Shown: one piece after another, positions 1 to 27,481 of the stretch | Layout of the letters: each line of letters opens with the position of its first letter | How positions within the stretch are numbered: the stretch's first letter is position 1 | IMG/VR virus record: IMGVR_UViG_3300028965_000054 | Location: 1 to 27,481 of that record | Length of the DNA stretch: 27,481 nt | Direction: 5' to 3' (one strand) | Origin: a virus | Taxonomy: Duplodnaviria > Heunggongvirae > Uroviricota > Caudoviricetes | The notes under the pieces: generated by a model | Told to the model about the DNA's origin: nothing | Databases searched by the model: none | The model's input: only the letters and a program-made list of their open reading frames with translations | Made by a program: the position numbers and the translations under genes

Positions 1-1005
1 TTAATCCCCCGTGGACACTGCGTGGACACTTACGCCTCCTTTCAGCGGATTAAGGGCCACCGCATCCTGCAGGTAATCCGGTGCAAAATGTGCATATGCC
101 ATTGTTTGCTGAATGGTTGCGTGGCCAAGAATCTTCTGAAGCGCAATAATGTTTCCTCCGTTCATCACAAAATGGCTGGCGAACGTATGCCGAAGCACGT
201 GTGCAGCCTGGCCTTTTGGCAAATCGGGCTTAACTCTTTTCAGCGCCAGACAGAATTCCCGGTACTTCACCTCAAACAAGCTCCCTGTTTCTCTGGTTCT
301 GATCGCCTCACAAACCGCCTGCGAAATTGGCACCGTTCTCTTCCGGCCATTTTTGGTTTCAAGAAACGTTACACGGTTATGAACTATCTGTTCACCACGA
401 AGCTTACAAGCTTCACTCCAGCGCGCCCCTGTGCTTAAACACAAAAGCGCAACACGCCAGTAGTCGCCCTCCAGTGTATCGAGCAATAGCGCTACTTCCT
501 TCTGGGACAGGAAAGCCATCTCTCGTGGGGATACATAAAGAATAGAAATCCCCCTTACCGGATGCTCTGCATCCCAGAGGCCTATTTTCTTCAGTACGGT
601 AAACATTCCGGATAACCGATTCATGTATCTGTTAGCAGATGACGGTTTCAATCCATCAGCTATCTTTTGAGAACGCCACGCGATAATTTTCAGCTTATCA
701 AGATCCACAGCCTGCATATCAGCGCCAAGCTCATTGATTATGTTGCGCAGTTGTTTTCGGTCTTCTTCCGCCTTACGCCTGTGCTGGCCGTGATACATCC
801 ACCACAACTCAAGCAAATCATTTAGCGTTCGACGATCACGGTAGCCCTGTATATATTCCCGCTTTTCAGCGTTCGCCATGATGTAGCGTTCAGTGGCCAC
901 CGCTACCGATTTTTTGTCAAATACCTTACGCACGCGCTTTCCCTTGCGTCCGTTCGGCCTGATGTCCAGCAAATAACGACCATCTTCGAGCTTCTTAATC
1001 GACAT
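1..1005 (-). CDS. int: Tyrosine site-specific integrase (P2 Int-like)
   Basis: 334 aa from ATG at 1005..1003 (track ORF starts at an upstream TTG); GGAGGG RBS upstream. C-terminal catalytic region HVLRHTFASHFVMNGGNIIALQKILGHATIQQTMAYAHF is typical of phage integrases (R/H-x-x-R box and Tyr nucleophile). Stop codon is at window bases 1-3. Confidence 0.92.
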   Translation of the reverse strand: MSIKKLEDGRYLLDIRPNGRKGKRVRKVFDKKSVAVATERYIMANAEKREYIQGYRDRRTLNDLLELWWMYHGQHRRKAEEDRKQLRNIINELGADMQAVDLDKLKIIAWRSQKIADGLKPSSANRYMNRLSGMFTVLKKIGLWDAEHPVRGISILYVSPREMAFLSQKEVALLLDTLEGDYWRVALLCLSTGARWSEACKLRGEQIVHNRVTFLETKNGRKRTVPISQAVCEAIRTRETGSLFEVKYREFCLALKRVKPDLPKGQAAHVLRHTFASHFVMNGGNIIALQKILGHATIQQTMAYAHFAPDYLQDAVALNPLKGGVSVHAVSTGD

Positions 1006-1101
1006 TGCGAAGCCCTCCAATGAACCGCTCTACAATTTCTCCAGCCTCTTTCCAGCAATAATCAGACCAGACAAAAAGCAGGTCTAACCAGTTTTCTGGC
1101 C

Positions 1102-1689
1102 TCAGCGGGGTAATTTTTGTTTTGTTTCGGTTGAACTCTGATCGCCCTCCAAACTGGAGAAGCCATCAAGAGAGAGAGGCGGAGCAATCTGCCCCGTCGC
1201 AGCATTAGTTTGATTAAACATTACCCAATCCGAATACTTCCGAAAACGGGGATGATTCAAAATCAGGAGTAGCGTTTCTCCAGGTATCATTCTTCCCAAT
1301 ATTTCATAATTTTTGAGATTGTTTTGAGATACCCCTGTCACCTCTTCCATCGCTCTACGCGACAATCCCTCTGCCTCTCGAATCAGGCGGAGTTTTTCTC
1401 CAAGCTCAGATACCACTTCAGATCCACTACCAGCCAATGGCGTGGGTTCAATTTGCCCATTATCTGGAGACACTTGCCCCGTCATAAGCCAAAGCGCGTA
1501 TTTTTTGAACCTATCAACCTGTAAAACTCGCTCAACCAACTCTGCTCTAGCAGGCTGATGACCTGTTTCATATTTCTGAATAGTATTAAGTGGAATCCCT
1601 GTAATATCAGAGAATTGACGTCTGCTTAACTCTTCCGCCTCCCTCATTCTCATGAGTCTTTGCGAATAGTCTATTGACACGTTTCTCAT
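1102..1689 (-). CDS. Immunity repressor with two tandem HTH (XRE-like) domains
   Basis: 195 aa from ATG 1689..1687 preceded by AAGGAG; track ORF begins at upstream TTG. Two repeats of an HTH-like unit (LSRRQFSDITGIPLNTIQKYETG and LSRRAMEEVTGVSQNNLKNYEILG). Position and orientation match P2 C / 186 cI slot next to int, divergent from cox. Confidence 0.75.
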   Translation of the reverse strand: MRNVSIDYSQRLMRMREAEELSRRQFSDITGIPLNTIQKYETGHQPARAELVERVLQVDRFKKYALWLMTGQVSPDNGQIEPTPLAGSGSEVVSELGEKLRLIREAEGLSRRAMEEVTGVSQNNLKNYEILGRMIPGETLLLILNHPRFRKYSDWVMFNQTNAATGQIAPPLSLDGFSSLEGDQSSTETKQKLPR

Positions 1690-1740
1690 GTGAGAAATAT
1701 ACTCCTTTCTAAATTGAGAAATGCAAGAACAACTCAAATA

Positions 1741-1780
1741 GCCAAAATAAGCCTATATAAGCCATTTTGGGCCATTTGGA
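1741..1780. promoter_or_regulatory. Early promoter/operator region: four GCC-phased decamers, TATATA -10 candidate, direct repeat GCCATTT(T)GG
   Basis: GCCAAAATAA GCCTATATAA GCCATTTTGG GCCATTTGGA at 1741, 1751, 1761, 1771 (exact 10-bp phasing). TATATA at 1754-1759. Lies between divergent repressor and cox, where P2 C operators flank the Pe -10. Confidence 0.5.
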
Positions 1781-1801
1781 CGAATTAAGGAGATTACCAC
1801 A

Positions 1802-2089
1802 ATGAGCAAATCAGAGCTTGAGGGGTTCATTCAGGTAGCACCATATCCACTTGAAGCGGTGCCATATCAACTATTTGCCAAGATGATTGGTCGCAAAGAA
1901 TCAACCGTCAGAACCATGATTGACGCTGCAAAGTTACCAACGATTGACTTCGTGAAACCAGGTTCAGTGAAGACGCGAGCATCAGAAAACTGGGTATATC
2001 TGCCAGCATTTAACGCAGGTATGCGCAAAGCGTTTTTTGATCAGCCGAAAGAACGCCGCGACGCATGGTTGCTCTGGCTGGGTCTTTGA
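1802..2089 (+). CDS. cox: Cox-like excisionase/transcriptional regulator
   Basis: 95 aa; AAGGAG RBS. From recalled P2 Cox: shared blocks PYQ-FAK-IG, MID--KLP-ID, WVYLPA-N-G, WL-WLGL. First rightward gene after the repressor. Confidence 0.85.
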   Translation: MSKSELEGFIQVAPYPLEAVPYQLFAKMIGRKESTVRTMIDAAKLPTIDFVKPGSVKTRASENWVYLPAFNAGMRKAFFDQPKERRDAWLLWLGL

Positions 2090-2100
2090 CGAGGATTTTT

Positions 2101-2442
2101 ATGAGACAACAACGTAATTCACGCTTTCGCAATGGCGCAGAACGCCATGCTAACCGTTTCGCTACCAGTGCATCACGCAGCAGCTCTCGCTACAGCCTGA
2201 GTGATACACACGCAACGCCGGATGGCTACCCAGTAAAACAAATCGGCGAGCATGCCTGGCTGATTGAGAAAGCTGGAATCGTGGTCCACAAATGCCCACG
2301 CAATCCGCTTACCGGAAACCGCATTTTTGCACTGAGCAGCGGCGACAATCAGTTCGGGCAGGATTTCACATTATACGAAGCACTTCGCACGGTTGATCGT
2401 CTGCTTCGCGGACAAAGTTTTATTAAACAGGTTGATTTATAA
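2101..2442 (+). CDS. Hypothetical early protein
   Basis: 113 aa from ATG 2101 with GAGGA RBS (track ORF 2065..2442 in frame). No recognisable motif. Confidence 0.6.
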   Translation: MRQQRNSRFRNGAERHANRFATSASRSSSRYSLSDTHATPDGYPVKQIGEHAWLIEKAGIVVHKCPRNPLTGNRIFALSSGDNQFGQDFTLYEALRTVDRLLRGQSFIKQVDL

Positions 2443-2452
2443 CAGGTGATTT

Positions 2453-2731
2453 ATGACCAAAGAGTATGCACAAGGTGTATTTATCCGTTTTATTGATTTT
2501 CGCGGTGAACTGTTATTACGTGCATCAGCTATTGATGCTGTAGCCCAGGCAGAAAAAAAAGCAGTTACTCACGTTTATGCGAACAACGCGCAACTGATCG
2601 TGGAGCTTCCGTACCAGACTGTACGTGAAGCCATTAGCGAAGCTGAAAAGGCACGTCAGATTAATAGCGATGAACCATACATCGAAATTATCTGCATGGA
2701 TTCAAAAGCAGAAATCCAGAAGGCAGATTAA
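2453..2731 (+). CDS. Hypothetical early protein
   Basis: 92 aa ORF, 10 nt after previous stop, same strand operon. Confidence 0.6.
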   Translation: MTKEYAQGVFIRFIDFRGELLLRASAIDAVAQAEKKAVTHVYANNAQLIVELPYQTVREAISEAEKARQINSDEPYIEIICMDSKAEIQKAD

Positions 2732-2742
2732 AGGACGTTGCA

Positions 2743-2985
2743 ATGGACCAGGAATACAAAACTCTCGTCAATAAAGCACTTGAGCGCTTTCATTTTCGCA
2801 TAAGCGCATCAGGCACTCATGCTGAGCTCGCAGCCCGAGAGTCATTGACCAGGGCCATCAAGAGTATATACGACACAGCTTTTTACATTGACGACCCGGA
2901 CGCGCTCGACGAGCTTTCCATACTCGTCTGCGCCGCAGAAAACGGGGACCATATTGAGCCATATAAACTGGGGAATATTGCATGA
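2743..2985 (+). CDS. Hypothetical early protein
   Basis: 80 aa ORF; tight spacing in operon. Confidence 0.6.
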   Translation: MDQEYKTLVNKALERFHFRISASGTHAELAARESLTRAIKSIYDTAFYIDDPDALDELSILVCAAENGDHIEPYKLGNIA

Positions 2986-3095
2986 GTATATTTATCTCAT
3001 GGCTTGTTCTGATTATTTCGGTGGCCTGCGCTATTGGGATTATGCGAATTATTCATTCAGTAAAAAAGATTGAACGCTTTTTCACTGGTGAATAA
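2982..3095 (+). CDS. Small hydrophobic membrane peptide (37 aa), translationally coupled
   Basis: ATG 2982 overlaps upstream stop (ATGA). Hand translation MSIFISWLVLIISVACAIGIMRIIHSVKKIERFFTGE: one TM helix then a basic tail. Below the track length cutoff. Confidence 0.4.
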   Translation: MSIFISWLVLIISVACAIGIMRIIHSVKKIERFFTGE

Positions 3096-3188
3096 CGATA
3101 CAAATAAAACATCAAATTAAATAAGAAAACGTGAAAACCATCCGTATTAACGGAGGTATTCGCACACGAAAATAACGGAGATACAAAA

Positions 3189-3599
3189 ATGCACGCAAAA
3201 GAAGAAGGTATCATCAGAGCACTGAAAGAAATTTCAAAGATGGAAAGCGAAGTAGCGAAAAAAGCCGTGGCCAATGCTCACATGGACGTCGCAACCCACA
3301 CAATGATAGTCGCAAAAGTCACGGCAGAAGCTGCCAAAATCATCGAAGAACAGGGTGTGGAACTTGCGCTTCTCAAAACTAAACCAGTCACCGGACTGGA
3401 TTTATCTGACACCGGACGCCTTATTTACACTATTGGCTCGGAGCCACAGCGATACACCATTATCGCCGGATTACAGAACAAATACCTGATCACTCCTCAC
3501 CCCATAAGGGAATCAGCGCTTCTGACAAATCTCCGCCTGATAGAGCGCTCTCAAGTTGCATTCATTGATGACGCCCGACACACCGTATTTAACGCATAG
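3189..3599 (+). CDS. Hypothetical early protein
   Basis: 136 aa ORF preceded by AT-rich spacer and GGAG RBS. Confidence 0.6.
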   Translation: MHAKEEGIIRALKEISKMESEVAKKAVANAHMDVATHTMIVAKVTAEAAKIIEEQGVELALLKTKPVTGLDLSDTGRLIYTIGSEPQRYTIIAGLQNKYLITPHPIRESALLTNLRLIERSQVAFIDDARHTVFNA

Positions 3600-3622
3600 G
3601 GTTACTGGACAAAGGGGGTGCA

Positions 3623-3826
3623 ATGGCAATTAAGCATTTTCCCGTCGTTCGCTTTACCTCCAGAGGGCGCGAATACGAGGTCGACGAACGCCTGATTACC
3701 ACTATCGACAAACATCGTTCGGAAAAGGATGCACACCACATCTACCTCACTGACGGCACTTACTTCTGCGCCACCAACGTGGCGCGGGTGAATCTTATCC
3801 GACAGGTACAGGAGCCACGCAGATGA
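3623..3826 (+). CDS. Hypothetical small protein
   Basis: 67 aa; first gene of a run of six ORFs with 4-nt ATGA overlaps. C-terminal codons lie within duplicated junction module copy 1. Confidence 0.55.
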   Translation: MAIKHFPVVRFTSRGREYEVDERLITTIDKHRSEKDAHHIYLTDGTYFCATNVARVNLIRQVQEPRR

Positions 3827-4089
3827 CCATTCTGGACTACATCGCTACTCATCCGGGTTGTAGCGGCGGAGAGATCGCCGCAGCACTGAATACTCCAACC
3901 ACAGCCATTAATGCTGAGTTACGCCAACTTTGGCGCGGCGGCTTAGTCATCAAAACAAACCGCAGCACAGGTGGTCGCGCTCGCAAAACTGGAGGCCGGG
4001 CTTCTTACCACGTAAACCCGATGCCGTTCGGGTGTGGCAACCCACTAACCCACATGTTTAACCAGCTACTGAAGGAAGCCAGAGCATGA
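3823..4089 (+). CDS. Winged-helix DNA-binding protein (putative transcriptional regulator)
   Basis: 88 aa; ILDYIATHPGCSGGEIAAALNTPTTAINAELRQLWRGGLV resembles a MarR/ArsR-type wHTH. Start overlaps upstream stop. Confidence 0.55.
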   Translation: MTILDYIATHPGCSGGEIAAALNTPTTAINAELRQLWRGGLVIKTNRSTGGRARKTGGRASYHVNPMPFGCGNPLTHMFNQLLKEARA

Positions 4090-4208
4090 GCACCATCAAC
4101 CACCAGGAACCACGCGAACTGACGACTGCCGTACAAAGAATGTCTACCCAAAAATCACTGCCATTCCGTGTGAGCCCTGTCCGACAGGTACAGGAGTCAC
4201 ACGGATGA
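4086..4208 (+). CDS. Small ORF (40 aa), translationally coupled
   Basis: Hand translation MSTINHQEPRELTTAVQRMSTQKSLPFRVSPVRQVQESHG; ATG overlaps upstream TGA and its TGA overlaps the next ATG. C-terminus encoded by duplicated junction module copy 2. Confidence 0.35.
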   Translation: MSTINHQEPRELTTAVQRMSTQKSLPFRVSPVRQVQESHG

Positions 4209-4423
4209 ACAGAAGGAGAATTACACGCAGACATCGCCGCACACGCCTGAGCTCCCCGCCAACACTAAAGGAACTCATTCAAAGCGAGATCGGTGATTTC
4301 TTCGCTGGGTTTGGATCACCTGGCGAACCAGAAACACCAGAAGCGATGCAGCGCGAACTCATGATGCGCATCGATAACGTTTTTGACTTTTTCCTGAATA
4401 ACAAAAGAGAGCAACCGACATGA
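4205..4423 (+). CDS. Hypothetical protein with arginine-rich N-terminus
   Basis: 72 aa; N-terminus MNRRRITRRHRRTRL resembles an arginine-rich nucleic-acid-binding motif. Coupled to flanking genes. Confidence 0.55.
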   Translation: MNRRRITRRHRRTRLSSPPTLKELIQSEIGDFFAGFGSPGEPETPEAMQRELMMRIDNVFDFFLNNKREQPT

Positions 4424-4623
4424 ACGAAAGGACCTGGTTTCGCGCATACATGTGGGCGCTGGTATGCGCCCTCTTTTCTCTCATTCTGTATGCAGGACTA
4501 CTCCCCCGAATGATTTCATCAGACAGCTCCTTCCTGGTATTGCTGGGCATTTTCATTGCCATGCTGTACCCGGCAGGCGTTGTTCGCCTTTTCAGTAAGT
4601 ACATCAAGGAAATCAAACAATGA
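4420..4623 (+). CDS. Small integral membrane protein (two predicted TM helices)
   Basis: 67 aa; two hydrophobic stretches (WALVCALFSLILYAGLL and FLVLLGIFIAMLYPAGVV). Start and stop both overlap neighbours. Confidence 0.6.
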   Translation: MNERTWFRAYMWALVCALFSLILYAGLLPRMISSDSSFLVLLGIFIAMLYPAGVVRLFSKYIKEIKQ

Positions 4624-5450
4624 AGAAATTCAAACTCTTTCAGATTATCCCGCTTTTTGCCGCCATCCTGCTGGTTGGTTGCGATCGCGTTGAACCAGGT
4701 AATGTGGGCATCAAAGTCAACAAACTGGGCGACGATAAAGGCGTCGGTGAAGTGGTTGGCGTTGGCCGCTACTGGACAGGCTGGAATACCGAGGTTTACA
4801 TCTTCCCGACCTTCAAACAAATGAAGACCTACGATGAGCCGTTCAGCTTTCAGATGAGTGACGGCACAACCATCGGCTATCACATCGGTGTGGCCTACAA
4901 GGTTGATCCATCCAAAGTTACCACAGTGTTTCAGACCTACCGCAAAGGCGTGGATGACATTACCGACACTGACCTGCGCCAGAAGATCGCCGATGCACTC
5001 AACCGACTGGCCAGCAAAATGACCACCGATAAGTTTATCGACGGTGGTAAGTCTGAACTGCTGGATTCAGCACTTAAAGATATTCAAGAAGAGATGACCC
5101 CCATCGGCATTCAGGTCATGAGCCTCTCTTATGTCGGTAAACCGGAATATCCGCCAACCGTTATCGACAGCATTAACGCCAAAGTCACGGCAAACCAGAA
5201 AACCCTGCAACGCGAACAGGAAGTCAAGCAACGCGAAGCAGAAGCCAACATGCTGCGCGCAGAAGCTGCCGGACAGGCTGATGCCATTCGCACAAAAGCC
5301 CAGGCTGAAGCCGACGCCATTCGTTTACGCGGTGAAGCTCTGCGCCAGAATCCCGGCGTTATGGAGCTGGAAGCAATCAACAAATGGAACGGCACGCTAC
5401 CGCAATACATGACCAGCAATACCGCTGTTCCGTTTGTTCCGGTGAAGTAA
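4620..5450 (+). CDS. SPFH/band-7 (prohibitin/HflC-like) domain lipoprotein
   Basis: 276 aa; signal peptide with lipobox LVGC (Cys21). Central region followed by Ala/Glu/Arg-rich coiled-coil (QREQEVKQREAEANMLRAEAAGQADAIRTKAQAEADAIRLRGEALRQ) is typical of SPFH architecture. Last gene of coupled operon. Confidence 0.7.
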   Translation: MKKFKLFQIIPLFAAILLVGCDRVEPGNVGIKVNKLGDDKGVGEVVGVGRYWTGWNTEVYIFPTFKQMKTYDEPFSFQMSDGTTIGYHIGVAYKVDPSKVTTVFQTYRKGVDDITDTDLRQKIADALNRLASKMTTDKFIDGGKSELLDSALKDIQEEMTPIGIQVMSLSYVGKPEYPPTVIDSINAKVTANQKTLQREQEVKQREAEANMLRAEAAGQADAIRTKAQAEADAIRLRGEALRQNPGVMELEAINKWNGTLPQYMTSNTAVPFVPVK

Positions 5451-5456
5451 TTAAAC

Positions 5457-5501
5457 CCGGCCAGTGAAAATCGCTGGCCGGAGCAGTATCAGGATTTTTT
5501 T
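5457..5501 (+). terminator. Hairpin then T-run after SPFH gene
   Basis: CCGGCCAG-tgaaaatcg-CTGGCCGG hairpin (5457..5481), T7 run at 5495-5501; the 13-nt gap makes it atypical. Confidence 0.4.
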
Positions 5502-5618
5502 AGCATGCCGTTCTCACAAAAAAACCGCTTGCCATGCCGCAATCAGTCAGGTTACATTTCCGCTGCACCTCATAAAACGGGTGCCGGGTTTCGCAGCCTG
5601 CTGACTAGCAAAGCGCAC

Positions 5619-5639
5619 AACCGCGCCAGCGGTTTTTTT
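5619..5639 (+). terminator. Candidate rho-independent terminator inside the non-coding gap
   Basis: AACCGC-GCCA-GCGGTT stem-loop directly followed by TTTTTTT. Confidence 0.4.
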
Positions 5640-5818
5640 GTGCGTACTGTATTGCCACGTCTTTTTCGCACACGAATTATGGCGGGGCGTACGGGGCCGA
5701 CTTCGGTCGGGCCGGGTTCTTTGCTAGCCGGTACTGCGAACCTCGTACGTCTCGCCACCCACAGTTTCGCAGCTCTGGATGGTGAGTTTTCAAAACTTAC
5801 TAGCAAAGAGGCCACACC

Positions 5819-6049
5819 ATGGCAAACCGCAAACAGCACCGCGCTATCGCGGAGCGTCGTCACATCCAGACTGAAATCGATCGCAGACTCACCCGCGCTG
5901 CACACATCGCCTTTATCATGCAATCCAACACATTGCACAGACTCAACAGCACTATTTCAGCCGACTACTGCGCCGCTGTATTCAGCTATCTGGCGGAAGA
6001 CCTCCTGTCTCTTCAGGATCTCATCCAGCAGCAAAACAAACTCCATTAA
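5819..6049 (+). CDS. Hypothetical small protein upstream of replication genes
   Basis: 76 aa; AAAGAGG RBS 7 nt before ATG. Confidence 0.55.
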   Translation: MANRKQHRAIAERRHIQTEIDRRLTRAAHIAFIMQSNTLHRLNSTISADYCAAVFSYLAEDLLSLQDLIQQQNKLH

Positions 6050-6121
6050 TTCCTGTTCCGGGCCTTTCCTGCACCTTGCGGCGGGAGGCCTTCGCACATC
6101 TGTAGTAAAGAGAATTGCAGC

Positions 6122-6511
6122 ATGATTGACCGTCACGACTTCGTAAAATGGGTGCGCACACAGGACACCCGTCTGGCCCCAAAACTTCAGGCAATGTTTG
6201 ATTTTTATCTCCGTGCCCGCGCCAGCCGGGCACGCACCACAAAACCGGAGAACGCAGACACCCTTTATTTCACCGTGGACGACTGTTACCGCGTAGCTTT
6301 CACGCCACAAGGTCTGGCCCTGTACACCCTGACACCACACGGCGACTCCCTGCTGGCGTATTACAACTCCCCGGCCTCCGTATTTGCGGCAATGCTGGCG
6401 CATCGTACCGCTGGCGGGTGTGCCTCGCTGAGTGAATACACCACTGAATTTAACCGCCTTTCCGTCATCTTCTCGCAGGAGTGGCAGCGCGTGACGGGAT
6501 ACCAGCCATGA
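6122..6511 (+). CDS. Hypothetical protein, translationally coupled to gpA-like gene
   Basis: 129 aa; stop overlaps the gpA ATG (ATGA at 6508-6511). Confidence 0.6.
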   Translation: MIDRHDFVKWVRTQDTRLAPKLQAMFDFYLRARASRARTTKPENADTLYFTVDDCYRVAFTPQGLALYTLTPHGDSLLAYYNSPASVFAAMLAHRTAGGCASLSEYTTEFNRLSVIFSQEWQRVTGYQP

Positions 6512-9348
6512 GTGAGTTTGCATGGAGCTGGAATGAACCGCAGCCAGCTATTGATCCGGACGACTTCGCGAACTTCAGCCAGTTGCCAAAAACCGGACTG
6601 CAACGCGCCATTCGTTACTACTATGAGGCGGACAAAAAGGCTCAGGAAGAACAGGATGCGAAGGAAGAAGCCTTTTTCGCACAATCCGCCATGGGTAAAA
6701 AACTCATGGCATCCCTTGAGGAAGCCGGGCAACGCGAAAAACTGATAAAAAACATCATCAGTAAGCGCCAGGAAATAAAGCAAGACCCGGTGGCCTGCGC
6801 CTTTGCCGAACTGAAGGCACTTCCCGTTTATCTGCGAGACCCCCTGAGCCGCCGCCTCTCTTTTTTACGTAAGAAGCAGGAATCTGACCGCCAGAAAGGA
6901 AAAAACGCCAGGCTGGCAGAACGCTATGCACAAGGAACCCTGCTCAAAATATTCAAACGTCTGAAACGCACTGACGGACGCTGGCTGACACCGTGTTATT
7001 GCTCCCTTGCCGGACGCGAACGCCTGGACGATTTGCTTTACCTGCCGCAGCTCAACAAACACCAGATACAGACGCTGGCCACCATGACGGCGGCGATGTT
7101 CAGCAGCACTTTTGAAACACTCTGCGATAACTTTGGCGCGACCGATGGCGAGCTGACCATGAAAATTGCGCTGAAGGCGTATCAGATGCTGGCCCGCATG
7201 GCGTTACATCTGCACACCATGCCGCCGCATTACGAAGCACTGAGAACGGACAAAGACCGGAAGAACGCACCGAATACGGAGCTGCTGCCGGGTGCCATCC
7301 TTCGCCTGACCTGTGCGGAATGGTGGAAACACAAACTGTGGCTTTTACGTTGCGAGTGGCGGGAAGAACAACTCCGTGCCGCCTGTCTGGTTTCCAGAAA
7401 AACATCACCCTATCTGAGCCAGGACGCGTTAAGCGAGTTTCGCGCACAGCGCGAGAAAACACGCGATTTTCTGAAAAGTTTCATGCTGGAAAATGAAGAC
7501 GGGTTCACGATTGATCTCGAGACGGTGTATTACGCGGGAGTAAGTAACCCGGTTCACCGTAAGGCAGAAATGATGGCCACCATGAAGGGACTGGAACTTC
7601 TGGCCGAAGCCCGTGGCGACAGAGCGGTGTTTCTGACTGTCACCTGCCCGTCAAAATACCACGCAACAACGGAGAACGGTCATCCGAACCCCAAATGGAA
7701 CGGGGCCACCATGCGCGACTCCAGCGATTACCTGGTTAACACGTTTTTTGCGGCGGTCCGCAAAAAACTGAACCGCGACGGTCTGCGCTGGTATGGCATC
7801 CGCACGGTGGAGCCTCACCATGACGGCACTGTGCACTGGCATATGATGGTCTTTGCACATCCGGACGAGATTGAAACCATCGTGTCCCACGTCTGCGATA
7901 TTGCCATTCAGGAAGACCGCCACGAGCTGGGCGATGACATAACTCCGCGTTTTAAGGCGGAGTACGTAGACGGCTCAAAAGGCACACCAACCAGCTACAT
8001 CGCCACCTACATCGGAAAGAACCTGGACAGCCGCGCCGTGGATGGCATCGACCCGAAAACGGGCAAGCCACGCGTTGACCACGAAACCGGAAAATCAATG
8101 GCCGAGAGCGTGGAACGCGCCATCGGCTGGGCGCGCCTTCACCGGGTCCGCCAGTTCCAGTTCTTTGGTATCCCCTCCCGTCAGGTGTGGCGTGAACTGC
8201 GCCGCCTTGCCAGCCAGATGGCACGCAACCCGGAAGGCCCGCAACGGCTGAAGGATGACGCAATGGACGCGGTACTCGCTGCCGCTGATGCCGGATGTTT
8301 TGCCACCTACATTGAGAAACAGGGTGGCGTACTTGTTCCACGCAAAGACTACCTGATTCGCACCGCCTACGACCTCGCAGATGAGCTGAACGATTACGGT
8401 GAACAGAGCGTACAGATTTACGGGATCTGGTCGCCGCTCATTGGGGAGTCTTCCCGCGTATGCACGCATCCGGATAACTGGAAGCTGGTAAGACGCAAAC
8501 CGGAAGCGGAAGACAGCGCCCGCGAAAATGGTTTTGACCTTCAGGGCGGCCCTGCCGCCCCTTGGACTCGTGGCAATAACTGTCCCCGTGTACAGGAAAC
8601 GGACAACAACGGGACAGAACAGCCGGAAGAACGGCCAGCACCGTGGCCGCAGCTCCCTGACGGCGTTGAAGTGAACGAATGGATGCGCTCACTGAAACGG
8701 CACGAACGCCGGGCGCTGATGCGTTCGCTTCGTGACAAACAGGCAAAAAACAGCAGTGATGAAATGCAGAGCTGGACACAGAGCCGCAAACAGCAGCGGC
8801 CTTTGCCTGATAACCACGAATTACTCGCTAAAGAATGGCGGGAGTCTGCTGAATCTCTCGGCCTGCATATCGGTGAACAACAGATGCAGCACCTGTTACG
8901 GGGCGGCAGTCTGTGCGTTGACGGCAGCATCATTGCACCGCAGGGATTTGAAATTGTACGCAAACCGGATACCCGCCCGGACAGCCGAATCACGCAGCTC
9001 TGGCAGCGCCTGAGCCGTAATCACGGCGTAAGCAGCACGGAGATCCGCCATAACCCGGTCGCCAGCTATCTGGCACAGCTGGGGGAATCAGACCCCGAAG
9101 CCGCCGCACGCCTGGCATCCACACTTCAGCAGGACCAGAACACCATGAAAACACCCGTTACCGTACTTTCTGACATGCTGCGCGCCATCCGCGACGCAGA
9201 GCACGAACAGAGAATCAGTGAAACAACTGAACGCGCCCGCCGCAAAGCAGACCTGCTGCGGGGTGGCCTGACCAGTGGAAACAAAAAACAGACAAAAACG
9301 GGATTCACAAATCCCGTAAATGAGCAAAAAACGCGCCGCTATATATGA
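6508..9348 (+). CDS. Rolling-circle replication initiator (P2 gpA-like HUH endonuclease)
   Basis: 946 aa from ATG 6508 (track ORF begins upstream in frame). HUH-type motif GTVHWHMMVFAHP; size and position match P2/186 A. About 185 aa longer than P2 A as I recall it. Confidence 0.85.
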   Translation: MSEFAWSWNEPQPAIDPDDFANFSQLPKTGLQRAIRYYYEADKKAQEEQDAKEEAFFAQSAMGKKLMASLEEAGQREKLIKNIISKRQEIKQDPVACAFAELKALPVYLRDPLSRRLSFLRKKQESDRQKGKNARLAERYAQGTLLKIFKRLKRTDGRWLTPCYCSLAGRERLDDLLYLPQLNKHQIQTLATMTAAMFSSTFETLCDNFGATDGELTMKIALKAYQMLARMALHLHTMPPHYEALRTDKDRKNAPNTELLPGAILRLTCAEWWKHKLWLLRCEWREEQLRAACLVSRKTSPYLSQDALSEFRAQREKTRDFLKSFMLENEDGFTIDLETVYYAGVSNPVHRKAEMMATMKGLELLAEARGDRAVFLTVTCPSKYHATTENGHPNPKWNGATMRDSSDYLVNTFFAAVRKKLNRDGLRWYGIRTVEPHHDGTVHWHMMVFAHPDEIETIVSHVCDIAIQEDRHELGDDITPRFKAEYVDGSKGTPTSYIATYIGKNLDSRAVDGIDPKTGKPRVDHETGKSMAESVERAIGWARLHRVRQFQFFGIPSRQVWRELRRLASQMARNPEGPQRLKDDAMDAVLAAADAGCFATYIEKQGGVLVPRKDYLIRTAYDLADELNDYGEQSVQIYGIWSPLIGESSRVCTHPDNWKLVRRKPEAEDSARENGFDLQGGPAAPWTRGNNCPRVQETDNNGTEQPEERPAPWPQLPDGVEVNEWMRSLKRHERRALMRSLRDKQAKNSSDEMQSWTQSRKQQRPLPDNHELLAKEWRESAESLGLHIGEQQMQHLLRGGSLCVDGSIIAPQGFEIVRKPDTRPDSRITQLWQRLSRNHGVSSTEIRHNPVASYLAQLGESDPEAAARLASTLQQDQNTMKTPVTVLSDMLRAIRDAEHEQRISETTERARRKADLLRGGLTSGNKKQTKTGFTNPVNEQKTRRYI

Positions 9349-9390
9349 AGCGCGCATAAAACAGGCAAAAACGGGATTTCAGAATCCCGT
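9298..9390. repeat. Two identical-arm 20-bp palindromes (ACGGGATT-N4-AATCCCGT) 73 bp apart; candidate parC/ParR operator
   Basis: Copy 1 at 9298..9317 (inside gpA 3' end), copy 2 at 9371..9390, each in the context CAAAAACGGGATT...AATCCCGTAAA. GCGCGC-containing inverted repeat between them around the gpA stop. Confidence 0.6.
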
Positions 9391-9424
9391 AAACGATTAA
9401 TTAATCAACATAAGGAAAAGCGAC

Positions 9425-10384
9425 ATGAAAATTTGTATCGATGACGGCTCCACCAACATCAAGCTGGCATGGACTGAGAACGGCGAACGCCGCAACGCCA
9501 TCAGCCCGAACAGCTTCAAGTCGGAATGGTCTGCGCCGTTCGGTGGCACGCAGCCCGCGAACTACATGCTTGATGGTGTGCGCTATGGTTTTGATCCGGT
9601 CAGCGATCGCTTTGTCCAGACGACCGACACGCAATACCAGTACAGCGATGTGAATGTCATTGCCATTCATCACGCGCTGGTCAAATCAGGCATCACGCCA
9701 CAGGAGGTGGATGTGGTTGTCACCCTGCCACTGAGCGAGTATTTCGACACAAACGCACAGCCGGACATGGCCAACATCAACCGCAAAAAAGCGAACGTTA
9801 TGCGCCCGGTGGAGTACCAGAACGGCGAGACATTCACTATCCGTAACGTGCGGGTTATGCCTGAATCCATTCCGGCTGGCTTTAAAGCACTGGCTGACAT
9901 GAGTCCGTTTGAATCCCTGCTGATTGTGGATTTGGGCGGAACCACGCTGGATGTGGCAAAGGTTCAGGGGCAACTGGCAGGTATCAGCCAGGTGTTTTGC
10001 GATCCACACGTAGGCGTTTCTCTGATGGCCGATGCCGTGCTGTCGGTGATGGCCACCAACGGTATGCGCACCAGTCACCACATCGCCAATACCATTATCG
10101 AACATCGCCACGATGAAGCCTGGCTGCGCCAGCACATCCACAATGACACGCATTACGCCAGCCTGATGGCAGTTATTCGTGAAAAGGAGGAAACACTGAA
10201 ACAACGCGTGATCCGCGCGCTGGCGGGTTTTTCGGGTTACGGGCGGGTGATGGTTGTAGGTGGAGGAGCGGAGATTGTGGCACCCGCTATCCGCGAAGCC
10301 TGCGGAGTTAATGCGACTTTCATCGCGGACGGGGTGCCACAATTTGCTCTGGTTAATGGGCTGTACGCAATGGACAAGGAGTAA
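9425..10384 (+). CDS. parM: ParM/StbA-like actin-type partition ATPase
   Basis: 319 aa; N-terminus MKICIDDGSTNIKLAW...ISPNSFK...YSDVNVIAIHHAL closely parallels recalled plasmid R1 ParM (MLVFIDDGSTNIKLQW...ISPNSFK...YSDVNVVAVHHAL). AAGGA RBS. Confidence 0.88.
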   Translation: MKICIDDGSTNIKLAWTENGERRNAISPNSFKSEWSAPFGGTQPANYMLDGVRYGFDPVSDRFVQTTDTQYQYSDVNVIAIHHALVKSGITPQEVDVVVTLPLSEYFDTNAQPDMANINRKKANVMRPVEYQNGETFTIRNVRVMPESIPAGFKALADMSPFESLLIVDLGGTTLDVAKVQGQLAGISQVFCDPHVGVSLMADAVLSVMATNGMRTSHHIANTIIEHRHDEAWLRQHIHNDTHYASLMAVIREKEETLKQRVIRALAGFSGYGRVMVVGGGAEIVAPAIREACGVNATFIADGVPQFALVNGLYAMDKE

Positions 10385-10388
10385 ATCA

Positions 10389-10703
10389 ATGACGACACCA
10401 ACCAGACGGATAAGTTTCTATCTGAAGCCCGCCGTCGTCAAGAGCGAACGGGAGGCGTGCAGTTACCTCGACAGCCTGCCAGCCTCCGAACGCAGCCGCG
10501 CACAACGCGCGGCTTTTCTGGCTGGACTGGCTCTTATAAAACGCACCCCCGCGTTGGCGTATTCGCTGGCAGAATGGTCAGAAGACGAAATAAGGATGCC
10601 ACCGCTACCAGTACAGCCTGAAAAACCGGCGCAACCAGCAGCAGACAGCGCCCCCCATATGCAGCAGGTGAAAAAGAATATTCAGGCGTTTTTCCCGAAG
10701 TGA
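10389..10703 (+). CDS. parR: ParR/StbB-like centromere-binding protein
   Basis: 104 aa from ATG 10389 (AAGGAG RBS inside parM 3' end). RRISFYLKPAVV...YLDSLPASERSRAQRAAFLAGLAL parallels recalled R1 ParR (RTIAFKLNPDV...TLDSIPQGERSRLNRAALTAGLAL). Confidence 0.8.
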   Translation: MTTPTRRISFYLKPAVVKSEREACSYLDSLPASERSRAQRAAFLAGLALIKRTPALAYSLAEWSEDEIRMPPLPVQPEKPAQPAADSAPHMQQVKKNIQAFFPK

Positions 10704-10717
10704 AAACAGGAGTAACT

Positions 10718-11005
10718 ATGTCCACCATTACCAAAGAATGGTTACAACGTAAAATCACAGAGTTTAAATCGTGGCGCGAAGACATCCCGTTCGGTCTTGA
10801 TGAAGACGATCACAATATGTTAATCGCACTGGAAATCGCACTTGCATCACTGGAAGCAGAGCCAGTGGCATGGATGCACGCAAATAATCCTATTGGAATA
10901 CCGGCGATAACAAGAAGTAAAGATGTTGCAGACAGCTGGCGCTCTAAGGGATGGAATGTATTGCCTCTTTATTCACTGACCCGCTCCATCAATTTATGCC
11001 ATTAA
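10718..11005 (+). CDS. Hypothetical protein (AT-rich cargo)
   Basis: 95 aa from ATG 10718 with AGGAG RBS; region visibly lower in GC than flanking phage genes. Confidence 0.55.
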   Translation: MSTITKEWLQRKITEFKSWREDIPFGLDEDDHNMLIALEIALASLEAEPVAWMHANNPIGIPAITRSKDVADSWRSKGWNVLPLYSLTRSINLCH

Positions 11006-11016
11006 TGGAAGTAATC

Positions 11017-11376
11017 ATGATGAAAGATAATTCCGGAAGCCAGCGTGCATCAGTTGCAGTTATGGTAATGATTAAATTTGTGAAACAGTACACCGGAAAG
11101 CCAATCTCGCTCCGGCAATTAAGCAAAGAAACCGTTTCACTGTCATATCTGGAGCAAATATTCAGATATTTACGGGAAAGTAGCCTGGTAAAAGCCACAC
11201 GCGGCCCGGGTGGTGGATATATCCCAACAAAAGAAAATTACAGTGTTGGTGATATTGTCCGGGCAATGAAATGTTCCGGATTATATACACAGCACGTTAT
11301 TCTGGCTGCACTGGATAATATTTCTTTAACCAGCCTGCAGGAAGACACAAATTATCAGTTGTCTGCCATTGAATAA
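11017..11376 (+). CDS. Rrf2-family HTH transcriptional regulator, short form without Fe-S cysteine triad
   Basis: 119 aa; Rrf2 signature ISLRQLSKETVSLSYLEQIFRYLRESSLVKATRGPGGGY (compare recalled IscR [29 protein letters not shown]). Only one Cys. AT-rich. Confidence 0.75.
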   Translation: MMKDNSGSQRASVAVMVMIKFVKQYTGKPISLRQLSKETVSLSYLEQIFRYLRESSLVKATRGPGGGYIPTKENYSVGDIVRAMKCSGLYTQHVILAALDNISLTSLQEDTNYQLSAIE

Positions 11377-11382
11377 GAAAAC

Positions 11383-11423
11383 CCGGAACGGGTGCGCAAA
11401 TTCTTTGTGCGCCCGTTCCGGGT
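11383..11423 (-). terminator. Strong hairpin terminating the leftward late operon (P-Q-ogr)
   Basis: Near-perfect 19-bp inverted repeat CCCGGAACGGGTGCGCAAA / TTTGTGCGCCCGTTCCGGG. On the minus strand it is followed by a U-rich tract (TTTTCTTATTC). Confidence 0.6.
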
Positions 11424-11444
11424 TGGACAAGCGAAGCGCGTCAG

Positions 11445-11702
11445 CTATCCGGCCTGCAACAACTCCAGAGCCATTTGTTTTTCTTCCGGACGCATCCGCT
11501 CAATCAACAGCTTTAACACACCATTCTCCAGCCCGCTGGGCACCAGTGTGTGCGAGTAGGTCAGATTCATCACCCAGGTATGTCCGCACTCGAGACGGGT
11601 GCAACGGTAATACACATCAGCAAACAGATCGGTTTTCCAGGCTGTTTTCTCAATCACTGCATGTGCACCGCAGCAATGACATCGCGCTTTCTGTCTGCGC
11701 AT
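11445..11702 (-). CDS. ogr: Ogr/Delta-like zinc-finger late transcription activator
   Basis: 85 aa from ATG 11702..11700 with GGGAGGTGG RBS (track ORF begins further upstream). Cys spacing C-x2-C-x22-C-x4-C matches the Ogr/Delta zinc finger. Confidence 0.75.
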   Translation of the reverse strand: MRRQKARCHCCGAHAVIEKTAWKTDLFADVYYRCTRLECGHTWVMNLTYSHTLVPSGLENGVLKLLIERMRPEEKQMALELLQAG

Positions 11703-11767
11703 TTTCCACCTCCCGGAACAGCGTTTTACTGCCACCGATTTTACCCGCTCTTTCCCCATACCGCACA

Positions 11768-12802
11768 TCACTCCATGGGTTCATCAAAATCAAGAATAAA
11801 TTTCACCTCCCCCAGTCGTCTGATATCCGGGTCGCTGTTGATCCCCTCCATAATCAGGCGGCGCATCGGGATAACCTCATCCCTGTAATATGCCTCGCGG
11901 GATTTCAGTGGGTCACCAAGCCCGGCCGTATTTGCGGGAATGATGCCGGCAAGTCCGGGTGGAAAACGGTGCGCAACGAGCTGATCCTGGGCACTGATGG
12001 TTTTTATATTCAGGAACTCATCTTTTGTGCCTGAATCCCCGATAGGGATAACCTTAACCCCTTCCTTGTCTCCGCCAGCTATGTTGATAAACATGGACTT
12101 AAAATTGCCAGCACCTTTCGAGTTTTCAATCTCTTTACGAAATTCCGCCTCAAGCTCAGGCGTCATATTGGGATCAGTGGAATACAGGATATAACCCAGA
12201 TGCGCGCCGTTTTTGTAATATTTGCGGCGAAAGCGTGTGGCATCCACATTCAGCATCGCCGACTCCATCCCGTGGATATAATCCGGGACACCGTAAACCT
12301 GCTGTTGCGGGTCATAAATGGCCAAGAACACCACTTCGCCTGGCGGGTAAACGAGATCTTCCAGTGCCGCCTGCACAATCACCGTGCCCCCCTCGTTGTT
12401 ACGCCGCAGGTACAGCGACGGCAGTGTATGCAGGCGCACCACCCGACCGAAGCCATTGCGCACTTTAAGCAGCCCCATATCCCCGAATATCAGCAGATTG
12501 GTCACCGCTGCCGCCATGGCGGCGTGTGTCATACCACCACCACCCCGAAAACCCTGCATGATCATATTCACGCGCGCACGCAATACCGCGCCGTGATACG
12601 GCGCGATATTGGACAACATGGCGAGATCCATGCGCTCAATGGGCGGCGTGTACCAGCCGTTATAGCCATCCCAGAGCGAGCCGTAATAACAGCCCCATGC
12701 AGCGACCGGTTCCGGGTCACCAAATTCAATAAACGTCATTTTGCCGACTCCCTCTTTCATGACAACCTTATCTCTGACCGGGTGTTTTTTCTTTTTACTC
12801 AT
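11768..12802 (-). CDS. Q: Portal protein (P2 gpQ-like)
   Basis: 344 aa from MSKKKK. Shared blocks with recalled P2 Q: FRRKYYKNGAHLGYI vs FRRKYYENGAHAGYI, NFKSMF vs NFKNLF, IPIGDSGTKDEFLNIK vs IPLSEVATKDDFFNIK. Start overlaps terminase stop. Confidence 0.9.
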   Translation of the reverse strand: MSKKKKHPVRDKVVMKEGVGKMTFIEFGDPEPVAAWGCYYGSLWDGYNGWYTPPIERMDLAMLSNIAPYHGAVLRARVNMIMQGFRGGGGMTHAAMAAAVTNLLIFGDMGLLKVRNGFGRVVRLHTLPSLYLRRNNEGGTVIVQAALEDLVYPPGEVVFLAIYDPQQQVYGVPDYIHGMESAMLNVDATRFRRKYYKNGAHLGYILYSTDPNMTPELEAEFRKEIENSKGAGNFKSMFINIAGGDKEGVKVIPIGDSGTKDEFLNIKTISAQDQLVAHRFPPGLAGIIPANTAGLGDPLKSREAYYRDEVIPMRRLIMEGINSDPDIRRLGEVKFILDFDEPME

Positions 12803-14583
12803 GCAGGAAAGATCCATGTTGATTTGCGCTTGTGCTTATAGTTCAGGGGTTCGTTACTTGCTGCATGGGCGATGGCAAAGAAGATGTCAGCGTGCCCGGT
12901 TTCTTCGCTACGTTCAGCGGTAAAAGTAACTTTATTGCCACTGTTGGTGGATTCCTGACGGATGGCCAGAAATGATGCCGGAATATCTGTGGCTTCCTCA
13001 TCCCACTCAATACGGTTGGCGTAAATCAGATCCAGCATCTTCATCACCAGGCGGTTTTTGGATTCAACACTGTAATGAATGGCCACTGTTTCACGGCGGG
13101 CAAATCCCTGAACCAGCTCAAAGACACCATAGCCAAGCCCGGTAACATCAATGCCGATAAACGTCATGTTATAGCGCGCCTTAATGCTGCGGATACGCTC
13201 TGCCATAAACTGGAATGACATACTCCGCCAGTGGTGTTTTTCCAGCACGCGGAATCGTTCTGCCGCAACCAGCGGTGGTGCCAGCACCACAAACGTGGCG
13301 TTATCGCCGGAGCGCGCAGGGTCAAAGCCGCCCCACACTTCACGGTTTCCAAATGGCATGGCATCTTCCGGGTGAAAATCCTCCCACGTACTGATATCAA
13401 CGCCACAGCGCACGAGGTCATCGAATTTAAAGACGCTCTCTTTGTCATCCACAAACACGCACATAAACAGCATATTGAAGGCTGTTTCGTTGTACCGCTC
13501 GCGCAGTTCGTTGATGTCAGCAAGGTTAAAGCCGCCGGCAATGGCATCTTCCATTGTCACCACATAGCGCCACTGGCCATCCGGGCATTCGCGCCCGCCA
13601 TCGCGCAGCTCATCAAAGGACGGAAACTCAACCCCTTTTCGTTTCGGATCGCCTTTGCGCCATTCATCGCCAGACCAGAACGGATAGCCCTGATGGGTTT
13701 TGGTTGACGGCGTGGAGAAGTAGGTAATGCGCCAGTGCGAGTGGGTGGCCATACCGGACGCCACTTCATTGAGGCGACGAAAGCCGGGGATCCACAGATA
13801 TTCGTCAATGTACAGGTGGCCGCTGTTTGACTGCGCCGTGTTACTGTTGGTCGCCAGAAAATACAGTTCAGCCAGATTACTTAACTTAACCGGGTTGCCT
13901 TTAATGGGAATGCCAAATTCCGTCTGTGCAATCTTAACGATATAGGTGCGGAACACTTCGGCCTGACGTTTTGATGCCGATAAAAATATCTGTGTGTCGC
14001 CGGTTAATACCGCATCTTCGAACGCCTCAAACGCGAAGTAATACGTCGCCCCAATCTGGCGCGATTTAAGCAGGTTGCGTACACGACGGAATTTGTTTTC
14101 ACGCAGATGCAACTGATAAGCGAACAGTTTTTTGGTAAACGGCTCAAAACTCTCTGCTGTCAGCCCTGACACATCATTAGCTTTACGACGACGCTCTTTC
14201 TTATCCGCGTCTTTTTCTCCGCGCTCTTCTTTTCCATAACGGCCAGACCGGGGAATATCAGCCCCCATTCGTTCTATCTCGGCCATTCGTTCTGTGTGCT
14301 TGTTCCTGACCGACATCAGTTTGACGTGGTGGCCAATCAGGCGATCGAGTTCATCGTGCTCTTCCTGGGTTTTATGGTCACGCTCCGCCAGTACAGCGAG
14401 ACGCCGGGCGATGACATCCTCCACGCCCTCAGTATTAAGCTGTGTGTACCACTCAAACTTTGTCGCCCAGTAATAAACAATTCGCGGGCTGTTCAGTCCG
14501 AGCTTCTTTTGTATTTCTTTTGGGGTGTGCCTTTTCAGATAGAGTGATTTTGCTGCAGCAATCACTTCATCAGAGTACGCCAT
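12799..14583 (-). CDS. P: Terminase large (ATPase) subunit (P2 gpP-like)
   Basis: 594 aa; size and position (leftward, upstream of Q, divergent from O) match P2 P. Confidence 0.85.
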   Translation of the reverse strand: MAYSDEVIAAAKSLYLKRHTPKEIQKKLGLNSPRIVYYWATKFEWYTQLNTEGVEDVIARRLAVLAERDHKTQEEHDELDRLIGHHVKLMSVRNKHTERMAEIERMGADIPRSGRYGKEERGEKDADKKERRRKANDVSGLTAESFEPFTKKLFAYQLHLRENKFRRVRNLLKSRQIGATYYFAFEAFEDAVLTGDTQIFLSASKRQAEVFRTYIVKIAQTEFGIPIKGNPVKLSNLAELYFLATNSNTAQSNSGHLYIDEYLWIPGFRRLNEVASGMATHSHWRITYFSTPSTKTHQGYPFWSGDEWRKGDPKRKGVEFPSFDELRDGGRECPDGQWRYVVTMEDAIAGGFNLADINELRERYNETAFNMLFMCVFVDDKESVFKFDDLVRCGVDISTWEDFHPEDAMPFGNREVWGGFDPARSGDNATFVVLAPPLVAAERFRVLEKHHWRSMSFQFMAERIRSIKARYNMTFIGIDVTGLGYGVFELVQGFARRETVAIHYSVESKNRLVMKMLDLIYANRIEWDEEATDIPASFLAIRQESTNSGNKVTFTAERSEETGHADIFFAIAHAASNEPLNYKHKRKSTWIFPA

Positions 14584-14667
14584 AAATAATCAATCTCTGC
14601 TGATGCCATTTTAATTTATGCATTTTCAGTAAAGGCCTTTTTAAAAACGAATATCGCGTTTCGGTAT

Positions 14668-14695
14668 TTTTCGGATATATGCGTATATCCGAAAA
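14668..14695. promoter_or_regulatory. 12-N4-12 palindrome in the divergent P/O late promoter region
   Basis: TTTTCGGATATA-TGCG-TATATCCGAAAA centred in the 194-bp gap between divergently transcribed terminase and scaffold genes. Related half-site CGAATAT / TTTCGGTAT just upstream. Confidence 0.5.
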
Positions 14696-14777
14696 CACCG
14701 GAAATTAATCAGGTGACGGTTTTTTTATTTCCCACTTAAATAACGCTCAGTTAATTTTTATCAGCGGGTTAATTCAG

Positions 14778-15668
14778 ATGTCGAAACTGAAAACAGACTG
14801 GGTGGTCGTAGCCACTTCAGGCCCCACCATCGACGGTCGGGAAATTGATCCAAAGTGGCTGACGGATGCCGCCGAGGTTTATAACCCGGACGAACACACT
14901 GCCATGCTCTGGCCGTTTCATGCCAGCGCCGGCTGGCGTGCTTTCACCAATAACTATGGTCTTGTTGATGCACTGAAGGCAGAAAAAGCCGGTGATAAAG
15001 TGCAACTGAAAGCCCGCCTGATACCCAACCGCTTTCTGACCGAAGCCAACGAGGCCGGGCAAAAACTTTTCACCTCCATAGAGGTAAAGGAAAACTACCT
15101 GGGAACAGGCAAATTCTTTGTATCCGGCATCGCTGTAACTGACACTCCGGCCAGCATCAACACCACCCGCCTGCAATTTTCGCAGGGAGACTCCATTCAC
15201 ATGGGGAATGCAGAAGAACTGAATTTCACGCTGCAGTCTGACGACGAGCAGGCCAAACGCAGTTTCTTTTCCGGCCTTTTCTCCGTGGGACGCAACAAAC
15301 AGGAAAACGATATGAACGAAAAACAGTTCGGTCAGTTGATGGACGCCATCAACAAAACCGGCGAACGCTTGGGCAAACTGGAAGAAAACGTCGCGCAGTT
15401 CAGCGCGAAGGATGCCCCGAAAGATACCGGTGATAACAAGCCGGAAGGCAGCACCGGCGATCAGGGGCAGGACAACGCAGAACAGAACAACAAGGACGAC
15501 AAAACCTTCACGCTGACCACCGAGCAGGGCGAAAAGCTGTTCTCCACGGTGAACGCCATCGCGGAGAAAGTCACCAGTATGGAAACCGCATTTGCTGAAC
15601 TCAGCAAGGACGCCACGAAGCTGCCGGGCAACAATCCGGCCGGTGGCGAAACTTTTAACCTGGTGTAA
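14778..15668 (+). CDS. O: Capsid scaffolding protein (P2 gpO-like)
   Basis: 296 aa; similarity to recalled P2 O (ALKAEKAGD vs ELKAEKIDD, GIAVTDTPAS vs GLAVTDDPAS, METAFAEL vs METAFSAL). Confidence 0.85.
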   Translation: MSKLKTDWVVVATSGPTIDGREIDPKWLTDAAEVYNPDEHTAMLWPFHASAGWRAFTNNYGLVDALKAEKAGDKVQLKARLIPNRFLTEANEAGQKLFTSIEVKENYLGTGKFFVSGIAVTDTPASINTTRLQFSQGDSIHMGNAEELNFTLQSDDEQAKRSFFSGLFSVGRNKQENDMNEKQFGQLMDAINKTGERLGKLEENVAQFSAKDAPKDTGDNKPEGSTGDQGQDNAEQNNKDDKTFTLTTEQGEKLFSTVNAIAEKVTSMETAFAELSKDATKLPGNNPAGGETFNLV

Positions 15669-15682
15669 CCGGAGAGAACGCA

Positions 15683-16696
15683 ATGAACATGACACCAGAA
15701 GCACAAAAGCTGGTTAATCAGTACATCAGCGAACTGCAAAAAACATTCAGTGACTGCGGGAAATCAAGCGATCGTTTCTTTTCGCTGACCGAGCCACGCA
15801 GTATTGCTCTGCGTAAAGCCCTGCTGGAAAGCACGGAGTTTCTGAATTTCACCACCTGCATGGATGTTCCGCACCCGCAGGGGCAGGTCGTCACCGTGGG
15901 CGAATCCACGCTGCGCACTGGTCGCGTGAAAAGTGGTCGTTTCGCCAAAGGTTCGGGCATCAAAGGCAACGAATTCAAACTCGTTGAAACTGATTCCTGC
16001 TGTGTGATCACCTGGGAACAACTCGCCATCTGGGCGAATGCCGGCAGCCCGCAGGAATTTTTCAATCTGATGAACTCCGCCGCCGTCACCAACTTTGCGC
16101 TGGATATGCTGCGCATTGGCTTTAACGGTAAAACAGCCGCAGAAAACTCCGATCCTGAAAGTAATCCGAACGGTGAAGACGTCAACATCGGATGGCATGA
16201 AATCGCCAGAAAATGGGGAGAACAGCCCGGCAATACCTCCCGTATTCTGACGGACGCCGTTACCCTGGGCGAAGGCGGTGATTATGTCGGTCTTGACGCT
16301 ATGGCCTCAGACCTGATCCGCACTTACATCCCGGCGCAGTATCACAACGATCCTCGCCTTACCGTGCTGGTTGGCGCAGACCTTGTGGCTGCTGAAGAAC
16401 TGCGCCTCTACAACAAAGAGGACAAGCCTACCGAAAAAGTGGCCGCACAGCTGCTGACGAAGAACATCGCAGGCCGCAAGGCCATCATTCCGCCGTTTAT
16501 GCCGGGCAAGCGTATGGTAGTGACCATGCTGCCAAATCTGCAGATCCTGACGCTGAAAGGGTCCCGCCGTCGTAAGGCAGAAGATGTGGGCGATCGCAAA
16601 CAGTTCGAAAACTCATACTGGCGTTATGAGGGTTACGCCCTGGGCGATCCGGATTTATATGCTGCCGTGGATGAGTCTGCGGTAACCATCGCCTGA
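15683..16696 (+). CDS. N: Major capsid protein (P2 gpN-like)
   Basis: 337 aa; GEGGDYVGLDA and YHNDPRLTV blocks match recalled P2 N (GKGGDYASLDA, YQEDPDLVV). GGAGAG RBS. Confidence 0.88.
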   Translation: MNMTPEAQKLVNQYISELQKTFSDCGKSSDRFFSLTEPRSIALRKALLESTEFLNFTTCMDVPHPQGQVVTVGESTLRTGRVKSGRFAKGSGIKGNEFKLVETDSCCVITWEQLAIWANAGSPQEFFNLMNSAAVTNFALDMLRIGFNGKTAAENSDPESNPNGEDVNIGWHEIARKWGEQPGNTSRILTDAVTLGEGGDYVGLDAMASDLIRTYIPAQYHNDPRLTVLVGADLVAAEELRLYNKEDKPTEKVAAQLLTKNIAGRKAIIPPFMPGKRMVVTMLPNLQILTLKGSRRRKAEDVGDRKQFENSYWRYEGYALGDPDLYAAVDESAVTIA

Positions 16697-16713
16697 TAAA
16701 CGGAGCGCGCGGT

Positions 16714-17424
16714 ATGCCAACGCCAATGCAGCGACAACGTGCCCGACAGATGGATGAGCGCCGTGCAGCACTCATGACCAGAACGGACGGGAGCGCCGTC
16801 AGTACAGAGAGCCAGCACATTAAGCTGCTGGCACTGAATAACGACATCAGACAACTGCACAACATGGAGCTGCTGTCTGACAAGCTGGAATTCAAACGGA
16901 ACACGCTGCTGCCCCGCTGGCTGCCACACGCACAGGCTTATCTGGAGGGGGAACGCGTCTATCAGAATCCCATTCTGGTGTACTGCATCATCTGGCTGTT
17001 CGATACCGGGCAGTTTGAGATGGCGCTGCGGTGGGCTGACATTGCCATTGAGCAGGGGCAAAAGACGCCGGAGAACTTCAAAAGCGAGCTGCCAACGTTT
17101 GTGGCCCATTTCATTCTTGAATGGGCAGAAACCGAAGCTGAACGCGGGAACAGTATCGCGCCATATTTTCAGCAGGTGTTTGAAAAAATCCGTGACAAAT
17201 GGCGCGTGAATGAACGCCTTGCTGCCCGCTACTGGCGCTTTGCAGGCGTCCTGCTGCTGCGCGGCGATGACGGTAAACCGCTGGCCAGTGCAATTAACGA
17301 TCCGGAGAGACTGCAACAGGCCGACCAGTGCCTGGAACGGGCTGCCTGGCTGCATCCCAAAATTCAGGTGAAAACCCTGCGCCAGCGCATTGCCGCAAGA
17401 CTGCGCGCGTTGCAGGGCACGTAA
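16714..17424 (+). CDS. M: Terminase small/endonuclease subunit (P2 gpM-like)
   Basis: 236 aa; position after capsid gene; LLPRWLP and LWLFDTG resemble recalled P2 M (LLPFWLP, LWRLDTG). Confidence 0.8.
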   Translation: MPTPMQRQRARQMDERRAALMTRTDGSAVSTESQHIKLLALNNDIRQLHNMELLSDKLEFKRNTLLPRWLPHAQAYLEGERVYQNPILVYCIIWLFDTGQFEMALRWADIAIEQGQKTPENFKSELPTFVAHFILEWAETEAERGNSIAPYFQQVFEKIRDKWRVNERLAARYWRFAGVLLLRGDDGKPLASAINDPERLQQADQCLERAAWLHPKIQVKTLRQRIAARLRALQGT

Positions 17425-17522
17425 ACGACTCCCAACAACCGGGCGGGCGCGGTGGAGGTGTGCCGGCAAAAGCCATCAGCACACTGCGGAAACCGGTCAG
17501 CCCGCCTTTCCCCGGAGTGAGC

Positions 17523-18017
17523 ATGTTTGACGGGAAAAGCATTCACTATCAACAGGCCATTATTCAGAGCGATGGATTCTGGCCGGATATTGATGCCGGC
17601 GATTTTGAAAAGAGCCGCAGCATCCCCGCCGTCACGTCACACGAAACGGTGCTGACGGCGCTGCTTTGCGCGGTAACAGAGATTAACACTGAACTGGCTG
17701 CACGCCGTGAATACTGGCAGGAACAGGGCTACATCCGGGCCACTGATATTCCGGGTTACACCGTGTTGCAACCAGAGCCGCGCAACACGGATGCACAGCC
17801 TCAACGGATGCAGAACCACATTACAGCACTGTACACCAAGGCTGTGTATGCCCGCGCAAAGGCCGATCTTTTGCCGGAATCTGCCAGCGTGGGGCGGCGC
17901 GAGGCGCAGTCATCAACAGAAGCCAGCGAGAGCCGCCGGACGTTGCTGGCTGAAGCAGCCATGGCGGTGCGGGCGCTGCTGGGCCGACCGCGTGCATCCA
18001 TCGCGCTGATTGATTAA
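17523..18017 (+). CDS. L: Head completion/stabilisation protein (P2 gpL-like)
   Basis: 164 aa from ATG 17523 (GGAG RBS); FWPDIDAGDF matches recalled P2 L FFFPDIDPKRV. An in-frame upstream GTG at 17460 could extend the N-terminus. Confidence 0.75.
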   Translation: MFDGKSIHYQQAIIQSDGFWPDIDAGDFEKSRSIPAVTSHETVLTALLCAVTEINTELAARREYWQEQGYIRATDIPGYTVLQPEPRNTDAQPQRMQNHITALYTKAVYARAKADLLPESASVGRREAQSSTEASESRRTLLAEAAMAVRALLGRPRASIALID

Positions 18018-18026
18018 GGAAATGGT

Positions 18027-18500
18027 ATGACGCAACTCGCCAGCCTGACGGCATTCATTGAAAACAATCTGCCGGCACGCGCACGCATTCCGTTCACCAG
18101 TGACATGGATGACATCACGCTCGTTCCGTTTACGAAGTCGCTGGGGCACGGGCAGTTATGTACGCAGGTCCGAAAATATACGGCTTTTCTGCGATGGGAC
18201 GCATGGCCCTATCGTCAGCTCAATCCAGATTTGGTGTTTTCTCTGGTTGAAGCCTGGCTGGCAGACAACGGCGGCGACCTGCGCCAGCGCCTGGCACCGG
18301 ATGCGCCAGCCGTTGACGTCGAAGTGGATGATGAAAATGAAGTGGCATGGCTGGAAATCAGTCTGCCGCTGGTTGATCCCATCACCCTGGTTGAGGACGA
18401 AAACGGCCCCATCCCCAGAGGCGGGAAACGTTACCAGCTGGAAAAGCCTGAAATCTGGGTGGCTCAGGCGCATCAGCTTCACTGCCAGGTGATGCCATGA
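18027..18500 (+). CDS. Putative tail completion protein (gpR-like)
   Basis: 157 aa; position after L and weak resemblance to recalled P2 R. AAGGA RBS. Confidence 0.5.
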   Translation: MTQLASLTAFIENNLPARARIPFTSDMDDITLVPFTKSLGHGQLCTQVRKYTAFLRWDAWPYRQLNPDLVFSLVEAWLADNGGDLRQRLAPDAPAVDVEVDDENEVAWLEISLPLVDPITLVEDENGPIPRGGKRYQLEKPEIWVAQAHQLHCQVMP

Positions 18501-19210
18501 CGCGCCCCGTGATTAACGAGTCACAACTCCGGCAGGTTCGTCGCGCCATCAGAGAGGCAGAACTTCCGCCGGCAAAGGCCAGAAAGCTGCTGGTTCGCAT
18601 TGCGAAATACGGCCTGATACCGGCTGCTCGACGCAATGTGAAAGCACAGCGAACACCGGAGGGGGCAGCCTGGGCACCACGAAAAAGACCGGATAAAGCC
18701 AGCGGCAGGTATAAAAACAAAATGCTGCTGGGACTGCCGAAACTGCTGGCCATCAGGGTTGACGGCAGCGGGAAAAGTGTCCGCCTTTTCTTCAAAAAAG
18801 GGGATTACAACACCGGCTCTCATGGTGGGGCGGTCGCGTGGGTGCAACAGCACGGCGCAACCATCAAAGGCCGCGCCACAAAACGCCGGGACAGCGAAGC
18901 CATGCGCACCCGTCCCGCCACACGACGGCAGGCAGAACGCCTTCTTTCTCTGGGCTTTCGCGCCCCCGTCGGCGCAGTCAGCAAAAAAACCGGACGCAGG
19001 GGACGCAGAAAGCCTTCTCTGAAATGGATTATGGAAAACATGAGTATGGCGCAGGCCGGATTGGTGATCAGCATTCTGAAAGGCGAGCAGAAAAAACGTG
19101 TATGGGAAATCAAAATCCCCTCCCGCGCATTTCTGGGAGCCAGCGATGCTGAATTTGCCCGCATTCTGGAGGCGCAGCTGCGCAGCCTGCATTACGGCGG
19201 CACGAGATAA
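18497..19210 (+). CDS. Virion morphogenesis / tail completion protein (gpS-like)
   Basis: 237 aa; WAP...R...G then AWVQQHGA resembles the gpS/Mu G virion-morphogenesis pattern. Start overlaps upstream stop. Confidence 0.55.
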   Translation: MTRPVINESQLRQVRRAIREAELPPAKARKLLVRIAKYGLIPAARRNVKAQRTPEGAAWAPRKRPDKASGRYKNKMLLGLPKLLAIRVDGSGKSVRLFFKKGDYNTGSHGGAVAWVQQHGATIKGRATKRRDSEAMRTRPATRRQAERLLSLGFRAPVGAVSKKTGRRGRRKPSLKWIMENMSMAQAGLVISILKGEQKKRVWEIKIPSRAFLGASDAEFARILEAQLRSLHYGGTR

Positions 19211-19229
19211 CAAAATCAGGAGACAAATT

Positions 19230-20378
19230 ATGACCTGGCCATCTGTCACAATTGAACAGTACAACACGTTCAGTAGCTCGCCGGACGGCGTGGAAAATAC
19301 GCTGCTGTTTGTGGGCAATGCACAAAACAACAAAGGTAAGGTTCTGCCGGTTAATGCCAACAGTGATCTGGATGAGCTACTGGGAACGAACGCCAGCCCG
19401 CTGAAGAACTTCCTTCGGTCTGCGCTGACCAATGCCGGACAGAATGCCTTTTTCTATGTTGCCGTTCTGCCGGAAGCCGGCAAAGGCAAAGAAGCGACGC
19501 CAGCCTGCCAGGTATGGCAGAACGCCATACTGGCGGCTCAGGAAACTGTTTCAGTTGAAGGCGTGGTGATCACCGAACCGGTCAGCACGAAGGATGACAT
19601 CAACGCCATACAGGCGTTACGTCAGACCATCATCAATAAATATCAGCGCCGCATCTGGTTCATTCTGACCATTGCCGCCAATAACGGCAGCAAAACCTGG
19701 GCAGATTACGTTGCTGAACTGACCACGCTACAGGAAGGCATCGCCGCCCCGCAAATCATGCTGGTTCCGGAAATTTTTGGATTTGAACCGGGCGTTCTTG
19801 CCGGCCGTCTGTGTAACAGCGCCGTCACCATTGCTGACAGTCCGGCGCGTGTGGCAACCGGGGCGCTGTCCGCACTGAAGACCACGGAACGCCCGAAAGA
19901 CAGCGCAGGGCAGGCAATTGATCTCGACACTCTGCAGGCACTGGCAACCGCCCGCTACAGCGTGCCCATGTGGTATGCCGACTATGACGGCCTTTACTGG
20001 GCTGACGGTGTAACACTTGAGGTGGAAGGCGGGGACTACAACGTCATTGAGCATGTCCGCATTGCTGATAAGGTGGCGCGCCGCGTGCGGCTGATGGCCA
20101 TCCCCAAGATTGCCGACCGCTCGCTGAACAGCACGCCGGGCAGCATTGCCGCACATGAAACGCTGTTTGCCCGCCCACTGCGTGCTATGGCGAAATCCAT
20201 GCAAATTAACGGCATCACGTTTCCGGGTGAAGTGAAATCCCCAAAAAAAGGCGACGTGGTTATCACCTGGCAGGACGAAAAGACGGTCAGCATCAGCATT
20301 GTCGTCCGCCCTTACGCCTGCCCTAAAACCATCAAAGTGGGCATTCAGCTGGATAAATCTCTGGAGGAAAACGCATGA
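19230..20378 (+). CDS. Putative tail sheath protein
   Basis: 382 aa from ATG 19230 with AGGAGA RBS; precedes and overlaps a ~150-aa tube-sized gene (sheath-tube arrangement). Not P2 FI-like in sequence. Confidence 0.5.
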   Translation: MTWPSVTIEQYNTFSSSPDGVENTLLFVGNAQNNKGKVLPVNANSDLDELLGTNASPLKNFLRSALTNAGQNAFFYVAVLPEAGKGKEATPACQVWQNAILAAQETVSVEGVVITEPVSTKDDINAIQALRQTIINKYQRRIWFILTIAANNGSKTWADYVAELTTLQEGIAAPQIMLVPEIFGFEPGVLAGRLCNSAVTIADSPARVATGALSALKTTERPKDSAGQAIDLDTLQALATARYSVPMWYADYDGLYWADGVTLEVEGGDYNVIEHVRIADKVARRVRLMAIPKIADRSLNSTPGSIAAHETLFARPLRAMAKSMQINGITFPGEVKSPKKGDVVITWQDEKTVSISIVVRPYACPKTIKVGIQLDKSLEENA

Positions 20379-20830
20379 CGACCCGCATTAACGGCATGGC
20401 GTTTGACACTTTTATCGGTGGAACGGATATCCATGTGAAAAGCATCTCACTGGACATCAGCGATGAAAGCGCCGTTGCCAAAACCCGTGGCATCCCTGAC
20501 GGCAAACTGCGCGGCCCTGTCAGTGCCGAAGGTGAAATCGAAATGAGTACCCGCAGCTTTAACCAGCTCGGGGAAGTGGCTGCTCAGGCGGGATCGTGGC
20601 GTGACCTGCCGCCAATGGATTTTGTGTTTTACGCCAATACGGGAACCGAAGAAATCCGCGTTGAAGCCTTCGGTTGTGAGCTGATGCTTTCCGGCCTGTT
20701 AAGCATTGACACCGAGAGCGCAGATCTGACCACGCACAAAATCAAGTACGTGGTGGCAAGCCCTGACTTTGTGCGTATCAACGGCGTGCCCGTTCTCTCA
20801 GAGAACGACGTGCGCGGACTGATGGGGTGA
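20375..20830 (+). CDS. Putative tail tube protein
   Basis: 151 aa; GGAGG RBS; start overlaps sheath-like stop. Confidence 0.5.
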   Translation: MTTRINGMAFDTFIGGTDIHVKSISLDISDESAVAKTRGIPDGKLRGPVSAEGEIEMSTRSFNQLGEVAAQAGSWRDLPPMDFVFYANTGTEEIRVEAFGCELMLSGLLSIDTESADLTTHKIKYVVASPDFVRINGVPVLSENDVRGLMG

Positions 20831-20833
20831 ACC

Positions 20834-21130
20834 ATGCAGGAGCATGAGCGCACCATTATCACTCTGGGCATTCTGGGCGGAATCGCTGCCGCAAGTCGGG
20901 TGCTGGCTGGCGCAGAGCCGATTACGTTGCGGTTGTTTGTGGGCCGAACCCTGCTGGGGAGCGCGCTGGGTGTTTCTGCCGCTGCCCTGCTGGTTCGCTA
21001 CCCGAACCTTGACCCACTGGCCATTGCCGGCGCAGGCACCGCAATGGGCGTTGCCGGTTACCAGATTGTTGAAATCTTCCTGCGTCATATGCGCCGGAAG
21101 CTGGGCGAGAAAGAGAACAAAGAGGAGTAA
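20834..21130 (+). CDS. Membrane protein, putative holin
   Basis: 98 aa with 2-3 hydrophobic segments and charged C-terminus (RRKLGEKENKEE); two genes upstream of the endolysin. Confidence 0.45.
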   Translation: MQEHERTIITLGILGGIAAASRVLAGAEPITLRLFVGRTLLGSALGVSAAALLVRYPNLDPLAIAGAGTAMGVAGYQIVEIFLRHMRRKLGEKENKEE

Positions 21131-21135
21131 CAGCA

Positions 21136-21243
21136 ATGCTGTCCCGCAGGGAACAAAAAGCTGCCGCCATTGCCTGGAAAATTATCCGGGCACTGTGGTA
21201 CTGGCTGCGCAAACCTCAGCAACCTCATAAGGAGCAAAAATGA
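21136..21243 (+). CDS. Small ORF (35 aa) between holin-like gene and endolysin
   Basis: Hand translation MLSRREQKAAAIAWKIIRALWYWLRKPQQPHKEQK; its TGA overlaps the endolysin ATG. Below track cutoff. Confidence 0.3.
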   Translation: MLSRREQKAAAIAWKIIRALWYWLRKPQQPHKEQK

Positions 21244-21581
21244 AACTCTCCGATAAGCAACAACAATTTACCGTCATGATCGGAAAACTCATCCAGTTTG
21301 CCCATCAGCGCGGTTATGGCCTGACGTTCGGTGAGGCGTACCGCACGCCAGAACAGGCAAAACTCAACGCACAAAAGGGATCCGGCATTGCCAACAGCCT
21401 GCACTGCCAGCGGCTGGCCGTGGATTTTAATCTGTTTATTAACGGTGAATATCAGACCCGCACAGAGGCCTACCGCGAGCTGGGCGAGTACTGGGAATCC
21501 CTTGGTGGCGCATGGGGCGGTCGTTTTAAAAACCGCCCGGATGGCAATCATTTCAGCCTTGAGCACGACGGCGTGCGCTGA
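21240..21581 (+). CDS. Endolysin, peptidase M15-type (L-alanyl-D-glutamate / VanY-like)
   Basis: 113 aa; His/Asp-containing blocks (SLHCQRLAVDF, DGNHFSLEHD) fit small zinc-dependent M15 endolysins. Confidence 0.7.
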   Translation: MKLSDKQQQFTVMIGKLIQFAHQRGYGLTFGEAYRTPEQAKLNAQKGSGIANSLHCQRLAVDFNLFINGEYQTRTEAYRELGEYWESLGGAWGGRFKNRPDGNHFSLEHDGVR

Positions 21582-21588
21582 TTTTACG

Positions 21589-21618
21589 CTTAATAAGCCT
21601 TCCTGCAGGCTTATTAAG
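21589..21618 (+). terminator. Hairpin after endolysin
   Basis: CTTAATAAGCC-ttcctgca-GGCTTATTAAG (11-bp stem) followed by pyrimidine-rich CCCTCTTATTCTT. Confidence 0.45.
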
Positions 21619-21645
21619 CCCTCTTATTCTTGACTTTAAAAGGAA

Positions 21646-21939
21646 ATGATGATGAACGATAAAAACACCCAGACTACCGCAGAGAACACCATCACTTTAC
21701 AGGTCGGCGAACATGAACTGACGTTTATCCCGACCGTAAAAGCCTACAACGACCTGCAGAACGACTTCATGCCGGATAACAAAATCGCGCCGCTGAAAAA
21801 CTACCTGCGCCGTATCGTGATTAAAGAGCACCGCGATCTGCTGAACCAGTTGCTGGAAAAACCAGGAATGCCGGCCAGCCTGGCAACAGCCGTGAATAAC
21901 GAGTTTGTGCCGGAAGTGGAAATCACCGTAAAAAAATAA
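21646..21939 (+). CDS. Tail assembly chaperone (P2 gpE / lambda gpG analogue)
   Basis: 97 aa, directly upstream of the tape measure gene; ends ...ITVKK on an A-run. Confidence 0.65.
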   Translation: MMMNDKNTQTTAENTITLQVGEHELTFIPTVKAYNDLQNDFMPDNKIAPLKNYLRRIVIKEHRDLLNQLLEKPGMPASLATAVNNEFVPEVEITVKK

Positions 21940-22127
21940 AAAGCCATCTGGGGGCCATTGATCGCAATGACCTTACCCGGATGCTGATTCTGCGCCGCCA
22001 CTGGCTGCCCGGCGAGGATGACTCGCCGCAGTCACTGGCTGCCGCCGTCTGGCTGGATAACCACTACTGGGAAAATATGAGCATCGCCGTCAATAACGGC
22101 ATTATCCGTGCTTTTAAGGGATCGTAA
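21933..22127 (+). CDS. -1 frameshift extension of the tail assembly chaperone (gpE'/GT analogue)
   Basis: Slippery heptamer A_AAA_AAA at 21930-21936. The -1 frame stays open for 64 codons (hand-translated ...KIKSHLGAIDRNDLTRMLILRRHW...IIRAFKGS) to TAA 22125-22127, overlapping the tape measure ATG; no RBS or ATG of its own. Confidence 0.55.
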   Translation, partial: KIKSHLGAIDRNDLTRMLILRRHWLPGEDDSPQSLAAAVWLDNHYWENMSIAVNNGIIRAFKGS

Positions 22128-24223
22128 TGTCACAACAGCGCCTTGAATTACTTCTTGAACTGACAGACCGCCTGACAAGGCCGTTGCGTGCAGCCGGGCG
22201 ACAGGTTCAGGGATTTGCTGCAACAAGTCGGGGAGCCTTTCGGGACATTGCTACCGGAGGCGCTGCGCTCTGGGGAGTGGGTGCAGCCATTCAGGGGGCA
22301 CTGATGCCAGCCATTGAAATGGACAGGGCGCTCGGTGAGGTGAAATCACTGGGCGTCGCAGAGTCCGGATTGCGTAAACTCAGCCGCGCCGCCGTTGATT
22401 TCACTATGGAATACGGCGGGGCTGCGCAGGATTTTGTGCGTGCTTCTTACGACATCCAGTCAGCCATTGCCGGGTTAACTGATGATGAGCTGTCCCGCTT
22501 CACCACCGCATCAGCAACGGTAGCAGCAGCAACCAAATCCAGCAGCCAGACCATTACCGCCTACATGGGCACCATGTACGGCATCTTTAAAGACCAGGCT
22601 GATGCCATGGGAAAAAGCAAATGGGTGGAGCAGGTCGCCGGGCAAACCGCCACCGCCGTGCAAATGTTTAAAACAACCGGCGATAACATGTCAGCGGCGT
22701 TCACCACGCTGGGTGCCAGTGCAAAAGCGGCCGGTATTGATGCGGCTGAACAGTTCGCCGTGCTGGGACAACTTCAGGCCACCATGAGTGGCAGCGAGGC
22801 CGGGACAAAGTACAAGGCATTTCTTGCCGCAGTAGGCAGCGCCCAGAAAAAGCTGGGGCTTAATTTCGTGAATAAAGACGGCACGATGAAAAGTGTTGTC
22901 GAGATCATGAAACTTATCAGGGGTAAATTTGGTGATCTGTCAAAAGTGGCTGATTCCGATTTGCTGAAAAGCGCCTTTGGCTCCGATGAAGCTGTGGCCA
23001 TGATTAAATTACTCAATGCGGACATTGGCGGACTTGAAAAGAATATCGCCACGCTGGGCAATATCAAAGGTATGGATAAGGCTGTCGAAATGGCGCAGGC
23101 CATGGCTGATCCATGGGAACAGGCCGCTGCAATTATTAACGGCATTCGCATCGAAATTGGCACGCAGTTGCTGCCTGTTCTGTACCCGTTTATCCAGAAA
23201 AGCAACGAAGGCGGTAAATCCTTTGTTGCCTGGCTACGTCTGTATCCCAATATCACACGGGCCATTGGTTTACTGTCTGCCGCCCTGCTGGGCATTGCCG
23301 CAGTGGGTGCTGTTGTCAACATTATGGTGGGTGTGGCGAAGTTTGTCTGGACAGGACTGCGGCTGGTCTGGCTGGCAGCCGTTGCGCCGCTGAAGATTCT
23401 CATTCTGCTGAAACGCACACTGACGGCTACCATGTGGGCATTCACTGTAGTTGCCCGAACGGTCAGGGCGCTGTATCTGGCCATGTCCATTGCTATGGGA
23501 ACATACAACGTCAAAGCAAAAATTCAGCTGGCGCTGCTGAAATTACAGCGCGCCGGACTCTGGCTTTATTCTGTTGCGCTGGGTGCCGCCGGCATAGCAA
23601 TGAAAATCTACACCGCAGTCACCAGCGGAGCCGCAATTGCAACACAGTTACTTTTCAGCCCCATCACATTAATCATCCTGGCACTGGCTGCGCTGGGCGT
23701 GGGCATTTATTTCCTGATCACCCGCTGGGATGAAATCAAAGCTGCACTGATGGATACCGCTGCATTTCAGTGGGTTGCCGGCATCATTAACAGCATGGGG
23801 GCGTGGTTCGGCAATGCATGGAGTGCAATCAGGGATGGCTGGAATGCACTGGTTAACTATTTTTCCACCCATTCACCACTGGATGCCCTGAAGGATCTCG
23901 CGGGTGGCATACTGAATATTTTCAGCAACCTCTGGGAACTGGTGAAACAGTCCTTCAGTGATTCATGGGGCTGGATTGTGGACAAACTCAACATGATCCC
24001 CGGCGTTAACATCGGCACATCAGAAAGCACAGGAAGTGGCGAAGGCTCCGTATTAACCGGCGGTAAAGCCATCAGCGCGGGGCCGGGTGGCATTGCGGCA
24101 GAAATGCAGAACAACAGCGAAAACCAGACCACCATCGACAACTCCCGTCGTGTGGTCAACGTCAATGTGCAGGATCCATCCCCTGCCCGTCTTAACGAGT
24201 GGATGGAGCTGCATGCATACTGA
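22127..24223 (+). CDS. Tail tape measure protein
   Basis: 698 aa; Ala/Gly-rich with long hydrophobic repeats in the C-terminal half and canonical position after the chaperone pair. Confidence 0.85.
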   Translation: MSQQRLELLLELTDRLTRPLRAAGRQVQGFAATSRGAFRDIATGGAALWGVGAAIQGALMPAIEMDRALGEVKSLGVAESGLRKLSRAAVDFTMEYGGAAQDFVRASYDIQSAIAGLTDDELSRFTTASATVAAATKSSSQTITAYMGTMYGIFKDQADAMGKSKWVEQVAGQTATAVQMFKTTGDNMSAAFTTLGASAKAAGIDAAEQFAVLGQLQATMSGSEAGTKYKAFLAAVGSAQKKLGLNFVNKDGTMKSVVEIMKLIRGKFGDLSKVADSDLLKSAFGSDEAVAMIKLLNADIGGLEKNIATLGNIKGMDKAVEMAQAMADPWEQAAAIINGIRIEIGTQLLPVLYPFIQKSNEGGKSFVAWLRLYPNITRAIGLLSAALLGIAAVGAVVNIMVGVAKFVWTGLRLVWLAAVAPLKILILLKRTLTATMWAFTVVARTVRALYLAMSIAMGTYNVKAKIQLALLKLQRAGLWLYSVALGAAGIAMKIYTAVTSGAAIATQLLFSPITLIILALAALGVGIYFLITRWDEIKAALMDTAAFQWVAGIINSMGAWFGNAWSAIRDGWNALVNYFSTHSPLDALKDLAGGILNIFSNLWELVKQSFSDSWGWIVDKLNMIPGVNIGTSESTGSGEGSVLTGGKAISAGPGGIAAEMQNNSENQTTIDNSRRVVNVNVQDPSPARLNEWMELHAY

Positions 24224-24563
24224 TAAACCGCTTTACATTGATTTGCTCATCACCGGCCGCAATCTCACGCTGAACAGCGCCAGTGAGCCGGTGTTATGCA
24301 ACAACAGGGAAAGTATTGCCCAGGACTGCCAGCACGCCATCATTGAGAGCGGACTGGCAACGCGCCTGCTGGCTGAAAAAAGCCCGACGCTTCGTGCCGA
24401 CATCATGATGCAGATGACACTGCTGATTGAAGATGATGAGCGCATCACACCTGGCACGGTCAGTGTGACAGAAGAAACCCCGCTTTCTGGTCGCCTGCTG
24501 ATTAGCGCCCACACCGAAGATTTTTTTGAACCCCTGACTTTTACGGTATCTCTTGATGATTAA
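24213..24563 (+). CDS. Hypothetical tail/baseplate protein (gpW-sized)
   Basis: 116 aa from ATG 24213; sits between tape measure and baseplate J-like gene. Confidence 0.45.
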   Translation: MHTDKPLYIDLLITGRNLTLNSASEPVLCNNRESIAQDCQHAIIESGLATRLLAEKSPTLRADIMMQMTLLIEDDERITPGTVSVTEETPLSGRLLISAHTEDFFEPLTFTVSLDD

Positions 24564-25740
24564 CGGCAAACCTACCGCAGATTACGAGCGCATTCTGGCT
24601 GATAATGGCATGCCGGTAACCGAAGAACAGGCACGTGCTGAATTTGAAGCCATTGTCAAAGACGAAGGGCTTATCACCAACACATCCCGCATGTCGCCGT
24701 TCTGGCGACTGATTACAGCTATCACCACAAAACCCGTGATGTGGCTGAAAGATGCGCTGGTTAATGTGGTGATGAAAAACCTGTTTCTGGCTGATGCCAG
24801 CGGTGTATTCGTTGATGTTTTTGCCTGGGCGGTAAACCTGCAACGCAAGGCCGCCACGCACGCAGCCGGCGTGATTCGTTTCACCAAAAACGACATTGAT
24901 CGCGCAGTTACCGTGTCGGCCGGTACGCAGATTCAGACAGAACGCATTAACGGCGTAATTTATACGCTGACCGTTGTCAGGGATACCGTTATTCCGGCAG
25001 GAACACTCAGCATGAACATCGATGTTTCTGCGGAACAGGCCGGAGCCGGCTTTAACCTTGCGCCGGGATATTACCGCATCCTTCCGGTGGCGATTGATGG
25101 TATTGCCGGTGTTGAGAACGATGAAAACTGGCTGACCACACCGGGTGCCAACGAAGAAAGCGATGACGAGCTGCGTGATCGTGTTCGCAATCAGTTTAAC
25201 CTTGCCGGCGCTTATCACACAGATGCTGTTTACCGGGGATTAATTGCCGGCGTTGCAGGTATCAGTGCCGACCGCATCTATTTTCTGCATGACGCACCAC
25301 GCGGCCCCGGCACAGCAAATGCTTACATTCTGCTGGATACCGGTATCGCATCCGAACCGTTCGTTGATGCCGTAAACGCATTCATTAACGATGAAGGTCA
25401 TCACGGACACGGTGATGATCTGCGCTGTTTTTCCATACCCGAAACACGCCACCCCCTGACCGTGACACTCTGGTTGTATGCAACGCTGAACCTCAGCGAT
25501 GAGGAAATTCAGACGTTATTGCGCAATGTGGAAAATCTGGTTCGCTGTGCATTTCGAGAAAACAGCGATTATGACGTTCAGAAAACATGGCCGTATAGCC
25601 GTTTCAGCATGTCCAGACTGGGCGAAGAGATCCACCAGGTATTTCCACAGGTGGAGTCGGTTACATTTTCTCTTCCGGATATTCTCAGTGATCTAGCCGT
25701 TCCTCGTCTGGAATCCCTTGCTGTGGAGGTGAGCGCGTGA
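24556..25740 (+). CDS. Baseplate J-like protein
   Basis: 394 aa from ATG 24556 (track starts at TTG 24553); EESDDELRDRVRNQFN-type block is characteristic of the baseplate J family. Confidence 0.75.
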   Translation: MINGKPTADYERILADNGMPVTEEQARAEFEAIVKDEGLITNTSRMSPFWRLITAITTKPVMWLKDALVNVVMKNLFLADASGVFVDVFAWAVNLQRKAATHAAGVIRFTKNDIDRAVTVSAGTQIQTERINGVIYTLTVVRDTVIPAGTLSMNIDVSAEQAGAGFNLAPGYYRILPVAIDGIAGVENDENWLTTPGANEESDDELRDRVRNQFNLAGAYHTDAVYRGLIAGVAGISADRIYFLHDAPRGPGTANAYILLDTGIASEPFVDAVNAFINDEGHHGHGDDLRCFSIPETRHPLTVTLWLYATLNLSDEEIQTLLRNVENLVRCAFRENSDYDVQKTWPYSRFSMSRLGEEIHQVFPQVESVTFSLPDILSDLAVPRLESLAVEVSA

Positions 25741-26372
25741 AACTTCCGGAGATCCCTGAATTCCCGCTCCCCACCTGGATGAATAAAGGCGAGCCGTTAA
25801 CGCTGGCACATTCATCGCATCGCTACTGGGAAAAGGTATACAGCTGGCTGACGTGGCCACTACAGCAGATTGATGTCGACACCTGTGCAGAGCCTTTACT
25901 TAACCTGCTGGCTTATCAGCGCAATATCACCCGATTTAAAGGTGAGCCGGTTTCGTTATTTCGCTTAAGAGTGAAACACGCGTTTATTAACGCTCAGGAC
26001 TCTGGCGAACGCGCCGGCTTCGAACGCATCTTTAAGCGTCTTGGCGTGGGAGACGTTAAAACACTGGAACGGCAACTGCAGCATGACTGGGACGTTATTT
26101 TACTGCGCATTAATGACACCCAGTTAAGTGAAAACAACGCGCTGATGATGCAGCTCGTGCGCCAGTATGGTCGTACCTGCAGGCGTTATTTCTTTCAGGT
26201 AATCAATACAACCACTGCCCGGCTGACAGCCGGCACATTTGATGGCCATTACAGGTATCACACAGCAGAAGCAACGGTGAGAAAGGACACCATCTGGTTA
26301 ACCGCTTCGCTACAGGCAGGACATTACGGCCTGTCCGTGGAGCATTACACATTACAGGCAGACGAAGCATGA
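25737..26372 (+). CDS. Putative tail protein (gpI-like by position)
   Basis: 211 aa starting at GTG 25737 overlapping upstream stop; lies between J-like gene and tail fibre as gpI does in P2. Confidence 0.45.
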   Translation: MKLPEIPEFPLPTWMNKGEPLTLAHSSHRYWEKVYSWLTWPLQQIDVDTCAEPLLNLLAYQRNITRFKGEPVSLFRLRVKHAFINAQDSGERAGFERIFKRLGVGDVKTLERQLQHDWDVILLRINDTQLSENNALMMQLVRQYGRTCRRYFFQVINTTTARLTAGTFDGHYRYHTAEATVRKDTIWLTASLQAGHYGLSVEHYTLQADEA

Positions 26373-27481
26373 GCACGATTATTACTGAACAGTACGAACA
26401 CTGGTGTGCGAATCAGCTCATCAGTGGAAAACCTGCGCGCCCGGATACATTTGTTTTTGCATATATTCCGGGACAGGATGAATCCGCAGAGATCCCCCGC
26501 GATGAGATACTCCCTGATGAATCCATGATTCAGTATCGTGCGCCGGTCACCCAGTACGGCCTCCTGTCGCCGAACGCGACCGCGTTTTCCATCATTCTGG
26601 ACACGACAGTCGGCGACTTCGAATACAACTGGATCGGTCTGCTGAACGAAGAAAGCGGCGTGCTCTGCATGATTGCACACACACCTCGTCAGCAAAAAAT
26701 TAAAACAGCGAACGGCGTACAGGGAAACAACCTGATCCGCACATTTTCCATGGAGTTTGACGGCGCAGCCGCAGCAATGCATATCGATGTCAGTGCTGAT
26801 GTCTGGCAGATTGATTTCACTGCACGCCTTGCAGGAATGGATGAGGCCCGCCGGCTGCTGGCGTTTGATCACTACGGTGAAGCCGCTTTTCTGGGGGATG
26901 GTTTTCAGGTCAGCTATCAGGATGGTACCGCTACTGTTGCCGCCGGCGTGGGTTATGTGGGAGGTCTGCGCGTCAGTCTGCGCGAACCTTACAGCCTGCC
27001 GGCTGCGGTCGGGGATACCCTCTGGATTGATGCAAGCTGGCAGGGATTTGTTACCGGCGAATGGAATACCGTTTTTACGTTCTGCGCCCGCCAGGAACAT
27101 GCGTCTTATACAGACGGTAACGGCTTCCGACACTTTGTCGCGCCACTTGCGAAACTGACATCAGAAGGCTTACAGGATTTACGTCCACAGACGCCCGATG
27201 AAGAACAAAGCAATGCGCTGGCAGATCATGAAAAATCCCGCAGACATCCGGATGCCACACTGAACGAAAAGGGGTTTGCTCAGTACAGTAATGACACAGA
27301 CAGCAATGCAGAAGACCGCGCCGCCACATCAAAGGCAGTAAAAGCCGCAATGGATAAGGCAAAAGGCGCTGTTGAGCGTGACGGCGACACCATGACCGGG
27401 GAACTGAAAATCCGTGGTGTTAATGCGCTGAGGATTTTCAACGAAGCCTTTGGTCTGATTTTTCGTCGTTCGGAAGAGTGC
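26369..27481 (+). CDS. Tail fibre protein, 3'-truncated by the window edge
   Basis: Open frame from ATG 26369 to the last base; absent from the ORF track, translated by hand. ADHEKSRRHPDATLNEKGFAQ...AATSKAVKAAMD matches recalled P2 gpH (AEHEQSRRHPDASLTAKGFTQ...AATPKAVKAAYD). Confidence 0.8.
   Translation, partial: MSTIITEQYEHWCANQLISGKPARPDTFVFAYIPGQDESAEIPRDEILPDESMIQYRAPVTQYGLLSPNATAFSIILDTTVGDFEYNWIGLLNEESGVLCMIAHTPRQQKIKTANGVQGNNLIRTFSMEFDGAAAAMHIDVSADVWQIDFTARLAGMDEARRLLAFDHYGEAAFLGDGFQVSYQDGTATVAAGVGYVGGLRVSLREPYSLPAAVGDTLWIDASWQGFVTGEWNTVFTFCARQEHASYTDGNGFRHFVAPLAKLTSEGLQDLRPQTPDEEQSNALADHEKSRRHPDATLNEKGFAQYSNDTDSNAEDRAATSKAVKAAMDKAKGAVERDGDTMTGELKIRGVNALRIFNEAFGLIFRRSEEC

What the first reader, a model, noticed from the sequence alone, without database searches (positions are those of the whole stretch)
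3623..5450. Six-gene translationally coupled early operon ending in a 2-TM protein and an SPFH/band-7 lipoprotein
Six consecutive ORFs (67, 88, 40, 72, 67, 276 aa) are linked by ATGA overlaps, implying fixed stoichiometry. The set includes a winged-helix protein, an Arg-rich N-terminus protein (MNRRRITRRHRRTRL), a 2-TM protein and a lipobox-bearing SPFH-domain protein. I know of no such module in the P2 cox-A interval. Host SPFH proteins HflK/C regulate the FtsH protease that degrades lambda CII, so a phage SPFH lipoprotein could tune lysis-lysogeny, or act in superinfection exclusion or abortive infection.
Basis: partly seen in the sequence, partly recalled or inferred. Interest (0 to 1): 0.65.

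Follow-up and report, generated by a model that had tools for sequence, protein, structure and literature searches.

The report
Portable phage SPFH membrane-cage gene pair
The six linked genes are real, but only the last two belong together: a small two-helix membrane protein and a lipid-anchored SPFH protein that travel as a pair between many unrelated phages, including the model phage N4, are very strongly conserved, and have no known function.

Summary
Six + strand ORFs (67, 88, 40, 72, 67, 276 aa) at 3623-5450 are joined by five ATGA overlaps. The 88-aa protein is a MarR-type winged helix and the 276-aa protein is a lipobox-bearing SPFH/Band_7 protein.

The "six-gene module" reading does not hold. 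ORFs 1-4 are ordinary early genes of P88-like (Xuanwuvirus, P2-like) phages, and the 40- and 72-aa ORFs are the two halves of one ~99-aa "ead/Ea22-like" gene. Only the 2-TM and SPFH genes form a unit. They are a ~1.08-kb insertion in a slot that is empty in most relatives.

The same pair occurs in lambdoid and Stx prophages, P1-like and other ~90-110-kb plasmid-borne phage-like elements, and virulent phages (N4 gp19/gp20, jumbo phage Munch, 4MG). It is in 13% of complete E. coli genomes. All 93 SPFH loci examined carry the 2-TM gene or a remnant of it, and natural fusions of the two exist. The mature SPFH part is always 256 aa with dN/dS of 0.008-0.09.

I infer that it builds an SPFH cage on the periplasmic face of the inner membrane, together with its hairpin partner, and acts during lytic growth. 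Its biological role is unknown; I think an envelope-level role such as exclusion or membrane protection is more likely than tuning of FtsH/CII.

The parts
3623..3826 (+). ORF of 67 aa, a conserved early gene of P88-like phages (phrog_3459, unknown function). It is not part of the mobile pair.
   Evidence: phrog_3459, E 1.1e-45. It is present in P88, 705R2 and Shae_phiSM. It also matches positions 84-135 of phrog_19053, whose positions 162-243 match the next gene, so the two are fused in some phages.
3823..4089 (+). MarR-type winged-helix protein of 88 aa, a conserved early gene of the lineage.
   Evidence: Pfam MarR_2, E 3.3e-6. phrog_1687 'MarR family' E 6e-31. 211 viral contigs encode a relative.
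4086..4208 (+). N-terminal fragment (40 aa) of a split ~99-aa 'ead/Ea22-like' gene.
   Evidence: Matches phrog_4144 positions 1-30. Aligns with the intact genes of P88, 705R2 and Shae.
4167..4211 (+). Copy (80% identical) of the 45-nt ORF67/wHTH stop-start junction at 3785-3829. It supplies the stop codon, Shine-Dalgarno sequence and ATG that split the ead-like gene.
   Evidence: Direct-repeat family D1 and alignment A1.
4205..4423 (+). C-terminal fragment (72 aa) of the split ead-like gene, with a new Arg-rich N-terminus.
   Evidence: Matches phrog_4144 positions 34-99, E 1.7e-27. The same split allele occurs in 7 of the 80 related loci surveyed, with two different downstream cargos.
4420..4623 (+). 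2-TM hairpin protein of 67 aa, predicted N-in/C-in. It is the obligate partner of the SPFH gene and a homologue of N4 gp19.
   Evidence: phrog_1130. Two hydrophobic segments. Present, or present as a remnant, in all 93 SPFH loci. 28% identity to N4 gp19, E 3e-8. Signature P-x3-S-x9-G. dN/dS of 0.1-0.5.
4620..5450 (+). SPFH/Band_7 lipoprotein of 276 aa: signal peptide residues 1-20, lipobox Cys21 with Asp at +2, and a 256-aa mature protein. It is a homologue of N4 gp20.
   Evidence: Pfam Band_7, E 5.7e-31. AF2 model and Foldseek hits to HflK/C, prohibitin, erlin and stomatin, E ~1e-13. 63% identity to N4 gp20. dN/dS of 0.008-0.09.
5457..5481 (+). GC-rich hairpin that closes the inserted cassette. 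A run of seven T follows 13 nt later, so it is not a canonical intrinsic terminator.
   Evidence: Minimum free energy -21.8 kcal/mol, z-score -3.9. It lies inside the ~1085-nt insertion. The terminator scan did not call it.
4423..5504 (+). Extent of the ~1.08-kb insertion relative to the empty site in related phages, flanked by a repeated CATG/ATG.
   Evidence: Alignment A3 against 705R2 and P88. A constant gap of 1080-1087 nt in all eight cassette-bearing loci for which the gap could be measured, plus the window itself.

Best explanation
Window 4420-5450 is a portable two-gene phage module. It encodes a 67-aa two-helix hairpin membrane protein and a lipid-anchored SPFH protein. It has been inserted into a variable slot at the end of the early (Cox-side) operon of a P88-like P2-family prophage. 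The four ORFs upstream are unrelated lineage genes, and two of them are halves of one split gene. Inferred mechanism: the SPFH protein is exported, lipid-modified at Cys21 and kept in the inner membrane by Asp at +2. There its SPFH domain, long coiled-coil helix and C-terminal tail assemble into a ring or cage on the periplasmic face of the membrane, as HflK/C, QmcA, stomatin and prohibitin do. This cage encloses a membrane patch that contains the hairpin partner, whose conserved turn (P-x3-S-x9-G) faces the periplasm. The pair sits in early or middle lytic operons, in virulent as well as temperate phages, so it most probably acts during lytic growth at the level of the envelope. My favoured role is insulation of the inner membrane, either against incoming DNA from superinfecting phages or against premature loss of membrane potential and early lysis. 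What is shown: the module, its borders, its mobility, the pairing, the fold and the selection. What is inferred: the topology, the cage and the biological role.
For: Module and borders: the empty site in 705R2 compared with the filled sites in the window and P88, and a constant ~1085-nt gap. Mobility: Stx and lambdoid prophages, phiP27, P1-like RCS47, ~90-110-kb plasmids and Yersinia pestis. The pair is in 711 of 5426 E. coli genomes. Pairing: all 93 SPFH loci carry the 2-TM gene or a remnant of it. Diverged 2-TM genes are always followed by a Band_7 gene wherever the contig continues. The pair is present in N4 (gp19/gp20), Fifi051, Munch, 4MG, Pseudomonas, Burkholderia and crAss-like phages. 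At least 10 of 140 cluster representatives are fusions of the two, and one fusion was seen in three separate sequencing runs in a phage-like contig. Fold: Band_7 and Foldseek hits to cage-forming SPFH proteins. The SPFH domain starts 2 residues after the lipidated Cys, and the model has a 65-residue helix at 179-243. Constraint: the mature protein is 256 aa in every variant, with dN/dS of 0.008-0.09 while dS reaches about 1 or is saturated. Timing: there is no promoter-like site inside the block and a strong one at 1674-1703 upstream of cox; in N4 the pair lies just after the RNAP2 genes. Papers state that the function of phage SPFH proteins is unknown (PMC7760394, PMC13239085) and that N4's exclusion system has not been identified (PMC12642591).
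Against: No experiment bears on the role. Oligomerisation could not be modelled. The monomer model has only moderate confidence (pLDDT 68.9, with the last 30 residues below 50). Inner-membrane retention rests on the +2 rule, which is my own knowledge, and N4 gp20 has Tyr and 4MG has Glu at +2. N4 rapid-lysis mutants do not map to gp19/gp20, which speaks against an essential role in lysis inhibition. Expression from the prophage state cannot be excluded, because the promoter scans are uninformative. Fusions are sporadic singletons among unfused relatives.
Confidence: 0.6

Rival explanations
1. The SPFH protein mimics HflK/C. It binds or cages the host protease FtsH from the periplasmic side and so changes the stability of phage regulators (CII-like proteins) or host substrates, tuning the lysis-lysogeny decision.
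For: HflK is the best PDB match by sequence (E 1.2e-4). HflK/C chains are among the top fold matches. The predicted side of the membrane is the same as for HflK/C. Extreme conservation would fit a conserved host target such as FtsH.
Against: NCBIfam HflC and HflK scores are 25.7 and 23.5 bits against cut-offs of 134 and 159. Prohibitin, erlin and stomatin match the fold equally well, at 13-18% identity. The pair is carried by strictly virulent phages (N4, Munch, 4MG) and by P2-like and P1-like phages, which have no CII-type switch (my own knowledge). A lysogeny-tuning role therefore cannot be its general function.
Confidence: 0.12
2. The pair is a toxin-and-cage defence (abortive infection) module. 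The 2-TM protein is a holin-like membrane poison held inactive by the SPFH cage and released when another phage infects.
For: The 2-TM protein is small, has two helices and has a basic C-terminus, like class II holins (the Kayvirus paper PMC7150955 says the same of MbpV). The pair is prophage cargo in a variable slot. In P1-like contigs it lies near a Tad2-like gene.
Against: Neither protein convincingly matches any PADLOC model: the SPFH protein has no hit and the 2-TM protein has only a marginal one (E 0.0066). Virulent phages carry the pair in their own early or middle operons, which a host-protecting suicide system would not explain. In the P88-like prophage it sits in the repressed early operon with no promoter-like site of its own. 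The SPFH protein is nearly invariant while the supposed toxin diverges to 21-30% identity, which is not the pattern of a tightly co-evolving toxin-antidote pair.
Confidence: 0.1
3. The pair is a lysogenic-conversion or virulence factor. The lipoprotein benefits the bacterial host, for example through envelope-stress tolerance or immune stimulation, rather than the phage life cycle.
For: A prophage-island HflK/C-like SPFH protein of Pasteurella multocida (PM0222) is reported to be a virulence factor acting through TLR1/2 (PMC9872710). The pair is common in E. coli, including Stx phages.
Against: The same pair is in virulent phages that never lysogenise. In temperate carriers it lies in early lytic operons. 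I did not test whether PM0222 belongs to this subfamily.
Confidence: 0.08
4. All six ORFs form one functional module whose products assemble in fixed proportions, as the finding's title proposes.
For: There are five consecutive ATGA overlaps. P88 has the same order of genes.
Against: About 60 of the 80 related loci have the first genes but an empty slot. Others have different cargo in that slot. The last two genes occur without the first four in many phage lineages. Two of the six ORFs are halves of one gene. The coupling between the ead-like gene and the 2-TM gene was created by the insertion itself.
Confidence: 0.03

Closest known systems
Coliphage N4 gp19 (membrane protein) and gp20 (lipoprotein); also P88 gp11/gp12
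   Same: These are direct homologues in the same arrangement. The SPFH proteins are 63% identical (E 3e-129) and the 2-TM proteins 28% identical (E 3e-8), with overlapping stop and start codons. P88 gp12 is 99.6% identical.
   Different: N4 is virulent and carries the pair after its RNAP2 genes, whereas here it is cargo in a prophage early operon. Neither N4 gene has a described function in the papers I could search.
E. coli HflK/HflC-FtsH complex (PDB 7vhp, 7wi3, 9cz2)
   Same: It has an SPFH domain, a long coiled coil and a C-terminal cap region. It is a membrane-anchored cage on the periplasmic face of the inner membrane that encloses membrane proteins (fold match E ~1e-13).
   Different: Identity is only 16-18%. 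The protein fails the HflK and HflC family cut-offs. It is anchored by a lipid rather than a transmembrane helix, is a single paralogue rather than a K/C pair, is much shorter (256 aa mature), and has no known link to FtsH.
SPFH-NfeD operons, for example E. coli QmcA-YbbJ (PDB 8z5g)
   Same: An SPFH gene forms a two-gene operon with a small membrane protein that sits inside the cage (my own knowledge of 8z5g; fold match, rank 35).
   Different: The partner here is a bare 2-TM hairpin with no NfeD or OB-fold domain (no Pfam NfeD hit). The gene order is partner first. The SPFH domain is predicted to face the periplasm, whereas QmcA faces the cytoplasm (my own knowledge).
Kayvirus (Staphylococcus phage K) MbpV/MbpS
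   Same: A small membrane protein gene overlaps an SPFH protein gene in a virulent phage. It was noted in PMC7150955 as a holin-like protein plus an SPFH protein.
   Different: Identity is only 25%. MbpV has one TM helix plus a charged tail, not the P-x3-S-x9-G hairpin. MbpS appears to be TM-anchored. The pair lies beside the endolysin gene.
Envelope-level superinfection exclusion proteins (T4 Imm and Sp, P1 Sim, P22 SieA, T5 Llp)
   Same: These are small inner-membrane, periplasmic or lipoprotein products made early in infection or from prophages, and they act at the envelope (my own knowledge). The resemblance is one of possible function only.
   Different: There is no sequence or fold relationship, and none of them is an SPFH protein. 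Exclusion activity of the present pair has not been tested.

Membership tests
SPFH / Band 7 superfamily | Pfam PF01145 match above the gathering score | tested here: met
   E 5.7e-31, 108.4 bits against a cut-off of 23.6. Residues 23-209 cover profile positions 2-176 of 176.
SPFH / Band 7 superfamily | SPFH alpha/beta fold followed by a long coiled-coil helix, as in cage-forming members | tested here: met
   In the AF2 model, beta strands at 21-95 and 164-176 and three helices at 97-162 are followed by a helix at 179-243. Foldseek gives probability 1.0 for HflK/C, prohibitin, erlin, stomatin, flotillin and QmcA.
SPFH / Band 7 superfamily | Assembly into a high-order ring or cage | not testable with these tools
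   No multimer prediction or coordinate access was available. This is inferred from the complete domain layout and the very low dN/dS.
HflK / HflC (FtsH modulators) | Score above the NCBIfam equivalog cut-offs for HflK or HflC | tested here: not met
   TIGR01932 hflC scores 25.7 bits against 134.4. TIGR01933 hflK scores 23.5 against 159.4. The PRK models score about 20 against 427-660.
HflK / HflC (FtsH modulators) | N-terminal transmembrane anchor and a paired K and C paralogue | tested here: not met
   The anchor is a lipobox signal peptide, not a TM helix. There is a single SPFH gene at each locus.
SPFH-NfeD operon | Partner protein with an NfeD (OB-fold) domain | tested here: not met
   The 67-aa partner has no NfeD hit at E up to 1. 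Its only hits are weak ones to RseC_MucC, P9_TM and DUF2207_C, all below their cut-offs.
Bacterial lipoprotein retained in the inner membrane | Signal peptide with a lipobox [LVI][ASTVI][GAS]C and Asp at +2 | tested here: met
   The sequence MKKFKLFQIIPLFAAILLVGC-D is present, and GCDR is kept in all ten enterobacterial cassette variants compared. The actual lipidation and localisation were not tested.
Known anti-phage defence systems (PADLOC-DB 2.0) | Match to any defence-protein model | tested here: not met
   The SPFH protein has no hit at E up to 0.1. The 2-TM protein has only a marginal hit to PDC-M18B (E 0.0066, over 21 residues).
Holins (class II) | Small protein with two TM helices and a charged C-terminus, encoded in a lysis cassette next to an endolysin gene | tested here: inconclusive
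   The size, the two helices and the basic C-terminus fit. There is no holin Pfam or PHROG match, and the gene is not next to lysis genes here or in N4.
N4 gp19/gp20-type phage pair (phrog_1130 + phrog_200) | A 2-TM hairpin gene with the P-x3-S-x9-G turn immediately upstream of, and overlapping, a ~275-aa SPFH lipoprotein gene | tested here: met
   phrog_1130 E 3.7e-22 and phrog_200 E 3.3e-112. The ATGA overlap is present. The signature is in alignment A5. Homology to N4 gp19 and gp20 is shown.

The most novel reading that the evidence does not exclude
The N4 gp19/gp20-type pair may be a previously unrecognised, widespread phage device: a lipid-anchored SPFH cage on the periplasmic face of the inner membrane, with a dedicated hairpin subunit. 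It would wall off a patch of the infected cell's membrane, for example to block genome entry by superinfecting phages (the missing N4 exclusion system) or to keep the membrane energised against premature holin triggering or membrane-targeting host defences. That would be the first defined function for a viral SPFH protein.
Probability: 0.3. Interest if true: 0.75.

Novelty: new variant of a known kind. Interest (0 to 1): 0.5.

Why it matters
SPFH proteins (stomatin, prohibitin, flotillin, HflK/C) are now known to build membrane cages, but what most of them do is still unsettled. The phage versions have no assigned function at all. Here the SPFH gene turns out to be half of a compact two-gene module that is common: relatives of the SPFH protein are in 828 sequenced phage genomes, and the pair is in 13% of complete E. 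coli genomes. It is exchanged between unrelated phage lineages, is as strongly conserved as a housekeeping gene, and is present in tractable model phages (N4; a looser version in phage K). That makes a simple genetic test possible. If the pair acts in exclusion or membrane protection, it would add a new mechanism of phage-phage competition or lysis control. It would also provide a minimal system for studying how SPFH cages work.

Tried and rejected
- Promoter and terminator consensus scans in four contexts gave counts at or below the shuffled expectation. They cannot say whether the pair has its own promoter.
- The PADLOC scan found no defence-family match.
- The genome-contig scan with the alignment returned only 11 loci, because the derived patterns were too strict.
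- My first script for upstream ORFs picked the longest ORF, which was in the wrong frame in many loci. I corrected this.
- Literature searches for SPFH together with prophage, anti-phage, lipoprotein or bacteriophage found no functional study.
- The N4 lysis preprint lists no rapid-lysis mutation in gp19/gp20.
- The CRISPRi-ART paper does not mention these genes.
- I considered using natural fusions to model the complex and dropped the idea, because the structure tool returns no coordinates or contact information.
- Fusions as proof of interaction were downgraded to supporting evidence. The fused P0244 is a singleton among unfused relatives, although it is reproducible in three sequencing runs.
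- I considered a spanin role and rejected it: the gene is not in a lysis cassette, and Asp at +2 predicts inner-membrane rather than outer-membrane location.
Full report
**1. The observation**

The window has six + strand ORFs at 3623-3826 (67 aa), 3823-4089 (88), 4086-4208 (40), 4205-4423 (72), 4420-4623 (67) and 4620-5450 (276). Each pair is joined by an ATGA stop/start overlap. Pfam assigns MarR_2 to the 88-aa protein (E 3.3e-6) and Band_7/SPFH to the 276-aa protein (E 5.7e-31, full-length match to the domain). The 276-aa protein begins with a signal peptide ending in the lipobox LLVGC, followed by Asp. The second 67-aa protein has two hydrophobic helices. Four-base overlaps are frequent elsewhere in this phage, so they are a property of its operons rather than a mark of a six-protein complex.

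**2. Where we are**

The window is a P2-family prophage. It has an integrase (1-1020, minus strand), a 210-aa repressor with two HTH domains, Cox (PF10743), DUF4761, DUF4754, and later a replication endonuclease and the morphogenesis genes. The closest sequenced phage is P88 (Xuanwuvirus, Peduoviridae), whose gp08-gp12 are the same block at about 92% DNA identity. A strong promoter-like site (TTGACA-18-TATACT) lies at 1674-1703, upstream of cox, and none lies inside the block. As far as sequence can tell, the block is the distal part of the early lytic operon.

**3. The first four ORFs are lineage genes, and two of them are one gene**

- Relatives such as 705R2 and Citrobacter phage Shae_phiSM carry the 67-aa gene, the winged-helix gene and a single ~99-aa gene annotated "ead/Ea22-like" in the same order.
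- The window's 40-aa and 72-aa ORFs match positions 1-30 and 34-99 of the same PHROG, phrog_4144, and align with the two ends of the intact gene.
- The middle of the gene has been replaced. The replacement contains an 80% identical copy (4167-4211) of the 45-nt stop/start junction between the 67-aa and winged-helix genes (3785-3829). This copy supplies a stop codon, a Shine-Dalgarno sequence and an ATG, and turns one gene into two coupled ORFs in different frames.
- The split allele is not a sequencing accident. It recurs, with both ORFs intact, in 7 of 80 related viral contigs and with two different downstream cargos.
- The 67-aa and winged-helix proteins both match parts of one longer PHROG, phrog_19053, so those two probably work together.

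**4. The last two genes are a separate, inserted unit**

- In about 60 of the 80 related loci, the ead-like gene is followed directly by the next conserved element.
- That element is an RNA region that Rfam identifies as isrK (5565-5639, 65.5 bits) and a C4 antisense RNA (5675-5762, 82.8 bits), followed by a "derepression protein" ORF.
- In the window, in P88 and in the cassette-bearing loci of the survey, a segment of constant length (1080-1087 nt) lies between the two.
- Alignment with the empty site places the borders at about 4423 and 5504, flanked by a repeated CATG/ATG.
- The insert holds exactly the 2-TM gene, the SPFH gene and a GC-rich hairpin (-21.8 kcal/mol, z-score -3.9).
- The same slot can instead hold a 183-aa protein with several HTH motifs, and in other relatives the ead-like gene is replaced by a reverse-strand 157-aa membrane protein.
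- The ATGA coupling between the ead-like gene and the 2-TM gene was created by the insertion.

**5. The pair travels widely and always together**

Carriers of the SPFH gene beyond P88-like phages include:
- Stx2-converting and other lambdoid prophages, between the repressor and the integrase;
- phiP27;
- P1-like phage RCS47;
- ~90-110-kb plasmid-borne elements;
- a Yersinia pestis contig.

The pair alone matches 711 of 5426 complete E. coli genomes, at 418 chromosomal and 386 plasmid places.

In the Stx2 phage and in RCS47 an unannotated small 2-TM ORF overlaps the start of the SPFH gene. Of 93 loci with the SPFH gene, 88 had the 2-TM ORF by an automatic test. The other five were as follows:

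| Locus | What was found |
|---|---|
| L002 | Threshold artefact; the 62-aa 2-TM ORF is present |
| L015 | 2-TM gene frameshifted |
| L070 | 2-TM gene truncated at its 5' end |
| L087, L088 | 2-TM gene present but separated from the SPFH gene by an IS-like insertion of about 770 bp |

Searching from the other side, the 2-TM family has 197 members, all from Enterobacterales and without any Pfam domain. For four of its diverged members that I looked up, a ~275-aa Band_7 gene follows directly wherever the contig continues.

**6. The pair is not restricted to temperate phages**

- tblastn finds relatives of the SPFH protein in 828 of 50,697 phage records.
- The pair is present in coliphage N4, where it is gp19 "membrane protein" and gp20 "lipoprotein", just after the RNAP2 genes and next to gp18, which is annotated "superinfection exclusion; similar to P22 gp17". 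gp20 is 63% identical to the window protein and gp19 is 28% identical.
- It is also present in an N4-like Erwinia phage, in jumbo phage Munch (74%) and in the rV5-like phage 4MG (47%, with one extra small ORF between the two genes).
- It is present in phages of Pseudomonas and Burkholderia and in a crAss-like phage.
- Across these phages the hairpin keeps the signature P-x3-S-x9-G at the turn between the helices.
- In Staphylococcus phage K-like genomes an SPFH gene (mbpS) is likewise overlapped by a small membrane-protein gene (mbpV). That partner is of a different kind, and the pair lies beside the endolysin gene.

**7. Evidence that the two proteins act together**

Besides the invariable adjacency and coupling, at least 10 of the 140 full-length cluster representatives of the SPFH subfamily are single proteins. 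In these, a 2-TM hairpin with the same turn motif precedes a third hydrophobic segment, which still ends in a lipobox, and then the SPFH domain. This layout is topologically consistent: the positive-inside rule places both ends of the hairpin in the cytoplasm, and the signal-like segment then carries the SPFH domain outward. One such fusion (P0244) is a singleton among unfused relatives, so fusions are sporadic. It is nevertheless identical in three separate sequencing runs and lies in a phage-like early region beside a PDDEXK/DUF3799 exonuclease gene.

**8. Selection**

- The mature SPFH protein is 256 aa in every variant and 80-100% identical, while the partner falls to 21-53% and the signal peptide to 30-61%.
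- This is not recent transfer alone. Between the window and the P1-like copy, dS is 0.99 and dN is 0.008, giving dN/dS of 0.009. Across all variants where dS could be estimated, dN/dS is 0.008-0.09.
- The partner gives 0.1-0.5 where dS can be estimated. It is a real gene under weaker constraint.
- DNA similarity between the P2-like, Stx and P1-like copies begins almost exactly at the lipobox Cys codon. The cassette is therefore itself mosaic.
- Constraint of this strength over the whole length fits a protein whose surfaces are nearly all interfaces, as in a homo-oligomeric cage, or one that binds a conserved host component, or both.

**9. Structure and comparison with known SPFH systems**

- The AF2 model (pLDDT 68.9) has the SPFH alpha/beta domain starting two residues after the lipidated Cys, a 65-residue helix (179-243), a short helix and a low-confidence tail.
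- Foldseek matches full-length chains of HflK/C, prohibitin, erlin, stomatin, flotillin and QmcA at E values from 1e-13 to 1e-7 and 13-18% identity. No one family stands out.
- By sequence the best PDB hit is HflK, at E 1.2e-4.
- The NCBIfam HflK and HflC models score far below their cut-offs.
- The partner has no NfeD domain.
- The protein is thus a member of the SPFH superfamily with the full cage-type layout, but not a member of the HflK/C or SPFH-NfeD families.
- Asp at +2 is the classical inner-membrane retention signal in E. coli (my own knowledge), and GCDR is conserved in all enterobacterial variants compared.

**10. What it most likely does**

Shown: a portable, obligately paired, strongly constrained two-gene module that encodes an exported lipid-anchored SPFH protein and a hairpin membrane protein.

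Inferred: a cage on the periplasmic face of the inner membrane that includes or encloses the hairpin.

The biological role is unknown in the literature I could search. Two phage-genome papers say so explicitly (PMC7760394, PMC13239085), and no paper links SPFH to anti-phage activity.

The distribution argues for a role in lytic growth that does not depend on the lysogeny circuit. The carriers are virulent as well as temperate, the pair sits in early or middle operons, and the phage backbones have unrelated switches. That weakens the FtsH/CII proposal, although the fold and the membrane side are compatible with it.

I favour an envelope-level role: blocking entry of superinfecting genomes, or keeping the membrane intact and energised until programmed lysis. 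N4's exclusion system is still unidentified (PMC12642591). On the other hand, N4 rapid-lysis mutants do not map to gp19/gp20. A caged holin-like toxin and a host-benefit or virulence role (Pasteurella PM0222, PMC9872710) remain possible but fit the distribution less well.

**11. Verdict**

The item is not a new six-gene system. It is a known but uncharacterised phage gene pair sitting in a variable slot, next to ordinary lineage genes, one of which has been neatly split. I class it as a new variant of a known kind: an SPFH scaffold with a small membrane partner, here lipid-anchored, periplasmic and phage-borne. Interest is moderate (0.5). It is not surprising as a gene, but it is a common, tightly conserved module of unknown function that can be tested in model phages.

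Noticed in passing
window 5565-5639 and 5675-5762 (also ORFs 5505-6125 and 5819-6049): Rfam finds an isrK Hfq-binding RNA (65.5 bits) and a C4 antisense RNA (82.8 bits) directly downstream of the cassette, followed by a 76-aa 'derepression protein' ORF (PF25738). This looks like a P1/P4-style RNA immunity element between the early operon and gene A. The 206-aa ORF across it, annotated as a hypothetical protein in relatives such as 705R2, is probably spurious.
   Followed up: partly
window 3785-3829 and 4167-4211: A 45-nt direct repeat (80% identical). The stop/start junction of the 67-aa and winged-helix genes has been copied into the middle of the ead-like gene, converting one gene into two translationally coupled ORFs. 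The allele recurs in 7 of 80 related loci with two different downstream cargos.
   Followed up: yes
window 3623-4089: The 67-aa protein and the winged-helix protein match adjacent parts (84-135 and 162-243) of one 246-position PHROG (phrog_19053). They are therefore fused in some phages and probably act together.
   Followed up: no
window 1102-1737 (minus strand): The immunity repressor here is 210 aa with two HTH domains (HTH_31, HTH_3). The C proteins of P88 and 705R2 are 93-113 aa. This prophage therefore has a different immunity region from its closest relatives.
   Followed up: no
L150 5098-5649, L160 4347-4898, L111 4833-5306 (minus strand): There are alternative contents at the same slot. 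One is a 183-aa protein with several HTH-like motifs, also present in Citrobacter phage Shae_phiSM. The other is a reverse-strand 157-aa membrane protein that replaces the ead-like gene. Neither matches a PADLOC defence model convincingly.
   Followed up: partly
L087 5236-6000 (Shigella flexneri) and L088 (E. coli): An IS-like insertion of about 770 bp separates the 2-TM gene from the SPFH gene. This is one of the few cases in which the pair is disrupted.
   Followed up: partly
L103-L105, 6730-7305: In P1-like ~90-kb contigs, a Tad2-like (PF11195, anti-Thoeris family) gene lies about 700 nt downstream of the cassette, in a tRNA-rich variable region.
   Followed up: no
L199 2669-2983 (N4 gp18): The gene just upstream of the N4 pair is annotated 'superinfection exclusion; similar to P22 gp17'. 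It is an acidic 104-aa protein with no membrane segment. Whether it is functionally linked to gp19/gp20 is unknown.
   Followed up: no
proteins P0244, P0250, P0254, P0257, P0267, P0269, P0288, P0291, P0292, P0294: Natural fusions of the 2-TM hairpin with the SPFH protein keep a lipobox at the end of the third hydrophobic segment. This raises the question of whether such a precursor is cut by signal peptidase II into two parts.
   Followed up: partly
window 9425-10384: The ORF after the replication gene corresponds to the gene annotated 'plasmid segregation protein ParM' in P88, which is an unusual gene for a P2-family phage. It had no PADLOC hit.
   Followed up: no

What the first reader, a model, noticed from the sequence alone, without database searches (positions are those of the whole stretch)
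5451..5818. Structured ~370-bp non-coding gap upstream of the replication genes
The only large gap in an otherwise packed early region. It holds two candidate terminators (5457..5501, 5619..5639), a stable hairpin with a UUCG tetraloop (GGCCGAC-TTCG-GTCGG(G)CC, 5695..5713), and three copies of the 9-mer CTAGCAAAG (5605..5613 and 5800..5808 forward, 5719..5727 reverse). CTAG is normally rare in enterobacterial DNA. A possible promoter (TTGCCA-N17-TTACAT near 5527) could give a ~90-110 nt sRNA ending at the second terminator. Track ORFs here are low-complexity and lack RBS.
Basis: seen in the sequence. Interest (0 to 1): 0.6.

Follow-up and report, generated by a model that had tools for sequence, protein, structure and literature searches.

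The report
Phage RNA immunity switch (IsrK–C4)
The "structured gap" holds two known phage regulatory RNAs, an IsrK/seqA-type leader RNA and a C4/CI-type antisense RNA, whose short matching boxes most likely shut off the anti-repressor-like and replication genes downstream; it is real and probably functional, but of a kind already described in phages P1, P4 and Gifsy-1.

Summary
The 368-bp gap (5451..5818) contains a predicted promoter, an intrinsic terminator, a UUCG hairpin and three copies of CTAGCAAAG (expected 0.1).

Rfam explains most of it. 5565..5639 is an IsrK-family RNA (65.5 bits, threshold 50). 5675..5762 is a C4 antisense RNA (82.8 bits, threshold 45).

The 9-mers are RNA pairing boxes, not protein sites. 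The reverse copy (b') sits in the loop of C4 hairpin 2. The forward copies are its targets: b1 inside IsrK and b2 over the Shine-Dalgarno of the gene starting at 5819.

In 23 distinct P88-like relatives, variation is concentrated in these six boxes. The changes are compensatory: 95–100% of cells stay paired, against 27–52% in slid controls.

P4 (seqA–CI RNA–seqC), P1 (a1b1–c4–a2b2–icd) and Gifsy-1 (isrK–STnc1160–anrP) share the architecture.

Here the module sits in a P2-type (P88-like) E. coli prophage. It lies upstream of a P4-epsilon-like gene, an unknown gene and replication gene A. P2 and 186 lack it.

Verdict: an unannotated new member of a known kind. Interest is modest.

The parts
5457..5501 (+). 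11-bp GC-rich hairpin (5457..5481) just after the SPFH stop codon, followed by a T7 run 13 nt downstream. Probably the 3' stem-loop or a weak terminator of the SPFH cassette, and not part of the conserved RNA module.
   Evidence: Fold -21.8 kcal/mol, z -3.9. Not called a terminator by the scan. Homology with most relatives starts only at about 5515.
5529..5558 (+). Predicted sigma-70 promoter of the module, in the position of P4 PLE and Gifsy-1 PisrK: TTGCCA - 18 nt - TACATT, with the start at about 5565.
   Evidence: Consensus scan. Both hexamers are kept in all 23 P88-like modules, while the spacer diverges in L025 and L073. The predicted start coincides with position 1 of the IsrK model.
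5565..5639 (+). IsrK / P4-seqA-type leader sRNA of about 75 nt: hairpin 1, hairpin 2 presenting box a1 in its loop, a single-stranded linker with box b1, then an intrinsic terminator.
   Evidence: Rfam RF01394 65.5 bits (threshold 50). Overlapping sub-threshold c4-a1b1 match. P4 seqA and Gifsy-1 isrK match the same model.
5590..5596 (+). Box a1 (UUCGCAG), complementary to a'.
   Evidence: a1-a' paired in 99.4% of cells across 23 relatives, with 5 of 7 pairs changed on both sides.
5605..5613 (+). Box b1 (CUAGCAAAG), complementary to b'.
   Evidence: b1-b' paired in 99.0% of cells, with 7 of 9 pairs changed on both sides.
5619..5639 (+). Intrinsic terminator of IsrK (AACCGC-GCCA-GCGGUU plus a U-run). 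It must be read through to make C4 and the downstream mRNA.
   Evidence: Terminator scan. Stem invariant in 23 relatives. Read-through was shown for the Gifsy-1 homologue (PMC4825925).
5675..5762 (+). C4 / P4-CI-type antisense RNA, with the mature form predicted at about 5681..5759 by alignment to the annotated P1 c4. It has a 17-bp outer stem (5680..5696 with 5741..5757), hairpin 1 with a UUCG loop (5697..5710) and hairpin 2 (5711..5732).
   Evidence: Rfam RF01695 82.8 bits (threshold 45). MFE -47.7 kcal/mol, z -4.8, identical to the Rfam consensus fold. Outer stem 100% paired with 2 compensatory pairs. P1 c4 ends taken from the annotation.
5718..5727 (+). Box b' (UCUUUGCUAG) in the 12-nt loop of hairpin 2.
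5734..5740 (+). Box a' (CUGCGAA) in the single-stranded junction between hairpin 2 and the outer stem.
5766..5772 (+). Box a2 (UUCGCAG), a target of a' on the mRNA leader, 7 nt after the predicted C4 3' end.
   Evidence: a'-a2 paired in 100% of cells, 5 of 7 pairs compensatory. An exact complement of at least 7 nt is present in 43 of 43 diverse loci, against 0 of 1466 cross-locus controls.
5800..5811 (+). Box b2 (CUAGCAAAGA, 5800..5809), which overlaps the Shine-Dalgarno AAGAGG (5806..5811) of the gene starting at ATG 5819.
   Evidence: b'-b2 paired in 94.8% of cells, 5 of 10 pairs compensatory. Sequence read directly. Same position as b2/icd in P1 and seqC/RBS in P4.
5819..6049 (+). First regulated gene: a 76-aa protein distantly related to the P4 epsilon helper-derepression (anti-repressor) protein.
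   Evidence: Pfam PF25738 22.1 bits, below the cutoff of 27. BLASTP to P4 epsilon: 32% over 50 aa, E 2e-5 in a small database. Some GenBank and PGAP records call the homologue 'derepression protein'.
6122..6511 (+). 129-aa protein of unknown function (phrog_3237). Its stop overlaps the likely ATG of gene A (ATGA at 6508..6511).
6481..9348 (+). P2-type replication endonuclease gene A. This is the longest ORF; the likely start is ATG 6508. It is the distal cargo of the regulated unit.
   Evidence: Pfam Phage_GPA 426.7 bits. ORF scan.

Best explanation
The gap is an RNA-based immunity or anti-immunity module of the P1 immI / P4 immunity / Gifsy-1 isrK type, inserted in the early operon of a P2-type (P88-like, Xuanwuvirus) E. 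coli prophage.

Shown by sequence:
- One promoter (5529..5558) starts transcription at about 5565.
- Box a1 lies in a hairpin loop of the IsrK-like RNA, and box b1 in its single-stranded linker.
- In the C4-type RNA, b' lies in the hairpin-2 loop and a' in the junction.
- The same boxes recur as a2 and b2 on the mRNA leader. b2 covers the first four bases of the Shine-Dalgarno sequence of the epsilon-like gene.

Inferred by homology with Gifsy-1, P1 and P4:
- Most transcripts stop at the leaky terminator (5619..5639) and give the ~75-nt IsrK/seqA-like RNA.
- Read-through transcripts contain the C4/CI-type RNA (~5681..5759). It is probably cut out by RNase P and 3' trimming, as in P1 and P4.
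- Free C4 pairs with a2 and b2 and blocks ribosome binding.
- The untranslated leader then suffers premature (Rho-type) termination. The epsilon-like protein, orf129 and replication protein A are therefore kept off, both in the lysogen and in superinfecting phages of the same a/b specificity.
- The a1b1 (IsrK) copy competes for the same C4 boxes. In cis it can neutralise unprocessed C4. In trans it can act as an anti-antisense RNA that relieves repression, as shown for Gifsy-1 IsrK.

The a and b boxes form a two-part specificity code that differs among otherwise near-identical phages.
For: - Family matches: Rfam IsrK and C4 are both above their gathering thresholds.
- C4 fold: z -4.8 and identical to the family consensus.
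- Same order and spacing of boxes as the curated P1 record, a1-b1-c4-a2-b2-icd. P4 is the same, with GTGAGAA/TTCACAGG boxes on both sides of the CI RNA followed by GGAGG-ATG.
- Gifsy-1 isrK is followed 25 nt later by a C4-family RNA and then the anti-repressor gene.
- Covariation in 23 distinct P88-like modules: a'-a2 100%, b'-b2 94.8%, a1-a' 99.4% and b1-b' 99.0% of cells paired. 5/7, 5/10, 5/7 and 7/9 pairs respectively are changed on both sides. No shuffle of 500 reached the observed values, and slid controls gave 27-52%.
- Variable columns are concentrated in the six boxes: 41 of 57 inside against 70 of 208 outside, Fisher p 3e-7.
- In 43 diverse viral loci with 31 different hairpin-2 loops, the locus's own a2 has an exact complement of at least 7 nt in 43/43, against 0/1466 cross-locus pairs.
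- In the predicted fold of the read-through transcript, a1b1 pairs with a'b' in cis.
- Literature: IsrK-dependent translational activation of the read-through mRNA, and prophage induction, in Gifsy-1 (PMC4825925). [quoted passage not shown] IsrK and STnc1160 are highly expressed in lysogens (PMC7067206).
Against: - No expression data exist for this prophage. Promoter activity in the lysogen, terminator read-through, RNase P processing and repression are all inferred by homology.
- The c4-a1b1 Rfam model scores only 20.5 bits against a threshold of 46.7.
- Published roles of the a1b1/IsrK element disagree. In P4 it is needed for immunity; in Gifsy-1 it activates expression.
- The function of the 76-aa protein is uncertain. 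It scores below the Pfam cutoff. P88, whose repressor is a different, 93-aa C protein, carries a 76-aa gene in the same position, which argues against a simple self-anti-repressor.
- Whether repression spreads to gene A is untested.
Confidence: 0.85

Rival explanations
1. The repeats are DNA operator sites for a phage protein (wHTH/MarR-like, Rrf2 or the repressor), and the hairpins are incidental.
For: Three copies of a rare 9-mer lie in one intergenic region. At the DNA level, coordinated change of all copies is also what a change of operator specificity would produce.
Against: - The inverted copy always lies in the loop of hairpin 2 of an RNA that matches Rfam C4 at 82.8 bits.
- b2 overlaps the Shine-Dalgarno sequence, as in P1 and P4.
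- A second, independent box set has the same three-copy layout.
- Several departures from exact identity are G-U-compatible: UG or GU in 14 cells.
- a and b boxes reassort independently among phages.
- Homologous systems in P1, P7, P4 and Gifsy-1 were shown experimentally to act through RNA (PMC4825925, PMC3632133; Citron & Schuster 1990 as cited in PMC2864571).
Confidence: 0.03
2. The module is mainly an induction switch of the Gifsy-1 type rather than an immunity device. On this reading the read-through mRNA folds into a translationally silent structure, and short IsrK, accumulating under certain conditions, opens it in trans. That turns on the epsilon-like anti-repressor and gene A.
For: The architecture is the same as the Gifsy-1 isrK-C4-anrP locus. 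For that locus the mechanism was shown with compensatory mutants and 30S footprinting (PMC4825925). The predicted fold of 5565..5835 pairs IsrK boxes with C4 boxes. The first regulated gene is anti-repressor-like.
Against: In the predicted cis fold the ribosome binding site at 5806..5811 is not sequestered. In P4 and P1 the C4-type RNA is the repressor, and the same elements give immunity (PMC3632133). The two readings are not exclusive, and this one describes the derepression arm of the same circuit.
Confidence: 0.3
3. The region encodes an 'Ash family' protein. The long ORF 5505..6125, or a shorter one from AUG 5679, is translated and is the functional product.
For: - The ORF matches Pfam Phage_ASH (23 bits) and PHROG 'transcriptional regulator' families at E 5e-15.
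- This frame is open in 22 of 23 P88-like modules. It is open in 30 of 41 diverse loci, against 3 and 5 for the other two frames.
- Gifsy-1 'orf45' starts at the equivalent AUG and was reported as translated (PMC4825925).
Against: - The Pfam match is below the cutoff of 26.
- In P4 the Phage_ASH domain maps exactly onto seqA + CI RNA + seqC. From the P4 literature as I recall it, that determinant is an RNA.
- Variable columns show no third-codon-position excess: 38/88, 40/88 and 33/89.
- Variation is compensatory at the RNA level.
- There is no Shine-Dalgarno sequence before 5505 or 5679.
- The ORF overlaps the 76-aa gene out of frame.
- Openness of the frame is largely inherited with the conserved RNA sequence.
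Confidence: 0.05

Closest known systems
Satellite phage P4 immunity region (PLE - seqA - CI RNA/seqB - seqC - kil/eta - epsilon - ... - alpha)
   Same: The same two Rfam families occur in the same order: isrK 60.8 bits on seqA and C4 74.9 bits on the CI RNA. The two-box complementarity lies on both sides of the RNA, with the downstream box next to a GGAGG-ATG. A leaky terminator follows the first box pair. The downstream operon holds an epsilon-type gene and ends in the replication initiator.
   Different: - The host element here is a complete P2-type phage with head, tail, gene A and ogr-like genes, not a satellite.
- The epsilon-like gene is the first gene after b2 rather than the third.
- The replication protein is P2 gpA, not the alpha primase.
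- The spacer between IsrK and C4 is 36 nt here and 108 nt in P4.
- The box sequences differ, and no full specificity was shared with P4-like loci in the sample.
Phage P1/P7 immI operon (a1 b1 - c4 - a2 b2 - icd - ant1/2)
   Same: A C4-family RNA is present (68.8 bits in P1). Spacing is almost the same: b1 to c4 is about 66 nt in both, and b2 ends 10 nt (P1) or 9 nt (window) before the start codon. A terminator-like hairpin lies between b1 and c4. The regulated genes counteract the primary repressor.
   Different: - The P1 upstream element matches c4-a1b1 (51 bits) rather than isrK. The window matches isrK (65.5 bits) and c4-a1b1 only weakly (20.5 bits).
- The first gene is epsilon-like, not icd, with no detectable similarity.
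- No Ant1/2-type anti-repressor follows.
- The P1 promoters carry a C1 operator. No equivalent operator was looked for or seen here.
Salmonella Gifsy-1 isrK - orf45/STnc1160 - anrP locus
   Same: isrK (79.3 bits) is followed 25 nt later by a C4-family RNA (69 bits) and then an anti-repressor gene. IsrK is a terminated sRNA whose read-through makes the mRNA (PMC4825925). Both RNAs are abundant in lysogens (PMC7067206).
   Different: Gifsy-1 is lambdoid, and the module lies next to the Q antiterminator and controls AnrP and then AntQ. The published model treats the C4 region as a small ORF (orf45) rather than as a C4 RNA. The downstream genes here are different.
P2 and 186 early operons (type P2-like phages)
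   Same: The gene order int - repressor - cox/apl - small ORFs - gene A is shared. Gene A is translationally coupled to the ORF before it. The 186 record notes this, and an ATGA overlap suggests it here.
   Different: Neither P2 nor 186 has any IsrK or C4 match in the early region, even at E 0.01. 186 controls its anti-repressor Tum through LexA, not through an RNA.

Membership tests
C4 antisense RNA (Rfam RF01695; P1/P7 c4, P4 CI RNA) | Covariance-model score at or above the gathering threshold | tested here: met
   82.8 bits against 45, full-length match 1-87, E 4e-15.
C4 antisense RNA (Rfam RF01695; P1/P7 c4, P4 CI RNA) | Long outer stem enclosing two hairpins, kept in relatives | tested here: met
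   The MFE equals the consensus fold, z -4.8. All three helices are 100% paired in 23 relatives. The outer stem has 2 pairs changed on both sides and 5 changed on one side.
C4 antisense RNA (Rfam RF01695; P1/P7 c4, P4 CI RNA) | Two single-stranded boxes (a', b') complementary to a2 and b2 downstream, with b2 at the ribosome binding site of the first gene | tested here: met
   a' 5734..5740 pairs with a2 5766..5772. b' 5718..5727 pairs with b2 5800..5809, which overlaps the SD at 5806..5811. Covariation. Same layout in P1 and P4.
C4 antisense RNA (Rfam RF01695; P1/P7 c4, P4 CI RNA) | A second copy of the targets (a1, b1) upstream on the same transcript | tested here: met
   a1 5590..5596 and b1 5605..5613, with 99% of cells paired and 12 of 16 pairs compensatory.
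C4 antisense RNA (Rfam RF01695; P1/P7 c4, P4 CI RNA) | Mature RNA processed from a longer transcript (RNase P at the 5' end) | not testable with these tools
   Only the conserved AAUUAU|G context and the 3' GCCACC are seen. Both are shared with P1 c4 at its annotated ends.
C4 antisense RNA (Rfam RF01695; P1/P7 c4, P4 CI RNA) | Represses expression of the downstream genes in trans and confers immunity | not testable with these tools
   This needs reporter fusions or superinfection assays.
IsrK / P4 seqA leader RNA (Rfam RF01394) | Covariance-model score at or above the gathering threshold | tested here: met
   65.5 bits against 50, full-length 1-77. P4 seqA scores 60.8 and Gifsy-1 isrK 79.3 with the same model.
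IsrK / P4 seqA leader RNA (Rfam RF01394) | Own promoter and intrinsic terminator giving a ~75-nt RNA | tested here: met
   Consensus promoter with the start at about 5565, and a terminator at 5619..5639. Both are conserved in 23 relatives. This is prediction only; no transcript data exist.
IsrK / P4 seqA leader RNA (Rfam RF01394) | Lies directly upstream of a C4-type RNA and is complementary to it | tested here: met
   36-nt spacer. a1b1 pairing with a'b'.
IsrK / P4 seqA leader RNA (Rfam RF01394) | Hfq binding | not testable with these tools
   No experimental data for this locus.
c4-a1b1 motif (Rfam RF03163) | Covariance-model score at or above the gathering threshold | tested here: not met
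   20.5 bits against 46.7 at 5552..5604. P1 (51 bits) and Gifsy-1 (48.1 bits) pass. The window element is filed under IsrK instead.
P4 epsilon 'Derepression protein' family (Pfam PF25738), for the 76-aa gene | Profile score at or above the Pfam cutoff | tested here: not met
   22.1 bits against 27, E 1.3e-4. P4 epsilon itself scores 170 bits. BLASTP to epsilon gives 32% over 50 aa, E 2e-5 in a small database. It is a distant relative at best.
   A stable stem is present, but the T-run begins 13 nt after it. The scan does not report it.

The most novel reading that the evidence does not exclude
A complete P2-type (helper-type) phage lineage carries the immunity and derepression cassette otherwise known from its satellite P4. 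An IsrK-C4 RNA switch gates an epsilon-like protein and the phage's own replication gene A.

The two boxes form a combinatorial code. In 30 P88-like loci there are 5 a-types and 6 b-types, giving at least 10 specificities. None is shared in full with P4-like satellites or lambdoid phages in the sample.

On this reading the RNA layer is a second, fast-evolving immunity system. It lets such phages exclude relatives, or resist or manipulate satellites and co-resident P2-like prophages, independently of the protein repressor. It would also mean that P4's left operon and the P88-like replication module share an origin.
Probability: 0.35. Interest if true: 0.5.

Novelty: new member of a known kind. 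Interest (0 to 1): 0.3.

Why it matters
**Annotation.** The gap is left unannotated, or carries spurious ORFs, in the GenBank and RefSeq records examined. The 751-base query covering it (5400..6150) is matched over at least 80% of its length in 1088 of 5426 complete E. coli genomes. Recognising it as an IsrK-C4 module gives a concrete regulator for the replication gene and the epsilon-like gene of a very common prophage type.

**Scope of the system.** The P1/P4-type RNA immunity system extends to complete P2-type phages.

**Experimental use.** The relatives provide a natural set of at least 10 orthogonal two-box specificities for testing RNA-based immunity.

**Limits.** The finding does not reveal a new kind of system.

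Tried and rejected
- tRNA/tmRNA scan of the window: nothing, so the structured RNA is not tRNA-like by ARAGORN.
- First viral-collection pattern had one N too many between hairpins 1 and 2 and found a single locus. The corrected pattern found 120+.
- First covariation control allowed G-U pairs and wide search windows, and did not discriminate own from foreign loci. It was replaced by Watson-Crick-only, position-restricted tests and by column-wise counts on an alignment of close relatives.
- A MAFFT alignment of all 43 diverse loci mis-registered the hypervariable boxes, giving 68-91% paired. It is used only as supporting evidence.
- Second promoter-like site TTGCCA-17-AATTAT at 5652..5680: rejected as probably not a promoter. 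Its -35 hexamer is not conserved in relatives, and AATTAT is the conserved 5' flank of the C4 family.
- Weak Rfam matches (Ms_AS-5, JUMPstart, SNORA31) are far below threshold and were treated as noise.
- NCBIfam gave nothing for the 76-aa and 129-aa proteins.
- Literature searches found no description of this module in P88-like or P2-like phages. The key P4 paper PMC176756 is not held, so P4 and P1 mechanism details rest on PMC4825925, PMC3632133 and my own knowledge.
Full report
**1. What is in the sequence**

The window is a P2-type prophage of E. coli, close to phage P88 (genus Xuanwuvirus, Peduoviridae).
- The 751-base query 5400..6150 matches P88 at 87% identity.
- It matches many E. coli chromosomes at up to 99%. 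At least 80% of the query is covered in 1088 of 5426 complete genomes.

Gene order is: integrase, a 211-aa double-HTH repressor, Cox, small early genes, an SPFH-domain gene (4620..5450), the 368-bp gap, a 76-aa gene (5819..6049), a 129-aa gene, replication gene A (Phage_GPA, 427 bits), then ParM.

Neither the RefSeq record nor the P88 record annotates any RNA in the gap.

- CTAGCAAAG occurs three times, against 0.10 expected. These account for 3 of only 5 CTAG sites in 27.5 kb.
- The scan finds the promoter TTGCCA-18-TACATT at 5529..5558 and the terminator at 5619..5639.
- The UUCG hairpin is at 5697..5710.
- The first 'terminator' is a strong hairpin (z -3.9), but its T-run lies 13 nt away and the scan does not call it. 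It sits outside the block conserved in most relatives, so I assign it to the SPFH cassette.

**2. Identity**

An Rfam scan of the whole window gives exactly two matches, both in the gap and both above the curated thresholds.
- isrK (RF01394) at 5565..5639: 65.5 bits against a threshold of 50.
- C4 antisense RNA (RF01695) at 5675..5762: 82.8 bits against a threshold of 45.

The predicted transcription start coincides with position 1 of the IsrK model. The C4 segment folds on its own into the family consensus: a 17-bp outer stem and two hairpins, -47.7 kcal/mol, z -4.8.

**3. The repeats are RNA pairing boxes**

- The reverse copy of the 9-mer (5719..5727) is in the 12-nt loop of C4 hairpin 2 (box b').
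- The forward copies are b1 (5605..5613, in the single-stranded linker of IsrK) and b2 (5800..5809).
- b2 overlaps the Shine-Dalgarno AAGAGG (5806..5811) of the ATG at 5819.
- A second set has the same layout. a' (CUGCGAA, 5734..5740) lies in the C4 junction. TTCGCAG occurs at 5590..5596 (a1, in the loop of IsrK hairpin 2) and at 5766..5772 (a2).

This is the layout annotated in the curated P1 record: a1, b1, c4, a2, b2, icd, with nearly the same distances.

P4 shows it too. Rfam isrK hits the seqA leader (60.8 bits) and C4 hits the CI RNA (74.9 bits). The boxes GTGAGAA and TTCACAGG lie on both sides, the downstream pair next to GGAGG-ATG.

In Gifsy-1, isrK is followed 25 nt later by a C4-family RNA covering the published 'orf45'/STnc1160 region, and then by the anti-repressor gene anrP.

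**4. Test by comparison**

A degenerate pattern for hairpins 1 and 2 retrieved more than 120 loci from IMG/VR.
- Among 103 distinct segments there are 31 different hairpin-2 loops and 26 different a' regions.
- The locus's own a2 contains an exact complement of at least 7 nt in 43 of 43 representative loci. Cross-locus pairs reach this in 0 of 1466.
- The same test gives 42/43 against 27/1466 for a1, 32/43 against 8/1466 for b2, and 29/43 against 40/1466 for b1.

The cleanest test uses 23 distinct P88-like modules that are otherwise almost identical (alignment A1, mean column identity 87%).
- Variable columns are concentrated in the six boxes: 41 of 57 inside against 70 of 208 outside, p 3e-7.
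- The changes are compensatory:

| Pairing | Cells paired | Pairs changed on both sides |
|---|---|---|
| a'-a2 | 100% | 5 of 7 |
| b'-b2 | 94.8% | 5 of 10 |
| a1-a' | 99.4% | 5 of 7 |
| b1-b' | 99.0% | 7 of 9 |

- No shuffle of 500 reached the observed values, and sliding the partner by 1-3 columns drops pairing to 27-52%.
- The promoter hexamers, the IsrK terminator and the C4 stems are invariant or change compatibly.

**5. Mechanism (inferred by homology)**

- One promoter makes mostly the terminated IsrK-like RNA.
- Read-through yields C4, probably released by RNase P. The P1 mature ends map to G5681 after AAUUAU and to the GCCACC at 5754..5759.
- C4 pairs with a2 and b2, occludes the ribosome binding site of the 76-aa gene and, by polarity, should reduce expression of the 129-aa gene and gene A. 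The stop of the 129-aa gene overlaps the likely ATG of A (ATGA at 6508..6511). The 186 record notes similar coupling and a translation-dependent terminator at A.
- The a1b1 copy competes for C4. In the predicted fold of the whole read-through RNA, a1b1 pairs with a'b' in cis. In Gifsy-1, short IsrK acts in trans to switch on translation and induce the prophage (PMC4825925).
- IsrK and STnc1160 are abundant in Gifsy-1 lysogens (PMC7067206).

No step has been measured for this phage.

**6. The regulated genes**

- The 76-aa protein is a distant relative of P4 epsilon, the protein that inactivates the P2 repressor. Pfam 'Derepression' gives 22 bits against a cutoff of 27. BLASTP gives 32% identity over 50 aa. 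P4 epsilon itself scores 170 bits.
- P88 has a different repressor (a 93-aa C protein) but a 76-aa gene in the same position. Its target is therefore open.
- C4 modules in the viral sample fall into three main contexts: P88-like (76 aa, 121/129 aa, gpA, ParM), lambdoid (a protein of about 181 aa; such loci are annotated as antirepressor or Rha in phage records) and P4-like (64, 75, 106 and 777 aa, the last being alpha).
- P2 and 186 have no IsrK or C4 match in their early regions, even at E 0.01. The module is therefore a lineage-specific addition to the P2-type early operon.

**7. Rivals**

- *Protein operator sites.* This cannot be excluded from DNA-level covariation alone. It is very unlikely given the position of the inverted copy in an RNA loop, the overlap of b2 with the ribosome binding site, the second box set, the G-U-compatible departures and the experimental record of the family.
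- *An 'Ash' protein.* ORF 5505..6125 weakly matches Pfam Phage_ASH and PHROG regulator families. In P4 the Phage_ASH domain maps exactly onto seqA + CI RNA + seqC. Substitutions here show no codon-position bias.

**8. Verdict**

The finding is real and its non-coding, regulatory reading is right. It is a member of well-described RNA families, so I score it as a new (unannotated) member of a known kind. The modest extra interest lies in the P2-type context and in the combinatorial a/b specificity.

Noticed in passing
window 5505..6125 (+); L124 (P4) 8168..8812 (-): The Pfam 'Ash protein family' (PF10554) appears to be a translation of the RNA immunity region. In P4 its domain covers nt 8704..8330, which is isrK/seqA + CI RNA + seqC (82 bits). 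The window ORF through IsrK+C4 also hits it (23 bits), along with PHROG 'transcriptional regulator' families. PGAP names such ORFs 'ash family protein', and RefSeq P4 still lists a 'cI gene product' CDS there. The P4-satellite census PMC8628076 used PF10554 as its epsilon marker, whereas P4 epsilon itself is PF25738.
   Followed up: partly
window 5561..5825 and 41 diverse C4 loci: The reading frame of the AUG in the conserved AAUUAUGG is free of stops across about 255 nt in 30 of 41 diverse loci, against 3 and 5 for the other two frames. It is open in 22 of 23 P88-like modules, with no codon-position bias. This is probably inherited with the conserved RNA sequence, but selection for an open frame (compare Gifsy-1 orf45) is not excluded.
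   Followed up: partly
P88-like loci, e.g. L002, L009, L019, L020, L024, L043, L047: The a and b boxes reassort independently. The b' loop CTTTGGTTG occurs with three different a' sequences, and the a' of the window occurs with four different b' loops. That gives 10 combinations in 30 loci. No full combination is shared with P4-like or lambdoid loci in the sample.
   Followed up: partly
L048 7051..7951; L114 8649..10216: Two viral contigs carry two C4-type hairpin cores on the same strand, about 870 and 1570 nt apart. These are tandem modules or adjacent elements.
   Followed up: no
window 6508..6511: The stop codon of the 129-aa gene overlaps the likely start of replication gene A (ATGA), which suggests translational coupling. 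The longest ORF for A starts earlier, at GTG 6481.
   Followed up: no
window 4620..5450 and 5457..5481: An SPFH/Band-7 gene (weakly HflK/C-like) with its own strong 3' hairpin sits in the early operon just upstream of the module. Most P88-like relatives have different sequence upstream of about 5515, so it looks like a separate cargo cassette.
   Followed up: no
window 9425..10384 and downstream: An integrated P2-type prophage carries ParM-like and partition/stability genes and an Rrf2-family regulator after gene A. This is annotated in the 99%-identical record L001. It suggests a plasmid-type segregation module in this lineage.
   Followed up: no
L126 (Gifsy-1) 34131..34214 (-): The region published as 'orf45'/STnc1160 in Gifsy-1 matches the C4 antisense RNA family at 69 bits. 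The c4-a1b1 model (48.1 bits) overlaps isrK. The Gifsy-1 locus is therefore a P1/P4-type a1b1-C4-a2b2 module.
   Followed up: yes

What the first reader, a model, noticed from the sequence alone, without database searches (positions are those of the whole stretch)
9298..10703. Plasmid-type ParM/ParR partition system in an integrase-bearing P2-like prophage
ParM and ParR homologues (clear N-terminal similarity to recalled R1 ParM/ParR) sit immediately after the replication initiator, in the slot where P2 carries tin/old cargo. An actin-type segregation system in a temperate phage that also has an integrase suggests it may persist as an episome as well as integrate, or that ParMR has been repurposed.
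Basis: partly seen in the sequence, partly recalled or inferred. Interest (0 to 1): 0.6.

Follow-up and report, generated by a model that had tools for sequence, protein, structure and literature searches.

The report
ParMR partition cassette in P88-like prophage
An intact actin-type DNA-segregation gene pair (parM/parR) sits right behind the replication gene of a P2-like E. coli prophage; this is real, but it is the same cassette already annotated in phage P88 and already proposed in print to allow an episomal state, and its actual job is still untested.

Summary
parM (9425-10384) and parR (10389-10703) are intact, translationally coupled genes of the R1 family. They lie 77 bp after the rolling-circle initiator gpA, in the slot where P2 carries orf91/tin/old. 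Two 20-bp palindromes precede them.

The cassette is not new. ParM is 98-99% identical to that of phage P88 (Xuanwuvirus), and public records already name it ParM. It occurs in 1304 of 5426 complete E. coli genomes, at 1442 chromosomal places out of 1444. Pfeifer et al. [quoted passage not shown]

This work adds four points:
- Phage-borne ParMs form one clade across Escherichia, Salmonella, Hafnia, Plesiomonas, Serratia and Enterobacter, always between gpA and the portal gene.
- parM is under strong purifying selection (dN/dS about 0.05).
- The likely centromere is two GGG-N10-CCC dyads 72-73 bp apart, not R1's roughly ten direct iterons.
- No promoter of its own was detected.

My best reading is a working ParMRC machine that acts on the transient circular phage genome after infection or induction. 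A stable plasmid lysogen is unlikely but not excluded.

The parts
6481..9348 (+). gpA, the rolling-circle replication initiator (955 aa). It is the upstream neighbour, and the same transcription unit is inferred.
   Evidence: Pfam Phage_GPA 6.4e-128; PHROG 91 'nicking at origin of replication'
8547..8585 (+). Probable ori (nick region) inside gpA, about 0.7 kb upstream of the first dyad.
   Evidence: Aligns with the annotated P2 ori nick region; GCAATAACTGT and flanking bases are conserved. Inferred, not shown.
9282..9396 (.). Candidate centromere/operator (parC-like): two 42-nt repeat units 73 bp apart, each carrying one dyad.
   Evidence: Direct repeat D1, 83% identity. The same two-site layout at 72-73 bp is found in the Hafnia and Plesiomonas relatives.
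9298..9317 (.). Dyad 1, ACGGGATTcacaAATCCCGT, lying inside the last codons of gpA.
   Evidence: The GGG/CCC cores are conserved among 78 close relatives, with single-sided changes and no compensatory ones.
9371..9390 (.). Dyad 2, ACGGGATTtcagAATCCCGT, 35 bp before the parM ATG.
9397..9424 (+). Conserved leader (TTAATTAATCAACATAAGGAAAAG) with the Shine-Dalgarno sequence.
   Evidence: ATTAATCAA...TAAGGA is shared with Hafnia and Plesiomonas. CATAAGGA is shared with the R1-type leader.
9425..10384 (+). parM, an actin-fold segregation ATPase (319 aa).
   Evidence: Intact in 81 of 81 close loci; median dN/dS 0.05.
10389..10703 (+). parR, a ribbon-helix-helix adaptor (104 aa). It has a conserved N-terminus (RRISFYLKP), a hypervariable proline-rich linker and a conserved C-terminal tail (KKNIQAFFPK).
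10718..11376 (+). Variable cargo after parR: a 95-aa ORF (PHROG 660, 10718-11005) and an Rrf2-family regulator (11017-11376). These are not part of the partition system.
   Evidence: Shared by only 37 of the 1305 matching E. coli records.

Best explanation
This is a functional R1-family type II (ParMRC) DNA-segregation module. It has long been part of the replication module of one lineage of integrating P2-like phages.

Shown here: ParM is an intact actin-fold ATPase. ParR is an intact RHH adaptor that keeps both its DNA-binding N-terminus and its C-terminal tail. Both are under purifying selection and have diverged together with the phage.

Inferred mechanism:
1. ParR dimers bind the two GGG-N10-CCC dyads at 9298-9317 and 9371-9390, close to the gpA origin.
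2. ParM filaments capped by ParR tails push sister phage circles apart.
3. Because the prophage is normally integrated, the substrate is the transient circular genome made after infection or after excision, while gpA is replicating it.
4. The genes are probably read through from the early (cox-B-A) operon, so they are on only when circles exist.

The pay-off would be that both daughter cells inherit a circle before integration, giving more lysogens, and/or that replicating genomes are dispersed for efficient replication and packaging. This would resemble srpMRC of the ICE R391 and AlpAC of prophage CGP3.
For: Identity and integrity of the genes.

Selection: parM is intact in 81 of 81 close loci, with median dN 0.004, dS 0.096 and dN/dS 0.05. 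parR is intact wherever the contig allows, with conserved ends and a variable linker.

Lineage:
- Every ParM at least 54% identical to this one is flanked by gpA and by portal/terminase wherever the contig reaches them. None of those at 53% or below is.
- The phage ParMs are monophyletic in an NJ tree, in 74 of 100 bootstraps.
- Gene order is the same in Hafnia, Plesiomonas, Serratia and Enterobacter.

Cis site:
- Two dyads lie 72-73 bp apart in three diverged lineages.
- The half-site AA(T/A)CCC resembles the R1 iteron core AAACCC.

Transcription and position:
- The cassette is on the same strand as gpA, with gaps of 77 nt (gpA-parM) and 4 nt (parM-parR).
- No plus-strand terminator and no sigma-70 promoter was found between gpA and parM.
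- The ori motif lies about 0.7 kb upstream.

Integrated state is the rule.

Precedents: srpMRC stabilises the excised, rolling-circle-replicating ICE R391 (PMC4489591). AlpAC links circular CGP3 DNA to actin-like filaments and is needed for efficient replication (PMC4446434).
Against: - No experiment exists for this cassette. None was found in the searched literature.
- Only two dyads (four half-sites) are present, against about ten iterons in R1. They could be an operator rather than a centromere.
- ParR binding to the dyads is inferred only.
- The promoter scan is a crude consensus test, so a promoter of its own, and expression in lysogens, cannot be excluded.
- In P2-type phages Cox couples excision to lytic growth. 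That leaves little time for a cell-division-linked segregation machine to matter.
Confidence: 0.55

Rival explanations
1. Dual lifestyle. The phage can lysogenise either by integration or as a stably inherited low-copy plasmid prophage, and ParMRC provides partition in the plasmid state. 2021.
For: - A 34,461-bp circular record filed as a plasmid is a complete P88-like phage with int, gpA, parM and parR, and also carries a hok gene. A 99.9% identical copy is integrated in another strain.
- P88 was picked up in a phage-plasmid screen (PMC7969092).
- Plasmid prophages exist among related phages: the P2-like phage KS14 with ParA (PMC3091744), and D6 with a StbA-type ParM 48% identical to this one.
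Against: - 1442 of 1444 places in complete E. coli genomes are chromosomal.
- Only 1 of 72,556 PLSDB records is a phage-sized circle, and it could simply be induced replicative DNA.
- The Plesiomonas relative carries an integrase next to the module, and the Serratia and Enterobacter relatives lie on contigs of 0.47 and 2.3 Mb.
- Identical ParM and ParR occur in two prophages of one genome.
- No replicon other than the gpA rolling-circle initiator was seen in the early region. gpA should be repressed in a lysogen.
Confidence: 0.17
2. Repurposed cytoskeleton. ParM filaments organise or position replicating phage DNA during lytic growth (AlpC-like) and have no role in inheritance at cell division.
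For: - The cassette sits next to the initiator and ori, and co-orientation with the early operon suggests lytic-phase expression.
- CGP3 AlpAC provides a precedent.
- The reduced two-dyad site differs from classical centromeres.
Against: ParM and ParR keep every hallmark of the segregating R1 family, including the C-terminal tail motif. Nothing in the sequence separates positioning from partition. This reading overlaps with the best explanation.
Confidence: 0.18
3. Lysogenic-conversion or interference function. Prophage ParR/ParM expressed in the lysogen acts in trans on plasmids or incoming phages that carry similar sites, causing partition incompatibility or exclusion.
For: - The slot is the P2 tin/old exclusion-gene position.
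- The half-site core resembles R1 iterons.
- ParR exists as very different alleles, 53% identical, beside near-identical ParM.
Against: - No PADLOC match.
- Unlike tin/old, the genes are co-oriented with the early operon, and no promoter of their own was detected.
- The cassette is the conserved part of the slot, not the variable cargo.
Confidence: 0.06
4. The palindromes are minus-strand intrinsic terminators that insulate gpA from antisense transcription. They are not ParR sites.
For: Both palindromes score as terminator-like on the minus strand: an 8-bp stem followed by TTTTGyCTGT. Hairpins fold at about -10.5 kcal/mol.
Against: - In Hafnia and Plesiomonas the sites keep GGG-N10-CCC and the 72-73 bp spacing, but have only 3-4 bp stems with 10-nt loops and no T-run.
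- The commonest P88 allele interrupts the T-run.
- Arm changes are single-sided, with no compensatory change.
- A separate terminator-like site already follows ogr at 11393-11381.
Confidence: 0.08
5. The cassette is a decaying, non-functional plasmid remnant.
For: Truncated ParM protein clusters exist in E. coli: 188-261 aa, about 1,600 member sequences, against about 5,650 full-length ones.
Against: - Both ORFs are intact here and in 81 of 81 sampled close relatives, with dN/dS 0.05.
- Catalytic motifs are invariant.
- The cassette has been retained across genera at 54-63% identity.
Confidence: 0.02

Closest known systems
parM/parR of Escherichia phage P88 and other Xuanwuvirus (Peduoviridae) phages and prophages
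   Same: It is the same cassette. ParM is 98-99% identical, DNA is 93-98% identical over gpA-end/parM/5' parR, and the position after gpA is the same. These records already annotate it as 'plasmid segregation protein ParM / partition protein'. PHROGs 691 and 2515 cover the two proteins. Pfeifer et al. 2021 noted the partition genes and proposed that P88 has both episomal and integrative states.
   Different: - The window carries a different ParR allele, about 53% identical to the P88-type allele from residue 15 or so onward.
- The cargo after parR differs: a 95-aa ORF plus an Rrf2 gene.
- ogr lies next to the portal gene.
- The tail module is not in P2 order.
ParMRC (parA locus) of plasmid R1/NR1, the type II partition prototype
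   Same: - ParM is 47% identical over its full length, with all nucleotide-binding motifs.
- ParR has the RHH N-terminus (43% identity) and the C-terminal KKN[AI]xx[LF] tail.
- The operon order is parC-parM-parR.
- The leader CATAAGGA and the AAnCCC repeat core are shared.
   Different: - R1 parC is about ten 11-12-bp direct AAACCC iterons in two blocks around a promoter. Here there are two inverted dyads 73 bp apart, and no recognisable promoter between them.
- The host replicon is an integrating, rolling-circle phage, not a theta-replicating low-copy plasmid.
- This ParR lacks an 11-residue segment of the C-terminal domain.
srpMRC of SXT/R391 integrative conjugative elements (Carraro et al. 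2015, PMC4489591)
   Same: A ParMRC-type system on an element that normally sits integrated in the chromosome. There it acts on the excised circle, which is replicated by the element's relaxase, and it lowers loss of the element. The logic is the same as proposed here for gpA-replicated phage circles.
   Different: Only distantly related in sequence. It sits on a conjugative element, not a phage, and its function has been demonstrated experimentally.
AlpAC/alpS of Corynebacterium glutamicum prophage CGP3 (Donovan et al. 2015, PMC4446434)
   Same: An integrated prophage that encodes an actin-like filament former and a DNA-binding adaptor. The adaptor binds upstream of its own operon. The genes are induced early after excision and are required for efficient replication of circular phage DNA.
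   Different: A different actin-like family in a Gram-positive host. The gene order is adaptor then actin. No sequence relationship was tested here.
Plasmid prophages with partition systems: D6 (StbA/ParM-type) and Burkholderia P2-like phage KS14 (ParA)
   Same: D6 carries a ParM 48% identical to this one. KS14 shows that a P2-like phage can live as a plasmid.
   Different: Those phages are maintained extrachromosomally. KS14 has RepB and ParA genes and no gpA match to P2. The present lineage has a tyrosine integrase and is found integrated.

Membership tests
Type II (ParMRC, R1-type) partition system | Actin-fold ATPase ParM with phosphate-1, phosphate-2 and adenosine motifs | tested here: met
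   Pfam StbA_N 1.5e-82 plus ParM C-terminal domain 2.6e-68. PDB R1 ParM 1e-93. 47% identity to R1-type ParM. D6-D7-G8-S9-T10, E147, D169-G171-G172-T173-T174 and G279-G281-A282 are invariant in 19 diverse ParMs.
Type II (ParMRC, R1-type) partition system | Small ribbon-helix-helix adaptor ParR encoded directly downstream of parM | tested here: met
   PF10784 4.4e-24. The family profile hits pB171 ParR 2jd3 at 1.8e-12. The ATG is 4 nt after the parM stop and has an AAGGAG Shine-Dalgarno sequence.
Type II (ParMRC, R1-type) partition system | ParR C-terminal tail that docks into ParM | tested here: inconclusive
   The C-terminal motif [KR]xN[IA]xx[LFM][FI]P is conserved in all phage ParRs and aligns with the R1 tail KKNAMKLIN. 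Binding itself cannot be tested here.
Type II (ParMRC, R1-type) partition system | Cis-acting centromere parC: an array of repeated ParR sites upstream of parM, usually overlapping the par promoter | tested here: inconclusive
   Two conserved dyads lie 73 bp apart upstream of parM. The classical tandem array of direct iterons, seen in the R1-type locus L117, is absent. No sigma-70 promoter was detected. ParR binding is not testable with these tools.
Type II (ParMRC, R1-type) partition system | Stabilises an otherwise unstable replicon; ATP-dependent dynamic filaments | not testable with these tools
   Needs a plasmid-loss assay and biochemistry or microscopy.
Phage-plasmid (extrachromosomal prophage: P1, N15, D6, KS14) | Prophage is inherited as an autonomous replicon in lysogens | tested here: not met
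   1442 of 1444 places in 5426 complete E. coli genomes are chromosomal. The Serratia and Enterobacter relatives are on contigs of 0.47 and 2.3 Mb. The single exception is the circular 34.5-kb record NZ_CP148288.1.
Phage-plasmid (extrachromosomal prophage: P1, N15, D6, KS14) | Plasmid-type maintenance replicon active in the lysogen | tested here: not met
   Pfam scans of the early region found only the gpA rolling-circle initiator.
P2-like phages (Peduoviridae; P88-like/Xuanwuvirus early and head modules) | Int, C-type repressor, Cox, gpA, Ogr, portal Q, terminase P, scaffold O, capsid N and small terminase M in P2-like arrangement | tested here: met
   DNA is 93-98% identical to P88-group phages across gpA-end/parM.
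P2-like phages (Peduoviridae; P88-like/Xuanwuvirus early and head modules) | P2-type tail gene module and order | tested here: not met
   The tail region runs DUF2586 protein, tape measure (22127-24223), DUF2590 protein, baseplate J (24553-25740). This differs from the tail gene order of the P88-like record L001 and marks a mosaic.

The most novel reading that the evidence does not exclude
Integrating P2-like phages use a streamlined ParMRC with a minimal two-dyad centromere as a replication-coupled genome-distribution device. It would be switched on only while gpA-made circles exist. It would measurably raise lysogenisation efficiency, or burst size, or both. That would make actin-type segregation a normal part of the infection cycle of a prophage family present in about a quarter of E. 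coli genomes. The sharply divergent ParR alleles would then serve to keep co-resident phages from cross-talking.
Probability: 0.3. Interest if true: 0.6.

Novelty: already known. Interest (0 to 1): 0.35.

Why it matters
The cassette sits in roughly 24% of complete E. coli genomes and in related prophages of at least five other enterobacterial genera. It is kept under strong purifying selection, yet nobody has shown what a plasmid partition machine does for a phage that integrates.

A clear answer would:
- place these phages on the phage-plasmid continuum;
- show whether actin-like segregation helps establish lysogeny or helps replication, as it does in the ICE R391 and in prophage CGP3;
- reveal whether prophage ParR interferes with IncFII/R1-type plasmids;
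- possibly deliver a very compact centromere (about 95 bp, two dyads) for synthetic replicons.

The necessary experiments are simple.

Tried and rejected
- **Minus-strand terminator reading of the palindromes.** The scan flags both. I rejected it as the conserved function because hairpin strength and T-runs are lost in Hafnia and Plesiomonas while the GGG-N10-CCC geometry and 72-73 bp spacing are kept. P88 alleles also change one arm only.
- **An autoregulated sigma-70 promoter between or after the dyads, as in R1.** None passed the scan, and manual inspection found only weak hexamers.
- **Further copies of the dyad elsewhere in the window.** None were found.
- **Defence-system reading.** No PADLOC hit for ParM, ParR, the two cargo genes or four other early-region ORFs.
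- **NCBIfam.** It gave only sub-threshold hits for ParM and none for ParR, so it was uninformative.
- **Whether the strain with the circular 34.5-kb 'plasmid' also has an integrated copy.** Its assembly did not appear in the E. coli collection: there was no self-hit, and a guessed chromosome accession was not found. This stays unresolved.
- **Incompatibility test using co-resident prophages.** Only three pairs were available. One pair has identical ParM and ParR. That is suggestive, not a statistic.
- **Literature searches for a functional study of P88-type parMR.** Nothing was found. Several word-start hits were false (Parma, Parmley).
- **Procedural losses.** One paper fetch went to a wrongly guessed PMC id.

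Full report
**Observation**

- parM (9425-10384, + strand, 319 aa) matches both Pfam ParM domains, at 1.5e-82 and 2.6e-68.
- It matches R1 ParM crystal-structure sequences at 1e-93. It is 47% identical to an R1-type ParM along its whole length.
- The actin-fold nucleotide-binding motifs are invariant across 19 diverse ParMs.
- parR (10389-10703, 104 aa from the conserved ATG) starts 4 nt after the parM stop, behind an AAGGAG Shine-Dalgarno sequence.
- parR matches PF10784 at 4.4e-24 and is 43% identical to R1 ParR over the N-terminal 63 residues.
- As a family profile, ParR hits the pB171 ParR structure at 1.8e-12.
- The rolling-circle initiator gpA (6481-9348) ends 77 bp before parM.
- An integrase, a two-HTH repressor, Cox, Ogr, portal, large and small terminase, scaffold and a P2-family capsid protein surround the cassette.
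- In phage P2 the segment after gene A carries orf91, tin, old and cos, so the 'slot' statement holds.
- Two perfect 20-bp palindromes, ACGGGATTnnnnAATCCCGT, lie at 9298-9317 (inside the end of gpA) and at 9371-9390. They are the only perfect copies in the window, against 0.07 matches (at up to 3 mismatches) expected by chance.

**What the element is**

The DNA is 93-98% identical to phage P88 and other Xuanwuvirus records across gpA-end/parM/5' parR. Those records already annotate ParM and a partition protein. PHROGs has families for both proteins.

The segment occurs in 1304 of 5426 complete E. coli genomes. Of 1444 places, 1442 are on chromosomes and 2 on plasmids.

The match to most relatives stops inside parR. 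Only 37 records also share the downstream 95-aa ORF and Rrf2 gene. So parMR is the conserved edge of the replication module, and the variable hotspot begins within or after parR.

More distant ParMs (54-63% identity) from Hafnia, Plesiomonas, Serratia and Enterobacter all show the same order: gpA, parM, parR, variable cargo (HicAB, KAP NTPase, small ORFs), ogr and/or portal, terminase.

In a species-level sample of 58 ParM loci plus these, every ParM at least 54% identical to the window's is flanked by gpA and by portal/terminase wherever the contig extends that far. No ParM at 53% or below is. The phage-context ParMs are monophyletic in an NJ tree, in 74 of 100 bootstraps, and R1 ParM lies in another clade. 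This points to one old acquisition followed by co-divergence with the phages.

**Is it functional?**

- parM is intact in 81 of 81 close loci, with median dN 0.004, dS 0.096 and dN/dS 0.05.
- parR is intact wherever the contig reaches it.
- Across alleles and genera, ParR keeps the N-terminal beta-strand region (RRISFYLKP). It also keeps a C-terminal motif ([KR]xN[IA]xx[LF]FP) that aligns with the R1 ParR tail. The linker between them is hypervariable. That is the pattern expected for an adaptor that must still bind DNA and ParM.
- Truncated ParM clusters exist in E. coli, as expected from ordinary prophage decay. This copy is not one of them.

**The cis site**

The two dyads lie within a 42-nt direct repeat whose copies are 73 bp apart. 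Plesiomonas and Hafnia relatives also have two GGG-N10-CCC sites, 72 and 73 bp apart. In each, the second site lies shortly before a conserved ATTAATCAA...TAAGGA leader.

A consensus scan flags both window dyads as minus-strand terminators. I do not think that is their conserved function, for two reasons:
- In Hafnia and Plesiomonas the stems shrink to 3-4 bp with 10-nt loops and there is no T-run.
- Among 78 close relatives the arms change on one side only, and the commonest allele breaks the T-run.

A protein-binding site fits better. The half-site AA(T/A)CCC resembles the AAACCC core of the R1-type iterons, and the CATAAGGA leader is shared with R1.

The architecture differs from R1, however. 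R1-type parC has about ten direct iterons in two blocks around the promoter. Here there are two inverted dyads, and no sigma-70 promoter passes the scan. Serratia and Enterobacter relatives have yet another layout, with long inverted arms 26-28 bp apart.

ParR binding to the dyads is an inference.

**Anatomy bearing on timing**

- The cassette is on the gpA strand.
- The gaps are 77 nt (gpA-parM), 4 nt (parM-parR), 14 nt (parR to the 95-aa ORF) and 11 nt (to the Rrf2 gene).
- There is no plus-strand terminator between gpA and parM.
- By contrast, P2's tin and old are on the opposite strand with their own transcript starts.
- The P2 ori nick motif aligns to about 8547-8585, roughly 0.7 kb upstream of dyad 1.

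Together these suggest expression with the early replication operon, next to the origin.

**Episome or not**

Evidence against a regular plasmid state:
- The chromosomal location is overwhelming.
- The Plesiomonas relative has an integrase next to the module, and the Serratia and Enterobacter relatives lie on large contigs.
- No second replicon is present.
- Two distinct prophages in one genome carry identical ParM and ParR.

Evidence for an occasional episome:
- PLSDB holds one circular 34,461-bp record that is a whole P88-like phage. It also carries a hok gene.
- A 99.9% identical copy is integrated in a different isolate.

I could not check whether the first strain also has an integrated copy. 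The circle may simply be induced replicative DNA.

**Prior knowledge**

- Pfeifer et al. 2021 listed P88 among putative phage-plasmids. [quoted passage not shown]
- The P88 paper reports a mitomycin-inducible, integrated prophage with a 14-bp attP and does not mention partition (PMC5285337).
- A Citrobacter study lists the phiSM homologue merely as a 'fitness' gene (PMC6456863).
- I found no functional study.

Functional precedents for partition systems on integrating elements:
- srpMRC of the ICE R391 stabilises the excised, relaxase-replicated circle (PMC4489591).
- AlpAC of prophage CGP3 links circular phage DNA to actin-like filaments and is needed for efficient replication (PMC4446434).
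- KS14 shows that a P2-like phage can be a plasmid prophage, using ParA (PMC3091744).
- D6 is a plasmid prophage with a ParM 48% identical to this one.

**Verdict**

The cassette is an already annotated, already discussed feature of P88-like phages, so I rate it 'already known'.

The most likely mechanism is a working ParMRC that acts on transient circular phage genomes during early infection or after induction. I put this at 0.55. A stable plasmid-lysogen lifestyle is a minority possibility at about 0.17.

Points worth following up:
- the phage-specific ParM clade;
- the two-dyad centromere candidate;
- the lack of a promoter of its own;
- the deeply split ParR alleles beside near-identical ParM.

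Interest is moderate (0.35). It is an open and easily testable question about a very common prophage, but not a surprise to specialists.

Noticed in passing
window 10389-10703, compared with L003-L082: ParR occurs as sharply different alleles. The window type and the P88 type are about 53% identical from residue 15 or so onward, with a hypervariable proline-rich linker. The adjacent ParM is 98-99% identical throughout. A recombination boundary therefore lies inside parR. This could reflect avoidance of ParR cross-talk between co-resident phages, or simple hotspot mosaicism.
   Followed up: partly
window 19098-27133: The tail module is not in P2 order: DUF2586 protein, tube-like ORF, holin and M15 endolysin in the middle, tape measure at 22127-24223, DUF2590 protein, baseplate J at 24553-25740. 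The element is therefore a mosaic of P88-like early and head genes with a different contractile-tail cassette.
   Followed up: partly
window 10718-11376: The cargo after parR is a 95-aa PHROG-660 ORF plus an Rrf2-family (IscR-like, below cut-off) regulator. This pair accompanies parMR in only 37 of 1305 E. coli records. Neither has a PADLOC match, and their function is unknown.
   Followed up: partly
window 4620-5450: An SPFH/Band-7 family protein (276 aa, PF01145 5.7e-31) is encoded within the early operon between the MarR-like gene and the Ash-like gene. This is unusual cargo for a P2-like early region.
   Followed up: no
window 1102-1737 (minus strand): The immunity repressor candidate is 211 aa and has two separate HTH domains (residues 28-73 and 111-154). 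P2 C is 99 aa, and related prophages L001 and L089 have 95-100-aa repressors. The immunity region is therefore swapped in this phage.
   Followed up: no
L001 (NZ_CP148288.1) 1291-1431: The circular 34.5-kb P88-like record carries a Hok/Gef toxin gene near ogr, in addition to parMR. These are the same two stability functions as the parA and parB loci of plasmid R1 (that comparison is from general knowledge, not a tool result). It also carries a Com/methyltransferase pair.
   Followed up: no
window 9282-9396 (minus strand): In the window both dyads are followed on the minus strand by TTTTGyCTGT and score as intrinsic terminators. They may have a secondary insulating role against antisense read-through from the ogr/portal side in the E. 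coli clade only.
   Followed up: yes
L091, L118, L119, L133: Enterobacterial ParM loci appear in assemblies labelled Vagococcus (97% identical to the window ParM, with gpA and portal), Streptomyces morookaense, Clostridiales and Lachnospiraceae. These are most likely contaminating contigs in those genome records.
   Followed up: no
window 6481-9348: gpA is 955 aa, against 761 aa in P2. The alignable part ends near residue 759, so about 195 C-terminal residues have no P2 counterpart. Dyad 1 is embedded in the last codons of this extension.
   Followed up: no

What the first reader, a model, noticed from the sequence alone, without database searches (positions are those of the whole stretch)
9298..9390. 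Paired 8-N4-8 palindromes bracketing the gpA stop codon and the parM promoter
Two palindromes with identical arms (ACGGGATT...AATCCCGT), centres 73 bp apart (about seven helical turns), one inside the gpA 3' end and one 35 bp before parM. A GCGCGC-type inverted repeat and a TATATA element lie between them. Most likely a parC centromere/ParR operator. On the minus strand each hairpin is followed by a U-run, so they could also act as tandem terminators for antisense transcription.
Basis: seen in the sequence. Interest (0 to 1): 0.5.

Follow-up and report, generated by a model that had tools for sequence, protein, structure and literature searches.

The report
Likely prophage ParR-binding centromere palindromes
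Two identical 20-bp palindromes just upstream of an actin-type partition operon (parM-parR) in a P2-like E. coli prophage are most likely the DNA site the ParR adaptor protein grips; this is an uncharacterised but fairly ordinary member of a known kind of plasmid "centromere".

Summary
ACGGGATT-N4-AATCCCGT occurs exactly at 9298-9317 and 9371-9390, with centres 73 bp apart (0.07 matches expected by chance). The two copies are the cores of a 42-nt direct repeat.

The window is a P88-like (Xuanwuvirus, P2-family) prophage ordered gpA, parM, parR, cargo, portal.

Evidence for a parC-like ParR site:
- It is the only repeat structure around parMR.
- The segment 9284-9353 containing palindrome 1 persists whether the upstream or the downstream DNA is swapped.
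- In about 96 distinct relatives the arms vary half as much as neutral sites, the loops vary freely, and the 73-bp spacing is kept.
- ParR's first 14 residues are almost invariant across relatives.
- A second clade of P2-like prophages (Serratia, Enterobacter, Lelliottia) has the same ISFYLKP strand and carries AAAAACGGGA half-sites in inverted orientation upstream of parM.
- No locus with another ParR type (about 45 examined) has CGGGA there.

Rivals are weakened. The homologue of the P2 ori nick site lies at 8554-8583. There is no Rfam match and no compensatory stem change. The minus-strand U-run and stem are degraded in many relatives. No convincing sigma-70 promoter was found between the palindromes.

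Verdict: a probable, unproven type II centromere/operator with a dyad architecture. Moderate interest.

The parts
9298..9317 (.). Palindrome 1 (ACGGGATT-CACA-AATCCCGT): two inverted CGGGATT half-sites, inside the last 17 codons of the gpA-like ORF
   Evidence: In 96 relatives the arms have low diversity apart from position 9304.
9371..9390 (.). Palindrome 2 (ACGGGATT-TCAG-AATCCCGT), ending 34 nt upstream of the parM start codon
   Evidence: The loop is hypervariable (pi 0.245) and the arm cores are conserved.
9282..9323 (+). 42-nt repeat unit 1: CAAAAAACAGACAAAAAC, then palindrome 1, then AAATGA. Homology to relatives that have a different upstream gene resumes at 9284.
   Evidence: family D1; junction in L035 and L306.
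9355..9396 (+). 42-nt repeat unit 2, 83% identical to unit 1
   Evidence: One metagenome variant (L368) has the two units collapsed into one.
9318..9332 (+). AAATGAGCAAAAAAC, the most conserved stretch of the region (pi 0.008), and a third copy of the GCAAAAA(A)CG motif
   Evidence: (family D4). GAGCAAAAAACG is also present in clade S locus L258.
9332..9354 (.). Central short GC dyad (CGCGC ... GCGCG) enclosing TATATA and the gpA stop codon (TGA, 9346-9348)
   Evidence: Clade S loci also have a GCC..GGC dyad between their inverted half-sites.
9397..9419 (+). Nearly invariant TTAATTAATCAACATAAGGAAAA: an AT-rich palindrome followed by the parM ribosome-binding site (AAGGA, 9412-9416)
9425..10384 (+). 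parM, an actin-like segregation ATPase of 319 aa
   Evidence: Pfam StbA_N at 1.5e-82 and the ParM C-terminal domain at 2.6e-68. It is under strong purifying selection: pi 0.009 at codon positions 1 and 2 against 0.084 at 4-fold sites.
10389..10703 (+). parR, a ribbon-helix-helix adaptor of 104 aa that starts MTTPTRRISFYLKP
   Evidence: Pfam Plasmid_stab_B at 4e-24. Residues 6-62 match the pB171 ParR/StbB structure 2JD3 (E = 0.009). The N-terminal strand is almost invariant in relatives.
6481..9348 (+). gpA-like replication endonuclease ORF whose last codons read through palindrome 1

Best explanation
The two palindromes, with their A-rich flanks, are the cis-acting centromere-like site (parC) of a type II ParMRC partition module carried by a P88-like, P2-family prophage.

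Inferred mechanism:
- ParR is a ribbon-helix-helix dimer. It reads CGGGATT-type half-sites with its N-terminal beta-strand (TRRISFYL).
- Each 20-bp palindrome offers two inverted half-sites 12 bp apart, centre to centre, so each should seat a dimer of dimers.
- The two palindromes lie 73 bp apart, about seven helical turns, so they sit on the same face of the DNA.
- Flanking A-tracts may help the DNA bend into one ParR-DNA complex that captures the ends of ParM filaments.
- The same complex may also act as an operator for parMR expression.

Shown here: the sequence anatomy, its linkage to the parMR module, selective constraint on the arms, and the association of the half-site motif with one type of ParR beta-strand.

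Inferred only: ParR binding, stoichiometry, DNA bending, any promoter control, and when in the phage life cycle the system acts.
For: 1. The genes are a bona fide parM-parR pair. Pfam gives StbA_N plus the ParM C-terminal domain, and Plasmid_stab_B. ParR residues 6-62 match the RHH ParR of pB171, 2JD3.

2. ParM is under strong purifying selection: pi 0.009 at codon positions 1 and 2 against 0.084 at 4-fold sites. The system is therefore probably in use and needs a cis site.

3. The 42-nt repeat pair is the top direct-repeat family around parMR, and 8800-12000 holds no tandem repeat or iteron array.

4. The site sits directly upstream of parM, the position where clusters of short repeats lie in the plasmid-type loci whose upstream regions were printed.

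5. In L035 and L306 the upstream gene differs, and homology to the window resumes at 9284, the first bases of repeat unit 1. Palindrome 1 therefore stays with parMR when the upstream gene is exchanged.

6. Among 96 distinct P88-like sequences the half-site cores have pi 0.041 against 0.084 at 4-fold sites (P = 0.008). The loops have pi 0.166.

7. The 73-bp spacing is kept in 50 of 52 IMG/VR variants and nearly all metagenome variants.

8. ParR residues 1-14 are almost invariant, while the rest of ParR ranges from 46 to 93% identity.

9. A separate clade of P2-like prophages in Serratia, Enterobacter and Lelliottia has 58% ParM identity and the ParR strand (N)RKISFYLKP. Upstream of parM it carries AAAAACGGGAAC ... 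GTTCCCAAAAAC as inverted half-sites and shares the 10-mer AAAAACGGGA with both palindromes here.

10. CGGGA/TCCCG occurs upstream of parM in all loci with an ISFYLKP-type ParR and in none of about 45 loci with other ParR strands.

11. [quoted passage not shown]
Against:
- The architecture is not the array of about 10-11-bp repeat units flanking a promoter, seen by eye in most of the plasmid-type loci printed.
- No convincing promoter was found between the palindromes.
- The motif-ParR association rests on only two clades, so it amounts to two evolutionary observations. Further scans of phages, viral contigs and metagenomes found no third clade.
- In clade S the inverted half-sites are about 54 bp apart rather than 4 bp, so the geometry is not conserved.
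- Which bases ParR contacts is unresolved. It could be the AAAAAC tracts, the CGGGA cores, or both. R1-type iterons are also AAAAC-rich.
- Palindrome 1 is retained in a relative that has lost parMR (L339). There the retention is explained by its lying inside the gpA ORF.
- Nearly all copies are chromosomally integrated: 1442 places against 2 on plasmids. What a partition site does there is unclear.
Confidence: 0.6

Rival explanations
1. Minus-strand RNA elements. Each hairpin plus U-run would be an intrinsic terminator for antisense transcription. Palindrome 1 could also be the terminator of a short (about 50 nt) antisense RNA started from a weak minus-strand promoter between the palindromes.
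For: - Both hairpins pass the terminator-like scan on the minus strand: 8-bp stems followed by TTTTG.
- Hairpin-plus-T-run shapes on the minus strand also occur upstream of parM in Serratia locus L206, with unrelated stem sequences.
- Six of the nine substitution types seen in palindrome 1 remain G.U-compatible on the minus strand; two more combine those same changes.
- A weak minus-strand promoter-like site, TTGCCT-17-TATATA at 9368..9340, scores 6.4 bits. Its predicted transcript would begin in the invariant 9318-9332 stretch.
Against: - Most relatives have TTCTGTCT rather than a U-run after palindrome 1.
- The commonest palindrome 2 variants put C.A mismatches into the minus-strand stem (dG -3.3) while staying paired on the plus strand, so no single strand is consistently favoured.
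- No stem pair shows a compensatory double change.
- The proposed -35 and -10 vary in relatives: position 9367 has pi 0.30 and 9340/9342 have 0.14/0.21.
- The consensus scan found no minus-strand promoter in 8800-12200.
- In other clade S loci the small hairpins lose pairing or lack the T-run.
- There is no Rfam match.
Confidence: 0.1
2. Plus-strand mRNA structure. The hairpins, or the long-range pairing of the two palindromes, would fold in the gpA-parM transcript and act in mRNA processing or stability, or in controlling parM translation.
For: - There is no plus-strand terminator between gpA and parM, so the region is probably transcribed as part of the early operon.
- The 155-nt region folds far better than shuffles on the plus strand (z = -5.2).
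- Common palindrome 2 variants (A to G at arm position 1, C to T at position 6 of the right arm) keep G.U pairs on the plus strand.
Against: - The strong z-score follows automatically from two identical palindromes and is equally strong on the minus strand (z = -4.8).
- Frequent palindrome 1 variants (T to C at 9304, present in about a third of sequences) make C.A mismatches on the plus strand.
- There are no compensatory changes.
- The hairpins do not sequester the ribosome-binding site, which lies 22 nt downstream of palindrome 2.
- There is no Rfam match.
Confidence: 0.08
3. The palindromes bind a protein other than ParR, for example gpA as an accessory origin element, another phage regulator, or a host factor.
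For: - Palindrome 1 lies within the gpA ORF and is retained in a parMR-less relative (L339).
- HUH initiators often use inverted repeats near origins (general knowledge).
Against: - The positional homologue of the annotated P2 ori nick site is at 8554-8583, about 730 bp upstream (GCCGCCCCTTGGACTCGTGGCAATAACTGT against P2 GCCGCGCCTCGGAG^TCCTGTCAATAACTGT).
- Palindrome 1 stays with parMR when the upstream gene is replaced.
- The downstream Rrf2-like regulator is not part of the conserved module, since the cargo differs in P88 itself.
- The half-site motif tracks the ParR beta-strand type.
Confidence: 0.1
4. The palindromes are a non-functional relic of a local 73-bp duplication or of recombination at a module junction.
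For: - The two units are a direct duplication, and they can recombine. One variant has them collapsed into a single copy (L368).
- Junctions of mosaic exchange lie on either side of the 9284-9353 segment that contains palindrome 1.
Against: - The arms are about twice as conserved as 4-fold sites while the loops drift.
- The spacing is fixed at 73 bp in nearly all of more than 100 variants.
- A related half-site arrangement exists in a distant clade.
Confidence: 0.05

Closest known systems
parC of plasmid R1 (ParMRC, type II partition)
   Same: - It lies immediately upstream of parM-parR.
- ParR belongs to the same Pfam family (PF10784), with a similar N-terminal strand (R1 RRTIAFKLNP against TRRISFYLKP here).
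- The repeats fall into two groups either side of a central region.
- The repeat units are A/C-rich (AAAAC...) (loci L227-229).
   Different: - From established knowledge, R1 has ten 11-bp direct iterons (5 + 5) flanking a defined promoter.
- Here there are two 20-bp perfect palindromes (four inverted half-sites) 73 bp apart.
- There is no tandem array and no recognisable promoter.
- The site overlaps the 3' end of the upstream gene.
- The element is an integrated phage, not a plasmid.
srpC of SXT/R391 integrative conjugative elements (srpMRC)
   Same: - It is a type II partition module in a chromosomally integrating element.
- Its centromere-like site upstream of the ParM-like gene is made of four repeats in direct and inverted orientation, bound by the adaptor in EMSA (PMC4489591).
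   Different: - SrpR has no detectable similarity to ParR proteins, whereas ParR here is a clear PF10784 member.
- The repeat sequence and length (13 bp) differ.
- srpC has experimental support and this site has none.
ParR/StbB of pB171 (PDB 2JD3) and its parC
   Same: This is the only solved structure that matches this ParR (E = 0.009, residues 6-62). It is a ribbon-helix-helix dimer that reads repeats upstream of parM.
   Different: Sequence similarity is low, the C-terminal part here is shorter, and the DNA repeats are unrelated.
AlpAC/alpS of the Corynebacterium glutamicum prophage CGP3
   Same: It is a prophage-encoded actin-like filament plus a DNA-binding adaptor that acts on specific phage DNA sites (PMC5539076, abstract). 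It is a functional analogy for why a phage would carry such a system.
   Different: The proteins and sites are unrelated, the host phylum differs, and no homology was tested here.
parH of TP228 (ParG, RHH, type Ib)
   Same: It is an RHH centromere-binding protein that reads short boxes separated by AT-rich spacers (PMC3130281, abstract).
   Different: It uses a ParA-type motor, not ParM. Its tetramer boxes are arranged in a long array.

Membership tests
Type II partition centromere (parC of ParMRC systems) | Cis site adjacent to, and usually upstream of, a parM-parR operon | tested here: met
   The palindromes lie 127 to 35 nt upstream of the parM ATG. parM and parR were identified by Pfam.
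Type II partition centromere (parC of ParMRC systems) | The cognate adaptor is a ParR-type ribbon-helix-helix DNA-binding protein | tested here: met
   PF10784 at E = 4e-24. Residues 6-62 match pB171 ParR, 2JD3.
Type II partition centromere (parC of ParMRC systems) | Multiple repeated binding elements | tested here: met
   There are four CGGGATT half-sites in two 42-nt repeats, against 0.07 matches expected by chance.
Type II partition centromere (parC of ParMRC systems) | Canonical form: an array of 10-11-bp (or 20-bp) direct iterons in two clusters | tested here: not met
   Tandem Repeats Finder finds nothing in 8800-12000. By eye, most of the plasmid-type loci printed show clusters of about 10-11-bp repeat units on either side of a central region; no repeat-finding tool was run on them. 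Some plasmid loci also use inverted copies (L207, L244).
Type II partition centromere (parC of ParMRC systems) | The repeats overlap or flank the parMR promoter, giving autoregulation | tested here: inconclusive
   The consensus scan finds no sigma-70-like site here, and the best plus-strand PWM hits are about 5 bits. Co-transcription with gpA is possible.
Type II partition centromere (parC of ParMRC systems) | The repeat sequence tracks the DNA-reading residues of the cognate ParR across lineages | tested here: met
   CGGGA half-sites occur only where ParR has the ISFYLKP strand, that is in the P88-like clade and clade S. They occur in 0 of about 45 other loci. Only two independent clades support this.
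Type II partition centromere (parC of ParMRC systems) | Bound by ParR in vitro or in vivo, and stabilises a replicon in cis | not testable with these tools
   This needs EMSA or footprinting and a plasmid-loss assay.
Intrinsic (Rho-independent) terminator, minus strand | GC-containing stem-loop immediately followed by a U-run | tested here: met
   Both hairpins are listed by the scan in this window.
Intrinsic (Rho-independent) terminator, minus strand | Stem pairing and U-run maintained among relatives | tested here: not met
   The majority tail after palindrome 1 is TTCTGTCT. Palindrome 2 variants reach dG -3.3 on the minus strand. There are no compensatory changes.
Intrinsic (Rho-independent) terminator, minus strand | A transcription unit reading into it | tested here: inconclusive
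   The consensus scan finds no minus-strand promoter in 8800-12200. There is only a weak, unconserved PWM hit. Read-through from the late portal/terminase operon cannot be excluded.
P2-type replication origin (gpA nick site) | Sequence and positional homology to the P2 ori nick site inside gene A | tested here: not met
   The homologous site is at 8554-8583, not at the palindromes.
Any curated RNA family (Rfam 15) | Covariance-model match | tested here: not met
   The only hit is a chance-level one (rpsB sRNA, 13 bits against a gathering score of 40, E = 3.7) at 9232-9289.

The most novel reading that the evidence does not exclude
The palindromes may be the centromere of a partition machine that works on the phage genome itself rather than on a plasmid.

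In this reading parMR is co-transcribed with the cis-acting replication gene gpA, and its centromere is embedded in the end of gpA. ParR-ParM filaments would then separate or position replicating or transiently episomal P2-like genomes after induction or infection, or maintain a carrier state.

This would hold in a prophage family present in about a quarter of complete E. coli genomes. The site might also have a second role on the minus strand, as the terminator of a short antisense RNA.
Probability: 0.15. Interest if true: 0.6.

Novelty: new member of a known kind. Interest (0 to 1): 0.35.

Why it matters
If ParR binds these palindromes, they define the centromere of a ParMRC system that sits in integrated P2-like prophages of about 24% of complete E. 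coli genomes, and in relatives in Serratia, Enterobacter and Lelliottia.

Why an integrating phage keeps an actin-type partition system under purifying selection is not explained. A mapped cis site is the handle needed to test it, through ChIP, fluorescent tagging of phage DNA, or incompatibility with plasmids that carry related parC sites.

The site would also show that a PF10784-type ParR can use a few widely spaced dyads instead of a long iteron array.

As a sequence feature, though, it is what one expects upstream of parM, so it is not a surprise to a specialist.

Tried and rejected
- **Origin of replication.** Rejected. The homologue of the P2 nick site is at 8554-8583. My first pattern search for the P2 nick sequence found nothing at 3 mismatches or fewer. 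The site was then located through the protein alignment.

- **Known RNA family.** None found.

- **RNA hairpin covariation.** All arm variants are single-sided and no strand is consistently favoured.

- **Promoter search.** Nothing convincing on the plus strand.

- **Other centromere candidates near parMR.** There are no tandem arrays or other repeat families.

- **Operator for the Rrf2-like downstream gene.** Rejected, because that cargo gene is absent from P88 and other relatives that keep the palindromes.

- **Search for a third ParR clade with the ISFYLKP strand.** The phage database, IMG/VR and metagenomes gave only P88-like and clade S loci.

- **Exact-pattern scan of viral contigs.** It returned mostly P88-like loci plus single hits in unrelated contigs, which I take to be chance matches for 14 specified bases; I did not inspect them. 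It was uninformative.

- **Literature.** The P88 genome paper does not mention ParM. The original P2 ori paper is not held. An earlier version of it was contaminated by non-P88 loci and is not used.
Full report
**What is in the sequence**

The two palindromes are exactly as reported. ACGGGATT-CACA-AATCCCGT lies at 9298-9317 and ACGGGATT-TCAG-AATCCCGT at 9371-9390, with centres 73 bp apart. Allowing 3 mismatches, 0.07 matches are expected in the window and none of 100 shuffles gave three.

They are the cores of a longer 42-nt direct repeat, 9282-9323 and 9355-9396, 83% identical. Each unit reads CA(A/T)AAAACAG(A/G)CAAAAAC, then the palindrome, then AAA(T/C)GA.

Between the units lie:
- AAATGAGCAAAAAAC (9318-9332);
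- a 5-bp GC dyad, CGCGC at 9332-9336 and GCGCG at 9350-9354;
- TATATA (9340-9345);
- the stop codon of the upstream ORF (TGA, 9346-9348).

Because the arms are identical, the two palindromes can also pair with each other. That long-range pairing dominates the predicted single-strand folds on both strands (z = -4.8 and -5.2).

**Context**

The window is a P88-like (Xuanwuvirus, Peduoviridae, P2-family) prophage. The relevant genes are:

| Coordinates | Gene | Evidence |
|---|---|---|
| 6481..9348 | P2 gpA-type replication endonuclease | Pfam Phage_GPA, 6e-128 |
| 9425..10384 | ParM | Pfam StbA_N plus ParM C-terminal domain |
| 10389..10703 | ParR/StbB-type protein, 104 aa | PF10784 |

ParR residues 6-62 match the ribbon-helix-helix ParR of pB171 (PDB 2JD3, E = 0.009). 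Variable cargo follows, an Rrf2-like ORF in this window, and then the portal and terminase genes on the other strand.

The module is present in 1304 of 5426 complete E. coli genomes. Of the places found, 1442 are chromosomal and 2 are on plasmids.

**Is it tied to parMR or to gpA?**

Two natural mosaics bracket the segment.

- In L035 and L306, gpA ends earlier and a different 155-aa ORF follows. Nucleotide homology to the window resumes at 9284, the first bases of repeat unit 1, and that ORF reads through palindrome 1 to the same stop.
- In L339, parMR has been replaced by another gene and homology stops just after the gpA stop, at about 9353. Palindrome 1 is kept and palindrome 2 is lost.

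So 9284-9353 survives exchanges on either side. Palindrome 1 stays with parMR when the upstream gene changes. Its retention in L339 is explained by its position inside the ORF.

The gpA tail it encodes takes non-synonymous changes, for example F/L at 9304 and K/E at 9295. Coding constraint therefore does not explain the conservation.

**Selection**

Nucleotide diversity in 96 distinct P88-like sequences:

| Sites | pi |
|---|---|
| parM 4-fold degenerate sites | 0.084 |
| parM codon positions 1 and 2 | 0.009 |
| The 28 half-site core positions | 0.041 (P = 0.008 against random 4-fold sets) |
| The two loops | 0.166 |
| AAATGAGCAAAAAAC (9318-9332) | 0.008 |

TTAATTAA plus the ribosome-binding site is almost invariant.

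Spacing is 73 bp in 50 of 52 IMG/VR variants, and in all but a few metagenome variants.

Arm variation is concentrated at three positions (9304, 9371, 9388). It consists of single-sided transitions, and no pair changes on both sides in a compensatory way. Palindrome 1 variants stay wobble-paired only on the minus strand, while the common palindrome 2 variants stay wobble-paired only on the plus strand. This pattern fits a double-stranded DNA site that tolerates purine-purine or pyrimidine-pyrimidine swaps better than it fits an RNA hairpin on either strand.

**Link to ParR**

Across P88-like elements the first 14 ParR residues (MTTPTRRISFYLKP) are almost invariant. This stretch contains the RHH beta-strand, which in this fold contacts the major groove (established knowledge for RHH proteins). 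The rest of ParR ranges from 46 to 93% identity.

In the ParM-based scan of one genome per species, most of the plasmid-type loci whose upstream regions I printed showed, by eye, two clusters of about 10-11-bp repeat units upstream of parM. Their sequences differ with the ParR strand. For R1-type ParR (RRTIAFKLNP) they are AAAACCC-type iterons.

Only one other clade has the ISFYLKP strand. These are P2-like prophages of Serratia, Enterobacter and Lelliottia with the same gene order: gpA, sometimes a methyltransferase, parM, parR, cargo, portal. Their ParM identity to the window is 58%.

Their parM upstream regions are otherwise unalignable with P88. They nevertheless contain AAAAACGGGAAC-GAwATAGAAAAA, then about 30 nt with a GCC..GGC dyad, then TTTTTCTrTTTyGTTCCC-AAAAAC. 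That gives inverted CGGGAAC/GTTCCC half-sites, and the 10-mer AAAAACGGGA is shared with both P88 palindromes.

CGGGA/TCCCG occurs 3-4 times in P88-like upstream regions and once in clade S. It occurs in none of about 45 loci with other ParR strands. The inferred DNA-facing strand residues are T/R/S/Y in P88 and N/K/S/Y in clade S. This matches a shared core (ACGGGA) with different neighbouring bases (TT against AC). It is suggestive co-variation, but it rests on two clades only.

**Rivals**

- Replication origin. The annotated P2 nick site (GCCGCGCCTCGGAG^TCCTGTCAATAACTGT) aligns, through the gpA protein alignment, to window 8554-8583 (GCCGCCCCTTGGACTCGTGGCAATAACTGT). That is about 730 bp upstream of the palindromes.

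- Minus-strand terminators or antisense RNA. This window fits, and a weak TTGCCT-17-TATATA minus-strand site lies between the palindromes. The U-run, the stem and the putative promoter hexamers are all degraded in many relatives. The consensus scan sees no minus-strand promoter.

- Plus-strand mRNA structure. It is not supported by covariation and does not occlude the ribosome-binding site.

- Known RNA families. None match.

- Other centromere candidates. No other repeat array exists near parMR.

**What remains unknown**

- No sigma-70-like promoter could be placed between or after the palindromes, and there is no plus-strand terminator after gpA. parMR may be expressed with the early lytic operon.
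- Which bases ParR touches (A-tracts, CGGGA cores, or the invariant 9318-9332 stretch) cannot be resolved in silico.
- The biological role of a partition system in an integrating phage is open. Precedents are srpMRC of the SXT/R391 elements, whose centromere has four direct and inverted 13-bp repeats bound by SrpR (PMC4489591), and AlpAC of prophage CGP3 (PMC5539076).
- One E. coli assembly carries a complete P88-like genome as a 34.4-kb circular 'plasmid'.

**Verdict**

The interpretation as a parC-like ParR site is the best-supported reading (about 0.6) but is unproven. The promoter and terminator sub-claims are not supported.

It is a new, uncharacterised member of a known kind of element. 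It has a dyad architecture rather than an iteron array, and inverted repeat copies also occur in other parC regions (L207 and L244). Interest is moderate to low.

Noticed in passing
window 10389-10703 (parR); breakpoint near 10541: Among elements whose ParM is 98-99% identical, ParR is mosaic. Residues 1-14 are almost invariant. The helical part comes in at least two types, and the C-terminal linker ranges from 46 to 93% identity. Only the last motif (NIxAxFPx) is kept. Homology to L035 ends inside parR.
   Followed up: partly
window 8554-8583: This is the likely replication origin (gpA nick site) of the prophage. GCCGCCCCTTGGACTCGTGGCAATAACTGT is the positional homologue of the annotated P2 ori nick sequence inside gene A.
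   Followed up: yes
L339 3501-3700 (E. coli CUVET19-1704 chromosome): A P88-like prophage that lacks parMR. Homology ends just after the gpA stop (window about 9353). Palindrome 1 is kept, palindrome 2 is gone, and an ead/Ea22-like gene follows.
   Followed up: yes
L368 about 1430-1536 (metagenome contig ERZ894188.8): A natural variant in which the two 42-nt repeats have recombined into one. The 73 bp between them are deleted, leaving a single palindrome upstream of parM.
   Followed up: partly
window 9200-10500; E. coli genome collection: The gpA-end/parM/parR segment occurs in 1304 of 5426 complete E. coli genomes. Of the places found, 1442 are on chromosomes and 2 on plasmids. NZ_CP148288.1 is an entire P88-like genome, integrase included, deposited as a 34.4-kb circular plasmid.
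   Followed up: partly
window 11380-11424: A strong hairpin (21-nt arms, 90% complementary, 3-nt loop) lies right after the Rrf2-like ORF 10951..11376. It also scores as a minus-strand terminator-like site.
   Followed up: no
window 9340-9368, minus strand: A weak promoter-like site, TTGCCT-17-TATATA, points towards gpA. It would give an antisense RNA of about 50 nt ending at the palindrome 1 hairpin. The hexamers are not conserved in relatives.
   Followed up: partly
window 10700-12034; L336 3272-5402; L337 3006-4421: The slot between parR and the portal gene holds variable cargo. Here it is an Rrf2-like regulator and unknown ORFs. In the Serratia/Enterobacter/Lelliottia clade it holds SIR2 plus DUF87/FtsK-like genes or a Fic protein, which may be defence cargo.
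   Followed up: no
window 13904-13923: A third, 3-mismatch match to the palindrome pattern (ATGGGAATGCCAAATTCCGT) lies inside the large terminase gene. It is not itself a palindrome and is probably chance.
   Followed up: no
window 8600-9348: The C-terminal 250 aa or so of this gpA has no nucleotide similarity to gpA genes of other P2-like phages. In L035 the corresponding region is a separate 155-aa ORF after a 783-aa gpA. This suggests a gene fusion in the P88 lineage.
   Followed up: partly

What the first reader, a model, noticed from the sequence alone, without database searches (positions are those of the whole stretch)
10718..11376. AT-rich two-gene cargo: 95-aa unknown plus a short Rrf2-family regulator lacking Fe-S cysteines
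This stretch is visibly lower in GC than the flanking phage genes, suggesting separate acquisition. The Rrf2 protein has the family signature (SLSYLEQ...RGPGGGY) but a single Cys, so it is not an IscR/NsrR-type cluster sensor. It lies in the P2 cargo slot between A and the late operon and may regulate host or phage genes in the lysogen.
Basis: partly seen in the sequence, partly recalled or inferred. Interest (0 to 1): 0.45.

Follow-up and report, generated by a model that had tools for sequence, protein, structure and literature searches.

The report
Sensor-less IscR-like regulator as prophage cargo
A P2-like E. coli prophage carries, in its known variable cargo slot, a low-GC two-gene insert whose second gene is a cut-down copy of the iron-sulfur regulator IscR that keeps the DNA-reading parts but has lost the sensor; it is real, already annotated, and of modest interest.

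Summary
Window 10718-11376 has 42.6% GC against 52.7% for the window, and GC3 of 0.39-0.43 against 0.56-0.65 in the flanking genes. It holds two coupled genes. ORF95 is the N-terminal module of lambdoid Ea22/EaA/DUF551-type proteins. The second gene encodes a 119-aa Rrf2-family protein.

A sister prophage with different cargo sets the cassette limits at 10697-11377, between the parR stop codon and the ogr terminator hairpin. This is the published gpA-gpQ hotspot of P2-like phages. The exact arrangement is already listed in Table S5 of Rousset 2022, and RefSeq already names the protein.

The Rrf2 protein is closest to E. coli IscR. Its recognition helix (SLSYLEQ) and wing (RGPGGGY) are identical to IscR's. 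About 25 residues are missing, which removes all four cluster ligands and half of the dimerisation helix. It belongs to a family of short, cysteine-poor relatives in temperate enterobacterial phages and is under purifying selection. ORF95 is not.

Most likely it is a signal-blind IscR-like DNA-binding regulator. Its targets and the timing of its expression are unknown. No IscR-type operator, own promoter or defence-system match was found.

Verdict: new member of a known kind, interest 0.3.

The parts
10697..11377 (.). Limits of the ORF95-Rrf2 cargo cassette.
   Evidence: In locus L103 (same A-parMR and ogr-Q lineage, different cargo) homology to the window stops at 10696 and resumes at 11378. 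GC is 42.6%.
10718..11005 (+). ORF95, a 95-aa protein. It is the N-terminal module of lambdoid Ea22/EaA/DUF551-type 'ea' proteins and lacks the DUF551 domain.
   Evidence: phrog_660 at 3e-18 and phrog_60 at 9e-17, with no Pfam hit. tblastn matches Ea22, EaA and DUF551 genes of lambdoid phages. Alignment A4 shows homology to residues 1-85 of DUF551 proteins followed by a short unrelated tail. pN/pS is 0.73 against the Salmonella copy. The AF2 model has pLDDT 80.5 and no fold match in the PDB.
11017..11376 (+). Short Rrf2/IscR-like winged-helix protein of 119 aa. It lacks the Fe-S ligand loop and half of the dimerisation helix.
   Evidence: Pfam PF02082 at 50.8 bits. The best solved relative is E. 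coli IscR, with an identical recognition helix and wing. About 25 aa are deleted relative to IscR. The AF2 model has pLDDT 89.7, and the top fold match is apo-IscR 4HF0 at TM 0.72. pN/pS is 0.07. RefSeq WP_000974052.1 is annotated 'RrF2 family transcriptional regulator'.
11380..11424 (.). Hairpin with 21-nt arms at the right edge of the cassette. It is a canonical intrinsic terminator for ogr on the minus strand and a strong hairpin without a U-tract for the rrf2 transcript. It belongs to the backbone, not the cargo.
   Evidence: The arms are 90% complementary. Folding energy is -39.7 kcal/mol (z -7.9) on the + strand and -32.2 (z -7.4) on the - strand, and the terminator scan flags the - strand only. 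The hairpin is kept in prophages that lack Rrf2.
10389..10703 (+). parR (Plasmid_stab_B). This is the left flank and is not cargo. Only 14 nt separate its stop codon from the ORF95 start, so co-transcription is implied.
   Evidence: Pfam PF10784 at 85.7 bits. GC is 56.5%. Many related prophages lose homology to the window inside the 3' third of parR.
11445..11702 (-). ogr/Delta-type late activator gene, convergent with rrf2. This is the right flank and is not cargo.
   Evidence: Pfam PF04606 at 48 bits. It is annotated in L001.

Best explanation
Window 10697-11377 is an accessory cassette in the gpA-gpQ variable hotspot of a P2-like E. coli prophage. It was probably imported from the exo-xis or early-left accessory region of a lambdoid phage.

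Its working gene encodes a minimal Rrf2/IscR-type winged-helix protein. The protein keeps IscR's base-reading residues (the equivalents of Ser40, Glu43 and Gln44) and its wing (Arg59-Gly-Pro-Gly-Gly-Gly-Tyr). It has lost the [2Fe-2S] ligand loop and the first half of the dimerisation helix.

It therefore most likely acts as a cofactor-independent, signal-blind DNA-binding regulator that reads IscR-like (type-2-like, CC-containing) half-sites. Because no such site is present on the prophage, its targets are more likely host promoters than phage promoters.

It is read as the last gene of the A-parM-parR transcription unit. ORF95 is a separate, weakly constrained Ea22/DUF551-N-type module and not an obligate partner.

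Shown: the cargo status and limits, family, fold, retained and missing residues, purifying selection, and the existence of a phage-borne subfamily. Inferred: DNA binding, site specificity, host targets and timing of expression.
For: Cargo status:
- GC and GC3 drop across the region.
- The backbone is present in about 1373 genomes and the Rrf2 gene in 37.
- Alternative cargo sits between the same breakpoints.
- The slot is the published hotspot and this arrangement is listed in its Table S5.

Family and fold:
- Pfam Rrf2 scores above its cut-off.
- IscR is the best NCBIfam and PDB match.
- The model has pLDDT 89.7, and the 36 best PDB fold matches are all Rrf2 proteins, led by apo-IscR.

DNA-reading residues:
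- SLSYLEQ.F and RGPGGGY are identical to IscR.
- They are invariant or nearly so across 21 short relatives.
- Ser40, Glu43 and Gln44 are IscR's base contacts (PMC5411485).
- IscR whose cluster-ligand cysteines are changed to alanine still binds type 2 sites (PMC4055776).

Sensor loss:
- The deletion covers IscR Cys92-Arg116.
- Relatives have 0-1 Cys.

Selection:
- rrf2 has 8 synonymous against 2 non-synonymous changes relative to the Salmonella copy (pN/pS 0.07). ORF95 has 3 against 8.

Lambdoid origin:
- Relatives lie next to exo/int or xis/int, or in the replication region of lambdoid phages.
- ORF95 matches Ea22, EaA and DUF551 genes.
Against: - No IscR type 1 or type 2 motif occurs above chance in the window or near eight related genes. 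There is therefore no cis evidence for the proposed specificity.
- The dimerisation helix is cut to about 7 residues in the model. Dimer geometry, and with it site spacing, may differ from IscR, or the protein may not dimerise.
- The N-terminal arm is not conserved with IscR; IscR Tyr9 aligns to Val.
- No promoter was found, so expression in the lysogen is unproven.
- Scores are far below the IscR equivalog cut-off and below the NCBIfam Rrf2 superfamily cut-off.
- No experiment on any member was found in the literature searched.
Confidence: 0.5

Rival explanations
1. The Rrf2-like protein regulates the phage itself. Like the exo-xis region genes of lambdoid phages, it would tune the lysis-lysogeny decision or early-to-late timing through a phage operator that does not look like an IscR site.
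For: Relatives sit in early-left or exo-xis-type positions next to xis/int or exo, where genes are known to influence lysogenisation and induction (PMC7093339, PMC3824215). In all P2-like loci the gene is the last one before the late activator ogr. It appears to be co-transcribed with early genes. The truncated dimerisation helix could change site spacing.
Against: The same protein (0-2 aa differences) sits in P2-like prophages, while 41-51% identical relatives sit in unrelated lambdoid phages. A shared phage operator is therefore unlikely. No conserved palindrome or operator was found. The only nearby palindrome (10992-11015) folds no better than shuffled sequence. Conservation of IscR's base-reading residues is unexplained under this view.
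Confidence: 0.25
2. The cassette is an anti-phage (superinfection exclusion) determinant, like most characterised cargo of the gpA-gpQ hotspot.
For: The position is in the hotspot where old, tin and several tested systems protect against other phages (PMC9122126). Neighbouring variants of the slot carry defence-like genes such as an AAA ATPase plus S8 peptidase. In one relative a GhoT/OrtT-type toxin gene lies directly upstream.
Against: No PADLOC model matches either protein. Neither protein has an enzymatic or effector domain. The upstream partner is not conserved. No promoter for expression in the lysogen was detected. No sign was found that this arrangement was among the systems cloned in the hotspot paper.
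Confidence: 0.15
3. ORF95 and Rrf2 form an obligate two-gene system, for example a toxin-antitoxin-like or sensor-effector pair.
For: The genes are tightly coupled; the ORF95 stop overlaps an in-frame ATG of rrf2 and there are 11 nt to the annotated start. An ORF95-like gene directly precedes rrf2 in all P2-like loci examined from E. coli, Salmonella and Escherichia sp..
Against: Outside the P2-like lineage the upstream gene is unrelated: a 71-aa, 64-aa or 242-aa unknown, or GhoT/OrtT. ORF95 shows relaxed constraint and module swapping. It looks like the N-terminal remnant of a DUF551-type gene.
Confidence: 0.05
4. The cassette is a functionless hitchhiker, a decaying fragment of lambdoid DNA.
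For: ORF95 looks truncated and weakly constrained. There is no promoter of its own.
Against: rrf2 is intact in all 37 E. coli genomes at 99.3% identity or more. It has 0-2 aa changes across three species, with a pN/pS of 0.07 against the Salmonella copy. A family of full-length short relatives exists in at least 213 viral contigs. The model is confidently folded.
Confidence: 0.05

Closest known systems
E. coli IscR (Rrf2 family; PDB 4HF0, 4HF1, 4CHU)
   Same: Same winged-helix fold (TM 0.72). The recognition helix SLSYLEQ.F and the wing RGPGGGY are identical, including the base contacts Ser40, Glu43 and Gln44. In having no cluster it resembles apo-locked IscR, which still binds type 2 sites.
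   Different: 119 aa against 162 aa. About 25 residues are missing, covering Cys92, Cys98, Cys104 and His107 and the first half of the dimerisation helix. The N-terminal arm differs. The score is 59 bits against an equivalog cut-off of 207. The gene is on a prophage, not at the head of the isc operon, and there is no IscR-type operator nearby.
Cluster-less Rrf2 regulators such as CymR (PDB 2Y75, 3T8R)
   Same: These are Rrf2 fold proteins that bind DNA without an Fe-S cluster. They are among the top sequence and fold matches.
   Different: CymR keeps the full-length dimerisation helix and works with a partner enzyme (CysK; my own knowledge, not tested here). Its recognition helix and wing differ from those of IscR.
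Cargo of the gpA-gpQ hotspot of P2-like phages (old, tin and others; Rousset et al. 2022, PMC9122126)
   Same: Same locus, same low-GC mosaic character, and replaceable by other cargo. This exact arrangement is listed in that paper's Table S5.
   Different: There is no known defence domain and no PADLOC match. The content is a regulator plus an ea-type module rather than a nuclease, ATPase or abortive-infection system.
Exo-xis / 'ea' region genes of lambdoid phages (Ea22, EaA, DUF551 proteins)
   Same: ORF95 shares its first ~85 residues with these proteins. Short Rrf2 relatives lie in the corresponding early-left regions of lambdoid phages.
   Different: ORF95 lacks the Ead_Ea22 and DUF551 Pfam domains. 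Here the genes sit in a P2-like phage downstream of a parMR partition module.

Membership tests
Rrf2 family (Pfam PF02082) | N-terminal winged helix-turn-helix that matches the family profile above the curated cut-off | tested here: met
   50.8 bits against a cut-off of 30; residues 12-92 match profile positions 2-85 of 132.
Rrf2 family (Pfam PF02082) | Rrf2 three-dimensional fold | tested here: met
   The AF2 model has pLDDT 89.7. The 36 best PDB matches are all Rrf2 proteins, and the best is apo-IscR 4HF0 at TM 0.72.
Rrf2 family (Pfam PF02082) | Long C-terminal dimerisation helix | tested here: not met
   Profile positions 86-132 are unmatched. The alignment shows the first half of the helix deleted. 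The model has only short helices at 88-91, 93-99 and 104-114. Oligomeric state could not be predicted.
Rrf2 superfamily (NCBIfam TIGR00738) | Score above the curated superfamily cut-off | tested here: not met
   53.4 bits against a cut-off of 73.3.
IscR (NCBIfam TIGR02010 / NF008110 equivalogs) | Score above the equivalog cut-off | tested here: not met
   59.2 against 207.55, and 46.2 against 275.
IscR (NCBIfam TIGR02010 / NF008110 equivalogs) | Three Cys plus one His that hold the [2Fe-2S] cluster | tested here: not met
   The whole ligand segment is deleted. The single Cys86 aligns elsewhere and is not conserved.
IscR (NCBIfam TIGR02010 / NF008110 equivalogs) | Base-contacting residues Ser40, Glu43 and Gln44 and the Arg59 wing | tested here: met
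   These residues are identical in the pairwise alignment to 4HF0. They are invariant or nearly invariant in the short subfamily.
IscR (NCBIfam TIGR02010 / NF008110 equivalogs) | Binding to type 1 or type 2 IscR operators | not testable with these tools
   Only motif scans were possible. No site above chance was found in the window or in eight related loci.
gpA-gpQ hotspot cargo of P2-like phages | Lies between the replication gene A and the portal gene Q | tested here: met
   A is at 6481-9348 and Q at 11768-12817 on the minus strand. The hotspot is defined in PMC9122126.
gpA-gpQ hotspot cargo of P2-like phages | Variable between otherwise related prophages | tested here: met
   The backbone is in about 1373 genomes and rrf2 in 37. 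Other cargo occupies the slot in L002-L005 and L103.
gpA-gpQ hotspot cargo of P2-like phages | Anti-phage activity | not testable with these tools
   No PADLOC match. Plaque assays are needed.
Ead/Ea22 (PF13935) or DUF551 (PF04448) proteins, for ORF95 | Presence of the named Pfam domain | tested here: not met
   No Pfam hit at E up to 1. Only the shared N-terminal ~85 residues are present.
Toxin-antitoxin pair | Conserved partnership of the two genes and a recognisable toxin | tested here: not met
   The upstream partner differs among relatives. Neither protein has a toxin domain.

The most novel reading that the evidence does not exclude
Temperate enterobacterial phages carry a dedicated family of sensor-less 'IscR mimics'. 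By keeping IscR's DNA-reading surface but not its Fe-S cluster, these proteins would occupy host IscR type 2 sites whatever the iron-sulfur status of the cell. They would thereby rewire Fe-S biogenesis (suf), anaerobic respiration, and IscR-dependent surface or virulence genes during infection or lysogeny. That would be a new type of phage host-takeover or lysogenic-conversion factor.
Probability: 0.2. Interest if true: 0.6.

Novelty: new member of a known kind. Interest (0 to 1): 0.3.

Why it matters
If the protein really reads IscR sites without sensing Fe-S status, a prophage present in under 1% of E. coli, including STEC and ETEC isolates from livestock, could uncouple part of a global stress and virulence regulon from its signal. 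The related family in Klebsiella and Citrobacter phages would make this a general phage strategy. If not, the region is one more uncharacterised regulator among the 1,650 arrangements already catalogued at this hotspot. The practical value now is a clean definition of the cassette limits and of a short phage-borne Rrf2 subfamily that can be tested with simple binding assays.

Tried and rejected
- **Defence models.** PADLOC gave no hit for ORF95, Rrf2, ParR or ParM.
- **IscR operators.** Type 2 scans (core and full motif) and a type 1 scan of the window found nothing above chance. A stricter type 2 scan of the window and eight related loci gave zero sites.
- **Own promoter.** The only consensus match lies inside ORF95, and it is one match against 2.2 expected. 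None was found upstream of parM.
- **Palindrome at 10992-11015**, across the ORF95 stop and rrf2 start. As RNA it folds no better than shuffles (z -1.2). It is not IscR-like in spacing. I left it unexplained.
- **ORF95 function.** No Pfam or NCBIfam hit, no PDB sequence match, and no fold match with E below 0.85.
- **Profile search with the short-family alignment in the word-indexed database.** It was swamped by ordinary IscR and yielded only four short members.
- **Two-gene system or toxin-antitoxin idea.** Rejected because the partner is not conserved.
- **Plasmid origin together with parMR.** Rejected. GC differs from that of parMR, and only four Klebsiella plasmid records hold a relative.
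- **Known RNA families.** None lies in or next to the cassette.
- **Literature.** I found no paper on phage-encoded Rrf2 or IscR-like proteins.
- **Dimer prediction.** It could not be run, because the structure tool models single chains only.

Full report
**What is there**

The window is a P2-like prophage of E. coli integrated next to pdxB. It is close to a prophage in NZ_LR778147, whose cargo stretch (window 10650-11450) is 100% identical. The gene order around the finding is:

- replication gene A (6481-9348)
- parM (9425-10384)
- parR (10389-10703)
- ORF95 (10718-11005)
- a 119-aa Rrf2-family gene (11017-11376)
- a strong hairpin (11380-11424)
- then, on the other strand, ogr (11445-11702), portal Q and terminase P

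ORF95 has an AGGAG ribosome-binding site, and its start is 14 nt after the parR stop. The Rrf2 gene has a GGAAG site, and an alternative in-frame ATG overlaps the ORF95 stop.

**Check of the observation**

- GC of 10718-11376 is 42.6% against 52.7% for the window. That is in the lowest 0.9% of same-size windows.
- Third-position GC is 0.43 and 0.39 for the two genes, against 0.56-0.65 for A, parM, parR, ogr, Q and P.
- The Rrf2 assignment passes Pfam's cut-off (50.8 against 30 bits), but only over the winged-helix part of the profile, positions 2-85 of 132.
- The protein has one cysteine.

**Is it cargo?**

Yes. About 1373 of 5426 complete E. coli genomes carry a related A-parM-parR segment. 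In most of the records sampled, homology to the window stops near window 10541-10586, in the 3' third of parR. Different genes follow:

- hypothetical proteins and a DUF4760 protein in EC958
- an XF1762-family gene in ECA64
- an IS3 remnant in EDL933
- an AAA ATPase plus S8 peptidase in E2348/69

The Rrf2 gene itself is in 37 genomes, always at 99.3% identity or more.

The narrower ogr-Q late-gene lineage is in 42 records. Five of these, from three strains, keep the hairpin but have other DNA in place of ORF95-Rrf2. In one of them (L103) homology to the window ends at 10696 and resumes at 11378.

The slot is the gpA-gpQ hotspot described by Rousset et al. 2022. Their Table S5 already lists this arrangement with the same protein accessions, WP_000104418 and WP_000974052. 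RefSeq names the protein 'RrF2 family transcriptional regulator'.

**The Rrf2-like protein**

Its best matches in NCBIfam and among solved structures are IscR. Against E. coli IscR the recognition helix (SLSYLEQ.F) and the wing (RGPGGGY) are identical. Ser40, Glu43 and Gln44 of that helix are IscR's base contacts at type 2 sites (PMC5411485).

An alignment with IscR-like proteins shows that about 25 residues are absent. These correspond to IscR Cys92 to about Arg116, that is, all three cysteine ligands, His107 and the first half of the dimerisation helix. His107 as the fourth ligand is from my own knowledge; PMC4055776 states three cysteines and a histidine.

The AlphaFold model is confident (pLDDT 89.7). 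It shows the winged helix followed by three short helices instead of one long one. The 36 best PDB fold matches are all Rrf2 proteins, led by apo-IscR at TM 0.72.

**A phage-borne subfamily**

- An exhaustive profile search found about twenty 50%-identity clusters of 95-123-aa proteins that match the query over its full length.
- In their alignment the IscR-like positions S41, S43, Y44, E46 and G63-Y68 are invariant, and Q47 and R62 nearly so. A C-terminal motif V(L/I)xAL(D/E)xVx(I/L) is conserved. The query's cysteine is not conserved.
- IMG/VR holds at least 213 viral contigs with such relatives. The 19 distinct proteins among the best 80 have 104-123 residues and 0-1 cysteine.
- Where context is known, the gene lies in early-left or exo-xis-type regions of lambdoid phages. 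In Citrobacter phage Chris1 it is next to exo and int. In Klebsiella phage Kp4865-4 it is next to xis and int. In one metagenomic contig it is in a replication region.
- PHROGs has the family as phrog_24072, function unknown.

**ORF95**

It matches phrog_660 and phrog_60 and, by tblastn, Ea22, EaA and DUF551 genes of lambdoid phages. Aligned with DUF551 proteins it covers their first ~85 residues and then ends in a short unrelated tail without the DUF551 domain. It has no Pfam, NCBIfam, PDB sequence or PDB fold match.

In P2-like loci from E. coli, Salmonella and Escherichia sp., an ORF95-like gene always precedes rrf2. Its N-terminal module is swapped in some, and extra ea-type genes are added in others. 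Outside that lineage the gene upstream of rrf2 is unrelated.

Against the Salmonella copy, rrf2 has 8 synonymous and 2 non-synonymous changes (pN/pS 0.07), while ORF95 has 3 and 8 (0.73). The counts are small, but they point to a constrained rrf2 and a weakly constrained ORF95. The two are not an obligate pair.

**Expression**

No promoter of its own was detected. The only consensus match is inside ORF95, and the count is below chance. None was found upstream of parM either. The layout implies read-through from the A-parMR unit.

The hairpin has a U-tract only on the minus strand, so it is the ogr terminator. For the rrf2 transcript it is a very stable hairpin (-39.7 kcal/mol) without a U-tract. 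Whether the gene is expressed in the lysogen cannot be decided from sequence.

**Mechanism**

The best-supported reading is a cofactor-independent, signal-blind IscR-like DNA-binding regulator that reads IscR-like half-sites. This rests on the identical recognition surface and on the fact that IscR whose cluster-ligand cysteines are changed to alanine still binds type 2 sites.

Three points weigh against it:

- No IscR type 1 or type 2 motif occurs above chance in the window or near eight related genes.
- The N-terminal arm differs from that of IscR.
- The shortened dimerisation helix may change site spacing or prevent dimerisation.

The absence of sites on the phage favours host targets, but this is inference.

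Rival explanations are a phage-internal developmental regulator, an exclusion factor (no PADLOC match), a two-gene system and a dead hitchhiker. They are weighed in the dedicated fields.

**Comparison and novelty**

The protein is a member of the Rrf2 family by profile and fold. It is not an IscR orthologue, because the equivalog score, the ligands and the genomic context all fail.

The cassette is a member of the known gpA-gpQ hotspot cargo class and is already catalogued and annotated. What appears undescribed in the literature I could search is the short, sensor-less, IscR-like subfamily in temperate phages.

I rate it a new member of a known kind, with an interest of 0.3. If the IscR-mimic reading proved true, its interest would be 0.6; I give that reading a probability of about 0.2.

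Noticed in passing
window 9425-10703: A complete actin-type partition module sits between gene A and the cargo slot of an integrating P2-like prophage. ParM matches StbA_N plus the Pfam model named ParM_N (described as the C-terminal domain), and ParR matches Plasmid_stab_B. The A-parMR segment is present in about 1373 of 5426 complete E. coli genomes, all but two places chromosomal. Why an integrated phage keeps a plasmid segregation system is not explained here.
   Followed up: partly
window 9282-9323 and 9355-9396: Two copies of a 42-nt direct repeat lie 73 nt apart. Each holds the palindrome ACGGGATTnnnnAATCCCGT. One is inside the 3' end of gene A and one is in the A-parM spacer. They are possibly the parC-like centromere or ParR operator. 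The scan also reads them as minus-strand terminator-like hairpins.
   Followed up: no
window 5565-5639 and 5675-5762 (+): Rfam matches above the gathering score to the isrK Hfq-binding sRNA (65.5 bits) and the C4 antisense RNA (82.8 bits). They lie just upstream of a small gene (5819-6049) with a weak, below-cut-off Pfam match to the Derepression protein family (22.1 against 27 bits). This resembles a P1/P7-type antisense immunity module inside the early region.
   Followed up: no
window 4620-5450 (+): An SPFH/Band_7 domain gene (108 bits) lies within the early operon. In the sister prophage L001 it is preceded by two gene fragments annotated as pseudogenes, which suggests a second cargo insertion point.
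   Followed up: no
window 11425-11444; L103 5067-5286; L009 4728-5602: A second insertion point lies between the hairpin and ogr. Related prophages carry an extra 218 bp there, or an extra 874 bp with a 209-aa minus-strand gene.
   Followed up: partly
window 10650-11450 versus 11430-12830: Within E. coli the cargo stretch (10650-11450) is 99% identical or more in 44 of 45 genomes. The adjacent ogr-Q segment is only 90-95% identical in 39 of 42 records, and the A-to-portal stretch (8600-12400) is mostly 95-99% identical in its best match per genome. NZ_LR778147 has a 100% identical cargo stretch but a 94.4% identical ogr-Q segment. This suggests recent exchange of the cassette between diverged phages, or recombination in the late region.
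   Followed up: partly
window 10992-11015: An imperfect palindrome, ATTTATGCCATTAATGGAAGTAAT with the perfect core CCATTAATGG, spans the ORF95 stop and the ribosome-binding site of rrf2. As RNA it is not more stable than shuffled sequence. Its role as an operator or translational-coupling element is untested.
   Followed up: partly
window 14659-14704: A palindrome with 21-nt arms (81% complementary) lies in the low-GC stretch between terminase gene P and the adjacent capsid scaffold gene, which is transcribed in the opposite direction. It is probably part of the late promoter or terminator region.
   Followed up: no
L019 4814-5348: In a metagenomic island next to a phage-type integrase, a 58-aa GhoT/OrtT-type membrane toxin gene lies 10 nt upstream of a 115-aa short Rrf2 relative. 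This is the only hint of a toxin-linked context in the family.
   Followed up: no

What the first reader, a model, noticed from the sequence alone, without database searches (positions are those of the whole stretch)
14584..14777. Near-perfect 12-N4-12 palindrome in the divergent terminase/scaffold late promoter region
TTTTCGGATATA-TGCG-TATATCCGAAAA (14668..14695) sits midway between the divergently transcribed P and O genes. I could not see a P2-style TGT-N12-ACA Ogr site in this gap, so the palindrome may be this phage's late-activator site, or a site for a different dimeric regulator.
Basis: seen in the sequence. Interest (0 to 1): 0.45.

Follow-up and report, generated by a model that had tools for sequence, protein, structure and literature searches.

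The report
Shared late-promoter activator site, HP1/K139-type phages
The palindrome is real. It is the core of a conserved protein-binding site midway between the two back-to-back late promoters of a P2-like prophage, most likely the docking site for the phage's own Ogr-type zinc-finger activator, with a sequence unlike the classic P2 site.

Summary
TTTTCGGATATA-TGCG-TATATCCGAAAA lies at 14668-14695, with perfect 12-nt arms. Its centre is 98.5 nt from the terminase (P) start and 96.5 nt from the scaffold (O) start. It is the only copy in the window, and there is no TGT-N12-ACA in the gap.

The functional core is TTCGG-N14-CCGAA (here TTCGGATAT-N6-ATATCCGAA), flanked by two outer half-sites 10 bp away (14660-14664 and 14699-14703).

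An exact-pattern scan of 2.9 million viral contigs found the palindrome in 38 contigs. In 36 of these it lies between P and O homologues, including K139-type phages with only 32-48% identical scaffold proteins and unrelated flanking DNA. The spacer varies freely.

In a set fetched by terminase homology alone, 63 of 66 distinct P-O gaps carry TTCGG-N13/14-CCGAA with at most one mismatch.

-10-like hexamers pile up exactly 55 (or 45) bp from the centre on both sides. That puts the promoter-proximal half-site near -47, as in P2 and 186, whose records annotate one shared Ogr/B site between the same divergent promoters.

Nearly every locus checked past the portal gene (all but three) encodes a distinct Ogr subfamily protein.

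Binding by that protein is inferred, not shown. I found no description of this motif in the searchable literature. I rate it a new variant of a known kind.

The parts
14668..14695 (.). The palindrome as reported: TTTTCGGATATA-TGCG-TATATCCGAAAA, with perfect 12-nt arms
14670..14693 (.). Conserved core TTCGGATAT-N6-ATATCCGAA. The bases shared by nearly all relatives are TTCGG-N14-CCGAA. The spacer 14679-14684 is free to vary. Centre at 14681.5.
14660..14664 (.). Outer (P-proximal) half-site TTCGG, 10 bp from the inner one. About -45 to -49 of the predicted P promoter.
   Evidence: Unbiased conserved columns -22..-20 in 21 lineages; tables
14699..14703 (.). Outer (O-proximal) half-site CGGAA (4 of 5 matches to CCGAA), 10 bp from the inner one. 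About -49 to -45 of the predicted O promoter.
   Evidence: Unbiased conserved columns +20..+22
14713..14718 (+). Predicted weak -35-like element of the O promoter (GTGACG), 17 bp upstream of the -10-like hexamer
   Evidence: Conserved T/G at +33/+34 from the centre across lineages. Prediction only.
14736..14741 (+). Predicted -10-like hexamer of the O promoter (TTAAAT), starting 55 bp from the palindrome centre. Predicted start site about 14748, leader about 30 nt.
   Evidence: A -10-like hexamer lies at +55 or +45 on the O side in all 21 lineages as I read the table; the stricter filter counts 9 at +55 and 7 at +45. Not mapped experimentally.
14622..14627 (-). Predicted -10-like hexamer of the P promoter (GAAAAT on the minus strand), starting 55 bp from the centre. 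Predicted start site about 14615, leader about 32 nt.
   Evidence: Retained at +55 even in E. coli relatives whose left half of the gap has been replaced (L025, L026, L036).
11445..11702 (-). Gene for the 85-aa Ogr/Delta-family zinc-finger protein (CX2CX22CX4C, HP1/K139 subfamily). Proposed binder of the site.
12799..14583 (-). Terminase large subunit (gpP), first gene of the leftward late operon (P, portal Q 11768..12817)
14778..15668 (+). Capsid scaffold (gpO), first gene of the long rightward late operon

Best explanation
The palindrome is the core of a roughly 44-bp operator (14660-14703) made of four TTCGG-type half-sites arranged as two inverted pairs in 10-bp phase. It sits exactly between two divergent, activator-dependent late promoters. 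One drives terminase and portal leftwards. The other drives scaffold, capsid, lysis and tail genes rightwards.

The phage's own Ogr/Delta-family zinc-finger protein (11445..11702) most likely binds it as a symmetric oligomer. The subunit on the promoter-proximal half-site, centred near -47 on each side, would recruit RNA polymerase, so one bound complex switches on both late operons.

Shown here: the sequence; its family-wide conservation as sequence rather than as a hairpin; its context specificity; its fixed phased distance to -10-like hexamers; and the co-occurring Ogr subfamily.

Inferred: the transcription start sites; activation rather than repression; and that the Ogr-like protein is the binder.
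For: 1. Context specificity. An exact-pattern scan of 2.9 million viral contigs gave 38 hits. In 36 of them the palindrome lies between gpP and gpO homologues. These include lineages with gpO only 32-48% identical and unrelated flanking DNA. K139 itself carries it at 15489-15512.

2. Fixed arms, free spacer. Spacers seen include ATGCGT, ATACGC, TGCCCG, AACCCC, TCGCGA and GGGGTT.

3. Set not selected for the motif. 80 loci were fetched by gpP homology alone and gave 66 distinct gaps. Of these, 47 have exact TTCGG-N13/14-CCGAA, 16 have one mismatch and 3 have two. ESSI-2 and HP1, also found by homology, carry variants.

4. Conservation outside the searched bases. Across 21 lineages with under 70% flank identity, the columns not used in the searches that are conserved are the outer half-sites (-22..-20 TTC, +20..+22 GAA), TG at +33/+34, and T at +60.

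5. Promoter geometry. -10-like hexamers pile up only at +55 and +45 from the centre, on both sides. Lineages with the hexamer at +45 on both sides mostly lack the outer half-sites (L062 is mixed). The proximal half-site therefore sits about 32 bp upstream of the -10 in both layouts, near -47.

6. Precedent. The P2 record annotates one 'activator binding site; pO, pP promoters' between start sites 3016 and 3127. The 186 record annotates one B-protein site 'activation of pV and p12 promoters'. Smp131 is reported with one shared site for its two promoters (PMC3931495).

7. The candidate binder. Nearly every locus checked past the portal encodes one 83-93 aa CX2CX22CX4C protein with the signature ECGHTFVMNLxFSHTLSPSA. 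It is 18% identical to P2 Ogr, with all four Cys aligned.

8. Regulators excluded. The same site occurs with different immunity regions (window versus E. coli A2) and without the Rrf2 and ParM genes (K139). That excludes those regulators.

9. One site per genome. K139 and the A2 prophage each have a single site, matching their two-operon late layout.
Against: - No binding or transcription data exist for this site. The start sites are predicted only from -10-like hexamers, several of which are weak (TTAAAT, TAGCCT).
- The half-site sequence and spacing (TTCGG centres 19 bp apart) differ from the P2 TGT-N12-ACA site (15 bp apart). Specificity would therefore have had to change along with the protein, and I could not test that link directly.
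- One rearranged contig (L041) has the exact palindrome but no Ogr-like gene in the 14 kb held. Three homology-fetched loci (L202, L228, L229) also gave no zinc-finger hit with my regular expression.
- Loci from the pattern scans are conserved at the searched bases by construction. Only the homology-fetched set and the flanking columns are unbiased.
Confidence: 0.7

Rival explanations
1. It is a regulatory protein site for the two late promoters, but the binder is not the Ogr-like protein. It would be some other phage-encoded or conserved host factor, acting as activator, co-activator or repressor.
For: The identity of the binder is untested. The motif is unlike the known Ogr site. L041 carries the palindrome without a detectable Ogr-like gene in 14 kb. 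Four phased half-sites could suit many oligomeric regulators.
Against: - The Ogr-like gene is the only regulator shared by the window, K139, ESSI-2, HP1 and the divergent contigs.
- CI/Cox-type regulators differ between the window and E. coli A2, which have the same site.
- Rrf2 and MarR genes are absent from K139.
- Hosts span Escherichia, Cronobacter, Vibrio and Haemophilus. From my own knowledge of the consensus sites, the motif matches none of CRP, FNR, IHF, Fis, LexA or DnaA.
- A position near -57 or -67 with 10-bp phasing is typical of activators. Repressor sites usually overlap the core promoter.
Confidence: 0.2
2. The palindrome acts through its secondary structure, as an RNA stem-loop in a 5' leader, a terminator or insulator, or a DNA cruciform, rather than as a sequence-specific protein site.
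For: The window's copy folds into a stable hairpin (-20.7 kcal/mol, z -4.8), and so does K139's (z -4.4).
Against: - The arms are conserved as sequence, with no compensatory changes.
- In many lineages the inner arm positions are not complementary (TTCGGGAAA / ATATCCGAA, TTCGGAAAA / ATATCCGAA). Their folds are no better than shuffled sequence (ESSI-2 z -1.3, L057 z -1.15).
- No terminator-like site is called there.
- The only Rfam hit is far below threshold (22.6 bits against a gathering score of 97).
- The genes are divergent, and the predicted start sites lie outside the palindrome, so it would not be transcribed from either promoter.
Confidence: 0.04
3. It is a DNA-handling site rather than a transcription site, for example a terminase recognition (cos/pac-associated) or replication element that happens to lie next to the terminase gene.
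For: It is adjacent to the terminase gene in every lineage. Repeated phased half-sites resemble some terminase small-subunit or initiator binding arrays.
Against: - The HP1 record is linear, with the P-O gap about 13.7 kb from the end. This fits my recollection that HP1's cohesive ends are the record ends, far from the gap.
- The P2 and 186 records place only late-promoter features in the homologous gap.
- The fixed distance to -10-like hexamers on both sides is not expected for a packaging or origin site.
Confidence: 0.03

Closest known systems
Ogr (P2) / B (186) / Delta (P4) activator sites of P2-type late promoters (TGT-N12-ACA centred near -55)
   Same: - A single dyad-symmetric site midway between the divergent terminase and scaffold promoters (P2 3057-3087 between start sites 3016 and 3127; 186 B site 3798-3817).
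- The promoter-proximal half-site lies near -47.
- The -35 elements are weak.
- The phage encodes a CX2CX22CX4C zinc-finger protein.
   Different: - The half-site is TTCGG, not TGT.
- The inner half-sites are 19 bp apart centre to centre, not 15.
- Most lineages, including the window, add an outer half-site on each side in 10-bp phase. This moves the centre to about -66.5.
- There is only one site per genome, because there are only two late operons. P2 has four late promoters (PMC3931495).
- The accompanying protein is a separate subfamily, 18% identical to P2 Ogr.
Class I CRP-type activation (upstream sites at -61.5, -71.5 and so on, contacting the RNA polymerase alpha C-terminal domain)
   Same: An upstream dyad site whose allowed positions differ by one helical turn. 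Here the centre-to-(-10) distance is 55 or 45 bp. Ogr-family activators are known genetically to need the alpha subunit (rpoA109; from my own knowledge).
   Different: The protein fold is unrelated (a small zinc finger, not a CRP/FNR helix-turn-helix). The site has four half-sites, and one site serves two promoters in opposite directions.
K139 record annotation of the same gap (putative sigma-70 promoters P16 and P17)
   Same: The region is homologous. K139 carries the exact core TTCGGATAT-AACCCC-ATATCCGAA at 15489-15512.
   Different: The record places the putative P16 -10 and -35 hexamers inside the palindrome arms and annotates no protein-binding site. The symmetric GGCGTATG(G/A)T elements at +55/+56 on both sides fit a central activator site better.

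Membership tests
Ogr/B/Delta-dependent late promoter region of P2-like phages | Activator site with the partial dyad TGT-N12-ACA | tested here: not met
   No TGT-N12-ACA lies in 14584-14777. The 7 window matches equal the chance expectation and all lie elsewhere. The site here is TTCGG-N14-CCGAA.
Ogr/B/Delta-dependent late promoter region of P2-like phages | One dyad site between the divergent terminase and scaffold promoters, centred about -55 from each start site (proximal half-site about -47) | tested here: inconclusive
   The position midway is met: the centre is 98.5 and 96.5 nt from the two start codons. -10-like hexamers lie at +55 or +45 in 21 lineages, which gives a proximal half-site near -47. 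The start sites are predicted, not mapped.
Ogr/B/Delta-dependent late promoter region of P2-like phages | The phage encodes an Ogr/Delta zinc-finger activator | tested here: met
   PF04606, E 1.2e-12. CX2CX22CX4C aligns with P2 Ogr. The gene is present in nearly all related loci that reach past the portal.
Ogr/B/Delta-dependent late promoter region of P2-like phages | The site is present upstream of every late operon | tested here: met
   Only two late operons exist, both fed from this gap: K139 annotation and the window ORF layout. There is one site per genome in K139 and in the A2 prophage.
Ogr/B/Delta-dependent late promoter region of P2-like phages | Transcription depends on the activator and on the RNA polymerase alpha C-terminal domain | not testable with these tools
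   Needs reporter assays, in vitro transcription and rpoA mutants.
Ogr_Delta zinc-finger protein family (PF04606) | Four cysteines spaced CX2CX22CX4C in a protein of about 70-90 aa | tested here: met
   C8, C11, C34 and C39 of the 85-aa product are invariant in the alignment with P2 Ogr and seven relatives.
Intrinsic (rho-independent) terminator | GC-rich stem followed by a T run, downstream of a gene | tested here: not met
   The scan calls no terminator at the palindrome. The arms are AT-rich, the flanking genes diverge, and hairpin potential is lost in ESSI-2 and L057.
Known RNA families (Rfam 15) | Match at or above the gathering score | tested here: not met
   The only hit is Ricks_sRNA10 at 22.6 bits against a gathering score of 97.

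The most novel reading that the evidence does not exclude
The HP1/K139/ESSI-2 branch of P2-like phages has replaced the classic Ogr recognition code with a different one: TTCGG half-sites, N13/14 inner spacing and extra phased outer half-sites. A single oligomeric zinc-finger complex bound there would fire both late operons at once. In many lineages the terminase message would start at its own AUG, that is, a leaderless mRNA. This would be a natural example of an activator and its operator co-evolving to a new specificity while keeping the same promoter geometry.
Probability: 0.5. Interest if true: 0.55.

Novelty: new variant of a known kind. Interest (0 to 1): 0.45.

Why it matters
It supplies the missing late-promoter operator for a large and widespread group of P2-like prophages. 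That group includes HP1 of Haemophilus, K139/Kappa of Vibrio cholerae, ESSI-2 of Cronobacter, and many E. coli and E. albertii prophages. In these phages the textbook TGT-N12-ACA site is absent, and published annotations place guessed sigma-70 hexamers on top of the palindrome.

Practical and scientific uses:
- The motif TTCGG-N13/14-CCGAA between terminase and scaffold genes is a simple, highly specific marker of the late switch.
- It gives direct targets for footprinting and reporter tests.
- It offers a tractable pair of related zinc-finger activators with different DNA codes but the same promoter geometry.

Tried and rejected
- Other copies in the window. The 12-mer with up to 2 mismatches and TTCGG-N14-CCGAA with up to 2 mismatches give nothing beyond chance apart from the site itself.
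- TGT-N12-ACA occurs only at chance level, and never in a late intergenic gap.
- The sigma-70 consensus scan of 14300-15000 found no promoter. This is expected for activator-dependent promoters, so I used comparative positions of -10-like hexamers instead.
- The genome-contig scan with gpO returned a single locus (E. albertii NBRC 107761, 99% identical) and gave no diversity.
I replaced it with TTCGGATAT-N10-CCGAA, whose hits are mostly chance: 26 of 111 new loci were P-O gaps.
- The metagenome scan gave 26 hits. Eight are P-O gaps. By my rough estimate the other 18 are about what chance gives. I saw no sign of a second context such as a satellite.
- Literature. Searches on K139, HP1, Ogr and late promoters, and on the motif strings themselves, found no description of this palindrome. 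The K139 genome paper is not held.
- PDB. No solved relative of the Ogr-like protein.
- L041. The exact palindrome is present, but the contig is rearranged (portal followed by tail-fibre genes) and has no Ogr-like gene in the 14 kb held. It is uninformative and is kept as a caveat.
- Rrf2, MarR, ParR-like and CI/Cox proteins were rejected as binders, because relatives with the same site lack them or have different versions.

Full report
**1. The observation**

One search shows TTTTCGGATATA (14668-14679), TGCG, and TATATCCGAAAA (14684-14695). The arms are perfectly complementary. The repeat finder extends the symmetry to 21-nt arms at 81% complementarity (14659-14704).

The flanking ORFs are the terminase large subunit 12799..14583 (-) and the GPO scaffold protein 14778..15668 (+). 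The ORF at 11445..11702 (-) is an Ogr/Delta zinc finger. The centre (14681.5) is 98.5 nt from the P start codon and 96.5 nt from the O start codon.

Perfect 12-nt-arm palindromes occur at only two places in the window. None appeared in 300 Markov simulations of the window. 18 of 20,000 simulations of the AT-rich gap had one. No TGT-N12-ACA lies in the gap, and the 7 window matches equal the chance expectation.

**2. What kind of phage this is**

The window is a P2-like prophage of the HP1/K139/ESSI-2 type. Its order is integrase, repressor, early genes, replication endonuclease, then ogr-like, portal and terminase leftwards, and scaffold, capsid, small terminase, head completion, tail, lysis and tail-fibre genes all rightwards.

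K139 has the same layout. Its record lists only two late transcription units, the orf16 operon and the orf17-to-orf39 operon, which ends at a terminator.

Close relatives occur in 41 of 5,426 complete E. coli genomes and in E. albertii.

**3. Conservation**

- *Close relatives.* In ten E. coli relatives the arms TTTCGGATAT / ATATCCGAAA are invariant, while the centre varies (ATGCGT, ATGCGC, ATACGC, ATGCAC). This holds even in relatives whose left third of the gap has been replaced by unrelated DNA.
- *Exact-pattern scan.* A scan of 2.9 million viral contigs for TTCGGATAT-N6-ATATCCGAA gave 38 contigs. In 36 the palindrome lies between gpP and gpO homologues, including lineages with gpO only 32-48% identical and flanks that cannot be aligned. 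The other two are one AT-rich element that looks like a terminator.
- *K139.* It carries the exact core at 15489-15512, its only copy.
- *Relaxed scan.* This added 26 further divergent gaps and showed that the invariant bases are TTCGG-N14-CCGAA. The O-proximal half (ATATCCGAA) is better conserved than the P-proximal half.
- *Homology-fetched set.* The pattern scans fix the searched bases by construction, so I fetched 80 loci by terminase homology alone. These gave 66 distinct gaps: 47 with exact TTCGG-N13/14-CCGAA, 16 with one mismatch and 3 with two.
- *ESSI-2 and HP1.* Both were reached by homology and carry variants. ESSI-2 has TTCGGGAAA-N6-ATATCCGAA. HP1 has an array of TTTGGATAT, TTCGGATAT, TTATCC, ATATCC and ATATCCAAA in 10-bp phase.
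- *Metagenomes.* There were 26 hits. Eight are P-O gaps, and by my rough estimate the remaining 18 are about what chance gives.

**4. Anatomy beyond the palindrome**

I compared 21 lineages with under 70% flank identity. The columns that were not part of any search pattern yet are conserved are:
- TTC at -22..-20 and GAA at +20..+22, which are outer half-sites 10 bp from the inner ones;
- TG at +33/+34;
- T at +60.

In the window the outer half-sites are TTCGG at 14660-14664 and CGGAA at 14699-14703.

-10-like hexamers pile up at exactly two distances from the centre, +55 and +45, on both sides.
- *O side, by my reading of the table.* 16 lineages have one at +55 (TTAAAT, AATAAT, AATACT, TATGGT, TATGCT, TAGCCT) and 5 have one at +45. 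The stricter filter counts 9 and 7.
- *P side, filter.* 14 lineages at +55 and 4 at +45.
- *Control.* The only other position to reach 4 counts was +27 on the P side, in four closely related window-type lineages.

Lineages with the hexamer at +45 on both sides mostly lack the outer half-sites. L062 is mixed: O at +45, P at +55. In both layouts the promoter-proximal half-site therefore ends about 32 bp upstream of the -10, which puts it near -47.

In K139 the two sides are near mirror images, GGCGTATGGT and GGCGTATGAT at +55/+56.

For the window this predicts:
- an O promoter with -35-like GTGACG at 14713-14718, -10-like TTAAAT at 14736-14741, and a start near 14748;
- a P promoter with -10-like GAAAAT at 14627 down to 14622 on the minus strand, and a start near 14615.

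**5. Mechanism**

The P2 record annotates one 'activator binding site; pO, pP promoters' (3057-3087) between start sites 3016 and 3127, that is, -55/-56 of each. The 186 record annotates one B-protein site 'activation of pV and p12 promoters' between the two promoters. Smp131 is described with one shared TGT-N12-ACA site for its two promoters (PMC3931495).

The window's element is the positional and geometric counterpart of these sites, with a different sequence.

Nearly every related locus that reaches past the portal encodes a single 83-93 aa protein with CX2CX22CX4C and the signature ECGHTFVMNLxFSHTLSPSA. It is only 18% identical to P2 Ogr, but all four cysteines align. HP1 has an unannotated copy that appears frameshifted.

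Other regulators are excluded by distribution. The window and E. coli A2 share the site but have different immunity regions. K139 lacks the Rrf2, MarR and ParM/ParR genes.

The most likely mechanism is that an oligomer of the Ogr-like protein occupies the four half-sites and recruits RNA polymerase to both flanking promoters. The binder, the start sites and the direction of regulation are inferences.

**6. Rivals**

- *Structure-based function* is unlikely. The half-sites persist where the arms no longer pair, and those versions fold no better than shuffled sequence. No terminator is called at the palindrome and no Rfam family reaches threshold. The predicted starts lie outside the palindrome.
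- *A different binder* cannot be excluded (confidence 0.2). L041 has the palindrome but no Ogr-like gene in the 14 kb held, although that contig is rearranged.
- *A packaging or replication role* does not explain the symmetric promoter geometry.

**7. Novelty**

Searches of the held literature found no description of this motif or of late-promoter operators in HP1/K139-type phages. The K139 genome paper itself is not held. The K139 GenBank record annotates only guessed promoter hexamers that overlap the palindrome.

I rate it a new variant of a known kind. The logic is the same as the Ogr/B shared site. The new features are the recognition sequence, the four-half-site layout, and the one-turn-further position in most lineages.

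**8. Verdict**

The element is real, non-random, conserved across the phage family, and almost certainly the late-switch operator. Interest is moderate (0.45): the finding is useful and testable, but it extends an established paradigm.

Noticed in passing
window 21588-21619: A second perfect palindrome, GCTTAATAAGCCT-N6-AGGCTTATTAAGC. It lies between the endolysin gene (21240..21581) and the tail-chaperone ORF (21646..21939) and is followed by CCTCTTATTCTT. It may be an internal terminator or attenuator of the long late operon.
   Followed up: no
window 11380-11424: A 21-nt inverted repeat (90% complementary) between the convergent Rrf2-like gene (10951..11376 +) and the ogr-like gene (11445..11702 -). 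It is probably a bidirectional terminator. Upstream of ogr, on the minus strand at about 11725-11735, there is a TAAAAT -10-like hexamer that could give ogr its own promoter.
   Followed up: no
window 9425-11376: The prophage carries a ParM actin-like segregation gene, a Plasmid_stab_B (ParR-like) gene and an Rrf2-family regulator between the replication gene and ogr. The module is also in E. coli A2 but not in K139. It hints at plasmid-like maintenance or a cargo module.
   Followed up: partly
L163 (HP1, NC_001697) about 409-680, minus strand (record about 10408-10679): HP1 has an unannotated Ogr-like ORF between terminator T31 and the portal gene. It is split over two reading frames in the deposited sequence: MARTTDIYCTVCNSNQLS... 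continues as ...YYCACKNPLCGHRFVMNMEFSHT... This is either a frameshift or an old sequencing error.
   Followed up: partly
L051 (K139) 15433-15455; L010 (ESSI-2) 3772-3795; many IMG/VR loci: In most HP1/K139/ESSI-2-type lineages the P-side -10-like hexamer (CATAAT or TATGAT) ends 6-7 nt before the terminase start codon. This predicts a leaderless terminase mRNA. The window lineage instead has a leader of about 32 nt.
   Followed up: partly
L051 (K139) 15488-15519: The K139 record's putative P16 promoter hexamers (-10 at 15488-15493, -35 at 15514-15519) lie at the edges of the palindrome 15489-15512: the -10 overlaps the left arm and the -35 abuts the right. No binding site is annotated there. 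The promoter call is probably a misprediction.
   Followed up: yes
L007-L009, L025, L026 (E. coli relatives), left part of the P-O gap: Some relatives have the P-proximal third of the gap replaced by a segment about 36 bp longer that contains TTCCGTAA-type direct repeats (ttccggttcgttccgtaacgttccgtaatatccc). A -10-like AATAAT is still kept at +55 from the palindrome centre.
   Followed up: partly
L041 (IMGVR_UViG_2660238287_000001): This contig has the exact palindrome between the P and O homologues, but the portal gene is followed directly by tail-fibre and HP1-ORF34-like genes. No Ogr-like gene is present in the 14 kb held. It is a rearranged or defective element.
   Followed up: partly
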